Counted from the first letter of the stretch, positions 1 through 64,000 are shown. The stretch: 64,000 nucleotides of DNA from Candidatus Latescibacterota bacterium (GCA_965198115.1 OZ240241.1:1344001-1408000), one strand, 5' to 3'. A program made the numbers and translations. The notes: generated by a model from the letters alone, not told the origin.

Positions 1-471
1 TCCAGAGGGGATACTCGGACACTCAAAGCACTGGAGAAGGCGAACTACCGAATCTATAGAGCCTGGAGACTCAAGGACGAGTTCGAGCAGTTCTGGGAAT
101 ACAAAGCGCCCTGGGCTGCCGAACGCTTCCTGAAATGCTGGACGACGTCCGCACTCAGAAGTCGACTTGAACCCCTGCGAAAGTTCGTCAGGACCCTGCG
201 ACAGCACTTCTTCGGCGTCCTCGCATTCGTGAACACGCGTCTTACCAACGCCATCGCCGAAGGCCTCAACCGAATCGTCCAAATCGTCAAGAACCGAGCC
301 AGCGGATTCCGCACACTCGACGCATTCAACGATATGATCTTCCTTACCGTCGGAGACATAAACATCCCTGAGCAGATTCCGAAGAGGTTCCGCACACGCT
401 AACCGCGCCCCCATGCCAGGAACCACGGCACCTTCACCCACTTCATCTCGTTGAGAGATCCGGATATAGCC
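1..471 (+). mobile_element. ISL3-family insertion sequence, 3' part (window edge)
   Basis: Nearly identical to the 3' end of the complete copies at 33592, 48426 and 55489; transposase stop at 400-402; right IR ...GAGAGATCCGGATATAGCC ends at 471. Confidence 0.95.
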
Positions 472-984
472 ATAAATATACAGGCTTGGCTTCCTTCTCG
501 ATTGCATGTTGTTTTAACAGATTCCGTGCCCTGTGGAGACTTGTCGGTCCCGTTTCGTCTCATCGGCGCGTCATCACGGAATCCATTTTCAGCGATGACC
601 CCTATTTATCTTTCTCGTAGATCGTTCTCACGAAATACAACGTAAACTTTCGAACATTTATAATTACTCCTTTTCATTCAATTTCGGGGATGCGAATCCG
701 ATTATGGATACTTGTTTATTTTTTACTGTTCACCCATCGGGCAATGGCTTCCTTCCAAGATTCGATTGATTCCGGCGTTTTCTCAAGCAGTAATATGACC
801 ACCGATTCCGCTTGAAGGCTTGCTTGGGCTGTATGCCGACCGGTACCTGTTGGACAGTGCTGTTGTCGCATTTCTCCTTGTAGAGGATGGCCCACGCTGA
901 ATCTTCCAGTTCGATCTTGTCTGGAAGCTCCGCGACCTGCTGCTGCACCGTTTCTTTGTTGAAGAAAGGGCACGCGTCGACGTG

Positions 985-1365
985 CCCTACCCGTCCGGAC
1001 CCGTTCACCGAGGTTTGGCCGGAGGTTCGCGCACATCTGGAAGTGAACCCCGGGCTGGAAGCCAAGACGCTGTTCATCCATCTCCAGCGGACCTATCCGG
1101 GCCGCTTCCAGGACGGCCAGCTCCGGACACTGCAGCGCAGGGTCAAGACCTAGCGTGGACTGGAGGGACCCTCGCGCGAAGTGTTCTTCCCGCAGGTGCA
1201 CAAGCCCGGCGATCTCAGTCAGTCCGACTTCACCGACTTCTCCCCGTTGGGTGTGACGATCTGCGGCCAGCCCTTCGAGCATCTCGTCTACCATTTCGTG
1301 CTGACGTACTCGAACTGGGAGAGCGCGACGATCTGCTTTTCGGAGAGCTTCGAGGCGCTCTCTTC
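985..1365 (+). pseudogene. IS21-like transposase internal fragment
   Basis: RPDPFTEVWPEV...LEAKTLF...GQLRTLQRRVK*...EVFFPQVH.PG...QSDFT...LVYHFVLTYSNWE; in-frame TAG at 1151-1153; both ends missing. Confidence 0.75.
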
Positions 1366-1629
1366 CTGTCCCCAGCTGGTTTCTGCGTGTTTCGCCACAA
1401 TCAGGTAGTTTCGAATCATCGTTCGACCTCTGTCGCTGCTGATGTGGGTGTAGCCAGGTTGTGGTGATCTTCGCTCGATCAACTCCCCGGACGAAAAACA
1501 TCGCTTCCCATCACTTACACGCGTCTTGACAAGATGGGGTGTTTCGGACTCCCAATAGCAGCGGTAGGGAATCCCTCGATGTTGGAGCTCCAGATCTGCA
1601 TCCTCACAGCCTCGATGGCGAGAAACAAA

Positions 1630-2190
1630 TCAGGGGAACCGCGGATAGGCCGCGATGAGGTCCTCGACGAAGCGGTTGCTCTGACACCACGTGAGCCCCT
1701 TCGGACTCACTCGAGAGAGTTGCCGCTCGATGCGGTCGCGGATCCTTTGTGTTTTCCACAGCTTCGTGCGCCCCACGCGAATCGCCCGAATGGCGGTGAC
1801 GGCGACGGTTGTGCTGGGCTCGTACTTGCAGACCACCTCGGCCATCGCCTGGATCTTGGGGACGTGGGGGAGACGCCCCAGCTCCGTCAGCAACGTCGGT
1901 TTCTTCCCCCACGACGTTTCCTCCGCACGGATCGGGTCCCAGATAAACCGGTATCGTGGGGGAATTCCCAGGGGCTTCTCGCCACCCAGCGCGATGTAGG
2001 CGCGACGTGCGTAGAGCGTGTTGACATCCTGCTGCCGGCTCACGCCGCGCGTCCCGGTCAGAAGCCGCGCCTGGGACAGCTGCTTCTTGTCCTTGAACAT
2101 GGACTTTGGTTCCGGCGTCTTTGCGCGCGCTTTCTTCTTTTTCACACGCCGCTTTCTCTTCTTGCCTGGATGTTTGGCTGGTCCTTTCAT
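1630..2190 (-). CDS. Basic hypothetical protein, paralog of 53529..54127
   Basis: ATG at 2190 after a purine-rich RBS-like run; Lys/Arg-rich N-terminus; shares TRGVSRQQ..NTLYA, PRYRF.WD, TSW.KKPTLL.ELGRL and PSTTVAVT.IRA.RVG with the second copy. Confidence 0.7.
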   Translation of the reverse strand: MKGPAKHPGKKRKRRVKKKKARAKTPEPKSMFKDKKQLSQARLLTGTRGVSRQQDVNTLYARRAYIALGGEKPLGIPPRYRFIWDPIRAEETSWGKKPTLLTELGRLPHVPKIQAMAEVVCKYEPSTTVAVTAIRAIRVGRTKLWKTQRIRDRIERQLSRVSPKGLTWCQSNRFVEDLIAAYPRFP

Positions 2191-2400
2191 ACTGACCCCC
2201 TTCCCTTCCTCGTGGCCAGGTGCCCTCTCGCTCGAAGAGGGCTTTCCTGACGCGCACAGAGTCGACACTGGGAAGGGCAACTCGTTCGTCCGGGCAACGG
2301 TATCGATCAACAGCCGGATCGAGGCCACGTCCTTTGGGACGGCAATCGGCAGACCCGATGTGCGTCTCCTTTTCTTTGGGTTGGCACTCGTTCTCACCAT
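2191..2400 (-). pseudogene. N-terminal remnant of a paralog of the 419-aa protein at 54170..55429
   Basis: KKRRRTSGLPIAVPKDVASIRLLIDTVARTNELP and, after a frameshift, RVRKALFEREGTWPRGR match KKRRATSGLCVAVSEDVRAIRQLIDRVVRTGELP...RVREALQEREDTWPRGR. Confidence 0.65.
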
Positions 2401-2640
2401 TCCGTTGCCCTTCCGGGCGAAGGCATGCGCGATGCGCGCAAGGTTCTTCGCGGCAGACCCCGTCTCTCCGATCGCGCGGGGGACGACCGGATCACCGGCA
2501 CCCAAACGCCAGAAGCTACGAAGAAAAATAACTTTGGCGACAGGACGTTGGCGAAATGATTTTTCTGTTCGGACAACTCCGCTTTTTCGTGCCCGGTTCC
2601 CACCCCAAAGAACACCACAATAAACGCCCTATATAACTGT

Positions 2641-2922
2641 TTATAATATGTTAACCGTTCTTCGTAAGTCCATGATTTTCCAGAAAATGGGGTCAATTAG
2701 TGGAGGCAAAGGCCGCACTACTGAGGTGACAACCCCCATAAGCGCGAGAACCATCGTCACTATGGCTCCCGCCACAAATCTTTGGTGGGCCTCCAGGTTC
2801 GAGACCCGCTTCTCAATCTGATCAACTTGTGCAGCTGTCGTAATTATGACCTTGTCCACGCTTTCTGCTATACGACGGTCAATAAGCTCGTCGCAGATCC
2901 CCTCAACCCGTACTGCTTTCAT
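2641..2922 (-). CDS. Small coiled-coil protein with a C-terminal transmembrane helix
   Basis: VDQIEKRVSNLEAHQRF followed by hydrophobic VAGAIVTMVLALMGVV; lower GC than the flanks. Confidence 0.5.
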   Translation of the reverse strand: MKAVRVEGICDELIDRRIAESVDKVIITTAAQVDQIEKRVSNLEAHQRFVAGAIVTMVLALMGVVTSVVRPLPPLIDPIFWKIMDLRRTVNIL

Positions 2923-3097
2923 ATTTCTTCCCCATAGCCCGGGACGATATCCCGTCACCGATGTTAGCCATTAGGATGTCAGTTTCGCAGGGAGTTGCTC
3001 TACTTCTTTGGGGAATCGCATGGGGATGCGACGGAGTGAGATTTCAAGCCGTGAGGGGCTGCACGGCGAAGGCCGTAGGGAAGCCTTTGCAAACGAT

Positions 3098-3322
3098 TTA
3101 GTAGAAGACTATCTCCCGCTCCTTTCGTTCAGAGCCTTCTCGGATAATAAGGGACGACTCAGGATCGTCTTCCAACTTCGAGGCGACGAGTCCGAGTTTT
3201 ATAAATTTTCGAAGAAGCTCGACGACCGAGATGGCTCTGCGGTCTGCTTCTCCCTTCAACTCCTCGTACAACGGTGTCGGAAGAGCAAGGTTGTAGCGTT
3301 TAACATCGGTCTGTTGCGTCAC
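3098..3322 (-). CDS. Ribbon-helix-helix (CopG-like) DNA-binding protein
   Basis: 74 aa; KRYNLALP (beta strand) TPLYEELKGEADRR AISVVELLRKFIKLG (two helices); RBS GGAGG upstream of GTG. Confidence 0.7.
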   Translation of the reverse strand: MTQQTDVKRYNLALPTPLYEELKGEADRRAISVVELLRKFIKLGLVASKLEDDPESSLIIREGSERKEREIVFY

Positions 3323-3435
3323 GGCCGGAGCCTCCGAATGTGGGGAGATATATCGTGGAGATTCGCGGCCGCATTGATACGACCGTATAGTTGGGCGGCA
3401 CGCAAAGCTTTGGGGGTCTGTCCGCCTCGTGTCAC

Positions 3436-3464
3436 ATTATATGGTAGGAGGGTATCGGCGTCAA
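3436..3464 (-). promoter_or_regulatory. Near-consensus sigma70 promoter
   Basis: Minus strand TTGACG-17 nt-TATAAT, pointing at the RHH gene. Confidence 0.75.
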
Positions 3465-3973
3465 CACATAAAATACACATAATTTATGTATATTGTTGTG
3501 TTACAATTTATGATTCCCCCGTGCGACCCGTTATAGTGCGCTCGAGGGTCCTCCTAACCAGCCTCTGACCCGACCCGTTGAGTTTTTCAGCTATTCAGGC
3601 GCTAGACCTTATGTATTCTGATCGGACCCGATGAAAAATGAGCAGACTCCTATATCAGATCAAGTGCTCTCAGCGCAGATCAGGGCAAGAATGGTGGAGA
3701 GGCTATCGAGGGCTACCACCAAGACTTGCTGGTCCGTATCAAATCGAAGCCCTCAACCCGAACCAGACCGGCGGAAACGAACAGTGAAGCCTGACGAAGA
3801 GATGACGACATAGAGCTGCTCCACGAACAGAAAGTGCGCGAGTTGGAGTGCATCTATGACCGCGAGGCTGCTGGCGAGGATCTGCGGAATGCGACGGAAG
3901 GAGCTGGAGGTGGAGACGTTGTGGGCGCTTTTGGTGGGGGAGATAAAGCGGCACTACAACAGGAGGACGATGA

Positions 3974-4428
3974 ATGAAGAGCAGGCACTGGCGCATCTAC
4001 CACTTCTCGGGCGCACGAGCGATATGGGAACGGTTTCGACCACCAGATGATCCGATAAACGCCCCGAAACCTGCGACTGGCATACCTTGGCTGATAGCCG
4101 CGTATGTGGCTGTCTTCGGACTGGCCACAACGAGATACGAGAACCGTGGGGATGTGATAGAGACACGCGCAAACTTCATATTGATGCAGATGGCCACACC
4201 AAACTGGAGGCGAGCACTCATCGATGTGGGTCAGATTCAGGCAACACGCTGTCCCGAAAAGCCGGACCTCTTTTGGCCGCCATCGGTAATTCGATCGCTC
4301 ATCTGGAGTGACTCGATCCACGTTGACACTGTAGACCAGCTGACAGGAATCGTGGCGGCCAGGAGGGATTCTCTTGATGGTGTTAATCTGTCCGAAACAA
4401 GACTCCGGGGCGGTCAATTCATGCTTGC
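3974..4428 (+). pseudogene. Probable pentapeptide-repeat membrane protein truncated by IS21
   Basis: TM segment WLIAAYVAVFGLA, then the start of pentapeptide-like SLDGVNLSETRLRGGQF, cut by the IS end at 4429. Confidence 0.5.
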
Positions 4429-5147
4429 TGCGTATTTCGTAGGAAAGTTGCCACTCAGTTCGGTCCAAAGTTGCCAGTGACTTCGGAGTAAAGTTGCCAC
4501 TGATTTCGGTCTGAAAGTTTCCATTTTTCGGCTGATTCCGAAACAGGTGGCAACAATGTGCCGGAATGGCACGCGGCGCTGGATAATCGGTGCACGGTAC
4601 CTTCGCAGAAAAGGAGGTGCCGATGGCGCGGCCATAGGCCGTAGGAGGTTATCCATGCGCAGGACATCAGAGATTCTGCGCCTCAAGTACGAGGTTGGAC
4701 TGAGCAACCGGCAGATCGCCCGCAGTTGTGGTCTGACGCACACGACGGTGTCGAACTACCTGTCGCGTGTGAAGAAGGCTGGTCTTTGTTGGCCCCTTTC
4801 CGAGGAGCTGGATGAAGACCAGTTTCAGGCGCTGCTCTTTCCGAACACATCCGAAGACTTCCAGCCGACTCGAACACTGCCGGATATGGATCGGATCCAC
4901 AAGGAGCTGCGTCGCAAGCACGTGACACTGCGGCTTCTGTGGGAGGAGTATCGCGCCGATTGCCCGGAAGGCTACGGATACACGCAGTTCTGTGAGTATT
5001 ACAAGCGCTGGAAGTCCAAGCTCGACGTGACGTTGCGACAGCGTCACGTGGCCGGCGAAAAGATGTTCGTGGATTGGGCAGGACAACCCCTCAAGAGAAA
5101 AAATCCGCACACCGGGGATGATTGTCCCGCCTTCCTGTTCGTGGCAC
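4429..5147 (+). mobile_element. istA: IS21-family element, left end and 5' part of istA (truncated)
   Basis: Begins TGCGTATTTCG with multiple ~22-bp TTCGGnnnAAAGTTGCCA subterminal repeats; MRRTSEILRL-HTH...LLWEEY...GYGYTQFCEYY...RQRHVAGEKMFVDWAG; stops abruptly (junction position approximate). Confidence 0.88.
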
Positions 5148-5980
5148 CCAGAGATGTGGGTGTGTCAACTATGTTATTGCCATCAGAAGACCAGAAGGCG
5201 ATTTTCTACTACAATCCCCTTCGACTGATTGGAATGAATGGCAAGAAGGACCTCGATCAAGACGCTCATCGTCGAACCGTGCTGCCCGCCTTCCATCGTA
5301 CATCGTGTTGCTTCCCGAATGCGTGGCGATTCCTCGCGAATCTACCCAGCTATGTCGCCTCAATCGACGAGCGCAGCCTCTACATCAATCTCTACTCCAG
5401 TGCGGAATTAGATGTACAGCTGAGTGAGCGAACGCGAGGAGCCGTGAGGATCGACACGGCCTATCCTGATTCAGGCACGATTTCAATCGAGGTTGACGTT
5501 AAACAGCCGACGAAGCTCGATCTTCATCTGCGAATACCGCAGTGGGCGTCGCGTGCGTGCGTAGAAGTGGCTGGAAGCAAAACCGCCTGCGAACGAGGAT
5601 CGTATCACGTGATTCGGCAGGTGTGGAAGGGGAATACGACCGTGACTTTAGAGCTGGGTGAGAGCTGGCGAGTCGTTCTTCCTCATCCCGATGTCGACGC
5701 CAACCGGGATCAGGTTGCACTCGGTCACGGGCCGATCATCTACTGCGTCGACCAATCGGACACGGAGATCCCTCTCGATCGTCTTGCGATCCCGTCGTCA
5801 GCGGCTGACGACTTCACGCCGGAGGTGAACGTTGACACCGATGGCTATCAGATCGCATCGGTTCCGATGATCGATCTGGAAACTTCGCAAAGCGCGTCGA
5901 TAAAGATGAGACCCTACTATGCACGCGGACGAATCGGAACATTCGCTGAATGGGCGACCTGGCTCCCCGTCGCGAAGTGA
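5148..5980 (+). pseudogene. Glycoside hydrolase family 127 (beta-L-arabinofuranosidase-like), C-terminal fragment
   Basis: FYYNPL, SCCFPNAWRFLANL, LYINLY, TAYP, LRIPQWA, GPIIYC and PYY motifs; the N-terminal catalytic part is replaced by istA. Confidence 0.8.
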
Positions 5981-5985
5981 CCCAG

Positions 5986-7887
5986 TCATCCGCTTGTCGC
6001 TACGACACCCAGAATCGCAGCACCATACTTCTCCAGCTTCGCCGGTCCGATTCCGTGGGCAAGCGTGAGATCGTCTTCGTGCGCCGGACGCGTCGAAGCA
6101 ATGTCCCGCAAAGTCCGATCACTCGCGACCACGTAGGGCGGTACGTGCTCCTTCCGCGCGGTTTCGAGCCGCCATTTACGCAGCGCCTCGAACACCTCCG
6201 TGCCCTTTTCATCAAGAACCGACCCATCATCATCCCGACCGGGAGATGTGCGACGACGGGAACCCTTGGCCGCGACCGGTGTCGTTCGCTCAGGTGGCAG
6301 AAGCAATCGTGCCGGTCGTCGCTCGTGAATCACGTCCTGACCTTCCTCCGTGACAACGACGACGGGCCGCTGACCGCCGCGAAAGTCGACCCACCCCGCA
6401 GTCACGCATCGGCGTAGCAGCTTTAGCAGCCAATCCTCATCGTATTCGGATAACGTCCCGAAGGTCGGTGTCTTCCCAAGTCCAGACCATTCAAGACGTT
6501 CGTCATCCGTTCCGCACAAAAGCTTGGCCGCCAGGTGGATACCGAATCGTCCGTGGACGCGTGCCACACCGCACAGCGCTTTCCGAACGATAGTCGTCAC
6601 TTCCTCCGACTCACCGTGGCCGTCATCCATGTTCAGGCACACGTCGCATCGGCCACATCCGGACAGCGTCTCCTCCTCATCACCGAAGTAACGTAGAATC
6701 GCATCGTGTCGGCAGCTTCCGCCTTCCGCCCATCGCATCAGCTCGAGGAAGAGGTTCCACTTGTGCCGAACGACATTCTCGTCGGGCACACGGCCATCCG
6801 CATCACTCTCGATCAGGAACCGGCGAAGCGCCATATCACCGGGTGATGTCAACAATGCGCAAACGGCATCCTCACCGTCCCGCCCTGCTCGACCCGCCTC
6901 CTGATAGTAGGCCTCGACAGATCCCGGTGGTGCCAGATGGACGATGCACCGCACGTCGTGACGATCGATCCCCATTCCAAACGCGTTCGTCGCCACCACA
7001 ACTTCGACATCGCCCTTCGCAAACGCGGTCTGAACGCGATCTCGCGTCTCTCCATCCATCCCCGCGTGATAGGCTTCTGCGCGCCAGCCAATGTCCCTCA
7101 ATCGATCCGCTTCTTCCTCGGTCCGTTTCCGTGTCGGACTGTAGACGATCGCGGTCCCCTTCTCACTGCCAGGACGGTCCAGGCACTCGCGCAGCAAAAG
7201 ATCGACACGTGTGCGTGACTCCGCCTTCCCCTGAATCTCGTGGACTCGCAGAGCCAAGTTCGGTCGCGCAAATCCACGAACCAGCTGTGTCGTATCGGCC
7301 GGCAACCCCAATCGCTCGAGGATTTCGTCCCGCACGATCGGCGTTGCCGTCGCCGTGCAGGCCAGGATCCGGGCCGACGGCAGATCGCTCAACAGCTCGC
7401 CGATGCGCATATAGTCTGGTCTGAAGTCGTGCCCCCATTCGCTGATGCAATGCGCCTCGTCGACCGCCACGAGCGGACAATCGATCCGCCCCAGCATCGC
7501 TCGGAATCCTTCGAACGAGAGCCGTTCCGGCGCCACGTAGATCAGCTTGTAGGCGCCTCGAGACGCTTCGTCCACCCGCTTCCTCATCTCGTCGCCGTCG
7601 AGGGTCCCTGCCAGATATGTCGCGGAAACACCCCGCTCCTCCAGGGCGCGCACCTGATCGTGCATCAGTGCGATCAACGGTGACACGACAAGCGTCGTAC
7701 CGGGCAACAGCGCCGCAGGCAACTGATACGTCAGGCTCTTCCCGCCTCCCGTCGGTGCGACGAGGAGAAGCCGTCCCGAGTCTAACAGGATCTCGATTGC
7801 TTCTCGCTGACCCGGCAGGAATTGCTCGAATCCGAGCGTCTCTAAACCGGATTCAACCGTGATTTCATCTTGCACGACACCACCCAT
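5986..7887 (-). CDS. recQ: RecQ-family ATP-dependent DNA helicase
   Basis: PTGGGKS, VDEAHCISEWGHDFRP, TATAT, ATNAFGMGID, YYQEAGRAGRDG, Zn-binding CR...CGRCDVC, RQC and HRDC (VPPYVVASDRTL). Confidence 0.95.
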   Translation of the reverse strand: MGGVVQDEITVESGLETLGFEQFLPGQREAIEILLDSGRLLLVAPTGGGKSLTYQLPAALLPGTTLVVSPLIALMHDQVRALEERGVSATYLAGTLDGDEMRKRVDEASRGAYKLIYVAPERLSFEGFRAMLGRIDCPLVAVDEAHCISEWGHDFRPDYMRIGELLSDLPSARILACTATATPIVRDEILERLGLPADTTQLVRGFARPNLALRVHEIQGKAESRTRVDLLLRECLDRPGSEKGTAIVYSPTRKRTEEEADRLRDIGWRAEAYHAGMDGETRDRVQTAFAKGDVEVVVATNAFGMGIDRHDVRCIVHLAPPGSVEAYYQEAGRAGRDGEDAVCALLTSPGDMALRRFLIESDADGRVPDENVVRHKWNLFLELMRWAEGGSCRHDAILRYFGDEEETLSGCGRCDVCLNMDDGHGESEEVTTIVRKALCGVARVHGRFGIHLAAKLLCGTDDERLEWSGLGKTPTFGTLSEYDEDWLLKLLRRCVTAGWVDFRGGQRPVVVVTEEGQDVIHERRPARLLLPPERTTPVAAKGSRRRTSPGRDDDGSVLDEKGTEVFEALRKWRLETARKEHVPPYVVASDRTLRDIASTRPAHEDDLTLAHGIGPAKLEKYGAAILGVVATSG

Positions 7888-8076
7888 CCTATCCCCCGTT
7901 TCTACAGATGCGATACGTTCGATATGACAGCCTACCCTTCTTCCTTTTCACTTCTATCTTCTCACCTCTGGCTACGGCCACAGGCCAATCAGAGCATAGT
8001 CAAGTTGACCAGAATGACAAGCCGACACCCTGTCTGGTGGGAGAATCGGCGTAACTGACTGAATCCGGGGGGAGAA

Positions 8077-8946
8077 TCAGGAAAATGTAGCGTGGCGACG
8101 GAGCGTTCGCCGGGCGCGTTCGATCACGGGAGCGTCGACCATTTTGCCTTCGTGCGAGAATGCACCCGCGTTCGGATGGGCACCAGCCGCGCTCACAACA
8201 CTCTGCGCCGCCGCTACCTCATCGAGGGAGGGTTGGAACGTATCGTTCAGTACTTCGACCTGGTTCGGATGGATGCAGAAACCGCCTTCGAAACCGAGCG
8301 CTCTGGCGCGTACTGCCCAGGATCGAAAGAGCTCAACGTCCTTGTAAACACCGATCGAACCGAGATACCCGATCGGCGTGACGCCGGCTTCCCGCGCCGC
8401 GTATAGCGTCTGCATCGCCGGGAAGTAGAGCGCATCGGCATCGACCGTCCCCCCGACATCAGCGATCAGATCCTCCATCCCGAACCCCATCGCCACTAGC
8501 CGGGGAGTCGATTTCGCAATGTCGCGCGCATTCAGGACGCCCTTCGCGGACTCGATCTGTGCGATCAGACGAATCTCTCCAGCATCGATGCCCCGCTCGG
8601 CTTCCAGAACGGAAACCGCTGCATTGACAGCGATCAGCACCTCGCCGGAATCCACTTTGGGAATCGTCAAGGCAGACAGGCCTTCGCCGACCACGGCATC
8701 CAGATCTTTCGACAGCAGAGTGGCATCCAGGTTGAGCCGAACGGCTCCGACCCGCCCCTCCGCGGACATGACTGACACCGCAAGCCGCGCAGCCTCTCGG
8801 GCCTCCGTCTTCCGGTCCGGAGGGACCGAATCCTCGAGATCGACCTGGATGACGTCCGCGTTGCCACGCAACGCGCTGTCCAGATAACGCTCGTTCCCCG
8901 CCGGTACGAAAAGCAGTGATCGACAGATGTCAGGATTCAGTTTCAT
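8077..8946 (-). CDS. CoA ester lyase, CitE/HpcH-HpaI family
   Basis: RSLLFVPA, DLEDSV, IPKV, IESAKG, CIHPNQV, GKMVDAPV. Confidence 0.92.
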   Translation of the reverse strand: MKLNPDICRSLLFVPAGNERYLDSALRGNADVIQVDLEDSVPPDRKTEAREAARLAVSVMSAEGRVGAVRLNLDATLLSKDLDAVVGEGLSALTIPKVDSGEVLIAVNAAVSVLEAERGIDAGEIRLIAQIESAKGVLNARDIAKSTPRLVAMGFGMEDLIADVGGTVDADALYFPAMQTLYAAREAGVTPIGYLGSIGVYKDVELFRSWAVRARALGFEGGFCIHPNQVEVLNDTFQPSLDEVAAAQSVVSAAGAHPNAGAFSHEGKMVDAPVIERARRTLRRHATFS

Positions 8947-9051
8947 ATCCTTGAGTCCTACCGGACGACCACGTCAGTTCGAGCGGAGTCGAGAACTCGT
9001 GCCTCGCATCGTCCCGTCTTTTATTCGCAGTCGGGAGACCGCTCCCACCGG

Positions 9052-10212
9052 CTATCGTTCGCGGATGATCTCCAGTATCTCGTCAGTATGCTCCCCCAAC
9101 TTGGGGGCGGCACGTGAAACCTTTCCTGGCGTTCCAGAAAGCCTGGGAACAGGAGTGGGTAAAGAGCAGGATCCGACATCGTCGTCCGCCAACGCCGTGA
9201 ACAGCCCTCTCCCCTCCGCATACGGATGTCCCACGAGGTCGCCTGCCGAAAGCACGGGGGCAATCGTCACACCCGCCTCTTCCATCGTCGCGAGGTTTTC
9301 GTCAAGCGTTCGAGCACCTAAGTATCTTGACAGAATCTCGTTCAGCGCGTCACAGTTTCGTAATCTGTCTTCGTTCGTCAAGAATCTTGCGTCTTCAATC
9401 AGGTCCGGTCGGCCGATCGTCTTCGCCAGCCGCTCGAACATCGACTGCACGGAGGCGGAGAGTGCCACGTACTTGCCATCCGCACTTACGTAGACATTGC
9501 GTGGCGCCGTGATGACAGCTTGATTGCCCATCCGTGTGCTCGAGCGACCGGTCGCTTCGAATTTCACTGCTTCTGACGCAAGCGTCGAGTAAATGCTTTC
9601 GAACAAGGCAACATCGACAACCTGACCTGTTCCGTCACCGTGCTCGATATTCCGCAACGCCGCAAGCACGCCAAAGGCGCCGTAGATACCGGCATACATA
9701 TCCGCCATCGCCATCGGAGGCAAAACCGGTTCCCGGTCGGGGAATCCGTTTAAATTCGCAAACCCCGACATCGCCTCGACCAGCGTCCCGAATCCGGGTT
9801 TGTGAGCGTACGGACCCGTCTGCCCCCAGCCGCTGACACGAGCGATGATCAGCCGCGGATTGATCTCGTGCAGGACGTCCACACCCAGCCCCATCTCCTC
9901 GAGCTTGCCGGGCACGAAGTTCTCCACGAACACATCGCTCACGGCCACCAGCCCCTTCAAATTCTTGATCGACGCCGCATCTTTCAGGTCTAACACCAGG
10001 CTCCTCTTGCCCCGCCCGTAGACCTTCCACCACGTCTCCACGCCGTCATCCGTCCAGTGGCGCAGATCGTCCCCTCGCCCCGGCCGCTCGATTTTGATCA
10101 CATCCGCTCCAAAATCGGCCAGCACGACCGTCAGCACGTTCCCCGCAACCAGACGGGATAGATCGAGGACGCGAATATCGTCAAGAGGCTTCCTGTTGCT
10201 GTCTTCTGCCAT
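9052..10212 (-). CDS. CaiB/BaiF family (class III) CoA-transferase
   Basis: PLDDIRVLDLS, LADFGADVIKIE, DVFVENFVPG, SGWGQTGP, APKLGEHT; start taken at ATG 10212. Confidence 0.93.
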   Translation of the reverse strand: MAEDSNRKPLDDIRVLDLSRLVAGNVLTVVLADFGADVIKIERPGRGDDLRHWTDDGVETWWKVYGRGKRSLVLDLKDAASIKNLKGLVAVSDVFVENFVPGKLEEMGLGVDVLHEINPRLIIARVSGWGQTGPYAHKPGFGTLVEAMSGFANLNGFPDREPVLPPMAMADMYAGIYGAFGVLAALRNIEHGDGTGQVVDVALFESIYSTLASEAVKFEATGRSSTRMGNQAVITAPRNVYVSADGKYVALSASVQSMFERLAKTIGRPDLIEDARFLTNEDRLRNCDALNEILSRYLGARTLDENLATMEEAGVTIAPVLSAGDLVGHPYAEGRGLFTALADDDVGSCSLPTPVPRLSGTPGKVSRAAPKLGEHTDEILEIIRER

Positions 10213-10306
10213 CCGTCCCCTGTCATCTACAAACTGAAGAAACAGTTCGCGGCCGGGAGGTCGCTCCCACCGGTTGGGGTATCTTCGTGTCTTCGTGTTT
10301 CGTTTT

Positions 10307-11177
10307 TCAGTTCTTGATGTACAACTGCTCGTGGAAAACGGGCCTACTCCATCCCCGATAGGCGCTCGCCGTGGTACTCTCTTTGGGAACGTTCCCGAGT
10401 CGTGTGTTCGATCCCCAAACGTTGTAGGCATGGGTGATACTTCGCGAAATAGTGCTTCGGCAGGGCCGCAGGATACCCCATCGCAAGCGTTTTCAGAATC
10501 TGCCCCAGCGGCCTATCGTGCCGAAAGCGAATCGTATACGCGTCCACCTGCTCCATTCGGATAGGTTTGCCATCGACCAGCCACTGGTTAGGGAAGAGCG
10601 GTGAGCTACGCGCATCCGCATCGAGCGTCATATCCCGATACCAGAAGAGGATGTCATCCGTCGTGAACGGTACGCCGTCCGACCACTTCACGCCTTTCCG
10701 GATTCGAACGATCGCCGTCCTGCCCCCGTCCTGGAATTCGTAGCTCTCGGCCAGATTGAGCAGCACGCGGCGCGGAAGCGGCTGCTCGAAGCCCATAATG
10801 TTCTCACCGATCGTCTTGCTCACGCCCGGCGTCTGAACGACATCGCCCGTTAGGGCTCTGCGGATTGTTCCGCCATACCGGCCGATTTCGTCCATCGGTA
10901 CGACAACGAGCGGTTCTTCGGGGAGTCTCTGGCTTACGGCAGGGAGCTCACCAGCGCGCACTCTCACGGCAAGCACTGGCGCCTCCCTGAACGACCTGTT
11001 CGCGAGGATGGAAGGATCGAGCTGTAGGGGAGCCTTCGTCTTCCGTAAAACGTGGGAAGCTGTTGTAACCGTGCGTTCATCACTCTCGGTCACAGGATCG
11101 GATGTCAGACACGCCGAAAGACACAGCAAGAGCAGGAAGCAAGTCCTTTCAGGCCTTGGCGGTATCCTTACCCACAT
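10307..11177 (-). pseudogene. ABC transporter substrate-binding lipoprotein (family 5), internally deleted
   Basis: Lipobox LSAC, EAPVLA..V.AGELPAVSQRLPEEP, GRYGG, RKGVKWSDG.PFT.DD; joined out of frame near 10430 to a C-terminal-type segment LGNVPK...FHEQLYIKN*. Confidence 0.8.
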
Positions 11178-11305
11178 CAGGATGCGGCGTGAAATCACGT
11201 GGAGATATCTGGCCTGAAACGTTTGGCTATCCAAGCGACGCGTCTCCTCGAATGTTTCCGGGGTTCCTGACGCCTGAACCCTAAACACTGACAACTTCCT
11301 TCCCG

Positions 11306-12104
11306 TCAGCCGAACCGCCCCGTGTTCTCCTCATCGTAGTACTTATTGATGCCCGGCACATCGCGCATCCCGTGCCAGACGCCCCTGAAGAGCGACTGAC
11401 GCAACGGCGGCATCGCGTCGATCACAGCCTGCGGTGGACAGGCCTTTCCCCACTTCGCAGTCACCGTGTTGTAGCAAGTGAATAAGCAGAGCCGATCGCG
11501 CTCTTCGTTAACCCATTGCGTCCCGGTATGGCACAACGCTTCGGTGAACACGACGGCCGACCCGGCCGGACACGTATACGTTTCCCACAGGTCGCTCTCA
11601 CGACCCGACAAAGACTCTGGACGCGGAAACGCCGCTTTGTGACTACCTGACAGGAACATCGTCACGCCATCCCCTTCTTCAACCTCGTTCAACTCCCAGA
11701 CAACGCGCGTGAGACCCGAATGCACCTGCTCGGGCAACATCTGGTACTTGTGTGAGTTGCCGCCGAAGTTGAAGAAGCCACCCCCACCGTGTGGATTGAA
11801 GTTGTCGTGTCCTGCCGGCCGATGGCTCGTGTAGGTGTGATCGAACCGAAAACCGTAGCACTCCTCAGTCGCCAGAGGTTGATGGGAGAGGATCTCGTTC
11901 AAAGACCCCGGCGACGACCGGATGGTCGAGCAAAACTTGGGAGGGCCCGCCGTGATTGTCCTGTTCCTCGAGGGGTAGCGTGTCCCGATCGTTCAGAAAC
12001 GCCATCTGGTGCTCACGGATCGGCCCGAGCTGCTCTTCGCTGAGCAAACTGGGCAACGCAATCCATCCTTTCAGATCGAACTGATACTTCTGCTCGTCCG
12101 TCAT
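11306..12104 (-). pseudogene. PhyH-like Fe(II)/2OG oxygenase, frameshifted near 11905
   Basis: EQKYQFDLKGW...HPVVAG / NEIL...FRFDH...PHGGG...GSHKA...TEALCHTG; one extra base in a short homopolymer (possible sequencing error). Confidence 0.8.
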
Positions 12105-12191
12105 CGGGATGATCGGCAGTCCGTCTGAGTTCTTGTTGGGTAATATCTTACCTCAAATGTGTTCAGAGATGTCCGGCTCGTAGGATCACAG

Positions 12192-13565
12192 GAGCTATAA
12201 TCAAAAGGTGTGGAAAAAGAGAAAGGGCGACCCTACCCTTCCCGTGAGATAGTTGATTCACACAAAACCGGGTGAGAGGCCCGGTTGGGAAGGAGGATCG
12301 CCGTGAAGGAACATACGCATAGAACCCCATTGAAGTCCATGCCGACGTGGGAGACGGTTGACGATTGGATCCGTGAAGAGATCCAGGGCCGGTTCCAGTC
12401 CATTCTGGAGGAGGAGGCGACCGCGTTCTTGGGCCGGTCGTGGTATGAGCGCCGAGCCGAGGTCGATAGCTCCAGGGGCTACAGGAACGGCTACGGCAAG
12501 CCCCGGCGTCTCTCGACGAGCTGCGGAACGATCAAGGTCCGGCGTCCCCGGGTTCGTGGTCTGGAAGAGCGGTTTGAAAGCCGCATCCTCCCCCTGTTCG
12601 CCCGGAGAACCAGGGCCATTGGAGATCTGCTTCCCGACCTTTATCTCCACGGTCTCTCCCAGGGCGACTTCGAGTTGTCTTTGCGTGCGCTGCTCGGTGA
12701 TGGCGCGCCGCTTTCGCCGACCTCGATCGCTCGTCTTCGAGGGAAGTGGGAGGTCGACTTCCAGGACTGGAAAGAAAGGCGTCTGGATAATCGCGAACTG
12801 GTCTACGCCTGGGCTGATGGCATCTACGTCAAAGCCGGGCTCGAGCGCGAGAAGGCGTGTCTGCTGGTCGTGATCGGCGCGATGAGCGACGGCAGCAAGG
12901 AAATCCTGGCGATAGAACCCGGTTATCGAGAGTCTACAGAATCCTGGCTCACGGTGCTCCGGGATCTCCGGGATCGCGGGCTCGAACATCCTGTCCTGAT
13001 CGCCGCGGACGGGAATATGGGCATCTGGGCGGCCGTTGATCAGGTCTGGCCAGAGAGCCGGCAACAACGGTGCTGGAACCACAAGATCCTCAACGTGCTC
13101 GACAAGGTCGCCAAGCGTGCACAGGCTGAAGCCCGCGCACTGCTCGTCCAGATCCCCTATGCCGGCACGAAAAAGGAGGCCGAGAAGCTCCGGAAACGCT
13201 TTGCCGCACGGTATCGCTCACAGTTCCCTGCCGCCGTGGAGACGCTCGAAAGAGACTGGGATCGGATGGTCACGTTCTACGACTTCCCGAAGGAACACTG
13301 GAAACACCTGAGAACCACGAACGTCGTCGAGAGCCCCTTTGCTTCCGTTCGGCTTCGCACAAACGCCGCCAGGCGATTCAAGAAAGTCAGGAACGCCACG
13401 ACTCTCATCTGGCGTACGCTCAAGGTCGCAGAGAGCCGATTCAGGAAACTCACCGCGCCACACTTGCTACAACAAGTCTACGATCAGAAACACTCAACCG
13501 AACCGCAGGTCGAAGCCGGGAAGATGGCCGCCTGATTTCTTTTACACACCTATTGACCTGAACTC
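12192..13565 (+). mobile_element. IS256-family element A, copy 1 (1374 bp)
   Basis: IRs GAGCTATAATCAAAAGGTGTGG / GAGTTCAGGTCAATAGGTGTGT; 8-bp target duplication GATCACAG. Confidence 0.95.
12303..13535 (+). CDS. IS256-family DDE transposase
   Basis: YRNGY, WADG, ADG, QRCWNH, RTTNVVES; GTG after GGAGG. Confidence 0.93.
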   Translation: MKEHTHRTPLKSMPTWETVDDWIREEIQGRFQSILEEEATAFLGRSWYERRAEVDSSRGYRNGYGKPRRLSTSCGTIKVRRPRVRGLEERFESRILPLFARRTRAIGDLLPDLYLHGLSQGDFELSLRALLGDGAPLSPTSIARLRGKWEVDFQDWKERRLDNRELVYAWADGIYVKAGLEREKACLLVVIGAMSDGSKEILAIEPGYRESTESWLTVLRDLRDRGLEHPVLIAADGNMGIWAAVDQVWPESRQQRCWNHKILNVLDKVAKRAQAEARALLVQIPYAGTKKEAEKLRKRFAARYRSQFPAAVETLERDWDRMVTFYDFPKEHWKHLRTTNVVESPFASVRLRTNAARRFKKVRNATTLIWRTLKVAESRFRKLTAPHLLQQVYDQKHSTEPQVEAGKMAA

Positions 13566-13663
13566 GATCACAGCATGCTGTGACCCTACCCTTCTCTAAT
13601 GCGTGGGTATCATTCGATGTGATTGTTTCCTGAACACCGAACTCTGAATTCTAAGCACTTGCT

Positions 13664-14427
13664 TCATCCCGCAGTGACCGATAGTCCGCCATCAACCATC
13701 AGCGCCTGTCCCGTGATGTTCGAAGCATCCTCGCTGGCCAGAAAATAGACCGCTGACGCAAGCTGATGCGGTTCGGCGGGCTTTCCCAGCAGCCCGTAGC
13801 CCTCGTTTCTCGCCCTCAGCTCCTCCGGCGACACACCACGTTTCACCGCGTTCCGTTCGTGGAAATCCGTCATCGTGTAGCCAGGACATACCGCGTTGAC
13901 ACGTATCCCGTCTACGCCGTGTGCGACCGCCAGACTCTGTGCGAACGACACGACGCCAGCTTTGGTGGCATCGTAGAGCGGCATACCCGCCCGCCCCACC
14001 TTCGCGTTGGCCGACGAAATGATGACAATCGAGCCGGACTGCTGTTCGATCATCGCAGGCAGGACGGCTTTGCAACAGTACGCCACACCTTTGAGGTTCA
14101 CGTTGACGATTCCCAATCTTCATCGGTCGCGTCCAGGATGCTGCCGCGCACTCGAGCCCCTGCGTTCGCCACGAGCACGTCGATGCGGCCCCACATCTCA
14201 TTGGCCTTTCCTGCCCAGGCCACGACATCGGACTCATCTGCGACGTTTCCCGAAAGGAACAGAACGTCTCCTCCCTCCACCCTGAGCAATTCGCACGTCT
14301 CCTCCCCATCCTCGACGGACATATCCCCGATCAGCACGCGATACCCTTCCTTCACGAACCGACGCGCACAAGCCTTCCCGATTCCCGCACCCCCACCTGT
14401 AATAAGCGCGACTGGGCCATCCGTCAT
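13664..14427 (-). pseudogene. SDR-family oxidoreductase, frameshifted near 14112
   Basis: ALITGGGAGIG, LVANAG, NLKG, YDATK, IRVNAVCPG, VDGG split over two frames. Confidence 0.88.
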
Positions 14428-14514
14428 CCGACTCTCTCCTGCCTCCCGAACTTTGCCTGCCCTGAGTAGCGGCCACGGGCCGCGTATCGAAGGGAACACC
14501 GAACACTGCTCTTC

Positions 14515-15849
14515 CTACAGCCACTCCCCGTCGTGCCACAGATACGCTCGGCCTCGGTTGTTCCCGAACGTGCCATCTCTGTCTTTCGTCAGGCTTCCAC
14601 CTTGCCATCCGAAGAAGGTCAGATAGCCGTTCAGCGGCTCACCGGACGACCGCATCACGAGCTTCGGGTTGTTACAGATCATTCCTTCACCCGGGACAAG
14701 CGATTCCGCATAAGACCAGGATGACCCGTCGTCCGTCGATGCCCAGACCTCCAAGGTGCCGCCACCATAGGGCAGACTACTACCGTCGTGGTCGCCCGTC
14801 GCGACGATGGCGGTCACTTCGCCCGCCTTCCCGCGAATCAGCAGGTTACCATCCCACGTACTGTTGAGCGGCGCCACCGACGTAGTCACCCACTCATCGT
14901 TGACACGTCGGACGTACTCGTGGTGTCCCCTCCACGGACCTTCGTTTCCAGACGCAGGCAGAAGGAAACAGGGATTGCCCACGTCGTCATTCGCCATCGC
15001 CGGCGGATTCGTCATTCGCCAACCTGTATCGACGATCTTGAGCCGTTCCGCGGCGCTCCGGTTGACTGGCAGGTGGAGGAACTCGCCCTCGAACGATCTG
15101 AGTCCGCCGGAATCGAAATCAAGATGGGCGTAGTGAAGGTGATGACGTCCGTTGGTATGAATCACCTGATTGTAGAGTGGATTGATCGCGTGCTTCGAGT
15201 GTTTCCGGACGCCCACCTGCTCGTCTAAGTAAACGAACCCGATGTGGAGTCCCGTCCCATCCGCGTCCAACTCAGCACTCTCGTAGCTACCTGCCCAGAG
15301 GTCTTTGTTGCTTTGGGGATTCTGATCGAAGTCGATCAGTGGTTTCGAATCTATCCACGTAAAGCCGCCATCTTCCGTCAGTCGAAAGGTCCAATAGCCC
15401 ATATGGCCGAACGTGCGTGAGTACATCAAGTGCCTGCCGTCCTTCAATGCGTAGACCCGGGGATAGCTGATCGATGGCGCAACCTCGGGAGCCTCTTTCC
15501 ACCGATCGATCGTTTCTGGTTTTTCAGATACGATGTGCGTGCTCGTCCTTCCGTGGCAGTTGTAGAGCACGTGGAGGTATGCCTCAGCGTCGAACCACAG
15601 AACAGGCGCGAAGTGATGGTCGTAGTGGGAGACTCGACCGATCTGGTGGGAATCAGACCACGTCCTCGATGCGATGTCATAGGACCGAATGTGTGGATGG
15701 CCTTCGGGCCCTTCCTTGCCTCCGTGATAGACGCAGTAGATGACGCCTTCGTGTTCGACTGCCTGGGGTCCCATTCGAACATCGTAGATCATCTTCTCGC
15801 AACCGTAGTCGGCGTAGGGCACAGCGGTTTTAACCTCAGTCTGACTCAT
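14515..15849 (-). CDS. BNR-4 repeat / beta-propeller protein
   Basis: DHHFAPVL, SYPR, TEDGGFTW and STDDGSSW Asp-box-like motifs; 444 aa. Confidence 0.75.
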   Translation of the reverse strand: MSQTEVKTAVPYADYGCEKMIYDVRMGPQAVEHEGVIYCVYHGGKEGPEGHPHIRSYDIASRTWSDSHQIGRVSHYDHHFAPVLWFDAEAYLHVLYNCHGRTSTHIVSEKPETIDRWKEAPEVAPSISYPRVYALKDGRHLMYSRTFGHMGYWTFRLTEDGGFTWIDSKPLIDFDQNPQSNKDLWAGSYESAELDADGTGLHIGFVYLDEQVGVRKHSKHAINPLYNQVIHTNGRHHLHYAHLDFDSGGLRSFEGEFLHLPVNRSAAERLKIVDTGWRMTNPPAMANDDVGNPCFLLPASGNEGPWRGHHEYVRRVNDEWVTTSVAPLNSTWDGNLLIRGKAGEVTAIVATGDHDGSSLPYGGGTLEVWASTDDGSSWSYAESLVPGEGMICNNPKLVMRSSGEPLNGYLTFFGWQGGSLTKDRDGTFGNNRGRAYLWHDGEWL

Positions 15850-16014
15850 TCCAGACCCTCATAGGCTGATGACCAACCCATTGGCGAATCTCGTTCCCGG
15901 ATCGTATGCTGGCTGTTCAAGAAACAACCCGATTCCCATCCCGTCGAGTCCGGAATCGGACGCACCCGGTGGATTCGGAGCTCGAGCTCGTGTTCAAACA
16001 GGAAAGGAAGCGCT

Positions 16015-16803
16015 ATGCTGCCGAACACTTTCCACATCGGGGCCGCGAAGTGTGCATCGACGTGGCTCTACCACGCCTGTCTGGAGCACCCCGACATCTA
16101 CAGCCCACCCGACAACGACAACTTGAACTTCTTCCTCGTTCACTATCACCGCGGTCTGGATTGGTACGAGTCCCATTACTTTGGCAACTGGGCGGAGGAA
16201 CAAGCGGTCATAGACTTCAGCAACTCCTACATGCTCTCCGACATCGCCCTCGGTCGAATCGCGCGGGATGTCCCCGACGCCCGCTTTTCGTGCATTGTCA
16301 GAAATCCGATCGACCGTGCCTATCTGCATTGGGCGCATTCATTCTACAAGAGCTCACGTCCTCCGGCGGATCCTGCCACGGACAGCGGAAACCCCCTGGA
16401 CGCGGCTGTCGACCGGCCTTCGGGGCGAATCTTTGCCATACCGCTCGAAGTCGTTCGTCATCCAAATGGTTGGGTCTGGAGTCGCCTGTGGCTGGAACCC
16501 GGTCTCTACGCGGCCGCCATCAAGCGAGTGCACGCACGCTTCCCAGCTGAATCCCTCCGTGTCTTCCTCTACGACGATCTCGTGGACAGCCCCGATGACT
16601 TCATCTCCTCCTACTTCGGCTTCCTCGAAATCGATGTCGCGTTCAAACCCTCTTGCCTGAACAAGAACATCAATCCCGACACCGAGGAAACAGACCCCGA
16701 TAACTTGAGCGCAGACCTACGGGAAGAGTTGAAATCCTTCTTTCGAAACGACATCGAAGAACTCCAGCAGATCCTGAACCGCGATCTGTCGACCTGGCTG
16801 TAG
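16015..16803 (+). CDS. PAPS-dependent sulfotransferase
   Basis: LPNTFHIGAAKCASTWL (5'-PSB loop), VRNPIDRAY (3'-PB), FLYDDL. Confidence 0.9.
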   Translation: MLPNTFHIGAAKCASTWLYHACLEHPDIYSPPDNDNLNFFLVHYHRGLDWYESHYFGNWAEEQAVIDFSNSYMLSDIALGRIARDVPDARFSCIVRNPIDRAYLHWAHSFYKSSRPPADPATDSGNPLDAAVDRPSGRIFAIPLEVVRHPNGWVWSRLWLEPGLYAAAIKRVHARFPAESLRVFLYDDLVDSPDDFISSYFGFLEIDVAFKPSCLNKNINPDTEETDPDNLSADLREELKSFFRNDIEELQQILNRDLSTWL

Positions 16804-16939
16804 TCAGAGGTCGCTTCACAACGTGCGTGCTACCGATCCTCTGACCTCCGACTCCTTGTCTTGACCGGCGTCCCAACGACAAACGTCGCGATCACCATTT
16901 GGAGACCGCGACGTTGCCGTGATTGACGTGGTGATGGAC

Positions 16940-17785
16940 TCAGGCTTTGACCTGGGCAGAACCGACGATCGTGTGGTCGGAAGTCTCCGTTCCTTCGTTG
17001 TCGCGAAATCCGGAGACGATGATGTTGGTCTTCCGCTCCTGGATGTTTTCCATGTCGATCCAGTGGGGATCGTCCTCTGCGCGCCCGATCGGCTGTAGAG
17101 CCGTGCTGTGGTAACCGAATCGAACCGACTTCCGCCACACGTCCGTCCTGTTGCAATCGGACCAGTGAATCGTTTGGTAGCTGAAGAAAATCACATCTCC
17201 CACCTTTGCAGGGATCTCGACGGACTCCAGTTTGTCCGGGTGATACTTTTCGGGCGGCAGATGCGGGGCCGTGTCGGCACCGAGGTTGTGAACGAGGGGG
17301 CCGAGCTTGTGACTTCCAGGTACGACGCGAAGACAGCCGCTTTCCGGCGGCGTGTCGTCGAGGTGAAGGAGGCAATCCACGAAGTCGGGTCCGTCGTGTG
17401 GATAGAACGGGAAGTCCTGGTGCATCGGAAAAGGCGTCCCCAGCTCGGGCGGCTTAGCGTGAAGAACCGTGTGATGCCACTGGATCGCACCGTCCACGAG
17501 ATCTTGCACGGCACCTGTCAGCCTTTCATGGAAGATCACGCGCCCCCACGCTGCCGAATAAAAGTGGGGATTGTGCATGAACACGGCTTTGGTGTTCAAC
17601 CGCTCCTCTTCGGGTAGGTAGCGGTCGCGCCAGTAGCCACGCCACCCGATCGTCTCCTGACCCCACTGTTCGATGACCCGAACCATGTCGGATGCGAGTT
17701 CCGAGGTCTCCGCCTCGGTGAACAGTCCGGACACCTTCACGTATCCGTCCTCGCGATAGACATCGATATCTCTTTGATCCAGCAC
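16940..17785 (-). CDS. Phytanoyl-CoA dioxygenase (PhyH) family protein, canonical HxD
   Basis: YREDGY, KPP, MHQD, GCLRVVPGSH, GDVIFF...TIHWS..N. Confidence 0.92.
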   Translation of the reverse strand: MLDQRDIDVYREDGYVKVSGLFTEAETSELASDMVRVIEQWGQETIGWRGYWRDRYLPEEERLNTKAVFMHNPHFYSAAWGRVIFHERLTGAVQDLVDGAIQWHHTVLHAKPPELGTPFPMHQDFPFYPHDGPDFVDCLLHLDDTPPESGCLRVVPGSHKLGPLVHNLGADTAPHLPPEKYHPDKLESVEIPAKVGDVIFFSYQTIHWSDCNRTDVWRKSVRFGYHSTALQPIGRAEDDPHWIDMENIQERKTNIIVSGFRDNEGTETSDHTIVGSAQVKA

Positions 17786-17811
17786 GCTACACCTCCCGTT
17801 TCAACATGATC

Positions 17812-19192
17812 CTACTGTCGTTTGAAGACGAATCCGCCAAGAACGTAGCTAACCACCCTACCGCCTTCGGCAAAGGAGAAAATGGCTCGCTCTCCCGCTC
17901 CCCTTCCGCCCAGCACCCGCCACGCGTCATCACGATCGGTCGGGGCGAGTTCCGCGGGTGCGTGTAGAGAATAACCCGCGTGAGCAGGAACGACAAGCCG
18001 CAGGGCGCCGTCCTTGTAGACGATCTCGACATCGATCCCTGGCTCGGCCCTGTAAGTGCCTAGAAATCTTCTCAGTGCATCAGGCGTTTCCTGAGACACT
18101 TCGAGATTAAGCGCCACTGGTCTGTCCACACCCACCAGAAGTTCCATCACCTCTCCGGTGACTTCCGAACCAACCGGCGCGGGCCAGAGGTTCATGAACA
18201 TGACCAGGCCCACCCGCCTTGGTACGTTGAACCACACCTGGGTGGAAAACCCGTGGATGCCCCCGCCGTGCTGATGTAAGACGTGCTCGCCCATTCGAAC
18301 AGCCCTCCAACCAAGGCACTGACCCGATGACCAGTCGGGCGTCACATACTGTGGACGCTGGATCTCAGCAAGGGTTTTGCCCGACAGAACCTGGTCACCG
18401 CCCCGGGGACCCCCATCCAGGCGAAACTGAAATGCGGTCCACTTCGCAAGATCCGAGACGGTCGAATGCATCTGCCCGGCTGAGATAAGCCCGTTCAGGT
18501 GTGCATATGGAGCGACGGAAGGCCGATCTTCGAAGCGCGAGGGATTGTAACCTGTCAGAAAACGACGTCGAAGCACGTCATCCAGGTCGAACACCGTCGA
18601 CGAAAGTTCCAGGGGATCCAACAGGTTGTCCTGTATGTAGTCCGCGTATGGGACGCCGCTCACACGATGGATGACTTCACCGAGCAGGCCGTAGGCCAAG
18701 TTCGAGTACTTCCACTCGGAATCCTGTGGAATCACGATCTCCGTCTCGGGCAGGTGTTCGAGAATCTGCTCGATCGTTGGAAAGGCGAGAGCATCCCAGC
18801 TTGGAGTCGGTGGCTCGGTCATAAGCCCGGAGTGATGCGTCAAGAGCCGGCGGAGGGTGACATCTTCGACTCGGCCGGCACGACCACACCGCGCTCTCGA
18901 ACTCCGGAATGTGTGCAGTCAGTGGGTCGTTCAGACCGAGACGCCCCTCGTCCCGCAGCTGGAGGATCGCACTGGCCGTGAACGTCTTCGTCACAGACGC
19001 CACACGTGCAATAGAGTCGACGGTCGGCGCGTGCGTCTGATCCAGGTCGGCTCGACCGAATCCCTTGAACCACAGGAGACCCTCCTCGCCCACGATCCCG
19101 AGCGCGACGCCGGGTATGCTTCGCTCAGACAGTCGTGACATCACGATTTCTTCGATATGATCGGTCTGATCGTCTGTCAGCGCGTCGGTCAT
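17812..19192 (-). pseudogene. Serine hydrolase (beta-lactamase family), frameshifted near 18880
   Basis: IPGVALGIV, SVTK (SxxK), LLTHHSGL, YSN, HGGG split over two frames. Confidence 0.88.
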
Positions 19193-19510
19193 GTCTTCCT
19201 GTGTTTCCCCATTCGACTGAACAGCCTCTCTCGGCGGCAGATCACAGCAAGATCAAGTATGTTGCCTGGTCGAACCGAAATCAACGGTTGTGACGCCGGT
19301 CATTCATCGATGTAATCTGGATCGGATCAGTTATGGCCTTGGTGTGGATCTCGGCAGTCTGTATAATATTGAATTGCTCGGATATCACGCGTGGCTTGCA
19401 GAATGTTGGCGCGTGGATAAGCGCGATTCGTGGGCCCGGGAAACGGCATCGACCAAACGTGGTGCCTTTTTCCGCACGGGCTCGACAGACGGACTCTCGG
19501 AGGAGCGGGG

Positions 19511-19882
19511 ATGCCTCGCGTGTTGCTGGTAGAAGACGATGCGATGAATCGGGACATGCTCTCCCGTCGCCTTGCCCGTCGGAAATTTGAGGTAATCATG
19601 GCCGAAGACGGGGAAGAGGCGGTTAACCTGGCACGGCAGGAATCCCCCGATCTGATCCTCATGGACATCAGCTTACCTAAGATGGATGGTCTCGAGGCCA
19701 CGCGCATCCTGAAAGGCTCACCAGACACTGCCTCGGTACCCATCTTGGCCCTCACCGCACACGCCATGGCATCCGACCGCGACCGAGCGCTCGAAGCCGG
19801 TTGCGACGACTACGACACAAAGCCCATCGAACTGTCGCGACTCTTAGAGAAGATCGATGCGCTGTTGGGGAACGACACGTGA
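19511..19882 (+). CDS. Single-domain response regulator (DivK-like)
   Basis: VLLVEDD, LILMDISLP.MDG, ALTAHAM, GCDDYDTKP. Confidence 0.93.
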   Translation: MPRVLLVEDDAMNRDMLSRRLARRKFEVIMAEDGEEAVNLARQESPDLILMDISLPKMDGLEATRILKGSPDTASVPILALTAHAMASDRDRALEAGCDDYDTKPIELSRLLEKIDALLGNDT

Positions 19883-20382
19883 GTGAACGATTGTCCGACG
19901 AAGACTTCGACAAGAAGCTCTCCGAAATCCGCCACTCGCTGAAGAATCCGCTGAACTCGATCCTCGGCTACGCGGAAATGTTGGCAGACGACGCACGCGA
20001 CGACGGCAACACGTCTCTCGCTGAAGACCTCGGCACGATCGCAAGTTCGGCGCGCCGGGCAGCCGATCTCATCGACGACCTGGTCAACCGGGAGCAGTTC
20101 GTCCCGGGTGTCCGGAAGGTCGCGGTTCCGACAGAGGGCGAGGCGACCGATACTGTGCCCCAGGACATCGACGTCACCGGCCTGACTGTTCCTGAAAAGA
20201 TTTACAATCGGCTGCGCTCGGCGTCTGACAACCACAGCATCACCGACATGCGCACCGTCCTCGAAGCACTCGGGGCCGAGAGCCCGGATTTCTCAGAACT
20301 CGTCAACCATCTCCGGGCGCTCAACCAACAATACGACATGGACGCAATCCTGCAAATCCTCGATCGCATTCACCACGAGTAA
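19879..20382 (+). CDS. Histidine kinase dimerisation/phosphoacceptor (HisKA) protein lacking an ATPase domain
   Basis: H-box RHSLKNPLNSILGYAEML; no N/G1/F/G2 boxes; GTG start overlaps the upstream stop. Confidence 0.75.
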   Translation: MSERLSDEDFDKKLSEIRHSLKNPLNSILGYAEMLADDARDDGNTSLAEDLGTIASSARRAADLIDDLVNREQFVPGVRKVAVPTEGEATDTVPQDIDVTGLTVPEKIYNRLRSASDNHSITDMRTVLEALGAESPDFSELVNHLRALNQQYDMDAILQILDRIHHE

Positions 20383-20584
20383 GGCAAACGGCAATAGACC
20401 CCACCGCCGGTTCAACTAATCCTTCGCTACGTTGTCCCCCTGAAGGCCGATGTGCCCATCTCTCGCCGGGCAGCACTTCCGACCTCGTCATCTGTGTGAC
20501 TGCCAAAGTCGCTGAGATCATTTCGATCTGCCGCGAGCAGTGGCGGTAAACCCGATCTCAAACGGCTATCCCCAGGAGGGCTGC

Positions 20585-21634
20585 TTGAAGCGAGTGTTGA
20601 AATGGATCGGGGTGTCCCTGCTCATCATCCTGGTCGTGGCGAATGTCGTGGGCCGAACCATGAACGCCCCCCCGTATCGGGGTCCCGTTTCCGATCACTT
20701 CGACGGCGAGCGCTTTCACAACGTCGAACCGGTCGATCTACCCAGTGTCTGGCGGGGCATTCGGTATGCGTTGACGACGGACCACGGGCCTTGGGATGAA
20801 TGGCGCGACGTGCCCACCGCTCCGCCCCCACCCTCGCGCGTCGCCCACGACAGCCTGAAAGTCACTTACATCAACCACGCGACGACGCTGGTTCAGATGG
20901 GCGGCGTCAACATTCTCACCGATCCCACCTGGTCTGCGCGTGCAAGTCCTTTCACGTGGACGGGCCCGAAGCGTCGTCACCCACCAGGGCTGCGGTTGGA
21001 TCAGCTACCCGATATCGATGTCGTGCTGCTCAGCCACAACCACTACGACCACACGGACCTCGCAACACTCGACACGCTCTCTGCCACACACCTTCCCCTT
21101 TTCATCGTGGGCCTGGGATCGGCCGCCCTCCTCCAAAAGCGAGGGATCGGCGACATTCGCGAACTCGACTGGAACACCGAGACGACCTACCGCGGGCTTC
21201 GCTTCGTCGGGCAGCGATGTCGACACTTCTCCGGGCGAGGGATGAGCGACCGGCAGCGCACGCTGTGGATGAGCTACATCATCGAGGGCCACGCCGGAAG
21301 GGTCTATTTTTCGGGTGATACCGGCTACGGGTCGCACTTTGTCCAAACGGGTGCGCGCTTCGGCCCCATTCGTCTGGCCATCCTCCCGATCGGTGCCTAC
21401 TTGCCGAAGTGGTTCATGGGGTCCGTTCACATCGACCCCGCGGAAGCCGTGCAAGCGCATCGGGACTTGAGAGCCCAAACGAGCCTCGCCGTCCACTACG
21501 GCACGTTTCGGTTGAGCGAGGAAGGCCAGGATGACCCCGTCATCGCCCTTCGCGAAGCCTTGTCCTCAGCGACCGATATCCGGTTCTGGATCCTCCCACC
21601 GGGTGAAGGCCAATTCGCGCCCCAGATCCCTTGA
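20585..21634 (+). CDS. MBL-fold metallo-hydrolase (NAPE-PLD/RomA-like)
   Basis: N-terminal TM, SDHFDGERF, ILTDP, SHNHYDH, SGDTGY, LPIGAY, VHYGTF. Confidence 0.92.
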   Translation: MKRVLKWIGVSLLIILVVANVVGRTMNAPPYRGPVSDHFDGERFHNVEPVDLPSVWRGIRYALTTDHGPWDEWRDVPTAPPPPSRVAHDSLKVTYINHATTLVQMGGVNILTDPTWSARASPFTWTGPKRRHPPGLRLDQLPDIDVVLLSHNHYDHTDLATLDTLSATHLPLFIVGLGSAALLQKRGIGDIRELDWNTETTYRGLRFVGQRCRHFSGRGMSDRQRTLWMSYIIEGHAGRVYFSGDTGYGSHFVQTGARFGPIRLAILPIGAYLPKWFMGSVHIDPAEAVQAHRDLRAQTSLAVHYGTFRLSEEGQDDPVIALREALSSATDIRFWILPPGEGQFAPQIP

Positions 21635-21867
21635 GAGCGAGCTTCATAGCGCCTGATAGACGCGGGATTCCAGCCTGACAGCCCGATCCGCGACATCTGC
21701 CGATAGGGCCGGCTCCTCCACCCAGGGTCGCCCTTTCTACGTGGCGGAAAGACCTTCCCCTATCGATCTGCCCGCAGGCCTGACCGTTACAGGCATTAAT
21801 CCTTTATAAACAGTCTTTTATATCATGCCAAGCCGACCGGCACAGGCTTTGCCCTTCCCTGACGGTC

Positions 21868-23856
21868 GTGACAGACAGAGCGAACATACTCACGGGTGCC
21901 GCCGCACTGTTCCTCGGGGGCCACCTGATCGCCGCTTACCTGGACCCAGGTCCTGTCTGGGGCGTCGACTTCCTGGCCCACGTCGGCACTCTCCCGACTT
22001 TCGCTTTCGTAATCCTCTCCTTGAGCTTGTTCGCCCTCAGTCTCTACGCTCACCGGATACGGGTTCCCTGGAATCCGTGGGCCTCTTTCTGGACCGAGCT
22101 GGCCACCTCCATCTGCCTGGGTGTCGTGGGCCTTTTGCTCTTCGTCAGTTTTTCCTCGCGAGTACATCTGCTCGGCGATGGTCTCCTCTACCTGAGAGAA
22201 CTGTCCGAAACCCTCTCCCTACCCGAATACCCGAGAATGGATCGAGCGCCCCTTTCATTCTGGCTTCTGCATCGGATGGGCGTCGGTCTGGCGAGCCTCG
22301 GTGTGTCCGCGGAGATGACGTTCAGGTCATTCAGCTACGCGAGCGGGTTTCTGTATATCGTGGGAGCGATCCGGTTGGCCGCAGTTCTGGCTGAGAGAAC
22401 GACATCCAGATACCTCATCCTCTTCGGTCTTCTGACGTCCAGCTACATTCAGCTTTACTTCGGCTACATCGAAACCTACCCGCTCGTTACGACGGGCATT
22501 CTCCTCTACTGTCTGCTCGCATTCGCGAGCCTGCGGGGAACGACGACGTGAGTGCCCGCGGCAGTGACCCTGGGTATCGTGATTCCTCTGCACGTGGCTA
22601 CGGCGGCCCTCCTCCCTTCGCTGATCCTGTTGTCGCCCGCTTCCCACGGGTCGGGTGTGAGATGGGACGCTTGCCTACCATCAGTCGCTGCCGGTTCTAT
22701 CGCCTACGTCATCCTGTCCCTGTTGGGCTTCAACTTCGTCGACCTGGTATCGAGCGATGGCGCAAGCATGCTTCCCATCGTTGCTGCTGGAACCTCCCAG
22801 CCCTACGGCCTGATCTCCCTCGACCACCTCACCAACTGGTTGAGTGAATTTCTCCTCGTCTGTCCGGCCGTGCTGGTTGTGTTGCTCGTCGTCGGGTGGA
22901 GAACATCGGATCGCCACGGCACGTTCTTTCTCAGTGTGGCGACGCTTCCCCTCCTGGCATTCACCTTCCTCGCCAGCCCGGAGATCGGTGCCTTTCGGGA
23001 CTGGGATGTCCTATCGCTCCCGGCGGTACCCGCCACGATCTGGGCCTTGCTGTCGTTCACGAGAGCTTTCGAGGGCCGGTCGGCCTATGCACGTGCCTCC
23101 TGGCAGACGTGGGGCGCCTGTGCAATCCATACGATGTTCTGGGTGGGACTGAACGCAGACGCGGATGCGGCAGAAACTCGATTTGAAAGAAACCTTGCCC
23201 GGGCATCGCTCGGAGTTCACGCGACCACCTACGGTTGGGAAACACTCGCTGCCCACTACCGCCTATCGGATCGCATGGAGCCGGCCTTTCACGCCTATCA
23301 GCGGGCCATCGAAGCGTGTCCCGAAAAGGCTCGGCTGTGGACCTGCCTCGGCAGTACCGCCCTGGATCTCGGCAATGCCGAATTGGCACTCAGAGCGTAT
23401 GCAAAGGGCACGGAGCTCGAACCTCATTCCGAGACGTACTACAACATCGGACTGGCTTGCGAAGCACTCGGACGCAAGGATGACGCCATGAAGGCTTACG
23501 TGTCCGTTTGACGTGAAACCCCCCGCACTCAATTGAACCGCCGGTTCCCGAAGGCGCTCAACAATCTTGGCGCGCTCTTCTTTAAAAAAGGAGACTACGA
23601 CAAGGCTGTAACGTGCTATGAAACGGCCCTGTCGATCGACAAAACCAAGGCTCCGATTCACAATAACCTGGGGACAGCCTACTACAAGATGAACGACCTC
23701 CATCGGGCGGAGCAGTGCTATCTGGAAGCCATCCGCAGAGAGCCGTCAATGCCTCAACCCTACAGCAACCTGGCTGCGGTCTACGTCGATATCGGACTGT
23801 CCGGAAAGGCCAACCAGTTGTTGGCAGAGGCGAATCGACTGTCGACGCTACGCTAG
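21868..23856 (+). pseudogene. Polytopic membrane protein with C-terminal TPRs, two in-frame TGA stops
   Basis: Three consecutive ORFs in the same frame; HLLGDG, FGYIETY, RDWD membrane motifs then TPRs; TGA at 22549 and 23509. Confidence 0.8.
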
Positions 23857-23877
23857 TAAACGCCTCAAAATTGAAAC

Positions 23878-23917
23878 GGCCGGCTCCAGTAATGGAACCG
23901 GCCACTCTTGTTTTTTT
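23878..23917 (+). terminator. Rho-independent terminator
   Basis: Stem GGCCGGCTCCA/TGGAACCGGCC followed by a T-run, downstream of the TPR gene. Confidence 0.6.
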
Positions 23918-24068
23918 GATCACCCTACATCGTGGCCTGTTGCCCTCTACACTAGGAGGCAGAGCCCGTCTCTACCGCCGACCGCCGACCGCAGACCGCC
24001 CACCGCCCTAGCCACCAGTTCCCGGTCCGAGACCGCTCCCACCGTCAGCCGTCAACCCTCTGCCTTCC

Positions 24069-24899
24069 CTATCCCCTCCGAATCGCCTTGAACTTCTGGA
24101 TTTGCTCCGTAATGGCCACTTCCGTCGGAAGCCGCTCCATCGAACTCGCCCCGTAGAAACCGTCCGCCTCCGGCGCCCGATCCAGCACATACTTCGCATC
24201 GTCGGGCATGGCGATCGGGCCACCGTGGCAGAGCACGATCACATCCTCCCTCACCGTTCGCGCGGCATCGGCGATGGCCTTCACCTCCGCCACCGATTCA
24301 TCGAGCGTCTTGGCCGTCTGGGCACCGATCGAACCGCTCGTCGTCAGCCCCATGTGGGCGACGACAATGTCCGCCCCCGCCTCTGCCATCACCTTCGCCT
24401 CCTCCGTATTGAAGGCATAGGGAGTCGTCAGCATATCCAGGTCGTGTGCGGCGGCCACGCACTCGACCTCCATCTGGTAGCTCATTCCCGTTTCTTCCAG
24501 GTTCGCTCGAAAGATGCCGTCGATCAACCCGACCGTCGGGAAATTCTGGATACCCGCGAACCCCAGATCTTTCAACTCCCGAAGAAAATAGTCTCGAATC
24601 ATGAACGGATCGGTCCCGCAGACCCCGGCCAGGATGGGTGTATGTTCGACGGCCGTAATGACCTCGAACGCCATCTCCTTGACCACCTCGTTCGCGTTGC
24701 CGTAGGGCATGATTCCAGACAAAGATCCACGACCGGCCATCCGATAGCGGCCGGAATTGTAGATCACGATCAGGTCGATCCCCCCCGCCTCTTCGCACTT
24801 GGCCGAGATGCCCGTACCCGCGCCCCCACCGATGATGGGTTCGTTGGCGTCGATCTTCTCGCGCAGCCGTGCAAGTATGCCTGCTCTCGAGTTATCCAT
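24069..24899 (-). CDS. Phosphoenolpyruvate hydrolase-like TIM-barrel protein
   Basis: [52 protein letters not shown]. Confidence 0.93.
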
Positions 24900-25022
24900 T
24901 TGATCTCCAGAGTGCGTTGACCGTGAGCCGCTATCCGTCGTCCGCAGAACCCCACACCTCGCCCAGTAACGGCCCCTGAGCTCGGGTGCTGGATCCCCGG
25001 CAAACGGATCCCGGCCAACGGT

Positions 25023-26255
25023 TCACGTCCCTTGGTCCTTCTTGCTGATGAGCTCCACCATCATTTCAACGGCTTTCGTCGAAAACGCCTCATCGTTGAT
25101 GTTCGCGTCGATCTCCACGACCGGAATGTCGTCGTTCAGGTTTTCCTTCAGCGCATCGAACATGGCCTGGTCGGCTTCGCGGTCGCAGAACATCTCGCCG
25201 TCGCCATCCAGAATAGACACGCCCTTGAGTGGAATCAGAAACGCAACCGGGCCCTTCGCCGCGTTGGCCTTTTCCGCAAACGCCTGACCCATCTGCCGAT
25301 TCTCCTCGACGTTCGTGCGCATCAGCGTCACGGTCGGGTTCCACTCGTAGAAGGTCCGACTCCCGTCCTTGAACTTCTCGGGCACCGAATCCATACCGAC
25401 GAAGTTAGCCATGTCGACACATCCCGGCGAAATCAGATGCGGGACCCCCATCTCACCGGCCGCACTCAGCCGATCGGCCCCGGCATCGAACACGCCGCCG
25501 CAAACGGTATCAGCCCATTCGGTCGTCGTGATGTCCAGGACGGCATCGACGAGCCCTTCCCGCACGAGCGATTCCATCGTCTGCCCACCCGTACCTGTCG
25601 CGTGAAAGACCAGCACTTCATAACCTGCTTCGTCCAACGCCGCACGACAGGCATCCACGCACTCGGTCGTGTTTCCGAACATCGACGCCGTGATGATGGG
25701 CTTCTCATCCGTAACCACGGGGATTTCGGATTCGGCCATCCCACAGATCGCGCCCGCCGCACGGGCGAAGATGATGCGCGAAACCCGATTGATCCCGGCC
25801 ACATCCACGATCGACGGAATCATCGTCACATCCTTGGTACCCACGTAGGGACTCGTGTCCCCGGAGGCAGCGGTCGACACACAGACCTTCGGAAACCCGA
25901 CCGGTAACGCTCGCATGGCGGCCGCCACGACCGTCGATCCGCCTGTCCCTCCCATTCCGATGATCCCGTCGATGCAACCTTCGTCGTGAAGACGCTTAGC
26001 TACGACCGGGGCACCTGCCGACATGACCTTCATCGCCTCTCCCCGATCCTGGTCCACACGCAGGACTTCCAGGTCACCATCGCCCGCCTTGGCCACATCG
26101 TCAGCTTCAACATCGACCGGAAACGCATCCGTCGTACCCATCACGCCGGTGTTGGCAGCGAGAACTTCGTGCCCTCGAGACAGAATCTGGTCCCTGAGAA
26201 AGGCGTACTCCTCTCCTTTGGTGTCGAACGAACCGATCATCAGAATCTTGGCCAT
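25023..26255 (-). CDS. Tm-1-like ATP-binding domain protein (UPF0261)
   Basis: GSFDTKGEE, LPVGFPK, SMFGNTT, VFHATGTGG, DITTTE, TLMRT. Confidence 0.93.
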   Translation of the reverse strand: MAKILMIGSFDTKGEEYAFLRDQILSRGHEVLAANTGVMGTTDAFPVDVEADDVAKAGDGDLEVLRVDQDRGEAMKVMSAGAPVVAKRLHDEGCIDGIIGMGGTGGSTVVAAAMRALPVGFPKVCVSTAASGDTSPYVGTKDVTMIPSIVDVAGINRVSRIIFARAAGAICGMAESEIPVVTDEKPIITASMFGNTTECVDACRAALDEAGYEVLVFHATGTGGQTMESLVREGLVDAVLDITTTEWADTVCGGVFDAGADRLSAAGEMGVPHLISPGCVDMANFVGMDSVPEKFKDGSRTFYEWNPTVTLMRTNVEENRQMGQAFAEKANAAKGPVAFLIPLKGVSILDGDGEMFCDREADQAMFDALKENLNDDIPVVEIDANINDEAFSTKAVEMMVELISKKDQGT

Positions 26256-26266
26256 ACGATCCTCTT

Positions 26267-27103
26267 TCACTCTATGTTGGGCGGCAATACGTTTGCGACG
26301 AAGCCGATCTCTTCCCGAATACGATTGACGTCATAGACACTGTCGTAGGTGTGGGCCGGTTGCCTGAAATGGCTCACGTCTACTTCACTCCCCCACCAGT
26401 TTTCAAGGATGTCGGCCACGGGGTCGGCGGACCACGCGCGAGGCCCAGCCGCGTTCATCACGCGAACACCCGGGCAGTGATCGGACTCCGCGGCGAGACG
26501 GAACGCGCGAACCCCATCGCTCAGCGCCATCACCGTCAGCCCACCCAGACACCACGCGGGTTGGGGACCTATCGTGCGGAGCGGTGGAAGATCGCCGCCG
26601 GGTACCGAAGAAAGACGAAGATTCACGACATCGATATCCTCGAACTGTCGCTGAACGTAGCGCGTCACCTCTTCCATGAGATACTTGGACAGTCCATAGC
26701 CATCCCGATCCAAGCAGGGATGTTCGTCGGAGATCGGAAGCTCGAGCGGTCGGAACGAAAGACTCTGCATTCCGACGGCCGCGATGGAGCTTGCCATCAC
26801 GAACTTTCGACATCCGCGTTCGGCCACGTATCGCATCAGGCAACGGGTCCCTTCGACGTTGACCTGAATCCCCTCCCGTTCTGCACATCCTCCGGTCACC
26901 GCCCCCAGGTGGACAACGGTGTCGAAGACGTGGCCATCCAGCTGACGCAGATCCTCGAAATGGGCGAACGACCCCCTGACCCACGCATCGTTTCCGCGGG
27001 GCGCCGCACGGCTCAAGCCTACGACCTCGTGTGAGTCGGTCAGGTCGGCCGCAAGGGCACGCCCGATCAATCCACTCGCCCCCGTGACCAGGATCTTACT
27101 CAT
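26267..27103 (-). CDS. NAD-dependent epimerase/dehydratase
   Basis: ILVTGASGLIG, VHLGA, NVEGT, ASS, YGLSK. Confidence 0.9.
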   Translation of the reverse strand: MSKILVTGASGLIGRALAADLTDSHEVVGLSRAAPRGNDAWVRGSFAHFEDLRQLDGHVFDTVVHLGAVTGGCAEREGIQVNVEGTRCLMRYVAERGCRKFVMASSIAAVGMQSLSFRPLELPISDEHPCLDRDGYGLSKYLMEEVTRYVQRQFEDIDVVNLRLSSVPGGDLPPLRTIGPQPAWCLGGLTVMALSDGVRAFRLAAESDHCPGVRVMNAAGPRAWSADPVADILENWWGSEVDVSHFRQPAHTYDSVYDVNRIREEIGFVANVLPPNIE

Positions 27104-27302
27104 CTCGATCTCTCCATAGCGAAGAGCATGGGTAAACACGAACTTCGATCCGCGCAACTCGGGATGCGGGCGTGGGGCCACCGACAGCGTGGACACCCCT
27201 TCCCGGCTCACCTAACTTGCCGAAGCCGGTCCGCCTCGAAACACGACGTGGCTGACTCAAGGCAGGATCAACGATCATCACACCCATCGGAGAGGCTCGC
27301 TG

Positions 27303-27920
27303 ATGTTTTACGAACCAAAAGACGGCCACGGATTGCCCGATAACCCGCTCGGGGCGATCGTTACACCGCGTCCCATCGGTTGGATCTCGACGCTCGGTGC
27401 GACAGGTGTCGCGAACCTGGCCCCGTACTCCTTCTTCAACGCCGTCGCATACGATCCACCGCAGGTCATGTTCGCAGCCACGACCAGCCACGCCTTCGGC
27501 GGCTTGAAAGACTCCGTGACCAACGCAGAGACCACCGGAGAGTTCGTCGTCAATCTCGTCACGCACGATCTTCGCGAACAGATGAACGCCTCGGCCGTTG
27601 CTGCGCCCTCCGACATCGACGAATTCGAGTACGCCGGTCTCTCCAAGGCCTCATCCTACGTCATTCAGACACCTCGGGTCGCTGAAAGCCCCGCTCACCT
27701 CGAATGTCGATTCGTGACACGCGTCGATCTGCCGACCGATAACGGCGACCCTAACGTCGTCGTCTTTGGTCAGGTGGTGGGCGTCCACATCGACGACCGG
27801 TATCTCGTCGACGGACGCGTCGATACGGTCGGGATGCGTCCCATTGGCCGGCTCGGATACATCGACTACGTCGAAGTGGGAGAGGCCTTCTCTATGGAGC
27901 GACCCGTCTGGGAGGGGTGA
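27303..27920 (+). CDS. Flavin reductase family protein (DIM6/NTAB)
   Basis: PRPIGWIST, NLAPYSFFN, KDS, TGEFVVN, LEC, GRLG. Confidence 0.92.
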   Translation: MFYEPKDGHGLPDNPLGAIVTPRPIGWISTLGATGVANLAPYSFFNAVAYDPPQVMFAATTSHAFGGLKDSVTNAETTGEFVVNLVTHDLREQMNASAVAAPSDIDEFEYAGLSKASSYVIQTPRVAESPAHLECRFVTRVDLPTDNGDPNVVVFGQVVGVHIDDRYLVDGRVDTVGMRPIGRLGYIDYVEVGEAFSMERPVWEG

Positions 27921-28070
27921 CTCGGTGCCGGGCCAGGTTGGGTCTTTGCCCCGCAGCTCCGGGTTGAAAAAAGATCTTTACACCTTTATTTACAATTGTT
28001 TATACACCTGAACAGATGTGCCGATTTTCGTGCTTGTTTTTGCACACATTTCCCTTATATAGATATCAGC

Positions 28071-29351
28071 ATGGATGCTGTGACCGATAAAAATGTGTTG
28101 ATCGTCGACAAAGCCAGCATGGCGGGGCTCATCTCCAAAATGCTCAGCGAGGCGCAGAACCACATCGTCGAAGACGGCGTGGTTGCGGTCGATCACCTCA
28201 TCGACACCCATCCCGACGTCATCGTCGCCGATGTCAACGTGCAAGGATCAGGGATCCGTTTGGCCGAGTTGGTCGGAATCAGCCCCAAGCTGAACCACAT
28301 CCCGGTCATTCTAACGTCGGCTGACCCCACCGCCGAAACCATCGTCAAGGCCCGGAACGCCGGCGCCAGCTCTTATCTCGCAAAACCCTTTCGGCCGAGC
28401 GAGCTTCGATCGCGAATCGTCGCTGTCGCTTCCGATCCTGAGATAGAACAGGCCGAAGAAGAGCCCGAGATCTCCAACCCGTGGAATACGGACGATCGCG
28501 ACAATGTCTTCGAGTCCCGGGTACGCGCAATCGACGGGCTTCCGGCCTTCCCAACCACCCACGCCGAAATCCTCAAACTCGCCAAAAGCGAGAATGCCAC
28601 GAGCGACGAGATCGCAGAAAAGGTTCAGCTCGACATCGGGCTGCTCGCCCGCGTCTTCAAACTCGTCAACTCCTCCTCCTTCGGGTTCTCCAAACGCGTC
28701 TCCTCCCTCAACCTCGCCGTAACTCTGCTCGGGTTGGAAGAGATCGCCAACCTCGTCATGACGGTCCAGGTCTTCGAACGTCTCGGAGGCGAAAGCGAGG
28801 ACGGCCGGCTCGATCTCAAGGCCTTCTGGCGACACACCGTCGGCACGGGCTTCGCCGCAAAGGCCATTGCTCGCAAGCTGCAGGTCGAACTGGAATCAGC
28901 CTTTCTGGCGGGCATCCTGCACGATCTGGGGAAGGTTGTCCTCGACCGATACTTTTCCGATTACTACAGCGCTGTCCTCAGACACGTTCGACGCGAGGGC
29001 GGAACGTTGCTCGAGGCCGAAGAAAACTACCTCGGTCTAACACACGCAGACATCGGCGCTCAGCTTGCCACCCAGTGGCAGTTCTCGCCCCAATACCTCA
29101 ACGCCATCCATCACCACCACCGACCGGCCGAAGCCACCCGATACCAGCGACTCGTCTGTCTGGTACATATGGCAGACGCACTGTGTCGAGAACTCGATTT
29201 CGGGTCCGGCGGCGACAGTGAAACGGTCGATATCGATGACCACGTCCTCGATCGCTTTTCGCTTCGCGATCGGGGCGTATACCACCTGCGCGAAGCCGTG
29301 AAGGAAGAGCTGAACAACGCCGACTCCTTTCTGGCTGCCCTGTCCTCCTGA
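28071..29351 (+). CDS. Response regulator with HDOD domain
   Basis: N-terminal REC (VADV, YLAKPF); LPAFP, KLVNSS, FWRH, AGILHDLGK, THADIG. Confidence 0.9.
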   Translation: MDAVTDKNVLIVDKASMAGLISKMLSEAQNHIVEDGVVAVDHLIDTHPDVIVADVNVQGSGIRLAELVGISPKLNHIPVILTSADPTAETIVKARNAGASSYLAKPFRPSELRSRIVAVASDPEIEQAEEEPEISNPWNTDDRDNVFESRVRAIDGLPAFPTTHAEILKLAKSENATSDEIAEKVQLDIGLLARVFKLVNSSSFGFSKRVSSLNLAVTLLGLEEIANLVMTVQVFERLGGESEDGRLDLKAFWRHTVGTGFAAKAIARKLQVELESAFLAGILHDLGKVVLDRYFSDYYSAVLRHVRREGGTLLEAEENYLGLTHADIGAQLATQWQFSPQYLNAIHHHHRPAEATRYQRLVCLVHMADALCRELDFGSGGDSETVDIDDHVLDRFSLRDRGVYHLREAVKEELNNADSFLAALSS

Positions 29352-29491
29352 AGTATCAAACACGCTACGTTGGCACAAGCGGCACTGATCCTGGCCGGCT
29401 CTGATGCCGAGTCCAGAAGACAGTCTTGACACCGACATCGGTTCGGCTTATAACCTCGCAGGAGACGCCACCACAACCGAAAGGAGGCGCC

Positions 29492-29881
29492 ATGCTGAAT
29501 CTGACTTTCATCGCACGCATCATTCTCGGCCTCATCTTCTTTGTCTTCGGGATAAACGGATTCCTCCAGTTTATGCCCATGCCCGAGCTGTCCGAACCGG
29601 GTGCCGCCCTGATGGGCGCCCTGGCAGCCACCGGGTACTTCTTCCCCGTCCTCAAGCTCGTCGAGGTCGTGAGCGGGGCGCTCCTCCTCACGGATCGGTT
29701 CGTCCCCCTCGCCCTTGTTCTGCTCGCGCCGGTCGCCGTTCAGATTCTCCTGTTCCACATCGCGCTCGAGCCTGCGGGGCTGCCCATGGCGGCTTTGATC
29801 GCTGTTTTGATGGGGTATCTGGGGTTCGTCGGATTCAGATCCAGCTTCACCGGCGTTCTCGCGGCAACACCCGAAGGCTGA
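29492..29881 (+). CDS. DoxX-family membrane protein
   Basis: ARIILGLIFFVFGINGF, ATGY, LAPV..ILLFH; RBS AGGAGG. Confidence 0.85.
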   Translation: MLNLTFIARIILGLIFFVFGINGFLQFMPMPELSEPGAALMGALAATGYFFPVLKLVEVVSGALLLTDRFVPLALVLLAPVAVQILLFHIALEPAGLPMAALIAVLMGYLGFVGFRSSFTGVLAATPEG

Positions 29882-29960
29882 ACCCAATTCCAACACCGGG
29901 GGATGTGTCCCGCAGGACGCCTCCCTCTCGTGCTCTACCCGTCGCAATGAAAGGAATGGC

Positions 29961-31556
29961 ATGCGGAAACAGTTCCTGGTCTTCTCCGTTCTCCTGCTCG
30001 CCGCCATCGGCGGAATCGCGACCGTCTGGAAGCCCATCATCTGGTCGCTCTTGCTAATCGGCCCGATCGTGTTGTGGGGGCTTTGCGACATGTACCTCAC
30101 AACCGCCACCATCGTCCGAAACTTCCCGATCGTCGGTCGGGGTCGTTACGTCATGGAGGCCCTTCGTCCGAAGATCTATCAGTACTTCATCGAGTCCGAC
30201 ATCGACGGAACACCGATCAACCGGGTCTTTCGGTCTCTCGTCTACCAGCGCGCCAAGAAAGAGCTCGACACGGTGCCGTTCGGCACCGAGTTCGACGTCT
30301 ACCGCGTAGGTTATGAATACATCCACCATTCGCTCGGCGCACTCGACGCACGCGAGGTCGACCACGATCTTCGCACCATCGTCGGGTGCAAGGACTGCGC
30401 ACAGCCCTACAACGCCAGTCTTCTGAACATCTCTGCCATGTCGTATGGGTCCCTCAGCAAAAACGCCATTCTGGCCCTCAACGGCGGGGCGAAGAAAGGG
30501 AATTTCGCCCACAACACCGGTGAAGGAGGCTTGAGTCCATATCATCTCGAACCGGGTGGCGACCTGATCTGGCAGGTGGGAACCGGATACTTCAGTACCC
30601 GTACAAAGGAAGGCGCCTTCTGTCCCAACACCTTCGAGGAAAGGTGTGCCGAACCCACTGTGAAAATGATCGAGATCAAGCTGTCTCAGGGAGCAAAACC
30701 GGGACACGGGGGCATTCTTCCGGGCGCGAAAAACACACCCGAAATCGCCGCCATTCGAGGCGTAGAACCCCATGAAGACATCATCTCTCCACCCGCGCAC
30801 ACAGCCTTCCACACGCCCATCGAGTTGATGGAGTTCATCGCCCTGCTTCGCGAAAAGTCGAAGGGCAAACCGATCGGCTTCAAGCTTTGCGTCGGTCGTC
30901 AGAGCGAATTTTTCGCCCTGTGCAAAGCGATGGTCGAAACGGGCATTACGCCTGACTTCATCACCGTGGACGGCGGTGAGGGCGGAACTGGAGCGGCGCC
31001 TCCTGAGTATTCGAACTCGGTCGGCATGCCACTCCGAGACGGGCTCGCTTTCGTCGTCGACGCGCTCGTTGGTTACGGCCTTCGCGACAACATTCGGATC
31101 ATCGCCAGCGGCAAGATCATCACAGGCTTTCACATGGCACGGGTCCTCGCACTCGGTGCCGACATGACGAGCAGTGCACGGGCGATGATGCTCGCCCTGG
31201 GGTGTATCCAGGCGCTCGAGTGTAATCAGAACATCTGTCCCACCGGGATCACCACACAGGATCCCAACCTGACCGCGGGCCTGATCGTGTCAGACAAAGT
31301 GGATCGCGTCTGTAACTATCAGAGCGAAACGGTTCGTGCCCTCGCCGACCTGCTCACGGCCTCCGGCCACACGCATCCCGAAGAAATCGAACGCGACCAC
31401 ATCTATCAACGCGTCAGCACCAATCAGATTATGCGATACGACGAGATCTACCCTGAGGTAAAGCCCGGCTGCATGATCAGCGGGGACATACCGGCCTATT
31501 ACCGCCGTTACCACGCCGAAGCTCAGACGGCGTCCTTCGAGCCCGTCCACGCCTGA
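29961..31556 (+). CDS. FMN-binding glutamate synthase family protein (stand-alone, N-terminal TM)
   Basis: ISAMSYGSLS, NTGEGG, EIKLSQGAKPGHGG, VDGGEGGTGAAP, GCIQALEC...CPTG. Confidence 0.93.
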   Translation: MRKQFLVFSVLLLAAIGGIATVWKPIIWSLLLIGPIVLWGLCDMYLTTATIVRNFPIVGRGRYVMEALRPKIYQYFIESDIDGTPINRVFRSLVYQRAKKELDTVPFGTEFDVYRVGYEYIHHSLGALDAREVDHDLRTIVGCKDCAQPYNASLLNISAMSYGSLSKNAILALNGGAKKGNFAHNTGEGGLSPYHLEPGGDLIWQVGTGYFSTRTKEGAFCPNTFEERCAEPTVKMIEIKLSQGAKPGHGGILPGAKNTPEIAAIRGVEPHEDIISPPAHTAFHTPIELMEFIALLREKSKGKPIGFKLCVGRQSEFFALCKAMVETGITPDFITVDGGEGGTGAAPPEYSNSVGMPLRDGLAFVVDALVGYGLRDNIRIIASGKIITGFHMARVLALGADMTSSARAMMLALGCIQALECNQNICPTGITTQDPNLTAGLIVSDKVDRVCNYQSETVRALADLLTASGHTHPEEIERDHIYQRVSTNQIMRYDEIYPEVKPGCMISGDIPAYYRRYHAEAQTASFEPVHA

Positions 31557-31575
31557 CAAGCCTCACGACGAACAC

Positions 31576-31611
31576 AAAGCGCCCGATCGCATCGAATCGA
31601 TCGGGCGCTTT
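31576..31611. terminator. Rho-independent terminator between convergent genes
   Basis: AAAGCGCCCGATCG-loop-CGATCGGGCGCTTT. Confidence 0.75.
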
Positions 31612-33591
31612 GCATTGCCCCAGAGACTTTGGTCAATGGTCAGTTGTCAATGGTCAATGCCTGCCGTTCCCTCACCATCTCAAACCCTTCCAATAAATCG
31701 CGCGCAACGGTTCCCTGGCTTTGTCTCGGCGGATCGACGTCGAGCAAATGGCACAGTGTTGAACGACGTCCGCGGCGTGGATGTAACCGAGCGTTTCCGC
31801 GGGCCTCTCGTATCCCTGTTTCAGCCCGGGTCCAGCCAGCAAGAACGAGCCAAAGCTGGACGAGATGTCGCTCTGCGTCGGGACGAATCCTCCGTGATGG
31901 GCGCCGAATTCCTCGGGGGCACCCACGCAGCCGCCCCCGACGATGCCCCTCCACTGCCCGTAGTAACCTCTGACGTAGCCGTGATCCCACGCAAATATCA
32001 CATCGCCGCACTGGTCGCCCCATTGACCCAGAAGGTAGGCGTCACGATTGGGCAGTGCGATCGCGAACGGATTCCGGCCAACGGTCTCGTCAACCCACGT
32101 CCGCAATGCGAGCAGGACCTCCCGCTCGATCTCCTCGAACGCGGCCCCCGGATCGGCGTTGATCCATATGTCGAACCCCTTGTCATCCTTGAGATAGGCC
32201 TTCGTGCGGTCCCAGTCGATATCCCCCTCGAGGACTTGATCCTCATCCACACCCCTTGCCCCGGGCTTCAACACCGTAAACCCCTCGTCGACCAGGAACT
32301 TCCGAATATTCGCGATCCGCACGTCCGGCGACGCACCGTGATCGGCCAAGACACCCACATACGTCGAATCATCCGCACGATCCCAAAGCCTGCCCAGAAC
32401 CCGATCCCCCACGATGTACGACTTACGAAACATCTCCATCGCGTCGTCTTCCGTCGCCTTGTCATAAGCCGGACAGACTGGATCGACTTCGTGAAGGTGG
32501 ATGTGATTCAAGTAGTCGAATAAATGCCAGTGGCAGATGAAAAACGCGCAGCCCTTCTCGTGAAGCATGTAGTTGGCCACATCCGCGAACCAGAGCCCCT
32601 ATACTCACACTCCTCGAGTGCTGTATCGAAGTCACACATCCCCGCCGTGTAAGGTGTCATCGAGGCGTGCTCCTGGTAAGGTCCGAACCGCTCGACCAGT
32701 TCTCGCGCCAGATCGTCGGGATAGCTGAACCCGTCAGCGTATGTGACCTGTGTGCGATACAACTTCAGATGCGATCCGTCGGGGGCTATCTCCATCGGTT
32801 TCACACGAAACGAGGCGCGTTGTTCGCGACCGTCGATCTGGAACTTTTCGGTCGCCCACATAGACCACGACCCGGCGGTCGCCTTCGTTACGACCTCCTT
32901 CCCGTTCCGGCCCCGGCAAAGCCGGAGCGTATCGTAGCCCCGATCCGAGGAGTCCAACAACAGCAGACCGAACGACGTCGTCTCACCACCGAGCCTCGCC
33001 ACGACCTCGATCTCGGAAGCCAGCGGAGGAGCGTGGCCATCCGGCAGGTTGTCCCACCCGGCGGCCTCCTGGAGCATCGGAATCGTGGTCACGCTCTGTT
33101 GTGACGAACGGGGTGCGGTCCCGTCGTGATCCATCGTGACCGTCGCAGCGGCATCCGCCGTCGTATACGCCTGGCACGAAGCGACTTCGTAATCCGTAGC
33201 GGCGTGTCCTGGATGGCCGAAGCCATCGACCACGTAACCCTTCTCCACGGCCGACGGATGCGCAGCAGGATAGTGAACGGCCACACCCTTCAACCCCTCG
33301 CGCTCGAGCGCATTCCAGATTCTCTCGGCGTTGTTCGCCGGGCCGGAGAAACTGTCGATGCGTTCGCCCGGAGCAACTTCGACCCGCCATCGCGACACGC
33401 CGTGGGTGCCCGTATGCGTCCCCGTCGACAGCGTTGCCCAGTTCGTCGGCGTCCAAACCGGAAAGGATGGCAATGTCTGATTGACCGTACCCCCTTCCAG
33501 CATCCTCGTGAAATTCGGGAGAACACCTTCCCGGGCAAAGTGCTTCATCATCGGCGTGATGAAGCCATCCATGCCGTACGCACAAATTTTT

Positions 33592-35011
33592 GGCTATATC
33601 CGGATCTCTCAACGAGATGAAGTGGGTGAAGGTGCCGTGGTTCCTGGCATGGGGGCGCGGTTAGAGTGTGCGGAACCTCTTCGGAATCTGCTCAGGGATG
33701 TTTATGTCTCCGACGGTAAGGAAGATCATATCGTTGAATGCGTCGAGTGTGCGGAATCCGCTGGCTCGGTTCTTGACGATTTGGACGATTCGGTTGAGGC
33801 CTTCGGCGATGGCGTTGGTAAGACGCGTGTTCACGAATGCGAGGACGCCGAAGAAGTGCTGTCGCAGGGTCCTGACGAACTTTCGCAGGGGTTCACGTCG
33901 ACTTCTGAGTGCGGACGTCGTCCAGCATTTCAGGAAGCGTTCGGCAGCCCAGGGCGCTTTGTATTCCCAGAACTGCTCGAACTCGTCCTTGAGTCTCCAG
34001 GCTCTATAGATTCGGTAGTTCGCCTCCTCCAGTGCTTTGAGTGTCCGAGTATCCCCTCTGGAGCGTGTCGCTGAGTGCCGGTAGAGGAGCCATCGGAGGC
34101 CCTTCATGGCTTTGCGCTCATCCGGGGCAGCTTTACGCCACTGGTCCTTACGGACCTCGTCAACGGCGGCATTGAGAGCCTTGACGATGTGAAAGCGATC
34201 GAGGACCAGCTTGGCATTCGGACAGTGTTCCTGGATGGCTCCGATGTAAGCTTCGCTCATGTCGCAGCAGGCCCACTCGATCTTGGATCTCCGGTAGGGA
34301 CTGAGAGCCTCTGTGAAGAACCGATCGATCGTTTTACGCGCCCTGCCGCGGCCAACCCACACCACGCAGGAGCGGTCCAGATCGTAAACGAGCGTGGCGT
34401 ACCTGTGACGCTTGGCGTAGGAGATCTCGTCGATCCCGATGGTTTTGAGCCCTCGGATACGATGACCTTCACGAAGCCGCGTGATGGATCGGTGAAGGAG
34501 ATCCGACAGCGTCGAGGCAGAGATGCGCAGTAACTCGGACGCCGCCTTCTGCGTCATGGTCTGGCAGTAGCGCAGCATGGCATACTCGAAGCGATACGTC
34601 ACCCGAGAGAACCGCTCCGCCCACGGAATCTCCTCGACCACACGACCGTGGGTAGGACACCGAATCTCCCGAGGATGGTAGAGAAGCCAGACCCTCCACC
34701 CGCACACCGGAATGTCACGCCACCGACGCGGATGGGGCATTGTGCGGACGATTTTACCTCGACGGCCGCACTCCGGACAACAACAACCATTCTTATGTGG
34801 CTTTACGGCGATGACGAAACAGCTTCTCCCCTCAAACCACCAGCTGACAACACGGAACCCCTTGAATCTCAGCAGTTTCGATAGTAATCTGCTCCCGGTC
34901 ATAGGTCGCACCCCCTTCGCTTTGATTGTCCTACACACACAACCAAGCGTAGGGAACGATCTATGACCTTGTCATTCTATAGTTTCACCGTTGAGAAACC
35001 CGGATAGAGCC
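33592..35011 (-). mobile_element. ISL3-family element (1420 bp)
   Basis: IRs GGCTCTATCCGGGTTTCTCAAC / GGCTATATCCGGATCTCTCAAC; flanked by ATTTTT on both sides. Confidence 0.95.
33661..34902 (-). CDS. ISL3-family transposase
   Basis: CPECG zinc finger, IGIDE, CCDMS, DRFH, TNAIAEGLN, ASGFR. Confidence 0.93.
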   Translation of the reverse strand: MTGSRLLSKLLRFKGFRVVSWWFEGRSCFVIAVKPHKNGCCCPECGRRGKIVRTMPHPRRWRDIPVCGWRVWLLYHPREIRCPTHGRVVEEIPWAERFSRVTYRFEYAMLRYCQTMTQKAASELLRISASTLSDLLHRSITRLREGHRIRGLKTIGIDEISYAKRHRYATLVYDLDRSCVVWVGRGRARKTIDRFFTEALSPYRRSKIEWACCDMSEAYIGAIQEHCPNAKLVLDRFHIVKALNAAVDEVRKDQWRKAAPDERKAMKGLRWLLYRHSATRSRGDTRTLKALEEANYRIYRAWRLKDEFEQFWEYKAPWAAERFLKCWTTSALRSRREPLRKFVRTLRQHFFGVLAFVNTRLTNAIAEGLNRIVQIVKNRASGFRTLDAFNDMIFLTVGDINIPEQIPKRFRTL

Positions 35012-35101
35012 ATTTTTTTGGCCACGTCTCTTCCTCCAGAGTCGCAAAAGGCCCGATGACACGCGTCACCGGGCCTCCGTGATGGTGCTTTCTATAGCTT
35101 T

Positions 35102-35914
35102 CTACGCTGAAACAGTGACCCCATCGACATGTTCTTCGAAGAGGTCCACGTTCTTCCGAATCATTTCGGGATCGTCCTTCGTGAACATGCCTACGTGCGC
35201 CACATCACCCGCTCGCATGTTGTCCCGCATGTATTCGAAGCCCTTCAGGATCGGCCGGTTACCCGCGGCAAACACCTTGTAGTGAACGACCGGCGTCGGC
35301 ACTGTGGCGATCACCTCGAGCATGGCTTCCCGATCGATATCTTCCCACTTTTCGCCTTTGTCGGTGTGATGCGGGGATAGGGAGCGATCCGTTGGGTTGT
35401 AGTAACTGCACATCTGGAAATCCACGTCCAGATGATCCCGGATCCAGGCGTGCGCGCCGAACATGTGTCCCGCGTATCCAGCAGCAATGTCGCCCTCGCG
35501 CATCAGGTCGAGGGACTCTTCGAACATGCCCCACTGTTCGGTCGCGAACCAGTTGTCGACAATCCCCCCGTGGATGTAAGCGCCGTTGCAACCCAGGTCG
35601 ATTGCCCCCTGAAGCCACCTGCGCCACGCCTCCGGATCGTCCCGCTCCCTGCAGATCTGAGCGAACCACTGGATCTTCCCGCCCTCGTCCCAGTACTCTC
35701 GCAAAATGCCGAAAATGTGGTCGTCCGTACGCCCGAAGAACGTGTTGATCCCTGCTTCTTCTGCCTCGTGAAGCGTTTCCTTGATCTTCTCCGGCGTGAA
35801 GAAGTCCAGCATTTCCCGGCTGCGTTCCTTCGTCTGATGGGCAAAACCGCTGAACGGATTGCCTCCGATACAGAGCCCGGATACCTGGACACCACCGATC
35901 GGGACGATTCTCAT
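35102..35914 (-). CDS. Aldo/keto reductase-like TIM-barrel protein
   Basis: VSGLCIGGNPFSG, EAGINT, YIHGG, YKVFAAG. Confidence 0.65.
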   Translation of the reverse strand: MRIVPIGGVQVSGLCIGGNPFSGFAHQTKERSREMLDFFTPEKIKETLHEAEEAGINTFFGRTDDHIFGILREYWDEGGKIQWFAQICRERDDPEAWRRWLQGAIDLGCNGAYIHGGIVDNWFATEQWGMFEESLDLMREGDIAAGYAGHMFGAHAWIRDHLDVDFQMCSYYNPTDRSLSPHHTDKGEKWEDIDREAMLEVIATVPTPVVHYKVFAAGNRPILKGFEYMRDNMRAGDVAHVGMFTKDDPEMIRKNVDLFEEHVDGVTVSA

Positions 35915-36419
35915 GGTCTCTCCTTGGACGAGTCAGGGCCTGACTTCACTCTCGCCATCCAACTGAAGGAATATAGGCACAGAACGGTCGACGCACACCG
36001 ATGCTGGCGCCCCTCGCTAGCTGAGCGAAGGTCCAACTACGGAAAGCCCGTCGGCGTTGTGCAGAGCACGAGGGCGAGTGTGGCGCATTTACATTTTTGG
36101 AAAAACAACGCATTGCGCTCGTCCCTATGCTGTACACAGGGACGTATAGCTGTACGGCGCGATCAGATGCCCGCTACGCCAAGAAATACGCAGGCTCCAT
36201 ATCCGCCCACCACTCGCCCTCTTCCCGATCCTCCAGCGGTTTCTGACACGGCTCGCAATGCGTCCACCATTCCTGTGTCTTCGGATCTGCCGCCATCTTC
36301 GCGTTGTCGGCGTCGATGTCGTCGCCCGTGTACTCGAAAAACATGAACAGGTAGTGATTTCCGTCTGGCAACTTGCGGAGAAAGATGTTGAAGTTCTCCA
36401 TGTTGCACTGCTTGATCAT

Positions 36420-37793
36420 GAGCTCAGGTCAATAGGTGTGTAAAAGAAATCAGGCGGCCATCTTCCCGGCTTCGACCTGCGGTCCGGTTGAGTGTTTCTG
36501 ATCGTAGACTTGTTGTAGCAAGTGTGGCGCGGTGAGTTTCCTGAATCGGCTCTCTGCGACCTTGAGCGTACGCCAGATGAGAGTCGTGGCGTTCCTGACT
36601 TTCTTGAATCGCCTGGCGGCGTTTGTGCGAAGCCGAACGGAAGCAAAGGGGCTCTCGACGACGTTCGTGGTTCTCAGGTGTTTCCAGTGTTCCTTCGGGA
36701 AGTCGTAGAACGTGACCATCCGATCCCAGTCTCTTTCGAGCGTCTCCACGGCGGCAGGGAACTGTGAGCGATACCGTGCGGCAAAGCGTTTCCGGAGCTT
36801 CTCGGCCTCCTTTTTCGTGCCGGCATAGGGGATCTGGACGAGCAGTGCGCGGGCTTCAGCCTGTGCACGCTTGGCGACCTTGTCGAGCACGTTGAGGATC
36901 TTGTGGTTCCAGCACCGTTGTTGCCGGCTCTCTGGCCAGACCTGATCAACGGCCGCCCAGATGCCCATATTCCCGTCCGCGGCGATCAGGACAGGATGTT
37001 CGAGCCCGCGATCCCGGAGATCCCGGAGCACCGTGAGCCAGGATTCTGTAGACTCTCGATAACCGGGTTCTATCGCCAGGATTTCCTTGCTGCCGTCGCT
37101 CATCGCGCCGATCACGACCAGCAGACACGCCTTCTCGCGCTCGAGCCCGGCTTTGACGTAGATGCCATCAGCCCAGGCGTAGACCAGTTCGCGATTATCC
37201 AGACGCCTTTCTTTCCAGTCCTGGAAGTCGACCTCCCACTTCCCTCGAAGACGAGCGATCGAGGTCGGCGAAAGCGGCGCGCCATCACCGAGCAGCGCAC
37301 GCAAAGACAACTCGAAGTCGCCCTGGGAGAGACCGTGGAGATAAAGGTCGGGAAGCAGATCTCCAATGGCCCTGGTTCTCCGGGCGAACAGGGGGAGGAT
37401 GCGGCTTTCAAACCGCTCTTCCAGACCACGAACCCGGGGACGCCGGACCTTGATCGTTCCGCAGCTCGTCGAGAGACGCCGGGGCTTGCCGTAGCCGTTC
37501 CTGTAGCCCCTGGAGCTATCGACCTCGGCTCGGCGCTCATACCACGACCGGCCCAAGAACGCGGTCGCCTCCTCCTCCAGAATGGACTGGAACCGGCTCT
37601 GGATCTCTTCACGGATCCAATCGTCAACCGTCTCCCACGTCGGCATGGACTTCAATGGGGTTCTATGCGTATGTTCCTTCACGGCGATCCTCCTTCCCAA
37701 CCGGGCCTCTCACCCGGTTTTGTGTGAATCAACTATCTCACGGGAAGGGTAGGGTCGCCCTTTCTCTTTTTCCACACCTTTTGATTATAGCTC
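36420..37793 (-). mobile_element. IS256-family element A, copy 2 (1374 bp)
   Basis: Same IRs as copy 1; 9-bp target duplication CTTGATCAT. Confidence 0.95.
36450..37682 (-). CDS. IS256-family DDE transposase
   Basis: Differs from copy 1 at only two residues. Confidence 0.93.
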   Translation of the reverse strand: MKEHTHRTPLKSMPTWETVDDWIREEIQSRFQSILEEEATAFLGRSWYERRAEVDSSRGYRNGYGKPRRLSTSCGTIKVRRPRVRGLEERFESRILPLFARRTRAIGDLLPDLYLHGLSQGDFELSLRALLGDGAPLSPTSIARLRGKWEVDFQDWKERRLDNRELVYAWADGIYVKAGLEREKACLLVVIGAMSDGSKEILAIEPGYRESTESWLTVLRDLRDRGLEHPVLIAADGNMGIWAAVDQVWPESRQQRCWNHKILNVLDKVAKRAQAEARALLVQIPYAGTKKEAEKLRKRFAARYRSQFPAAVETLERDWDRMVTFYDFPKEHWKHLRTTNVVESPFASVRLRTNAARRFKKVRNATTLIWRTLKVAESRFRKLTAPHLLQQVYDQKHSTGPQVEAGKMAA

Positions 37794-37984
37794 CTTGATC
37801 ATCGACTCCACTTCGGGCCAGACATTCCGATGCAACTCCATATACTCATCCAACTTCTCTTCCCGGACCCCTATAACCTTTCCATATCGTTTTCGATCCG
37901 CCATTCCAAGACCTCAGATCTCAGACTGTCACCCGGACCCCGCCCCAAGTTACTCCTCGTTACTTACTTACCGGCCTTCAGCTC

Positions 37985-38653
37985 CTACGACGCATCGTCC
38001 GATTCCGCCAGGCCATCGGTCTGGTCGTCCTTGAACTCGATGCTCCAGTGCGACCCATCGCAAAAGGGTTTATTCTTGGACGCCCCACACCGGCAGAGGG
38101 CATAGTGCTCCCGCGAGGCCCCCTCACCCCACTCGACCTCGAGCAGCTCGACGCCACCGACGACCTCGTACGGACCGTCTTTCGAAACGGTGATCGCCGG
38201 CGACCGATCCTGGTCCTGATGTAACACACCGTCGACCGTATAACTGAGGGCGCCGGACGGACACTGCCGGATCGTATTGATCGAGGCGGCGGCTTCGTCG
38301 CCATCTGGGTCGATCCACGGTTCGGTTTTCATTCGCCAGACGTGAGGCAAACCCTCCGTGCAGGCCCCCGCGTGCGAGCAGATTCCCCGGTTGTCGTGGA
38401 TGGTGATCCCTTTTCCCACGTAGTCGTCTACCTGATCTGGGGACCGATCGTCCAGTTTCTCGTCGGAAAAGCCATTGGACGCGTGGGTGCCGTCGCAAAA
38501 CGGCTTGGTCTCTGATCCGCCACAGCGACACAGCGCAATCACTGGCTTCGTCGGAATGGCACCACCTTTGGAGTTGCGTAGATCCTCCAGTCCCTTGACC
38601 AGGAGGGGTGCGTCTTTCGCGAGTTCGATCGTAGGCTTGTCCGCCATCTGCAT
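37985..38653 (-). CDS. CDGSH iron-sulfur domain protein with central 4Fe-4S-type domain
   Basis: LCRCGGS..KPFCDGTH, CSHAGAC...CPSGAL, LCRCGASKNKPFCDGSH. Confidence 0.92.
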   Translation of the reverse strand: MQMADKPTIELAKDAPLLVKGLEDLRNSKGGAIPTKPVIALCRCGGSETKPFCDGTHASNGFSDEKLDDRSPDQVDDYVGKGITIHDNRGICSHAGACTEGLPHVWRMKTEPWIDPDGDEAAASINTIRQCPSGALSYTVDGVLHQDQDRSPAITVSKDGPYEVVGGVELLEVEWGEGASREHYALCRCGASKNKPFCDGSHWSIEFKDDQTDGLAESDDAS

Positions 38654-38876
38654 CTCCTTTGACGACTATGGTCCCGACTTTTGAAGTTGCTCTGCCTTTT
38701 CTGAGCCAATACTCTACCGAATGTCATCGATGTGGCGTAGCGATAGCCGTGGAGATCCGCCGAGTCACATCCCCGAATAGGGCCTCGATCCCAGGGCTGC
38801 TACCCATTCGTGTCCATTCGTGTTCATTTGCCTGCCCTGAGTAGCCACGAGAGTGGCGTATCGAAGGGTGGTTGCT

Positions 38877-39887
38877 CTACAGCTCGCTGAGCTCTACTCG
38901 CCGGCCTTCCTTCGCACTTTTTACTGCACCGAACACCATCGCCATTGACTTCAAATTGTCCGTCGCATTGCATTCTGGCTCACGGTCCTCATCCAATGCG
39001 GTCAGAAATTCACACAACACGGGGTTCAGATCCCCCGTTGTCGGTTCGTCCAAATCGATCTGCTCCCTGACTTGAGGGTCGGCTTTATGTCGCTTCGTGC
39101 AGAAGAGATCGAAGCCCTCCCAAGTCAACGTACCTTCGGGCCCCTCGTATCGCCACTCTCCGTTGTGACCGGCCGGCACGTGTCCGATCGTGCAGCCGAT
39201 TCCCCGATGGGTCGCTACGACGCCGTTCTCGAACTCGAAGTGAATCAGCTGACACGCATCTCCCTCGTGCCAGCCCCACGGCAGATTCCAGGTGATGGCC
39301 TGAACACTGACCGGCTCGCAATCGAGCGTGTAGCGCATCATGTCGAAGTGATGGATGCCCATGTCCGTCAGAAACATGAACGGCTCGGTCACGTAATGGC
39401 TTCCCGGATTGTCCGCCCAATCAACGTAGAGGGAGACATCCAGCTGCGCGACATCTCCGACACGTGACTCCGACAACAACCGCCGTGTCGTTCGGGGCAG
39501 GGGGTTAAACCTGTAGTTCTGAGTGATCATGTGAATAACACCGGCAGCCTTCCCCGCCTCCACGACGCGCTTCGCAGCCTCGTAGTCGTCGCTCAGCGGC
39601 TTCTCCCCCAACACGTGGAGCCCTGTATCGAATGCAGCCATCGCGATTGTTTCGTGAACGGACGGCGGCGTCACGTCGACGACGAAGTCCGCATCCGTTG
39701 CGGAGGCAGCGGCCGAAACGCCGCCGTGAATCGCGTCGGCAGCAACATCCCATTCCTCCACCGCACGCTTGATCGAAGCGTCTGCCATCTCCACGTATCC
39801 CACGAGCTCCACGTCGGGATGCTCGCGACAGTTGGCCAACCAGTGCCGGGATCGTCCGCCCAATCCCACAAGAATCGCTTTTTTCAC
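38877..39887 (-). CDS. Gfo/Idh/MocA family oxidoreductase
   Basis: LVGLGG, TPP..H, HVLGEKP, QNYR, DMGIHHFD. Confidence 0.9.
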   Translation of the reverse strand: MKKAILVGLGGRSRHWLANCREHPDVELVGYVEMADASIKRAVEEWDVAADAIHGGVSAAASATDADFVVDVTPPSVHETIAMAAFDTGLHVLGEKPLSDDYEAAKRVVEAGKAAGVIHMITQNYRFNPLPRTTRRLLSESRVGDVAQLDVSLYVDWADNPGSHYVTEPFMFLTDMGIHHFDMMRYTLDCEPVSVQAITWNLPWGWHEGDACQLIHFEFENGVVATHRGIGCTIGHVPAGHNGEWRYEGPEGTLTWEGFDLFCTKRHKADPQVREQIDLDEPTTGDLNPVLCEFLTALDEDREPECNATDNLKSMAMVFGAVKSAKEGRRVELSEL

Positions 39888-39964
39888 AAGCTCGCCCTTA
39901 TGTAATCGTAGTTCGTTGATGCCCGCCGATGAATCAACCACCCTCATCTTCTGCAAGCAAATAA

Positions 39965-39998
39965 AAATGGCCGCTCCCGATCGTGAGAGCGGCCATTT
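39965..39998 (-). terminator. Rho-independent terminator after the PhyH array
   Basis: AAATGGCCGCTC-loop-GAGCGGCCATTT with a T-run on the minus strand. Confidence 0.7.
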
Positions 39999-40015
39999 AC
40001 ATTCCTCTACTCCAC

Positions 40016-40692
40016 TCACGACAGCGTCACGACATCCTGCTTCACGATCTCCTTCTCCTCCTGATATCCTGCCTTCGAGATCAGCTCGAGGGTCTCGGGC
40101 GACAACCGATCCTTGATTTCATCGGGGAAGGACTCACTCCCCTGCCACTGGAGATGGTAACGCAACACGAGGATCATTCGATTCCGATCTTTCGGCGTCC
40201 ACGGCAGAACGCCGTGCGTCAGCGCCTCGGTGATGATGACCAGGTCACCCGCCTTCGGTGTGATGTTCACGACGCCAGAGGGCAAATCCGATCCATCCTC
40301 GACCATTCCCTCGTTGAAAAGACTGGGTGGACGCTCGAACATCGACTTGTGGGACCCGGGAACGGCCAGGAGGCCACCATCGCCCGGATGCACGTCCGTC
40401 AGATACGGAAAGACGACGATGTGATCGCTGAACACACGGCTGTCGCGTACTTCATACTGAACGGAGTCCCAGTCGTCCTTGGCGCAATGCAGACGCTGCG
40501 CCATGTCGAGCGTATCCGGAAGATTCACTTGAAGCGTGCCACTCGACAGCCTGGGTCGCCCCTTCGTCAACTCCTTCACGACCGGCCAGGCTGCCGGATG
40601 CATCGTCAGCCGCTCGAGCGTCTTGTCGAACGCGAAGCCGTGCAAATGACGCTTTTCCAGGATCTCGAATCCGGGTGGCAGGTCCTCGGGAT
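40016..40692 (-). pseudogene. PhyH-like Fe(II)/2OG oxygenase, 5' end deleted
   Basis: HPAAWP, LHCA, YLTDVHPGDGGL..VPGSHK, KAGD...EALTHG.LPW; abuts a truncated IS256 transposase. Confidence 0.82.
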
Positions 40693-41512
40693 CGGGAAGA
40701 CGGCTTCAATCGCTTCAGGGAAGCCGTTGAGCCCATCTACACAGGCCAGGAAGATATCGTTGACGCCACGGTTCTGGAGCTCGGTCAGGACCGACATCCA
40801 GAACTTCGCGCCTTCGTTCTGAGCCGTCCAAAGGCCTAAGAGCTCTTTGTTTCCTGATAGATTAACGCCCAACGCAAGGTAGACGGCCTTGTTCGTGACG
40901 CTTCCATCGTCTCGAATCTTGACGCGGATCGCGTCCAGATAGACGATCGGATAGATGGTGTCCAGAGGTCTGGACTGCCAGGCCTTGACCTCCTCGATGA
41001 CATCATCAGTCACACTGGAGAGCAGCGAGGGAGAGACATCGACCCCGTAGAGCTCCTTCAGGTGCTCCTGAATCGCTCGAGTCGTCATCCCACGGGAATA
41101 CAGCGAGATGATCGTGTCATCAAACCTGTCGAACCGTCTCTGGCGCTTTCTGACGATCTGGGGCTCGAACTCACCATTGCGGTCCCGAGGCACTTCGATC
41201 GGGATCGCACCACGGTCGGTCTTCAGTGTCTTCGGAGTCTTGCCGTTGCGGGAGTTACCACTGTTCTTACCGTCAGAATCGTGCTTCTCGTAGCCCAGGT
41301 GGTCGGTTATCTCGCTTTCGAGCATCCGCTCCACCAGCCCGGCAGTCAGTTGCTTCAGCAGACCTTTCTCGCCCAGTAGGTCATCGGGACCGTCACAGTT
41401 CTTGATCAGCTCATCGAGGAGACGATCGACTTCAGCATTCCTGGCCATAGAACCTCCTGTTTCTTCACTATAGGATTCTATCACCAGTTACACGGTTAAT
41501 CTTACACACTCC
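40693..41512 (-). mobile_element. IS256-family element C, left end and truncated transposase (ATG at 41448)
   Basis: End GGAGTGTGTAAGATT; [34 protein letters not shown]; stops at EAVFP. Confidence 0.88.
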
Positions 41513-41714
41513 GATGACGAAGCAGCTTCTCCCCTCAAACCACCAGCTGACAACACGGACCCCCTTGAATCTCAGCAGTTTCGATAGTAATCTGCTCCCG
41601 GTCATAGGTCGCACCCCCTTCGCTTTGATTGTCCTACACACACAACCAAGCGTAGGGAACGATCTATGACCTTGTCATTCTATAGTTTCACCGTTGAGAA
41701 ACCCGGATAGAGCC
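41513..41714 (-). mobile_element. ISL3 left-end fragment (~200 bp)
   Basis: Matches the first ~200 bp of the complete ISL3 copies, including the left IR; cut by IS256-C. Confidence 0.9.
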
Positions 41715-42328
41715 ATAAAGAAGACCACGTCGCCCGCCTTGCATATCGGCTGATAGACCGCCCCCAGATCGTCCTCACGCCACCGAACGCCTTGGGGCAT
41801 CGTGTATTTGGACTTGTGGCTACCCGGAACGCATGAAAAACCCCCTGCACCCGGCGATTGGTCGGCCAGTTGCCAGGAAACCGTCACGCCACCGACCCAG
41901 TGGTTTTCACCGTTGTGATGGTACCCCACCCAGGGTTTATGAGGATCTCCGGAGCCGTGCATGCCGCCCCCGTCCATTCCCTTTACGTGCGAGATGATCT
42001 CCGGGCCGTGGTCCAGACGGAAGCCCCTCCCACACATCTCCAGCAGATGGGAAACGATCAAAGGATGCGCCAGCATCGCCCTGAACGGATCGCAATAGGG
42101 CTTTTCCATCTCCAGGAAGTGAGGATGCTGGTTGCTCGTGCGAACGACGATTCCATCCCGAATCGCCGCCCGCCCGGGGCGATCGCTCGCCTCCTGTTCC
42201 ATTTCGAGCACCTTTTGCGCGTAGAACTCGTAGGATTCGTTCGCCGCTTCAACCTGCGCCGGCGACAGAACCTGGCGGAGAACCAGGTAACCTGTCAGAT
42301 CCCAAAAATAGCGCTTTCGTGCGAACGT
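41715..42328 (-). pseudogene. PhyH-like Fe(II)/2OG oxygenase truncated by ISL3
   Basis: RYFWDLTGYL, FRLDHGP, MHGSG, CVPGSHKS, KAGDVVFFM | IS; the codon at the paralog start position after GGAGGGGG is ACG. Confidence 0.82.
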
Positions 42329-42348
42329 GACCCCCTCCGACGGCTTGC

Positions 42349-43557
42349 CTAGCGTCGTGCTTTCTTGGCTTTCTTTGCCGCCTTCTTCACTGCCCTCTTG
42401 ACCTTCTTTGCCGCCTTCTTCACGGCTCCTCTGGCCTTCTTCGCGGCCTTCTTGGCTGACCTCTTGGCTTTCTTGGCCGTCTTTTTTACGGTTGTAGCCG
42501 TCTTCTTCGCCGTTCTTTTCACTTTCTTGGCTGTTTTCTTTGCCGACCTCTTCGCCTTCCTGGCGGGTTTCTTCACCTTCTTTGCTTTTTTCGCTTTCTT
42601 GGCTGTTTTCTTTGCCGCTTTTTTCGCCTTTTTTGCCTTCTTCACTTTCTTCGCCCTCTTGGCCTTCTTCGCCGAAGCGCTCGCCGCACCCTCGATCCAG
42701 ACCCTGTCGCCATCGGAATCCAGGATCGGAAGTCGACCGCCGTGATGCACGCCAGGTCCGTAGAGAACGGCCTGCTGTTCCGGCGTCAGTTCATTCACCC
42801 ACTCGCCGTAGCGCTCCTGAGGCGTGAAGTGCTTGCCTACAGCACGTGCAGCGGCGCGAGATGCGTACTTGTAGAGGATGGAACGCCGGTCGTGATCGGC
42901 CGTCCACGGGAGCGTCCCGTGTGTCGCCGCTTCGGCGAAGAACAGCAGATCGCCCGCCTTCATTTCCACCTGCTCGACCAGACCCATGTCGTCTTCGTAG
43001 GTCCGAACTTCATTCGGCGTCGGCTCCGCGAGCTTATGACTTCCTGGAACGATCGCGAATCCACCGTCCCCCGGCCCGCAATCCGCCAGCTGCCACCCCA
43101 CCGTGATGCCACGACAGTAAATCTTGCCGTTCTGCTGGTGATACCACGTCGCCTGACTGAACGGCTCCCCCCCACCGTGGAATCGGTGGCCCTCGGACCC
43201 CTTCCTGGCCTGAATCATCATGGGGCCGTGGTCCAGGCGAAATCCCTTCCCGCTGAATTCATTCAAACGCGAGACGACGAATGGATGAACGAGCAGCTTG
43301 CGAAACGGCTCGCGGTAGTGCGGCTCCCACCCGAGCATGCCCGTCAATTCGGTTCGGCTCGACGATCCGGCCAATGACTTGGCACCGCGAGACAGACGAC
43401 CGGCTTCGAAATTTCTGGCCTGCGACATCTTGGCGTCGAGGGCGGCATTGAGTTCGCCGATTTCGCCCTGGCCGAGCACGCTGGGGATCACAAGGTAGCC
43501 GCGTAGATCGAAGAAGTACATCTCTTCGTCGGATACTCGGTGCACCTCGTAGTTCAT
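42349..43557 (-). CDS. PhyH-like Fe(II)/2OG oxygenase with C-terminal histone-H1-like Lys/Ala tail
   Basis: YFFDLRGY, FRLDHGP, FHGGG, IVPGSHK, AEAATHGTLPW, RRS, then ~110 aa of AKK/TAKK repeats; RBS AAGGAG. Confidence 0.9.
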   Translation of the reverse strand: MNYEVHRVSDEEMYFFDLRGYLVIPSVLGQGEIGELNAALDAKMSQARNFEAGRLSRGAKSLAGSSSRTELTGMLGWEPHYREPFRKLLVHPFVVSRLNEFSGKGFRLDHGPMMIQARKGSEGHRFHGGGEPFSQATWYHQQNGKIYCRGITVGWQLADCGPGDGGFAIVPGSHKLAEPTPNEVRTYEDDMGLVEQVEMKAGDLLFFAEAATHGTLPWTADHDRRSILYKYASRAAARAVGKHFTPQERYGEWVNELTPEQQAVLYGPGVHHGGRLPILDSDGDRVWIEGAASASAKKAKRAKKVKKAKKAKKAAKKTAKKAKKAKKVKKPARKAKRSAKKTAKKVKRTAKKTATTVKKTAKKAKRSAKKAAKKARGAVKKAAKKVKRAVKKAAKKAKKARR

Positions 43558-43614
43558 CTTATGCTCCTTCCGTGATTGTGATCCACGCCCTGTACGCGCG
43601 GAGTTCTTATGCAC

Positions 43615-43712
43615 TTATGCGGCTCGCTGTGCGCTCGTGGGATTCTCGAGCCGAACCGTACCGTCGTCTTCGACTGCCAGATACATATCTTCTCGATTGG
43701 GTGCCGAGCAAG
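43615..43712 (-). pseudogene. 3' remnant of another PhyH-like paralog
   Basis: PCSAPNREDMYLAVEDDGTVRL resembles the C-termini PSSSPQTDGPYLDLDEDGVVKV of 61698 and 62638; cut by IS256. Confidence 0.55.
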
Positions 43713-45086
43713 GAGCTATAATCAAAAGGTGTGGAAAAAGAGAAAGGGCGACCCTACCCTTCCCGTGAGATAGTTGATTCACACAAAACCGGGTGAGAGG
43801 CCCGGTTGGGAAGGAGGATCGCCGTGAAGGAACATACGCATAGAGCCCCATTGAAGTCCATGCCGACGTGGGAGACGGTTGACGATTGGATCCGTGAAGA
43901 GATCCAGGGCCGGTTCCAGTCCATTCTGGAGGAGGAGGCGACCGCGTTCTTGGGCCGGTCGTGGTATGAGCGCCGAGCCGAGGTCGATAGCTCCACGGGC
44001 TACAGGAACGGCTACGGCAAGCCCCGGCGTCTCTCGACGAGCTGCGGAACGATCAAGGTCCGGCGTCCCCGGGTTCGTGGTCTGGAAGAGCGGTTTGAAA
44101 GCCGCATCCTCCCCCTGTTCGCCCGGAGAACCAGGGCCATTGGAGATCTGCTTCCCGACCTTTATCTCCACGGTCTCTCCCAGGGCGACTTCGAGTTGTC
44201 TTTGCGTGCGCTGCTCGGTGATGGCGCGCCGCTTTCGCCGACCTCGATCGCTCGTCTTCGAGGGAAGTGGGAGGTCGACTTCCAGGACTGGAAAGAAAGG
44301 CGTCTGGATAATCGCGAACTGGTCTACGCCTGGGCTGATGGCATCTACGTCAAAGCCGGGCTCGAGCGCGAGAAGGCGTGTCTGCTGGTCGTGATCGGCG
44401 CGATGAGCGACGGCAGCAAGGAGATCCTGGCGATAGAACCCGGTTATCGAGAGTCTACAGAATCCTGGCTCACGGTGCTCCGGGATCTCCGGGATCGCGG
44501 GCTCGAACATCCTGTCCTGATCGCCGCGGACGGGAATATGGGCATCTGGGCGGCCGTTGATCAGGTCTGGCCAGAGAGCCGGCAACAACGGTGCTGGAAC
44601 CACAAGATCCTCAACGTGCTCGACAAGGTCGCCAAGCGTGCACAGGCTGAAGCCCGCGCACTGCTCGTCCAGATCCCCTATGCCGGCACGAAAAAGGAGG
44701 CCGAGAAGCTCCGGAAACGCTTTGCCGCACGGTATCGCTCACAGTTCCCTGCCGCCGTGGAGACGCTCGAAAGAGACTGGGATCGGATGGTCACGTTCTA
44801 CGACTTCCCGAAGGAACACTGGAAACACCTGAGAACCACGAACGTCGTCGAGAGCCCCTTTGCTTCCGTTCGGCTTCGCACAAACGCCGCCAGGCGATTC
44901 AAGAAAGTCAGGAACGCCACGGCTCTCATCTGGCGTACGCTCAAGGTCGCAGAGAGCCGATTCAGGAAACTCACCGCGCCACACTTGCTACAACAAGTCT
45001 ACGATCAGAAACACTCAACCGAACCGCAGGTCGAAGCCGGGAAGATGGCCGCCTGATTTCTTTTACACACCTATTGACCTGAGCTC
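43713..45086 (+). mobile_element. IS256-family element A, copy 3 (1374 bp)
   Basis: Same IRs; no target duplication (CGAGCAAG vs CTCACCTC). Confidence 0.95.
43824..45056 (+). CDS. IS256-family DDE transposase
   Basis: Near-identical to copy 1. Confidence 0.93.
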   Translation: MKEHTHRAPLKSMPTWETVDDWIREEIQGRFQSILEEEATAFLGRSWYERRAEVDSSTGYRNGYGKPRRLSTSCGTIKVRRPRVRGLEERFESRILPLFARRTRAIGDLLPDLYLHGLSQGDFELSLRALLGDGAPLSPTSIARLRGKWEVDFQDWKERRLDNRELVYAWADGIYVKAGLEREKACLLVVIGAMSDGSKEILAIEPGYRESTESWLTVLRDLRDRGLEHPVLIAADGNMGIWAAVDQVWPESRQQRCWNHKILNVLDKVAKRAQAEARALLVQIPYAGTKKEAEKLRKRFAARYRSQFPAAVETLERDWDRMVTFYDFPKEHWKHLRTTNVVESPFASVRLRTNAARRFKKVRNATALIWRTLKVAESRFRKLTAPHLLQQVYDQKHSTEPQVEAGKMAA

Positions 45087-45353
45087 CTCACCTCACGTAA
45101 AAGATACCACGTGCACTACACACCAACGTATGCCTCCTGGCTAAACCAGGTAGAGATCTGGTTCGGCATCATCACACAAAGAGCAATCCGACGAGGAACC
45201 TTTCGGAACGTCAAGGATCTGATCACCTGCATCCAGAAGTTCACAGACCAATACAATCAGAACTCAAAGCCTTTCGTGTGGACGGCAACCGCTGACTCGA
45301 TCCTCGACAAACTCAACAGACTTCTAAAACTTATTCGCGGGACACGACACTAG
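45087..45353 (+). mobile_element. IS630-family transposase 3' fragment and right end
   Basis: HYTPTYASWLNQVEIWF..I...AIRRGTF...KPFVWTATADSIL; ends GACACGACACTA. Confidence 0.88.
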
Positions 45354-45572
45354 GTGCCTGTCACTCAGGCGATCGCGGCCGGAAGCCGCTCCTACCCGTT
45401 TTCAAGTTTCGTGTCCTGTCTTTCGCGCCTATTCGCGGTTGGAGACCGCCCACCGCGAATCTTCGGGGCGAAGCCGTCGTTTACGTCTACCGTCAACCGT
45501 CCCCAAGGAGGCGAAGCCGCTTTTCCGCCCACAGCCGACTGCCCACGGTTTACTGTCTACCGTCCACCGGTT

Positions 45573-46277
45573 CTATGGTTCCCACGTCAGGCAATTTCGG
45601 AGTATCTGTCGGTACGCCTCCTGCTCGAAGTCCTGCGGCAGATGTCCCGGTTGAAAGTAAAACGTCCATCCCTTCCCCGACGGTTTCACCCAGCCACCCC
45701 GATCCTGCATCACGACTTCGCCATCCTTTGTCGTACACTTCGTACCGAACAGCACGGTTTTCTCGCGCCCATCCGCAAAGTGCTGGTTCTTGAAGAACTC
45801 AGTGCCCGTGAACGTGATCGACGGAAAAGTAACCTTCTTGCTCGGCGCATCAGAAGAGGTGTATTCCGTCGTTGTCGGGTAATCGACACCATTCGTCGAG
45901 ATGTAGTGACGCGGATCCAGACGCACGAGTTCGTGTGTCACGTCGACCATCAGTGTCCACGGATTGACCTCACCGTCCTTCGGTACGATGTGCATCCCTG
46001 CGAATTCGAGCCAATCGGGATTCTTCAATTTCGCCGATGCCATTCCATGGTGCAGGATTACGAGCCGTCCCCCGCTATTGGCGTAGGCAATCATTGCATC
46101 GATCGCATTCTGCTCCACGACCTTGTGCACGTACATGAACACGGCGTAGTAGTTGGATAAATCCGCCTCGACATCCTTATCCTCGGCGGTCGTAACCGCG
46201 TGCCCATCCGCCTCCAGAAACGCCTGCAACGGTTTCATCTGATCCCATTCATCCGCGACGATCAACAGATCAGCCAT
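45573..46277 (-). CDS. ThuA-like (class I glutamine amidotransferase-like) protein
   Basis: YANSGGRLVILHH, GKGWTFYFQPGH, YRQILRNCLTW. Confidence 0.75.
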   Translation of the reverse strand: MADLLIVADEWDQMKPLQAFLEADGHAVTTAEDKDVEADLSNYYAVFMYVHKVVEQNAIDAMIAYANSGGRLVILHHGMASAKLKNPDWLEFAGMHIVPKDGEVNPWTLMVDVTHELVRLDPRHYISTNGVDYPTTTEYTSSDAPSKKVTFPSITFTGTEFFKNQHFADGREKTVLFGTKCTTKDGEVVMQDRGGWVKPSGKGWTFYFQPGHLPQDFEQEAYRQILRNCLTWEP

Positions 46278-46324
46278 GGTCAATCCTTATTCGTCAGGGT
46301 GTGTGCCGCCTCAGCTTTAGTCAT

Positions 46325-46950
46325 GACCTCCGGCAAAGCCGGAGGCTTGAAAACTTGTGAACCGCTCAAAGCGGTTGGAAACCAAGCGCCACCTAAAGGT
46401 GGCGATTACCTGAAAATGTTGAGCTGGTCGAGACTCAGGTCCTCCCGCTCCTGGTTCTGGATATACTCCCGAACCGTCTGTTCATCCTTGCCAACGGTGG
46501 AGACCCAGTAGCCTCTTGCCCAGAAATGCTGCCCGGTGAAGTTCGACCTAACCTACGTCCCAGATAGTTCCGAGCAATGTGAATCGCACTCTTTCCTTTG
46601 ATGAACCCTACCGTCTGAGCTACTGAGTGCTTCGGCGGGATCGAAATCAGCATGTGCACATGGTCGGATCGCAGGTGACCCTCTTCCACGCGGCATTCCT
46701 TCTGTGCGGCCAGATCCCGAATCACCTCGCCCAGATAGCGACGAATTTCACCATACAACACTTTTCTACGATACTTCCGAACCCAAACAACGTCATACTT
46801 GCACTCCCAAACCGTGTGACGTAGACTCCTTACGTTGTTCATTAGAGAGCCTTCCTTCCGTGTGCTTTGAGCGGTCCACGGCAAGGGAGGCTCTTACATA
46901 TTTCTGGAACTGTCAAACTCTGGGAGTCTCCCCGGCAGAGCCGGGGGCTT
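46325..46950 (-). mobile_element. tnpA: IS200-like element; tnpA (46406..46842) frameshifted
   Basis: CKY.VVW..KYRRK, HUH motif DHVH, IKGKS, FWARGY.VSTVG..E..VREYIQNQ; terminal hairpins CCTCCGGCAAAGCCGGAGG and CCCCGGCAGAGCCGGGG; ends approximate. Confidence 0.9.
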
Positions 46951-47036
46951 ACCAAGGTTTAGTTATTTTGTCTCCTGCTGAGGGAAGAACTCGTGAGAGG
47001 ATAGCTGCTTTGAGGTGATCGGAATATCAGTATATA

Positions 47037-48410
47037 GAGCTATAATCAAAAGGTGTGGAAAAAGAGAAAGGGCGACCCTACCCTTCCCGTGAGATAGTTG
47101 ATTCACACAAAACCGGGTGAGAGGCCCGGTTGGGAAGGAGGATCGCCGTGAAGGAACATACGCATAGAGCCCCATTGAAGTCCATGCCGACGTGGGAGAC
47201 GGTTGACGATTGGATCCGTGAAGAGATCCAGGGCCGGTTCCAGTCCATTCTGGAGGAGGAGGCGACCGCGTTCTTGGGCCGGTCGTGGTATGAGCGCCGA
47301 GCCGAGGTCGATAGCTCCACGGGCTACAGGAACGGCTACGGCAAGCCCCGGCGTCTCTCGACGAGCTGCGGAACGATCAAGGTCCGGCGTCCCCGGGTTC
47401 GTGGTCTGGAAGAGCGGTTTGAAAGCCGCATCCTCCCCCTGTTCGCCCGGAGAACCAGGGCCATTGGAGATCTGCTTCCCGACCTTTATCTCCACGGTCT
47501 CTCCCAGGGCGACTTCGAGTTGTCTTTGCGTGCGCTGCTCGGTGATGGCGCGCCGCTTTCGCCGACCTCGATCGCTCGTCTTCGAGGGAAGTGGGAGGTC
47601 GACTTCCAGGACTGGAAAGAAAGGCGTCTGGATAATCGCGAACTGGTCTACGCCTGGGCTGATGGCATCTACGTCAAAGCCGGGCTCGAGCGCGAGAAGG
47701 CGTGTCTGCTGGTCGTGATCGGCGCGATGAGCGACGGCAGCAAGGAGATCCTGGCGATAGAACCCGGTTATCGAGAGTCTACAGAATCCTGGCTCACGGT
47801 GCTCCGGGATCTCCGGGATCGCGGGCTCGAACATCCTGTCCTGATCGCCGCGGACGGGAATATGGGCATCTGGGCGGCCGTTGATCAGGTCTGGCCAGAG
47901 AGCCGGCAACAACGGTGCTGGAACCACAAGATCCTCAACGTGCTCGACAAGGTCGCCAAGCGTGCACAGGCTGAAGCCCGCGCACTGCTCGTCCAGATCC
48001 CCTATGCCGGCACGAAAAAGGAGGCCGAGAAGCTCCGGAAACGCTTTGCCGCACGGTATCGCTCACAGTTCCCTGCCGCCGTGGAGACGCTCGAAAGAGA
48101 CTGGGATCGGATGGTCACGTTCTACGACTTCCCGAAGGAACACTGGAAACACCTGAGAACCACGAACGTCGTCGAGAGCCCCTTTGCTTCCGTTCGGCTT
48201 CGCACAAACGCCGCCAGGCGATTCAAGAAAGTCAGGAACGCCACGACTCTCATCTGGCGTACGCTCAAGGTCGCAGAGAGCCGATTCAGGAAACTCACCG
48301 CGCCACACTTGCTACAACAAGTCTACGATCAGAAACACTCAACCGAACCGCAGGTCGAAGCCGGGAAGATGGCCGCCTGATTTCTTTTACACACCTATTG
48401 ACCTGAACTC
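47037..48410 (+). mobile_element. IS256-family element A, copy 4 (1374 bp)
   Basis: Same IRs; flanks AGTATATA / AGTATATT (7 of 8 match). Confidence 0.95.
47148..48380 (+). CDS. IS256-family DDE transposase
   Basis: Near-identical to copy 1. Confidence 0.93.
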   Translation: MKEHTHRAPLKSMPTWETVDDWIREEIQGRFQSILEEEATAFLGRSWYERRAEVDSSTGYRNGYGKPRRLSTSCGTIKVRRPRVRGLEERFESRILPLFARRTRAIGDLLPDLYLHGLSQGDFELSLRALLGDGAPLSPTSIARLRGKWEVDFQDWKERRLDNRELVYAWADGIYVKAGLEREKACLLVVIGAMSDGSKEILAIEPGYRESTESWLTVLRDLRDRGLEHPVLIAADGNMGIWAAVDQVWPESRQQRCWNHKILNVLDKVAKRAQAEARALLVQIPYAGTKKEAEKLRKRFAARYRSQFPAAVETLERDWDRMVTFYDFPKEHWKHLRTTNVVESPFASVRLRTNAARRFKKVRNATTLIWRTLKVAESRFRKLTAPHLLQQVYDQKHSTEPQVEAGKMAA

Positions 48411-48425
48411 AGTATATTTATTTTA

Positions 48426-49845
48426 GGCTATATCCGGATCTCTCAACGAGATGAAGTGGGTGAAGGTGCCGTGGTTCCTGGCATGGGGGCGCGGTTAGAG
48501 TGTGCGGAACCTCTTCGGAATCTGCTCAGGGATGTTTATGTCTCCGACGGTAAGGAAGATCATATCGTTGAATGCGTCGAGTGTGCGGAATCCGCTGGCT
48601 CGGTTCTTGACGATTTGGACGATTCGGTTGAGGCCTTCGGCGATGGCGTTGGTAAGACGCGTGTTCACGAATGCGAGGACGCCGAAGAAGTGCTGTCGCA
48701 GGGTCCTGACGAACTTTCGCAGGGGTTCAAGTCGACTTCTGAGTGCGGACGTCGTCCAGCATTTCAGGAAGCGTTCGGCAGCCCAGGGCGCTTTGTATTC
48801 CCAGAACTGCTCGAACTCGTCCTTGAGTCTCCAGGCTCTATAGATTCGGTAGTTCGCCTTCTCCAGTGCTTTGAGTGTCCGAGTATCCCCTCTGGAGCGT
48901 GTCGCTGAGTGCCGGTAGAGGAGCCATCGGAGGCCCTTCATGGCTTTGCGCTCATCCGGGGCAGCTTTACGCCACTGGTCCTTACGGACCTCGTCAACGG
49001 CGGCATTGAGAGCCTTGACGATGTGAAAGCGATCGAGGACCAGCTTGGCATTCGGACAGTGTTCCTGGATGGCTCCGATGTAAGCTTCGCTCATGTCGCA
49101 GCAGGCCCACTCGATCTTGGATCTCCGGTAGGGACTGAGAGCCTCTGTGAAGAACCGATCGATCGTTTTACGCGCCCTGCCGCGGCCAACCCACACCACG
49201 CAGGAGCGGTCCAGATCGTAAACGAGCGTGGCGTACCTGTGACGCTTGGCGTAGGAGATCTCGTCGATCCCGATGGTTTTGAGCCCTCGGATACGATGAC
49301 CTTCACGAAGCCGCGTGATGGATCGGTGAAGGAGATCCGACAGCGTCGAGGCAGAGATGCGCAGCAACTCGGACGCCGCCTTCTGCGTCATGGTCTGGCA
49401 GTAGCGCAGCATGGCATACTCGAAGCGATACGTCACCCGAGAGAACCGCTCCGCCCACGGAATCTCCTCGACCACACGACCGTGGGTAGGACACCGAATC
49501 TCCCGAGGATGGTAGAGAAGCCAGACCCTCCACCCGCACACCGGAATGTCACGCCACCGACGCGGATGGGGCATTGTGCGGACGATTTTACCTCGACGGC
49601 CGCACTCCGGACAACAACAACCATTCTTATGTGGCTTTACGGCGATGACGAAACAGCTTCTCCCCTCAAACCACCAGCTGACAACACGGAACCCCTTGAA
49701 TCTCAGCAGTTTCGATAGTAATCTGCTCCCGGTCATAGGTCGCACCCCCTTCGCTTTGATTGTCCTACACACACAACCAAGCGTAGGGAACGATCTATGA
49801 CCTTGTCATTCTATAGTTTCACCGTTGAGAAACCCGGATAGAGCC
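48426..49845 (-). mobile_element. ISL3-family element (1420 bp)
   Basis: Both IRs; 8-bp target duplication TTATTTTA. Confidence 0.96.
48495..49736 (-). CDS. ISL3-family transposase
   Basis: Near-identical to 33661..34902. Confidence 0.93.
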   Translation of the reverse strand: MTGSRLLSKLLRFKGFRVVSWWFEGRSCFVIAVKPHKNGCCCPECGRRGKIVRTMPHPRRWRDIPVCGWRVWLLYHPREIRCPTHGRVVEEIPWAERFSRVTYRFEYAMLRYCQTMTQKAASELLRISASTLSDLLHRSITRLREGHRIRGLKTIGIDEISYAKRHRYATLVYDLDRSCVVWVGRGRARKTIDRFFTEALSPYRRSKIEWACCDMSEAYIGAIQEHCPNAKLVLDRFHIVKALNAAVDEVRKDQWRKAAPDERKAMKGLRWLLYRHSATRSRGDTRTLKALEKANYRIYRAWRLKDEFEQFWEYKAPWAAERFLKCWTTSALRSRLEPLRKFVRTLRQHFFGVLAFVNTRLTNAIAEGLNRIVQIVKNRASGFRTLDAFNDMIFLTVGDINIPEQIPKRFRTL

Positions 49846-50210
49846 TTATTTTATGTGAAGGGCCGACAATACAAGGACGCCGACTAGAGACGGCGTTGTA
49901 GCAAAGGGGCTCCCCGAATTCAGTAACAACCTTCAGAGATAAGTGCTCCGGAGGACGGTGCAGTAGATCTGCGAGTAGTAAGGCAGAACGGCAAGCCTCG
50001 CACAGCAGATCATTCGGACGACACTGTGAGAGTCAGGAATTTCAATGGTAACGAGGTCCTTGATCTGATCAAAGCTCCGTCATTTGGCACCCATCGATCT
50101 CAAAGAGGAATAGTAACGAACATCAAGATCATCGGCTCTGAGGAGTCGATCGACATGTCTGTGATTTAGGGTAACGAGGATCGATTTATCCCGCGCCCGG
50201 ATTTCAGGTT

Positions 50211-51598
50211 GGTCAAGTCCCATAGTCAGTTGAAAACTCATCGGGCCCCGTAGTTTGGTCAGGCTCTCTTTTGAGCATTCTGTTCGTTGTCGAGATTCAG
50301 ATCTTTGTTCAGTGCTTGCCTGAGTAGGGGAAGATGTTTGTATCCGCTCACGCGTCGCAGGCGAGGTTCGATGTCGAGGAGTGCGGCAGCCACCCATCTG
50401 TGTCTCTGGGGAGAGTTGTTCCAGCGTCTGACCTTCCGAGTGAGCTCGCCGGTCCTGCTGTTGAGGGCTTCGATGCAGTTGGTGGTTCGGAAGCTTCGTT
50501 TCAGGAATGGGAGCATACCCAGCCGGTGGAGGGTCAGGGTTTCCTCCAGGCCTTCCTCGAGGCTCGTTACGGCAGACTGATTCATCAGCTTCAGTTCGGG
50601 TTTAAGTGATTCGAGTGCGGCCTTTGCCTCCTCGTAGGTGTCGCAGTCATAGGCTTTCTGGAGCTTCCGTCGAACTCTTGGACGTTCCCTCTCCGGGAGA
50701 TAGCTGACGACATTCTCGCGCTTGTGCCACTGACAGCGATGCACGCGCACATACCCTTTGAGGGCTTTGGTGACAGCACTGCGGAGTCCCTTTGAGCCGT
50801 CAAGCACAACGAGAAGGCCCTGGTCGTAGCACAGGCCTCTCCGGATGAGGTCCTGGATCAGCTGGCGGCAGATCCGTTCGTTCTCCGTCGCCGATTCGAC
50901 GAAGCCCAGGGGGATCTTCTGGCCGTCCATCGTGACCCCCGGAGCGATCACGATCTCTTCGTCGGCAAAGCTCTTTCCGTCAATGAACAGGGTCACGAAG
51001 CCGTAGTCGTCGAGGGGACGCTCCTGGAACTGCTTCAGCTTCTTCGCGGTGGCTTTGATGAACCGCCGCGAGACGGAGGACGCTGAGATACCAAACGCTT
51101 CTGGAACCGATTCGGCACAGGCCTTGTAGTTGCGGCACGAGATCCCCTTGAGAACACGAAGCAACAGCCCCTCGTCCGTCTTCTTGGGCGTCTGTAGAGC
51201 CCGGTATGCAGCCAGGGAAACCTCTGCGTCGGCCTCGACGTCGCGCACCCGGGGAACGTCTAACGGGAGCTTCTGGTCCATCAGATACACGGATCCCTTC
51301 TGGCTTCCCCACCGACGATGCGCCTGCTCCGAACCTTTGCGCGCATACCGAACGCCTGCGAGCTGCTCGACCTCCTGCTGGAGGAGGTCTGCCACTGCCT
51401 CCAGACCCAACGGGATCAACGCCTGGATCACCGACAAACGCGTCTCCAAATCGATGACATCGCCCTCAACCTTGACTTCACCATCGCCTGCAAATAGCTT
51501 CTCCATCTGGGCTCCTTTCTTACGGGTATACGCTCCTACACGTCTACCCAACGTAAGTTTGGAGCCCTCTAAGTTTCAACTACGATAGGCACAACACC
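50211..51598 (-). mobile_element. IS256-family element B (1388 bp)
   Basis: Imperfect IRs GGTCAAGTCCCATAGTCAGTTGAAA / GGTGTTGTGCCTATCGTAGTTGAAA; 9-bp target duplication TTTCAGGTT. Confidence 0.9.
50259..51506 (-). CDS. IS256-family DDE transposase (type B)
   Basis: FIDG, VLDGSKGL, RCQWHK, RTTNCIE; ATG after AAAGGAG. Confidence 0.9.
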   Translation of the reverse strand: MEKLFAGDGEVKVEGDVIDLETRLSVIQALIPLGLEAVADLLQQEVEQLAGVRYARKGSEQAHRRWGSQKGSVYLMDQKLPLDVPRVRDVEADAEVSLAAYRALQTPKKTDEGLLLRVLKGISCRNYKACAESVPEAFGISASSVSRRFIKATAKKLKQFQERPLDDYGFVTLFIDGKSFADEEIVIAPGVTMDGQKIPLGFVESATENERICRQLIQDLIRRGLCYDQGLLVVLDGSKGLRSAVTKALKGYVRVHRCQWHKRENVVSYLPERERPRVRRKLQKAYDCDTYEEAKAALESLKPELKLMNQSAVTSLEEGLEETLTLHRLGMLPFLKRSFRTTNCIEALNSRTGELTRKVRRWNNSPQRHRWVAAALLDIEPRLRRVSGYKHLPLLRQALNKDLNLDNEQNAQKRA

Positions 51599-51746
51599 TT
51601 TCAGGTTTGGGGTCCCCAAGACGACCCTTTCTTGGCGTTCGGGCTTTTTGTCTTGAGGGATTGATGAGACCGAGCGTTTTTAGTCAGTTCGCAATCTTCG
51701 CCAGACGGTGCACCGAGTTAACGATTACTCATGAGGAGGAATAGGC

Positions 51747-52412
51747 ATGGAAGCGATAAGAGAAGCAGTCGTGCAATCATACCAGTCATTTTTCACACAG
51801 TTATCTGCTTTTCTGCCCAAGCTGATCGGATGTGTCCTGATTCTGATCTTCGGGTGGATTATCGCCAAGATCATCCGTGCGATTTCCGTGAGATTGCTCG
51901 CCGTTGTACGTCTGCCCGTCCTAACCGAAAAGGCCAAGATCGATCAGTTCTTGAGCGAAGGGGGAATCAAGCAATCGGCCATCGAAATTATTGGAACCCT
52001 TTTTTACTGGCTCATCATGCTGATCGTCATTGTGGCTGCATTAAACAGCCTGGGTCTGCGTGTGGCGTATGAACTCTTTAACCAGGTTATCTTGTTCATA
52101 CCGAACATCATCGTGTCGATCTTTGTGCTCATCCTTGGCCTCTTCCTTGCCAACTTCACCAGTCAGGTTGTTGTCACCTATTCCAGGAACGTTGGCATAC
52201 AGAATGCCGACACGATGGGTAAAATCGCGCAATACGCGATTGTTATCTTTGTCGTCTCCATTGCTTTGACGCAGATGAATATCGGTGAAGAAATTATAGC
52301 CAACTTGATTCTTGTCCTGTTCGGAGCCGTCTGTTTGACGTTGGCTCTCGCATTCGGACTCGGCGGTCGTGATTGGGCGTCGGGTGTGATCGAAAAATTT
52401 TGGGAGGAATGA
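51747..52412 (+). CDS. CmpX-like TM-helix repeat membrane protein (mechanosensitive-channel associated)
   Basis: FLPKLIG..LILIFGWIIAK, FIPNIIV, ALAFGLGGRD; RBS GAGGAG. Confidence 0.85.
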   Translation: MEAIREAVVQSYQSFFTQLSAFLPKLIGCVLILIFGWIIAKIIRAISVRLLAVVRLPVLTEKAKIDQFLSEGGIKQSAIEIIGTLFYWLIMLIVIVAALNSLGLRVAYELFNQVILFIPNIIVSIFVLILGLFLANFTSQVVVTYSRNVGIQNADTMGKIAQYAIVIFVVSIALTQMNIGEEIIANLILVLFGAVCLTLALAFGLGGRDWASGVIEKFWEE

Positions 52413-52466
52413 AGCAACTGTTTGTCGGGAATATAGATTAGAATCTTCCCACTATCAGACGGAGCT

Positions 52467-52900
52467 ATGCTACTGAACTACCTGGCAGTCGGTTGGCGAG
52501 GTCTCGGGCGAGAAAAGTTGTTCGCATGCATTAGCGTGGTGGGACTTGGTCTTGGGTTAGCGTGCTGCATTCTGATGGGTCTCTTTAGTTGTCCACGAGT
52601 GGAGCTTTGATCGGTTTCACGAGCATCGAGAAGATCTGTATCGGGTCATCCGAAGAGAGGTGCGTTCAGATGGGCGCGTTGAATTCCAACCCCTTCAGGA
52701 CATGGACCTTGCTCCCAGACTGATTAAGGAGTTGCCGGAAGTCATAGAGGCGGCCCGGATGATCAGATCAGGGGCTTTGATATCGAAGGACGATAGGTTA
52801 TTCGAAGAGCAGGTTCTCCTTGCCGATGCATCCGCTTTGAGGATGTTCACGTTTCCTCTGCTGGCGGGCGGAGGCTTATCGGACCAGGCAAGCGGAGTAC
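52467..52900 (+). pseudogene. MacB/FtsX-like ABC permease, 5' fragment
   Basis: MLLNYL.VGWR.L.REKLF..ISVVGL.LGLACCIL / HEWSFDRFH...LYRV...LPEV..AAR...MFTFPLL.G; frameshift near 52590. Confidence 0.75.
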
Positions 52901-52907
52901 TTCTGGT

Positions 52908-53177
52908 TGTAACCTCAAGACGGCAGGCGTGCAGCAGGCACACAGGGAGGACCGGATCACCTTCACGACGCTCACGCCGTGGCCCGGGGACATGGTGTGT
53001 GCAGGAGGGCGATATCTCGAAGGCGAAGGGGAGAAACGCGCAGCCATTTCCATCGGCCCCGAGTTTGGCACCGTTCAGCGCGTGGACCTCGTTTCTGCCG
53101 CCCGCGAGGCGGGCGATGCCGGCTTCGATGTGCTGATCACGTGCGCGTTCAACTACGAGGCGCACGCGACGGAGTTC
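52908..53177 (+). pseudogene. Site-specific DNA methyltransferase (type III-like Mod) internal fragment
   Basis: NLKTAGVQQAHREDRI.F..LTPWPG...IGPEFGTV...LV.AAREA.DAGFDVLI.CAFNY, recognised from memory of this family. Confidence 0.65.
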
Positions 53178-53355
53178 GTGGGGGAGGGCGAACTGACCAG
53201 GCCCCTCGCCTTCTTCACCCCAGGAAAGTTCTAACTCGCCGTCTGCCGAGAAGCGATGAACTCTGTGCTGACCGTAGCCATCGGATACGAAGACCTGCCC
53301 GGATGCGGCCGCCATCGCCTTCGTCGGCCGATTGAAGGGCTGGCCCGGAACGCGT
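53172..53355 (-). pseudogene. NHL-repeat (peptidylamidoglycolate lyase-like) internal fragment
   Basis: PFNRPT...VFVSDGYG.HRVHRFSADG.LELSWGE.G.GPGQF.LPH. Confidence 0.75.
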
Positions 53356-53528
53356 AACACATCTTGTCTTGGGGGTTATTGACCACACTCCGATTGCTGT
53401 TACCAGGTCGTCCTATTTCTTCGTAACTAAGGTCCCCAAGACGATCCTTTCCTGGAGTTCGGGCTTTGTCAGTGGCAGGGCTACTGATCGGTAAGGACTT
53501 TGAGGCTCTCAACTTAAGACCATGTGGC

Positions 53529-54127
53529 TCACTCTCCGGGACTCGCAACGAGGATACTCGCGATGAACCGAAGCCGCTGTTTCCGAGACTGACCCTTGAG
53601 GCTGGCTCCCTCAAGTTCGCGCTCGACGCGGTCGAGGATCCTCGTTGGCGACCACAACGCCCGACGTCCTACGCGGACTGCTCGAATGACGGTCACCGCG
53701 ACGGTTGTGCTGGGCTGATACTCGCAGAGCAATTCCTTCGCCACGTCCCGAATCTTCTTGGCGTCCCCAAGACGTCCTAATTCTGCCAGCAGCGTCGGCT
53801 TTTTTGCCCACGACGTCTGCTCCGCGCCTAGCTCATCCCATAGAAACCGGTACCTCGGGTATAGTCCCGCTCCCTTCGCTCCCTCCAACACCGTGTAGGC
53901 TTGGTATGCGTAGAGTGTGTTGCGCTCTTGCTGCCTGCTCACGCCGCGTGTCTCGATCACACTGCCGCGCCTGGGCGAGCTGCTTCTTGTCCTCGAAGAA
54001 GGACGGCAGGCCTAGCGCCTTCCTTCTGTCTTCCACGACAGGTCCGACCTCGAACCTTGATGCGTCTTGTCCGCTTCTTGGCTGGACGCTTGTCTCTGCG
54101 GGTCTGAGCCCGATGCTTTGTTGACAT
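53529..54127 (-). pseudogene. Basic hypothetical protein, paralog of 1630..2190, two frameshifts
   Basis: MSTKHRAQTRRDKRPAKKRTRR / FEDKKQLAQARQ / TRGVSRQQERNTLYA...KKPTLLAELGRL. Confidence 0.65.
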
Positions 54128-54169
54128 CTTGAAAACTCCGTACGGGGGTGGGTGCCCCCCTATCCGGAC

Positions 54170-55429
54170 CTAGGCTTCTTGCTCCTTGAATGGGATGTAA
54201 TTCACCCGATAGGTGCATGCACCGACCTTGAATGTTTGTGTGCGGCCGGCAGAGCATCGAGGACCTCGAAGCACGCTTGGGTTTTCTTGGTGCCAACCTA
54301 ACGAGTCGAAGATCCCGAGTTCCTTGAGGATCTCGAATGTCGCAAGCTCCCTCTTCTCGATCTCGACCCGTATCCTGAGCCGTAGCAAAGCTTCTGCCTC
54401 CTCCGCATCGATCAGATCCTCGAAAGCAGCCCTCTGCAAGTACTCCAAGCGGATCAGGATCTTGGCGATCACATCCTTCGCCGGCTCGCGACCAGGCATA
54501 AGGAGTCCGTGCTCGTTGAGGGCCCTGATGTCGTTGTACACGACCGATCTGTCTACGTCCGACGCCGCGATGTGTGCAGGTCCAACTCCCCCGGCCAACT
54601 GTGCGGCGACCAGCAGCCGTCTCGCCCATACGGCCATGTGCTCATCCGACCCTCGCTCCTTCCTTCCAGCGGTCCACTTGTCCCCGCCCTGTTGTAGGAT
54701 CTTCAGGACGCGCACGGAGCCGGCGCCGTATACGGGCAGTTCATCTGGGTAGACCACGGCCTCTGTCAGCTGGCTGATCGCTGCGATGTACTCTTGTCCT
54801 TGATACGGTTTGCCGGTACCTGGTGGAGGACCGGCGGGATCCCTCACGCCACGCTCCGCGTCGGACTCCCCCTCCCGCAGGGAGCGCCCGATCGGTCCGA
54901 GGAACCCCAACTTCATCAGCAATTCGCAGAGCTTCACCTCCCGGTCGGTTATCTCGTTCCTGATTCTCCGCCGTGGCTCCAATCCGCCTGCCTCGGCCAA
55001 GTTTTGGAAGGCGTCTACCTGCAGTCTCTCGATTCGTCTCCGGGTCCTGGAAAGTGCAGCGTCGGCCTGTCCAAGTCCCAAGGCCAGAGTCCGGTACGCC
55101 GAAACCACCGACAGGTCGTCCTGCACGACCTCGCTATCCGCCTCCACAGACCTCGCGATCGCCGGCAGGCCGGTTGGCCGCGCGAAGAGCTCGGCGACGA
55201 CCAGCCGCCTGCACCAATCAATGGCACGTCTGCCCACCTCTTCTCGCCGCCTGCCGCGTGGCCAAGTGTCTTCCCGTTCCTGCAGAGCCTCCCGGACACG
55301 TGGGGAGTCGTTGCCGGAAAGGGGAAGCTCGCCCGTTCGGACAACCCGATCGATCAGTTGGCGGATCGCTCTGACGTCCTCCGAAACGGCCACACACAGA
55401 CCCGACGTGGCCCGCCTCTTCTTTCCCAC
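54170..55429 (-). CDS. Hypothetical protein with two internal HTH-like repeats
   Basis: 419 aa, RBS AAGGAGG before GTG; repeats W.RRL.VA....IA.S.....VV..D...R.E.LQ..AF..L...R.R.R.EI..RE....E.L..LG. Confidence 0.65.
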   Translation of the reverse strand: MGKKRRATSGLCVAVSEDVRAIRQLIDRVVRTGELPLSGNDSPRVREALQEREDTWPRGRRREEVGRRAIDWCRRLVVAELFARPTGLPAIARSVEADSEVVQDDLSVVSAYRTLALGLGQADAALSRTRRRIERLQVDAFQNLAEAGGLEPRRRIRNEITDREVKLCELLMKLGFLGPIGRSLREGESDAERGVRDPAGPPPGTGKPYQGQEYIAAISQLTEAVVYPDELPVYGAGSVRVLKILQQGGDKWTAGRKERGSDEHMAVWARRLLVAAQLAGGVGPAHIAASDVDRSVVYNDIRALNEHGLLMPGREPAKDVIAKILIRLEYLQRAAFEDLIDAEEAEALLRLRIRVEIEKRELATFEILKELGIFDSLGWHQENPSVLRGPRCSAGRTQTFKVGACTYRVNYIPFKEQEA

Positions 55430-55488
55430 GGTCCCTCCTTGGGCTCTGAGTTTCGAAGATTGCGAACTAAGGGTTCGCGAATAAATAA

Positions 55489-56908
55489 GGCTCTATCCGG
55501 GTTTCTCAACGGTGAAACTATAGAATGACAAGGTCATAGATCGTTCCCTACGCTTGGTTGTGTGTGTAGGACAATCAAAGCGAAGGGGGTGCGACCTATG
55601 ACCGGGAGCAGATTACTATCGAAACTGCTGAGATTCAAGGGGTTCCGTGTTGTCAGCTGGTGGTTTGAGGGGAGAAGCTGTTTCGTCATCGCCGTAAAGC
55701 CACATAAGAATGGTTGTTGTTGTCCGGAGTGCGGCCGTCGAGGTAAAATCGTCCGCACAATGCCCCATCCGCGTCGGTGGCGTGACATTCCGGTGTGCGG
55801 GTGGAGGGTCTGGCTTCTCTACCATCCTCGGGAGATTCGGTGTCCTACCCACGGTCGTGTGGTCGAGGAGATTCCGTGGGCGGAGCGGTTCTCTCGGGTG
55901 ACGTATCGCTTCGAGTATGCCATGCTGCGCTACTGCCAGACCATGACGCAGAAGGCGGCGTCCGAGTTACTGCGCATCTCTGCCTCGACGCTGTCGGATC
56001 TCCTTCACCGATCCATCACGCGGCTTCGTGAAGGTCATCGTATCCGAGGGCTCAAAACCATCGGGATCGACGAGATCTCCTACGCCAAGCGTCACAGGTA
56101 CGCCACGCTCGTTTACGATCTGGACCGCTCCTGCGTGGTGTGGGTTGGCCGCGGCAGGGCGCGTAAAACGATCGATCGGTTCTTCACAGAGGCTCTCAGT
56201 CCCTACCAGAGATCCAAGATCGAGTGGGCCTGCTGCGACATGAGCGAAGCTTACATCGGAGCCATCCAGGAACACTGTCCGAATGCCAAGCTGGTCCTCG
56301 ATCGCTTTCACATCGTCAAGGCTCTCAATGCCGCCGTTGACGAGGTCCGTAAGGACCAGTGGCGTAAAGCTGCCCCGGATGAGCGCAAAGCCATGAAGGG
56401 CCTCCGATGGCTCCTCTACCGGCACTCAGCGACACGCTCCAGAGGGGATACTCGGACACTCAAAGCACTGGAGAAGGCGAACTACCGAATCTATAGAGCC
56501 TGGAGACTCAAGGACGAGTTCGAGCAGTTCTGGGAATACAAAGCGCCCTGGGCTGCCGAACGCTTCCTGAAATGCTGGACGACGTCCGCACTCAGAAGTC
56601 GACGTGAACCCCTGCGAAAGTTCGTCAGGACCCTGCGACAGCACTTCTTCGGCGTCCTCGCATTCGTGAACACGCGTCTTACCAACGCCATCGCCGAAGG
56701 CCTCAACCGAATCGTCCAAATCGTCAAGAACCGAGCCAGCGGATTCCGCACACTCGACGCATTCAACGATATGATCTTCCTTACCGTCGGAGACATAAAC
56801 ATCCCTGAGCAGATTCCGAAGAGGTTCCGCACACGCTAACCGCGCCCCCATGCCAGGAACCACGGCACCTTCACCCACTTCAGCTCGTTGAGAGATCCGG
56901 ATATAGCC
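55489..56908 (+). mobile_element. ISL3-family element (1420 bp)
   Basis: Both IRs; no target duplication (ATAAATAA vs TTGTAAAC). Confidence 0.95.
55598..56839 (+). CDS. ISL3-family transposase
   Basis: Near-identical to the other copies. Confidence 0.93.
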   Translation: MTGSRLLSKLLRFKGFRVVSWWFEGRSCFVIAVKPHKNGCCCPECGRRGKIVRTMPHPRRWRDIPVCGWRVWLLYHPREIRCPTHGRVVEEIPWAERFSRVTYRFEYAMLRYCQTMTQKAASELLRISASTLSDLLHRSITRLREGHRIRGLKTIGIDEISYAKRHRYATLVYDLDRSCVVWVGRGRARKTIDRFFTEALSPYQRSKIEWACCDMSEAYIGAIQEHCPNAKLVLDRFHIVKALNAAVDEVRKDQWRKAAPDERKAMKGLRWLLYRHSATRSRGDTRTLKALEKANYRIYRAWRLKDEFEQFWEYKAPWAAERFLKCWTTSALRSRREPLRKFVRTLRQHFFGVLAFVNTRLTNAIAEGLNRIVQIVKNRASGFRTLDAFNDMIFLTVGDINIPEQIPKRFRTR

Positions 56909-57016
56909 TTGTAAACAGACACACGACCAAACCAAGTATGCTTCGAATCATTCCAACCTCCTTGAGTGTGATGTCCTCTAGCCTTTTCCTGAATTTCGAA
57001 AGCTGAATCGGAGCCA

Positions 57017-57241
57017 GTGAACAAGACCGACGAAATCAGGGTCGGCGTAACCGTCCGCTACGCGCCTTGGTGGCTGAACCTCAACGTCATACTACCCGGC
57101 CGGCCGGAGCGGGAGTACATGACCGCGGAGGACGGCACGAAGGAACGTAATATGCAGATGCCGGTCCCCCGCGACGTGTTCGACTCGTTGCCCGAGGACG
57201 TCCAGCGCCTCTTCCGCCACTGGGTCGAGGGCATGACTTAG
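57017..57241 (+). CDS. Small hypothetical protein
   Basis: 74 aa, GGAG before GTG, GC-rich third codon positions; no family recognised. Confidence 0.35.
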   Translation: MNKTDEIRVGVTVRYAPWWLNLNVILPGRPEREYMTAEDGTKERNMQMPVPRDVFDSLPEDVQRLFRHWVEGMT

Positions 57242-57882
57242 AGCTTCGGTCTCCAGCTAGTCGATCGGGTCGAAGAAGGTCAGGTCGGTCCCGAAGTTCA
57301 CCATGGCGATGACCTGGTCGCCCCGGAAGCGGGCGCGCGTCTCCGTGGTGCGCCATGACGACATAACGCAGGTGGTGGAATGGGCGTGGGTCCCGAAGAG
57401 CTCCGTCGAGAACGAACCGTCCTCTGTGAAAACTCGCGTATGGCCTTCTTCTTTAGCACCAGCGGCCCTATGGAGCGGGCCAGACGCTGGATGTAGGTCA
57501 GTACCCTTCTCGCATGATCTTGACCGGCAGGTCCTTTTCGATGCGCTCCAACTCCCACTGCTCGGTCGGCACCCAGTAGTCGAAGATCACTCTGGATACT
57601 GGCCTCGGCCAGCTCACGCGCCCGGTCGGAGCCGCGATACTTCACCAAGGAGTAGAGCTATCGGCACGCGATACCCCGCCGGACAGGCCTCAGGCGCATC
57701 GCTGGACCGCCACGGACCTCGCACCGGCGCCAAACACACCGTTTATTCGTCCTATCCGCTGTACCAGAAAGGAGGGATGATTGCAACAGGCCCCGAGCTC
57801 GTTGCACCTCGCTGCCTACCGCCCCTATAATAGGACTCTACACGCATCGTGAACGCAACATGATCTTGAGAAAACGACTCGA

Positions 57883-59839
57883 ATGAGCCTGAAAGAGCAG
57901 CTCGCCGTGCTCGAGCCCGGCATCATTATCACAGTCGCTGGAGTCGGCTACATGGACGGCGTACCTGCTCGCGACGCCCCGGCGGGCACACCCCAGGGAG
58001 TCGTCCGCATAGCCAATGGCGACCTGATCGTCCTCGACATGTGGGGGCACCGCATCTGGCGCATCGATACCGATGGCATCCTGCACGCCTTCGCCGGTGA
58101 CGGCGTGCCGGGCGATCGTGGCGACGGCGGGCCCGCCAAAGACGCCCGCCTCGACGACCCCCACGACTTGACCAAAGACAGGGTCGACAATCTCTACCTC
58201 ACCGACCTCGGAAACCACGCGGTGCGTCGCATCGACGCAGTCTCCGGCGTCATCACGCGAGTCGCCGGCTCCGGTAAAGTCGGCTGGGGCGGAAACGGCG
58301 GACCCGCTCTCGAGTGCGAGATCGACAATGACTCGGGCATTGCCGTCGACGACGACGGTAATGTCTTTCTTTCCTGCGAGTGGTCGAACGTCATCCGCCG
58401 CATCGATGCCACGACCGGCATCATCGAGCACTTCGCCGGGGCCGAGGCGCGCCACTACGACCTGGAGAACGGCAACAGCAGACCGTTCTCTGGTCCGTGG
58501 CTGAGCCTCGGCGGGTACTCCGGCGACGGCGGTCCGAAGGAAAAAGCGGGCTTTCACCACCCCGAGCACCTGGCCTTCGACTCGAAGGGGGATCTCTACG
58601 TCTGTGATAATTCCAACGACCGCATCCGCAAGATCGACATGAAGACGGGGATCGTCAGCACCGTCCTCGGGAACGGCCAGCGCGCCTCCAGCGGTGACGG
58701 CGAGGCCGGCACTGAGGCCGCCATCCTGATGCCCGATGCTCTGTGCTTCGACGCCGAGGACAACATGTACGTCGGCGAGAAGTACGGTTTTCGTCTGCGC
58801 CGCCTGGATGCCAATACCGGCCTGGTTTCCACCCTGGCGGGCAATGGTCAGGCGGGTTGGGGCGATGAGGGCCTGCCCGGCCCGGACAGCCGCATCAACT
58901 CAGTCGAGGCCGGGCTGTGGGCAGATTCCGACGGCACTGTATTCTGGGGCGACTCCTCCGGCCGCCTGCGCAGGTACGACGGGAAGACCGGCGTTGTGAC
59001 GACCGCCCTGGGGGGCACCTCCGTGCATGACGGCGAACCCGCGACGCAGGCGTTTCTGCGAGGGCCCTACGGCATCTCCATCGCAGAGGATGGAGATGTC
59101 TATTTCGCCGATTGCTGGAACCAGCGAGTCCGCGCCATCGACGCCGACACCGGGGTGATTCGCACCGTTGCCGGCGAGGGGGCGCGGGCCTATGGCGGCG
59201 ACGGCGGCCCGGCCGCGCTAGCCTTTCTCGGCAACCCGGGGGACGTCGCGGTCGGGCGGGACGGCACCGTCATCGTGGCGGACACGCGTCACAGCCACGT
59301 GCGCCGGATCGACACAGACGGAATCATCCACAACTTCGCGGGCGCCGCTTTCCCGTGGGACAAGGGCGACGGGGGTCCGGCGATCAGCGCCCGCATCGGC
59401 AGGCCCATGTCCCTCCGCTTCGACGGCGAGGGCAACCTCTACTTCCCGGATATGGCCAGCAACGTTGTGCGGCGCGTCGACGCCGAGACAGGTGTCATCC
59501 GTGACCACGGTAGTCGGCAAGGGCGAGTCGGGTCACTCCCCGGACGGCACGCCCGCGGAAGAAGCCAGACTCGGCTCGCCACACGGTGTCGAGGTATCGC
59601 GGGACGGCGAGACCATTTACCTGGCGGACACCGCGAATTTCCAGGTGCGTGCCGTGGGCCCGGATCGGGTCCTGCGCACCATCGCCGGCAGTGACGACGG
59701 CGGCGACTCCGGCGACGGCGGTCCCGCCACTGCCGCCAGGCTCAACTACCCGTATTCTCTCCGCATTTACGGCGACGATGTCCTGCTCGTCAGCGACCAC
59801 TGGAACAACAAGATCAGGGCCGTGAAACTCTTTCAATAG
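57883..59839 (+). pseudogene. Multi-NHL-repeat beta-propeller protein, frameshifted near 59500
   Basis: Repeated GDGGPA..A.L..P..L..D..GNLY..D..N..IRRID...GII.TVAG units in two frames. Confidence 0.88.
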
Positions 59840-60015
59840 TTCTCGGCGACGAACCGGCGGAATGGTGAAACTCGGATGAAGATCGCGCTCGTTCAGCAAA
59901 GGCGTCAGAGGACAGGACCGCCAACCGCGACGCAGGTCACGCCCTCACGACACCATCCATAAGACACATTTGCTATCCACTGCTCTTCGCGGAAAACCAA
60001 AGGACGAGCCCAGCC

Positions 60016-61101
60016 ATGGACGAAAACCCCACGGTCAGCACCGTATTCGAGATCGAGCCACCGGATCCACCCAACGACGGCATCATGTTCGTAGACCACG
60101 CCCGATCGGGCCGTAGTGGCCACCTGGGCCACGCGCTCGTTGAATATGCTCCGGGGAAAATCCTGGCGTTCTACCCCAACTGCTCGGATAGGAACGACGG
60201 ACACACGGGGGACGGGTGGATGGAATACCGGCGTTCCGAAGACGGGGGACGAACCTGGAGCGCCGGCGAAGTGCTTGCCTACTCCAAGGCGGTCTACGAC
60301 AGGAACGCTGGAAAGTCCGTCATGTGTGAGAATGCCGTGCGAGCCGACGACGGGGCGGTCGTCCTGTTCAACCTGGAGTGCGGGAACACGGCCGAAGAGA
60401 AGTGGGCGTGGGCGCCGCTGGACGTTCCCACGTGTCTTCGCAGCACGGATGACGGCCGTACGTGGGGACCTGCGGAACCGATGGGCGATCAACCCGGCCG
60501 CATCTGGGATGCGATGGTTCACGACGGCAGCATCCTGGTTCTCGAGCTGTGCAACGACAGCTCGATCCATTGGTACGGCAACCTTCCCGAGCACTTCTAC
60601 GGGCTCTACGCAAGCACCGATCACGGCCGCAGCTTCGCCCTGCGGAGCAAGCTGCCGCTCGAGATCCAGTGTCGGGGCTACGGCGCCCTGTCGATTCTGC
60701 AAGACGGCGGACTGATCGCCTACGTCTACAACAAGGCCGACGAAAAGCACCTGGACTACGTCATCAGTCACGACGGCGGCTACACCTGGAGCGACGTGCA
60801 AACCGCGTTTTTCGAGAAGCAGATCCGAAATCCGCAGATGGCCCGCTTCAAAGGCGGATACGTCCTTCACGGACGGAGCGGAGCCCAGGGAGAAGGGAGC
60901 GGACATTTCGTACTGTATACGTCGGACGACGGCATCCACTGGGACTCAGGACGCTACCTGCGGATGCAGGAGGCGCGCGCCGGCGCGTACTCGAACAATT
61001 TACGGGTGCACAGCCCCGGTGCACCGGAACGCCTGCTGATCCAGGCTTCCCACGCGTACGAAGGATATATGACGAACCTCCTGCACTGGTGGCTGACTTA
61101 G
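60016..61101 (+). CDS. Sialidase/BNR Asp-box family protein
   Basis: SEDGGRTW, STDDGRTW, STDHGRSF, SHDGGYTW, SDDGIHW. Confidence 0.85.
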   Translation: MDENPTVSTVFEIEPPDPPNDGIMFVDHARSGRSGHLGHALVEYAPGKILAFYPNCSDRNDGHTGDGWMEYRRSEDGGRTWSAGEVLAYSKAVYDRNAGKSVMCENAVRADDGAVVLFNLECGNTAEEKWAWAPLDVPTCLRSTDDGRTWGPAEPMGDQPGRIWDAMVHDGSILVLELCNDSSIHWYGNLPEHFYGLYASTDHGRSFALRSKLPLEIQCRGYGALSILQDGGLIAYVYNKADEKHLDYVISHDGGYTWSDVQTAFFEKQIRNPQMARFKGGYVLHGRSGAQGEGSGHFVLYTSDDGIHWDSGRYLRMQEARAGAYSNNLRVHSPGAPERLLIQASHAYEGYMTNLLHWWLT

Positions 61102-61179
61102 TGGAAGGTCCCACGGGCCTCAGATTTCGGGAGGGAACATGAGCGTCGCAAACCTTGAACCTTTTGTGGTCGACAAGAA

Positions 61180-61364
61180 CCTCGGCGAGATCCTTACAAC
61201 TGCACCGGAAGCCAGAGTGTTAACCGCTTGGTGGAGACAGCACTACAATCACGTCCGACCACATAGTGCGTTAGGCTATAGACCACCCGCACCGGCGGTG
61301 GTCAAACTGCCCATCGCGGCCGCATCCTAACTTTGGATGTGGACACAAAAGTGGGGGCAGGTCA
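61180..61364 (+). mobile_element. IS3-family remnant: transposase C-terminus and right IR
   Basis: EARVL...WRQHYNHVRPHSALGYRPPAP; end GTGGACACAAAAGTGGGGGCAGGTCA. Confidence 0.85.
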
Positions 61365-61697
61365 CCGGCTTATGGTCAAATCGTTTCATTTCTCGGCCTG
61401 GGTGCACACATCGTTCACGAAGTCGGTTTCCAAACCGACCTGGTTGCAGCCGCTGTCGTTTACTACTTTGGATATCAGCTGCGCAAAGTCTCGCGGTCGA
61501 ACGGGCGGAATGCCTCCCGCGCCTGCCCGGGATTGACCGTTGCATATCCGTGGTATGGTATATTACTGAGTGATGCTGCGCCTCGCACCGTATGCGGGTT
61601 CAGGCCGTCGGAATCGACCCGAACTCAGTTGAGTATATTGAGTGCGCACTGGGCGAGAGTCGCCTTGTAGTGCTACCAGGTCGAGGCAACGAAACTC

Positions 61698-62633
61698 ATG
61701 ACACCAAGCGAGCGATACTACTGGGACCTCGTGGGCCATCTCGTGGTCCCCAATGCATTGACCGCCAGTGAAGTCGCCGCGGCCAACGAAGCCCTGGACT
61801 ACCTCGTCGACCGGCTTCAAAACGGGACAGACGAATCGTCAGACCTTCTCCGCAAGCACGCGCAGCCCCGATGGCTCGACGGAACCCTGGTCTGGACCGA
61901 CCACACCGTCCCCTTCCTCCTGATGCTCCCTCAGCCCCACTGTGAGCCGTTCAGGAAGATGCTCGCTCCGCCCCAGATCGTGCGTCGGCTGCGTGCGATG
62001 TGTGGGGAGGGGTTCAGGCTGGACGGCGGTCCGTTCTTCATCGGTGGCACGACCGGAACGGAAGTACACAACCTGCACGGCGCAGGCGAGCCGCATAAGC
62101 CTTATGTCGCCTACGCCGAGCAGAACGGGGCCTCATTCACCGGCGCGGTGACGGTGTCATACGCCTTCTCCGACGCGGGCGCAGGTGAAGGTGGATTCGC
62201 GTGCGTCCCGGGCAGCCATAAGTCGCGGTATCCGATTCCGCCGGGTCTCCGCACAATGGACGACGACATGGGCTGCGTCGAGAATCCGTCCGCGAAAGCC
62301 GGGGACGCGATTTTCTTCATGAATGGCGCGCAGACTCACGGTGCTGTTCCCTGGAGAGGCGTAAACGCCCGTCGCACCGTTCTCTTCATGTATTCCGCTC
62401 GATCCACCGCCCGTCAGGGCGCCTCGCGGTGGTGTCTCGATCCGGACAGATACTGGGACGCCGACGCCGTGTCTGGAATGACGCCCGAACAACGAGCCGT
62501 CATGTATGGTCCTTCCTCCTCACCTCAGACCGACGGTCCCTACCTCGACCTGGACGAAGACGGTGTCGTGAAGGTCGATCGCGACTACCTCACTTCGCTG
62601 GAAACTGCCTCGGACACCTTCCTCCGGGGATAA
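61698..62633 (+). CDS. PhyH-like Fe(II)/2OG oxygenase (H-G-A motif)
   Basis: ERYYWDL.GHL, FRLD, LHGAGEPHKPY, CVPGSHKS, KAGD..FFM.GAQTHG.VPW, RR. Confidence 0.9.
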   Translation: MTPSERYYWDLVGHLVVPNALTASEVAAANEALDYLVDRLQNGTDESSDLLRKHAQPRWLDGTLVWTDHTVPFLLMLPQPHCEPFRKMLAPPQIVRRLRAMCGEGFRLDGGPFFIGGTTGTEVHNLHGAGEPHKPYVAYAEQNGASFTGAVTVSYAFSDAGAGEGGFACVPGSHKSRYPIPPGLRTMDDDMGCVENPSAKAGDAIFFMNGAQTHGAVPWRGVNARRTVLFMYSARSTARQGASRWCLDPDRYWDADAVSGMTPEQRAVMYGPSSSPQTDGPYLDLDEDGVVKVDRDYLTSLETASDTFLRG

Positions 62634-62637
62634 GTGC

Positions 62638-63576
62638 GTGATGAAACCCCGCGAACGGTACTACTGGGACCTGAACGGCCACCTCATCGTCCCTGACGTC
62701 CTGTCGCCAGGCGAGGTCGCCGCCGCAAATGAGGCCCTCGACCACGCAGACGACCACATGCAGAACGGCACCGATGCCTACGCTGAACGCCTCCGCGAAA
62801 GCGCAAACGCGGCCTGGGTCGACGACACGCTGGTGCGCACCCGTCCCGAAGCCCCTTTCCTTCTGACGCTCGAGCCCCCGCACTGCGAGCCCTTCCGCAG
62901 GATGCTCGTTCATCCGGAGATCGTGAGTCGTCTTCGCGAAATGAGCGGGCCCGGTTTCCGCCTGGACAGCGGGCCTGTCTTCATCGGAGGCGTCGACGGT
63001 ACGCGCGTGCACAAGCTCCACGGCTCCGGTGAGCCTCATAAGCCGTATGTCGGCTACCACACGTCCGGCAACGGAATCTTCGCAGGCGCCGTCACCGTGG
63101 CTTACCTCCTCGCCGACGCGGGACCCGATGACGGGGGATACGCCTGTGTTCCGGGGAGCCACAAATCCCGGTATCCCATTCCGCCGGGCGTGCGCACGAC
63201 GGAAAATGACATGGGATGCGTGGCCAAGCCGGTCGTCAAAGCCGGTGATGCATTGTTCTTCATGGATGGCGCACAGACCCACGGCGCCCTCCCCTGGAAG
63301 GCGTCCCATCCTCGAAGAACCGTTCTCTTCAAGTTCCACTGCCGAACATCGGCACGCCGGGGATCCGCCGTGTGGAACCTCGAACCCGAAATGCAGTGGG
63401 ACACAAATGTCATCGAGAACATGACGCCCACGCAGCGTTCCGTCATGTACGGTCCCTCCTCTTCGCCACAGTCCGACGGCCCCTACCTCCAGGTCAGCGA
63501 CGAGGGTGTCGTCAGCGTCGACCACGCTTACCTGCCTTCGCTGAAGACGCACTCTGACACGTTCGTCGCAGGGTAA
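62638..63576 (+). CDS. PhyH-like Fe(II)/2OG oxygenase (H-G-S motif), tandem paralog
   Basis: Colinear with the upstream gene; LHGSGEPHKPY, CVPGSHKS, GAQTHGALPW. Confidence 0.9.
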   Translation: MMKPRERYYWDLNGHLIVPDVLSPGEVAAANEALDHADDHMQNGTDAYAERLRESANAAWVDDTLVRTRPEAPFLLTLEPPHCEPFRRMLVHPEIVSRLREMSGPGFRLDSGPVFIGGVDGTRVHKLHGSGEPHKPYVGYHTSGNGIFAGAVTVAYLLADAGPDDGGYACVPGSHKSRYPIPPGVRTTENDMGCVAKPVVKAGDALFFMDGAQTHGALPWKASHPRRTVLFKFHCRTSARRGSAVWNLEPEMQWDTNVIENMTPTQRSVMYGPSSSPQSDGPYLQVSDEGVVSVDHAYLPSLKTHSDTFVAG

Positions 63577-63697
63577 GTAAAGTGTTCAGAGTTCCCACCT
63601 ACGCCCCTATCGGGGCTACCGCGGGCAGGCAGGGTTCCCCTCGACACACTGCCTTCGGCAGCAACTCGGGACAGGCAGAGTTCAGGAAACCAGGACC

Positions 63698-64000
63698 TTG
63701 AGCCTCCCAGACGCACAGCTTCAGACCGACACCTCTCCCGAAGAACGATCCCGCGTCACCGTCGTCGCCCTCTCCTTCGGCGTGCTCGTGGTGACGTGCG
63801 CCGCGGCTACTTACCTGGAGTTCAAGACCCGCTCGGCCCACCTGGCCATGTCGAACCTGCCTCTGGTGGTGCTGATCCCTTTCGTCATCGCCCTGACGCT
63901 CAACGTCCTGCTCAAACGCTTTCTTCCGCGACTGTCACTTACGAGCAGGGAACTCCGGTTGCTTCTGTCGATTCTCTGGGTCGGGGGATCGTTCGCGGGA
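63698..64000 (+). CDS. DUF6785-like polytopic membrane protein, 5' part (runs off window)
   Basis: Open frame from TTG after AGGA: VTVVALSFG...HLAMSNLPL...LNVLLKRF.PRLSLTSREL. Confidence 0.6.
   Translation, partial: MSLPDAQLQTDTSPEERSRVTVVALSFGVLVVTCAAATYLEFKTRSAHLAMSNLPLVVLIPFVIALTLNVLLKRFLPRLSLTSRELRLLLSILWVGGSFAG

What the first reader, a model, noticed from the sequence alone, without database searches (positions are those of the whole stretch)
42349..43557. Fe/2OG enzyme fused to a histone-H1-like polybasic tail
Seen: a complete PhyH-like domain continues in frame into ~110 aa made mostly of K, A and R (AKKAKK, AKKTAKK). Codon use in the tail is varied, so it is not a simple slippage run, and its stop is followed by the next gene's RBS. 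It is the only intact gene of its array. Established: such tails bind DNA in chlamydial Hc1/Hc2, Pseudomonas AlgP and mycobacterial HupB and Ku, and other 2OG enzymes (AlkB, TET/JBP) modify nucleic acids. Inference: a nucleoid-, RNA- or polyanion-tethered oxygenase/halogenase, possibly acting on nucleic acid. I know of no described PhyH plus H1-tail architecture.
Basis: partly seen in the sequence, partly recalled or inferred. Interest (0 to 1): 0.75.

Follow-up and report, generated by a model that had tools for sequence, protein, structure and literature searches.

The report
Oxygenase with histone-like lysine tail
One branch of uncultured Latescibacterota bacteria has a real, conserved fusion of an iron/2-oxoglutarate oxygenase to a long lysine/alanine tail; the tail likely sticks an enzyme predicted to act on small molecules to DNA, RNA or polyphosphate, and nothing found here points to the enzyme modifying DNA itself.

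Summary
The fusion is real. ORF 43557-42349(-) encodes a PhyH domain (residues 1-290) and a 111-residue tail (50 K, 32 A, 9 R, no acids). One 2,049-bp read contig bridges it with no differences. Of the 13 closest homologue clusters, 11 carry such a tail (44-139 aa with cluster members); 0 of the next 107 do. Only 1 of 150 distant representatives and 1 of 137 PhyH-like frames in this genome has one, so it is a clade-limited gain.

The enzyme has the HygX-type metal motif (H127-x-G129, E209-x3-H213), and HygX is the top fold match. A glutamate ligand is therefore predicted, which argues against a halogenase. The core matches tail-less orthologues and sits among ThuA-like, Gfo/Idh/MocA and mutarotase-like genes, with no AlkB/TET signal. 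A nucleic-acid substrate is unsupported.

Best reading: a small-molecule oxygenase with a non-specific polyanion tether (binding untested). The lineage also has a free H1-like protein and basic tags on other proteins. This scan earlier noted such tails on other enzymes in other genomes (unchecked notes); it had not noted this one. New variant of a known kind; moderate interest.

The parts
42349..43557 (-). Fusion gene, 402 aa: HygX-type PhyH-family Fe(II)/2OG oxygenase plus Lys/Ala tail (P0001)
42688..43557 (-). Catalytic double-stranded beta-helix domain, residues 1-290; 79-90% identical to close orthologues with or without a tail
43171..43179 (-). H127-G128-G129 (HxG in place of HxD); H127 invariant in 68 aligned homologues
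42919..42933 (-). E209-A-A-T-H213, aligned to the E-x3-H of HygX; predicted second and third iron ligands; both invariant in 68 homologues
42886..42888 (-). R224, invariant; predicted 2-oxoglutarate-binding arginine (inferred from its position in the fold)
42352..42684 (-). Polybasic tail, residues 292-402: 59 K/R, no D/E, no aromatic residue, no run of three basic residues; basic residues spaced at about 3.5 residues
43564..43569 (-). Shine-Dalgarno-like AAGGAG, 6 nt before the ATG
   Evidence: read from the sequence
43621..43725 (-). 3' remnant of the upstream PhyH paralogue that is whole in G001; cut by the multi-copy element at about 43730-45080
41714..42338 (-). Broken downstream PhyH paralogue: GGAGG at 42331-42338, ACG at 42326-42328 where relatives have ATG, truncated by a transposon end near 41715
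40016..40687 (-). Fourth PhyH paralogue, residues 42-266 of its G001 orthologue (81% identical); 5' part replaced by an IS256-type fragment
38877..39884 (-). Gfo/Idh/MocA oxidoreductase of the same operon (weak matches to inositol and sugar dehydrogenases, all below cut-off); syntenic in G001
45573..46283 (-). ThuA-like gene, upstream member of the same operon in G001; here separated from it by inserted elements

Best explanation
This is a HygX-type iron/2-oxoglutarate oxygenase, predicted to oxidise a small molecule (likely a sugar or glycoside), fused in one Latescibacterota clade to a lysine/alanine tail that likely tethers it non-specifically to a cytoplasmic polyanion such as nucleoid DNA, RNA or polyphosphate.

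Shown: the fusion, its clade-limited spread, the metal motif, the fold and the operon.

Inferred: (1) Fe(II) is held by H127, E209 and H213, and 2OG by R224. (2) The substrate is the same as in the tail-less orthologues. (3) The tail is flexible when free and would become partly helical on binding, with its lysines on one face. (4) The tail changes where the enzyme sits, not what it does. (5) The tail was gained once, either from a copy of the lineage's free H1-like gene or by local repeat growth.
For: Tail kept: it is in frame in 11 of the 13 closest clusters and in 18 of 42 further members of 10 of these clusters; 16 lack it and 8 are fragments. Tail-bearing domains are only 80-95% identical to each other, and about half of the conserved codons differ silently between G000 and G001.

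Composition kept while length drifts from 44 to 139 aa: pooled 43% K, 26% A, 2.5% D+E. In 14 of 14 tails the basic residues show 100-degree periodicity above all 100 shuffles. The tail DNA has A-runs (4 in G000, 6 in G001) and one other frame is open, yet only two tails end in a few off-pattern residues.

Origin: all 19 tail rows fall in one 26-row clade (support 93/86), and a single origin is not rejected (p-AU 0.098).

Enzyme: top sequence and fold matches are HygX (Z 21.8, rmsd 2.9, 213 aligned). Neighbours are ThuA-like, Gfo/Idh/MocA and rhamnose-mutarotase-like genes.

Precedent: lysine repeats occur on DNA-binding proteins (PMC7398561, passages). AlgP and PhaF link granules to the nucleoid (PMC11894788, passages). 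A 22-residue basic tail localises Caulobacter Ppk1 (PMC3806658, passages). The genome has ppk1.
Against: No binding, localisation or expression data. Most orthologues work without a tail: 107 of 107 further listed homologues, and 29 of the 32 genomes of the order with a close orthologue. No reason is known why this enzyme would need tethering.

The lineage carries KKAKKA stretches on several unrelated proteins, which also fits a general tolerance for such repeats. The substrate class rests on neighbours and on a 21-25% identical structure; the HygX match is tied with FtmOx1 (Z 21.1), and HygX Lys137 is Thr152 here. In this genome the operon is broken up by IS elements and no sigma-70-like promoter was found at 41500-46500.
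Confidence: 0.5

Rival explanations
1. The tail is a tolerated, nearly neutral low-complexity appendage, for example a captured piece of the free H1-like gene, that persists because it does little harm.
For: Length varies three-fold, and from 58 to 97 aa among five near-identical domains. The sister lineages P0005, P0011 and P0132 lack it. K/A stretches sit on several unrelated proteins of the lineage. Repeat units are multiples of three bases, so slippage alone keeps the frame.
Against: It is retained with almost no acidic or aromatic residues across proteins 80-95% identical. Charge periodicity is kept in 14 of 14 tails. Third-position changes (35) exceed first plus second (21) in 79 aligned tail codons of G000 and G001, though low-complexity alignment inflates this. 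A +58 segment is unlikely to be inert in the cytoplasm (inference).
Confidence: 0.17
2. The protein is becoming a structural or moonlighting nucleoid protein: the tail does the work, the PhyH domain mainly displays several tails, and it no longer needs its old partner genes.
For: The neighbouring MDARERY-type paralogue has a full-length match beside 25 of 27 tail-less orthologues. It is reduced to a 3' remnant in 2 of the 3 tail-bearing genomes (G000, G010), where the tail gene stays whole.
Against: Only three genomes, one of them heavily disrupted by IS elements. All predicted catalytic residues are invariant in the 13 aligned tail-bearing proteins. The cells already have a free H1-like gene and five HU/IHF genes.
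Confidence: 0.12
3. One reading: a DNA- or RNA-modifying oxygenase or halogenase whose tail delivers it to its substrate.
For: The tail resembles DNA-binding lysine repeats; 175 of 554 lysine-repeat proteins of Streptomyces are annotated as DNA-binding (PMC5714199, passages). The domain is slightly less acidic in 14 tail-bearing proteins (mean net charge -1.5) than in 14 tail-less ones (-7.2). PhyH-fold enzymes can act on free 2'-O-methyl nucleosides (PMC12709175, abstract).
Against: The same abstract reports no activity on nucleotides or RNA. There is no AlkB/TET-type Pfam hit. No column clearly separates tail-bearing cores from their closest tail-less relatives. The context is catabolic. The E-x3-H glutamate is predicted to complete the metal site. 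The charge difference is confounded by kinship.
Confidence: 0.08
4. The tail is a cationic amphipathic helix that binds anionic membrane lipids or another anionic surface rather than nucleic acid.
For: Mean helical hydrophobic moment 0.57 against 0.24 in shuffles, with 0 of 300 reaching it; 33-bp (11-residue) DNA period.
Against: The non-basic face is mostly Ala, with almost no large hydrophobic residues. The same periodicity is found in 4 of 5 free H1-like proteins. Mixed AKK and AAKK units give a 3-4 period by themselves.
Confidence: 0.08
5. Assembly artefact or chance read-through joining a separate histone-like gene to the oxygenase.
For: Long repeats are prone to assembly errors, and some tail lengths in the databases may be collapsed.
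Against: A bridging contig shows no differences. The same junction occurs in 10 other clusters and 2 other genomes. The free H1-like gene lies 2.7 Mb away, beside guaB.
Confidence: 0.01

Closest known systems
HygX, hygromycin B orthoester-forming oxygenase of Streptomyces hygroscopicus (PDB 4XC9, 4XCA, 4XCB, 4ZPI)
   Same: Best sequence match among solved structures (E 2e-10) and top Foldseek match (E 6e-17). Same H-X-G...E-X3-H metal motif (review passage).
   Different: 21-25% identity; HygX Lys137 aligns to an invariant Thr152; no aminoglycoside cluster nearby; no such tail in the 258-261 aa HygX chains; substrate unknown here.
Histone-H1-like lysine-repeat domains: Streptomyces/Mycobacterium TopA CTD, HupS/HupB, Ku; Pseudomonas AlgP and PhaF; Chlamydia Hc2
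   Same: K/A-rich low-complexity basic segment whose length varies by repeat gain and loss (Hc2: 165-237 aa, abstract).
   Different: Attached to a small-molecule-type oxygenase rather than a DNA-processing or granule protein. One proline in 111 residues, so not KPAA-type. No Pfam hit for the tail.
Caulobacter crescentus Ppk1 basic C-terminal tail
   Same: A basic C-terminal tail acts as a localisation signal on an enzyme (PMC3806658, passages).
   Different: That tail is 22 aa and belongs to the enzyme that makes polyphosphate; this one is 44-139 aa on an unrelated oxygenase.
Expanded PhyH families of Poribacteria and Latescibacterota
   Same: Many diverse PhyH paralogues of mostly unknown function (PMC3909097, passages); 137 PhyH-like frames in this genome.
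   Different: That paper does not mention histones or halogenation (0 occurrences); only 1 of 137 frames here has a K-rich part.
Free H1-like protein beside guaB in the same order
   Same: Same K/A make-up, mostly an Arg-rich end, and similar charge spacing.
   Different: Stand-alone, about 68-100 aa. No DNA-level kinship with the tail beyond amino-acid composition in 12 of 12 comparisons.

Membership tests
PhyH-like Fe(II)/2OG oxygenases (PF05721) | Profile score above the curated cut-off | tested here: met
   48.5 bits against 22, residues 16-225
PhyH-like Fe(II)/2OG oxygenases (PF05721) | Double-stranded beta-helix fold of the PhyH type | tested here: met
   Model with mean pLDDT 83.9; matches to HygX, FtmOx1, SptF, PrhA at Z 20-22, rmsd about 3
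PhyH-like Fe(II)/2OG oxygenases (PF05721) | Canonical HxD/E...H facial triad | tested here: not met
   H127-G-G129; the acid is relocated to E209
PhyH-like Fe(II)/2OG oxygenases (PF05721) | Fe(II)- and 2OG-dependent turnover | not testable with these tools
   needs an assay
HygX-type oxygenases | H-X-G...E-X3-H metal motif | tested here: met
   H127, E209 and H213 invariant in 68 homologues; E-x3-H aligned to HygX; motif as given in PMC13374393. The HxG part of HygX itself lay just outside the printed alignment.
HygX-type oxygenases | Active-site lysine (HygX Lys137) | tested here: not met
   aligns to invariant Thr152, taking chain position as residue number
HygX-type oxygenases | Place in an orthosomycin/aminoglycoside biosynthetic cluster | tested here: not met
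   neighbours are PhyH paralogues, ThuA-like, Gfo/Idh/MocA, mutarotase-like and IS genes
Fe/2OG halogenases (SyrB2/WelO5/BesD type; criteria recalled) | HxG/A in place of HxD | tested here: met
   H127-G-G129
Fe/2OG halogenases (SyrB2/WelO5/BesD type; criteria recalled) | No protein carboxylate ligand, leaving a site for halide | tested here: inconclusive
   Invariant E209 sits at the HygX ligand position, which argues against; metal geometry could not be read from the model
Nucleic-acid oxygenases (AlkB, TET/JBP) | Match to an AlkB- or TET/JBP-type Pfam profile | tested here: not met
   PF05721 is the only Pfam family at E <= 0.01
Nucleic-acid oxygenases (AlkB, TET/JBP) | Closest fold is an AlkB- or TET-type enzyme | tested here: inconclusive
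   the listed rows are filled by PhyH-type small-molecule enzymes; an unlisted family is not excluded
Bacterial histone-H1-like domains (Hc1/Hc2, AlgP, PhaF, HupB CTD, TopA lysine repeats) | K/A-rich, acid-poor degenerate repeats of variable length | tested here: met
Bacterial histone-H1-like domains (Hc1/Hc2, AlgP, PhaF, HupB CTD, TopA lysine repeats) | Profile match to a named family | tested here: inconclusive
   no Pfam family at E <= 0.1 for the tail or for the free protein; composition filters can suppress such hits
Bacterial histone-H1-like domains (Hc1/Hc2, AlgP, PhaF, HupB CTD, TopA lysine repeats) | KPAA/AAKP repeat unit of AlgP and PhaF | tested here: not met
   1 Pro in 111 residues; 2% Pro in 14 pooled tails
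Bacterial histone-H1-like domains (Hc1/Hc2, AlgP, PhaF, HupB CTD, TopA lysine repeats) | Binds DNA or polyphosphate | not testable with these tools
   needs a binding assay

The most novel reading that the evidence does not exclude
After capturing an H1-like tail, this HygX-type oxygenase left its sugar-catabolic operon partners behind and became a nucleoid-bound enzyme acting on DNA, RNA or nucleoid-associated molecules. It would be the first bacterial 2OG oxygenase outside the AlkB and TET/JBP lines aimed at chromatin, with non-canonical H/E/H chemistry.
Probability: 0.1. Interest if true: 0.85.

Novelty: new variant of a known kind. Interest (0 to 1): 0.4.

Why it matters
The clade holds a natural pair: tail-bearing and tail-less orthologues 79-89% identical. 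This makes it a clean system for asking what H1-like tails do on metabolic enzymes (nucleoid, polyphosphate or condensate targeting, or nothing). It also shows that the HygX-type H/E/H metal site, known from one antibiotic enzyme, is common in a large uncharacterised family of Latescibacterota and Poribacteria oxygenases. If the enzyme did modify nucleic acid, it would be a new route to bacterial chromatin chemistry, but nothing found here points that way.

Tried and rejected
Misassembly: rejected.

Halogenase: disfavoured by E209.

Origin of the tail from the free H1-like gene: tested against synonymous reshuffles. No excess DNA similarity in 12 of 12 tail-versus-free pairs, but none either in 3 of 3 pairs of orthologous tails, so the test has no power at this distance.

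Other PhyH groups with such tails: a search with residues 205-402 gave 46 hits and the same 11 tail clusters. Among the 150 best 50%-identity representatives (of 2,219) only the clade's own has a K-rich stretch. Longer fused forms: none at E <= 0.001 among 2,940 candidates, weak evidence.

ESM Atlas gave only plain PhyH clusters, all scoring under 0.9. NCBIfam gave nothing near a cut-off for the protein. No AlkB or TET entry is among the listed fold rows, which does not exclude them.

Expression: no RNA holder listed. Promoter scan: none found, 1.4 expected by chance.

The test of whether the enzyme pairs with its neighbouring paralogue was not available, so that question is open. The primary HygX paper (McCulloch 2015) is not held, so the motif comes from a review; no supplements were read.

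Literature searches that found no description of a PhyH plus H1-tail protein: (open-licence library only).

Full report
Observation. Window 43557-42349 (minus strand) is one 402-codon frame. Pfam PF05721 covers residues 16-225 above its cut-off, and homology to tail-less relatives runs to residue 290. Residues 292-402 hold 50 Lys, 32 Ala, 9 Arg and no acidic or aromatic residue. Only 6 of 75,133 six-frame ORFs in the 8.43-Mb genome reach 14 Lys in 40 residues. Codons are mixed, but the DNA is a degenerate tandem array with 33-, 12- and 9-bp periods. One 2,049-bp contig spans 41690-43738 without a difference in 2 of 3 runs laid; these two are one sample and probably the source.

Host. Close homologues lie in genomes titled Candidatus Latescibacterota (10 of 12 loci), and named cluster members are Latescibacterota, Handelsmanbacteria or Gemmatimonadota. 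The genome has 137 PhyH-like frames, of which only this one has 8 or more Lys in 30 residues. A similar PhyH expansion is described for Poribacteria (PMC3909097, passages).

Spread of the tail. Of 120 listed homologues (of 2,128), the 13 closest (81% or more identical, the query included) contain 11 with a tail and 2 without; none of the other 107 has one. Among 42 further members of 10 of these clusters, 18 have a tail, 16 end just after the domain and 8 are fragments; tails run from 44 to 139 aa. Of 53 genomes of the order, 32 hold a close orthologue, and the tail's DNA matched the orthologue's locus only in G000, G001 and G010. In a tree of 44 domains, chosen from the closest clusters plus sampled outgroups, the 19 tail rows lie in one 26-row clade (93/86) together with 7 tail-less rows whose placement is unresolved. 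Holding the tails together is not rejected (p-AU 0.098), which does not prove one origin. A search with residues 205-402 returned the same 11 clusters. Among the 150 best of 2,219 distant representatives, only the clade's own has a K-rich stretch. The tail is thus a gain limited to one clade.

Is the tail selected? Tail-bearing domains are 80-95% identical to each other. Between G000 and G001, 136 of 261 conserved domain codons differ silently, so the lineages are well separated. The tails vary three-fold in length yet keep 43% Lys, 26% Ala and 2.5% acids (14 tails pooled). Eleven of 14 end in two basic residues, 13 of 14 in Arg, and all 14 show basic residues at 100-degree spacing above 100 of 100 shuffles. 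Against this, codon-multiple repeat units keep the frame by themselves, AKK and AAKK units give a 3-4 period trivially, database tail lengths may be mis-collapsed, and DNA was available for only three tails. I read this as probable, not proven, selection for charge and pattern. AlphaFold draws the tail as long helices with a low-confidence break at 330-353; such predictions for low-complexity chains are weak.

The enzyme. A profile of 68 homologues finds HygX first among solved structures (E 2e-10). Foldseek's first ten rows are HygX. VIA-align gives HygX Z 21.8 (rmsd 2.9, 213 aligned), tied within 1 with FtmOx1, SptF and PrhA. A review describes HygX's metal site as H-X-G...E-X3-H, with the acid relocated and Lys137 in the gap (PMC13374393, passages). 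Here H127, E209, H213 and R224 are invariant in 68 homologues, E209-x3-H213 aligns with HygX's E-x3-H, and Lys137 aligns with an invariant Thr152. The combination H, G, E, H occurs in 66 of 131 fully covered domains among distant relatives, so it is a family trait unrelated to the tail. Of 98 positions invariant in 40 distant tail-less orthologues, 89 are also invariant in 14 tail-bearing ones. Of 18 columns typical of the tail group, 16 are shared with most of the 3 nearest tail-less proteins. Nothing suggests a change of substrate when the tail arrived, apart from a slightly less acidic domain (mean -1.5 against -7.2; kin-confounded).

Context. In G001 the operon reads PhyH, ThuA-like, PhyH, tail gene, PhyH, Gfo/Idh/MocA, then a rhamnose-mutarotase-like gene, a further PhyH and a 270-aa gene with no Pfam hit. 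G010 keeps the downstream part without the Gfo gene. The NCBIfam matches of these neighbours are all below cut-off, so 'sugar or polyol catabolism' is an inference. In this genome IS elements have broken the array: upstream paralogue remnant, downstream paralogue with ACG start and truncation, fourth paralogue cut, mutarotase split. An MDARERY-type paralogue has a full-length match beside 25 of 27 tail-less orthologues (one split across frames, one at a contig end). It is whole in G001 but only a 3' remnant in G000 and G010. This hint of decoupling rests on three genomes, and the pairing could not be tested by complex prediction.

Basic tags elsewhere in the lineage. A search with the tail's DNA hit 17 of 53 genomes. 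The other hits examined were mostly a free K/A protein, seen in 9 genomes and lying beside guaB where the neighbour could be read, an unknown protein with an N-terminal KKAKKA run, and a Ku protein. A conserved Gfo/Idh/MocA enzyme also starts with a short basic segment in 10 of 11 loci printed. No DNA-level kinship between the tail and the free gene was detectable, but the test also failed between orthologous tails. The genome has ppk1 and five HU/IHF genes.

Comparison with what is known. Lysine repeats occur on TopA, HupS/HupB, Ku and HrdB (PMC7398561, passages). In Streptomyces, 175 of 554 proteins with such repeats are annotated as DNA-binding, so most are not (PMC5714199, passages). AlgP and PhaF use H1-like domains to link granules to the nucleoid (PMC11894788, passages). 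Hc2 varies in length by repeats (PMC2848022, abstract). A 22-residue basic tail positions Caulobacter Ppk1 (PMC3806658, passages). PHYHD1-type enzymes demethylate free nucleosides but not RNA (PMC12709175, abstract). Searches found no PhyH protein with such a tail. Earlier unchecked notes of this scan report the same kind of tail on transketolase, PPDK, YgeY, Bcp and others in other genomes. If they hold, this is one more case of a recurring pattern, not a singular design; I did not test them and do not count them as support.

Verdict. The most likely reading (0.5) is a HygX-type small-molecule oxygenase with a clade-specific polyanion tether. Rivals are a tolerated appendage (0.17), a moonlighting nucleoid role (0.12), a nucleic-acid substrate (0.08) and a membrane tether (0.08). 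It is a new variant of a known kind; interest 0.4.

Noticed in passing
whole genome G000; e.g. window 33661-34938, 36450-37700, 43806-45056, 47130-48380, 48495-49772, 50259-51551: Very high IS load: 226 near-full copies of one element (ISL3-like, label recalled), 133 of another (IS256-like, label recalled), 30 of a third and 43 of an IS200-like tnpA (label recalled), each at 90% identity or more. Many genes in the window are broken by them.
   Followed up: partly
L075:3760-3963 (G000:C1:4049759-4049962) and L067-L072, L074, L079: A free K/A protein of about 68-100 aa, with no Pfam hit, occurs in both families of the order and lies beside guaB where the neighbour could be read; a candidate unannotated H1-like nucleoid protein.
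   Followed up: partly
family of P0001 (P0164-P0310) and G000 paralogues: The HygX-type H-x-G...E-x3-H site is common in this large uncharacterised PhyH subfamily (66 of 131 covered domains). The MDARERY-type neighbours instead have an invariant D-x-A-Q-x-H, a further variant site.
   Followed up: partly
L076:4048-4977, L078, L081, L073, L082, L087: A conserved protein of about 310-460 aa with no Pfam hit: N-terminal KKAKKA run, an RRGRR-rich middle and a conserved C-terminal domain; a possible RNA- or nucleoid-associated protein of the lineage.
   Followed up: no
L077:3589-4617 and L093-L103: A single-copy Gfo/Idh/MocA oxidoreductase, found in 51 of 53 genomes of the order, begins with a short basic K/A segment; in G000 it lies just before a PhyH gene.
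   Followed up: partly
window 37985-38653 (-): A 222-aa protein with two CDGSH iron-sulfur motifs around a Fer4_19 domain lies within the operon; G010 has only a short remnant-like ORF of it at the matching place.
   Followed up: no
window 42326-42790 (-), frame of the downstream gene: The frame of the broken downstream PhyH gene stays open for 158 codons back through the tail's DNA; probably a by-product of K/A codons, and that frame is not joined to a gene in G001.
   Followed up: partly
window 61698-63576 (+): A second pair of PhyH paralogues of the same subfamily (39-45% identical to the genes of this array), without a tail.
   Followed up: no
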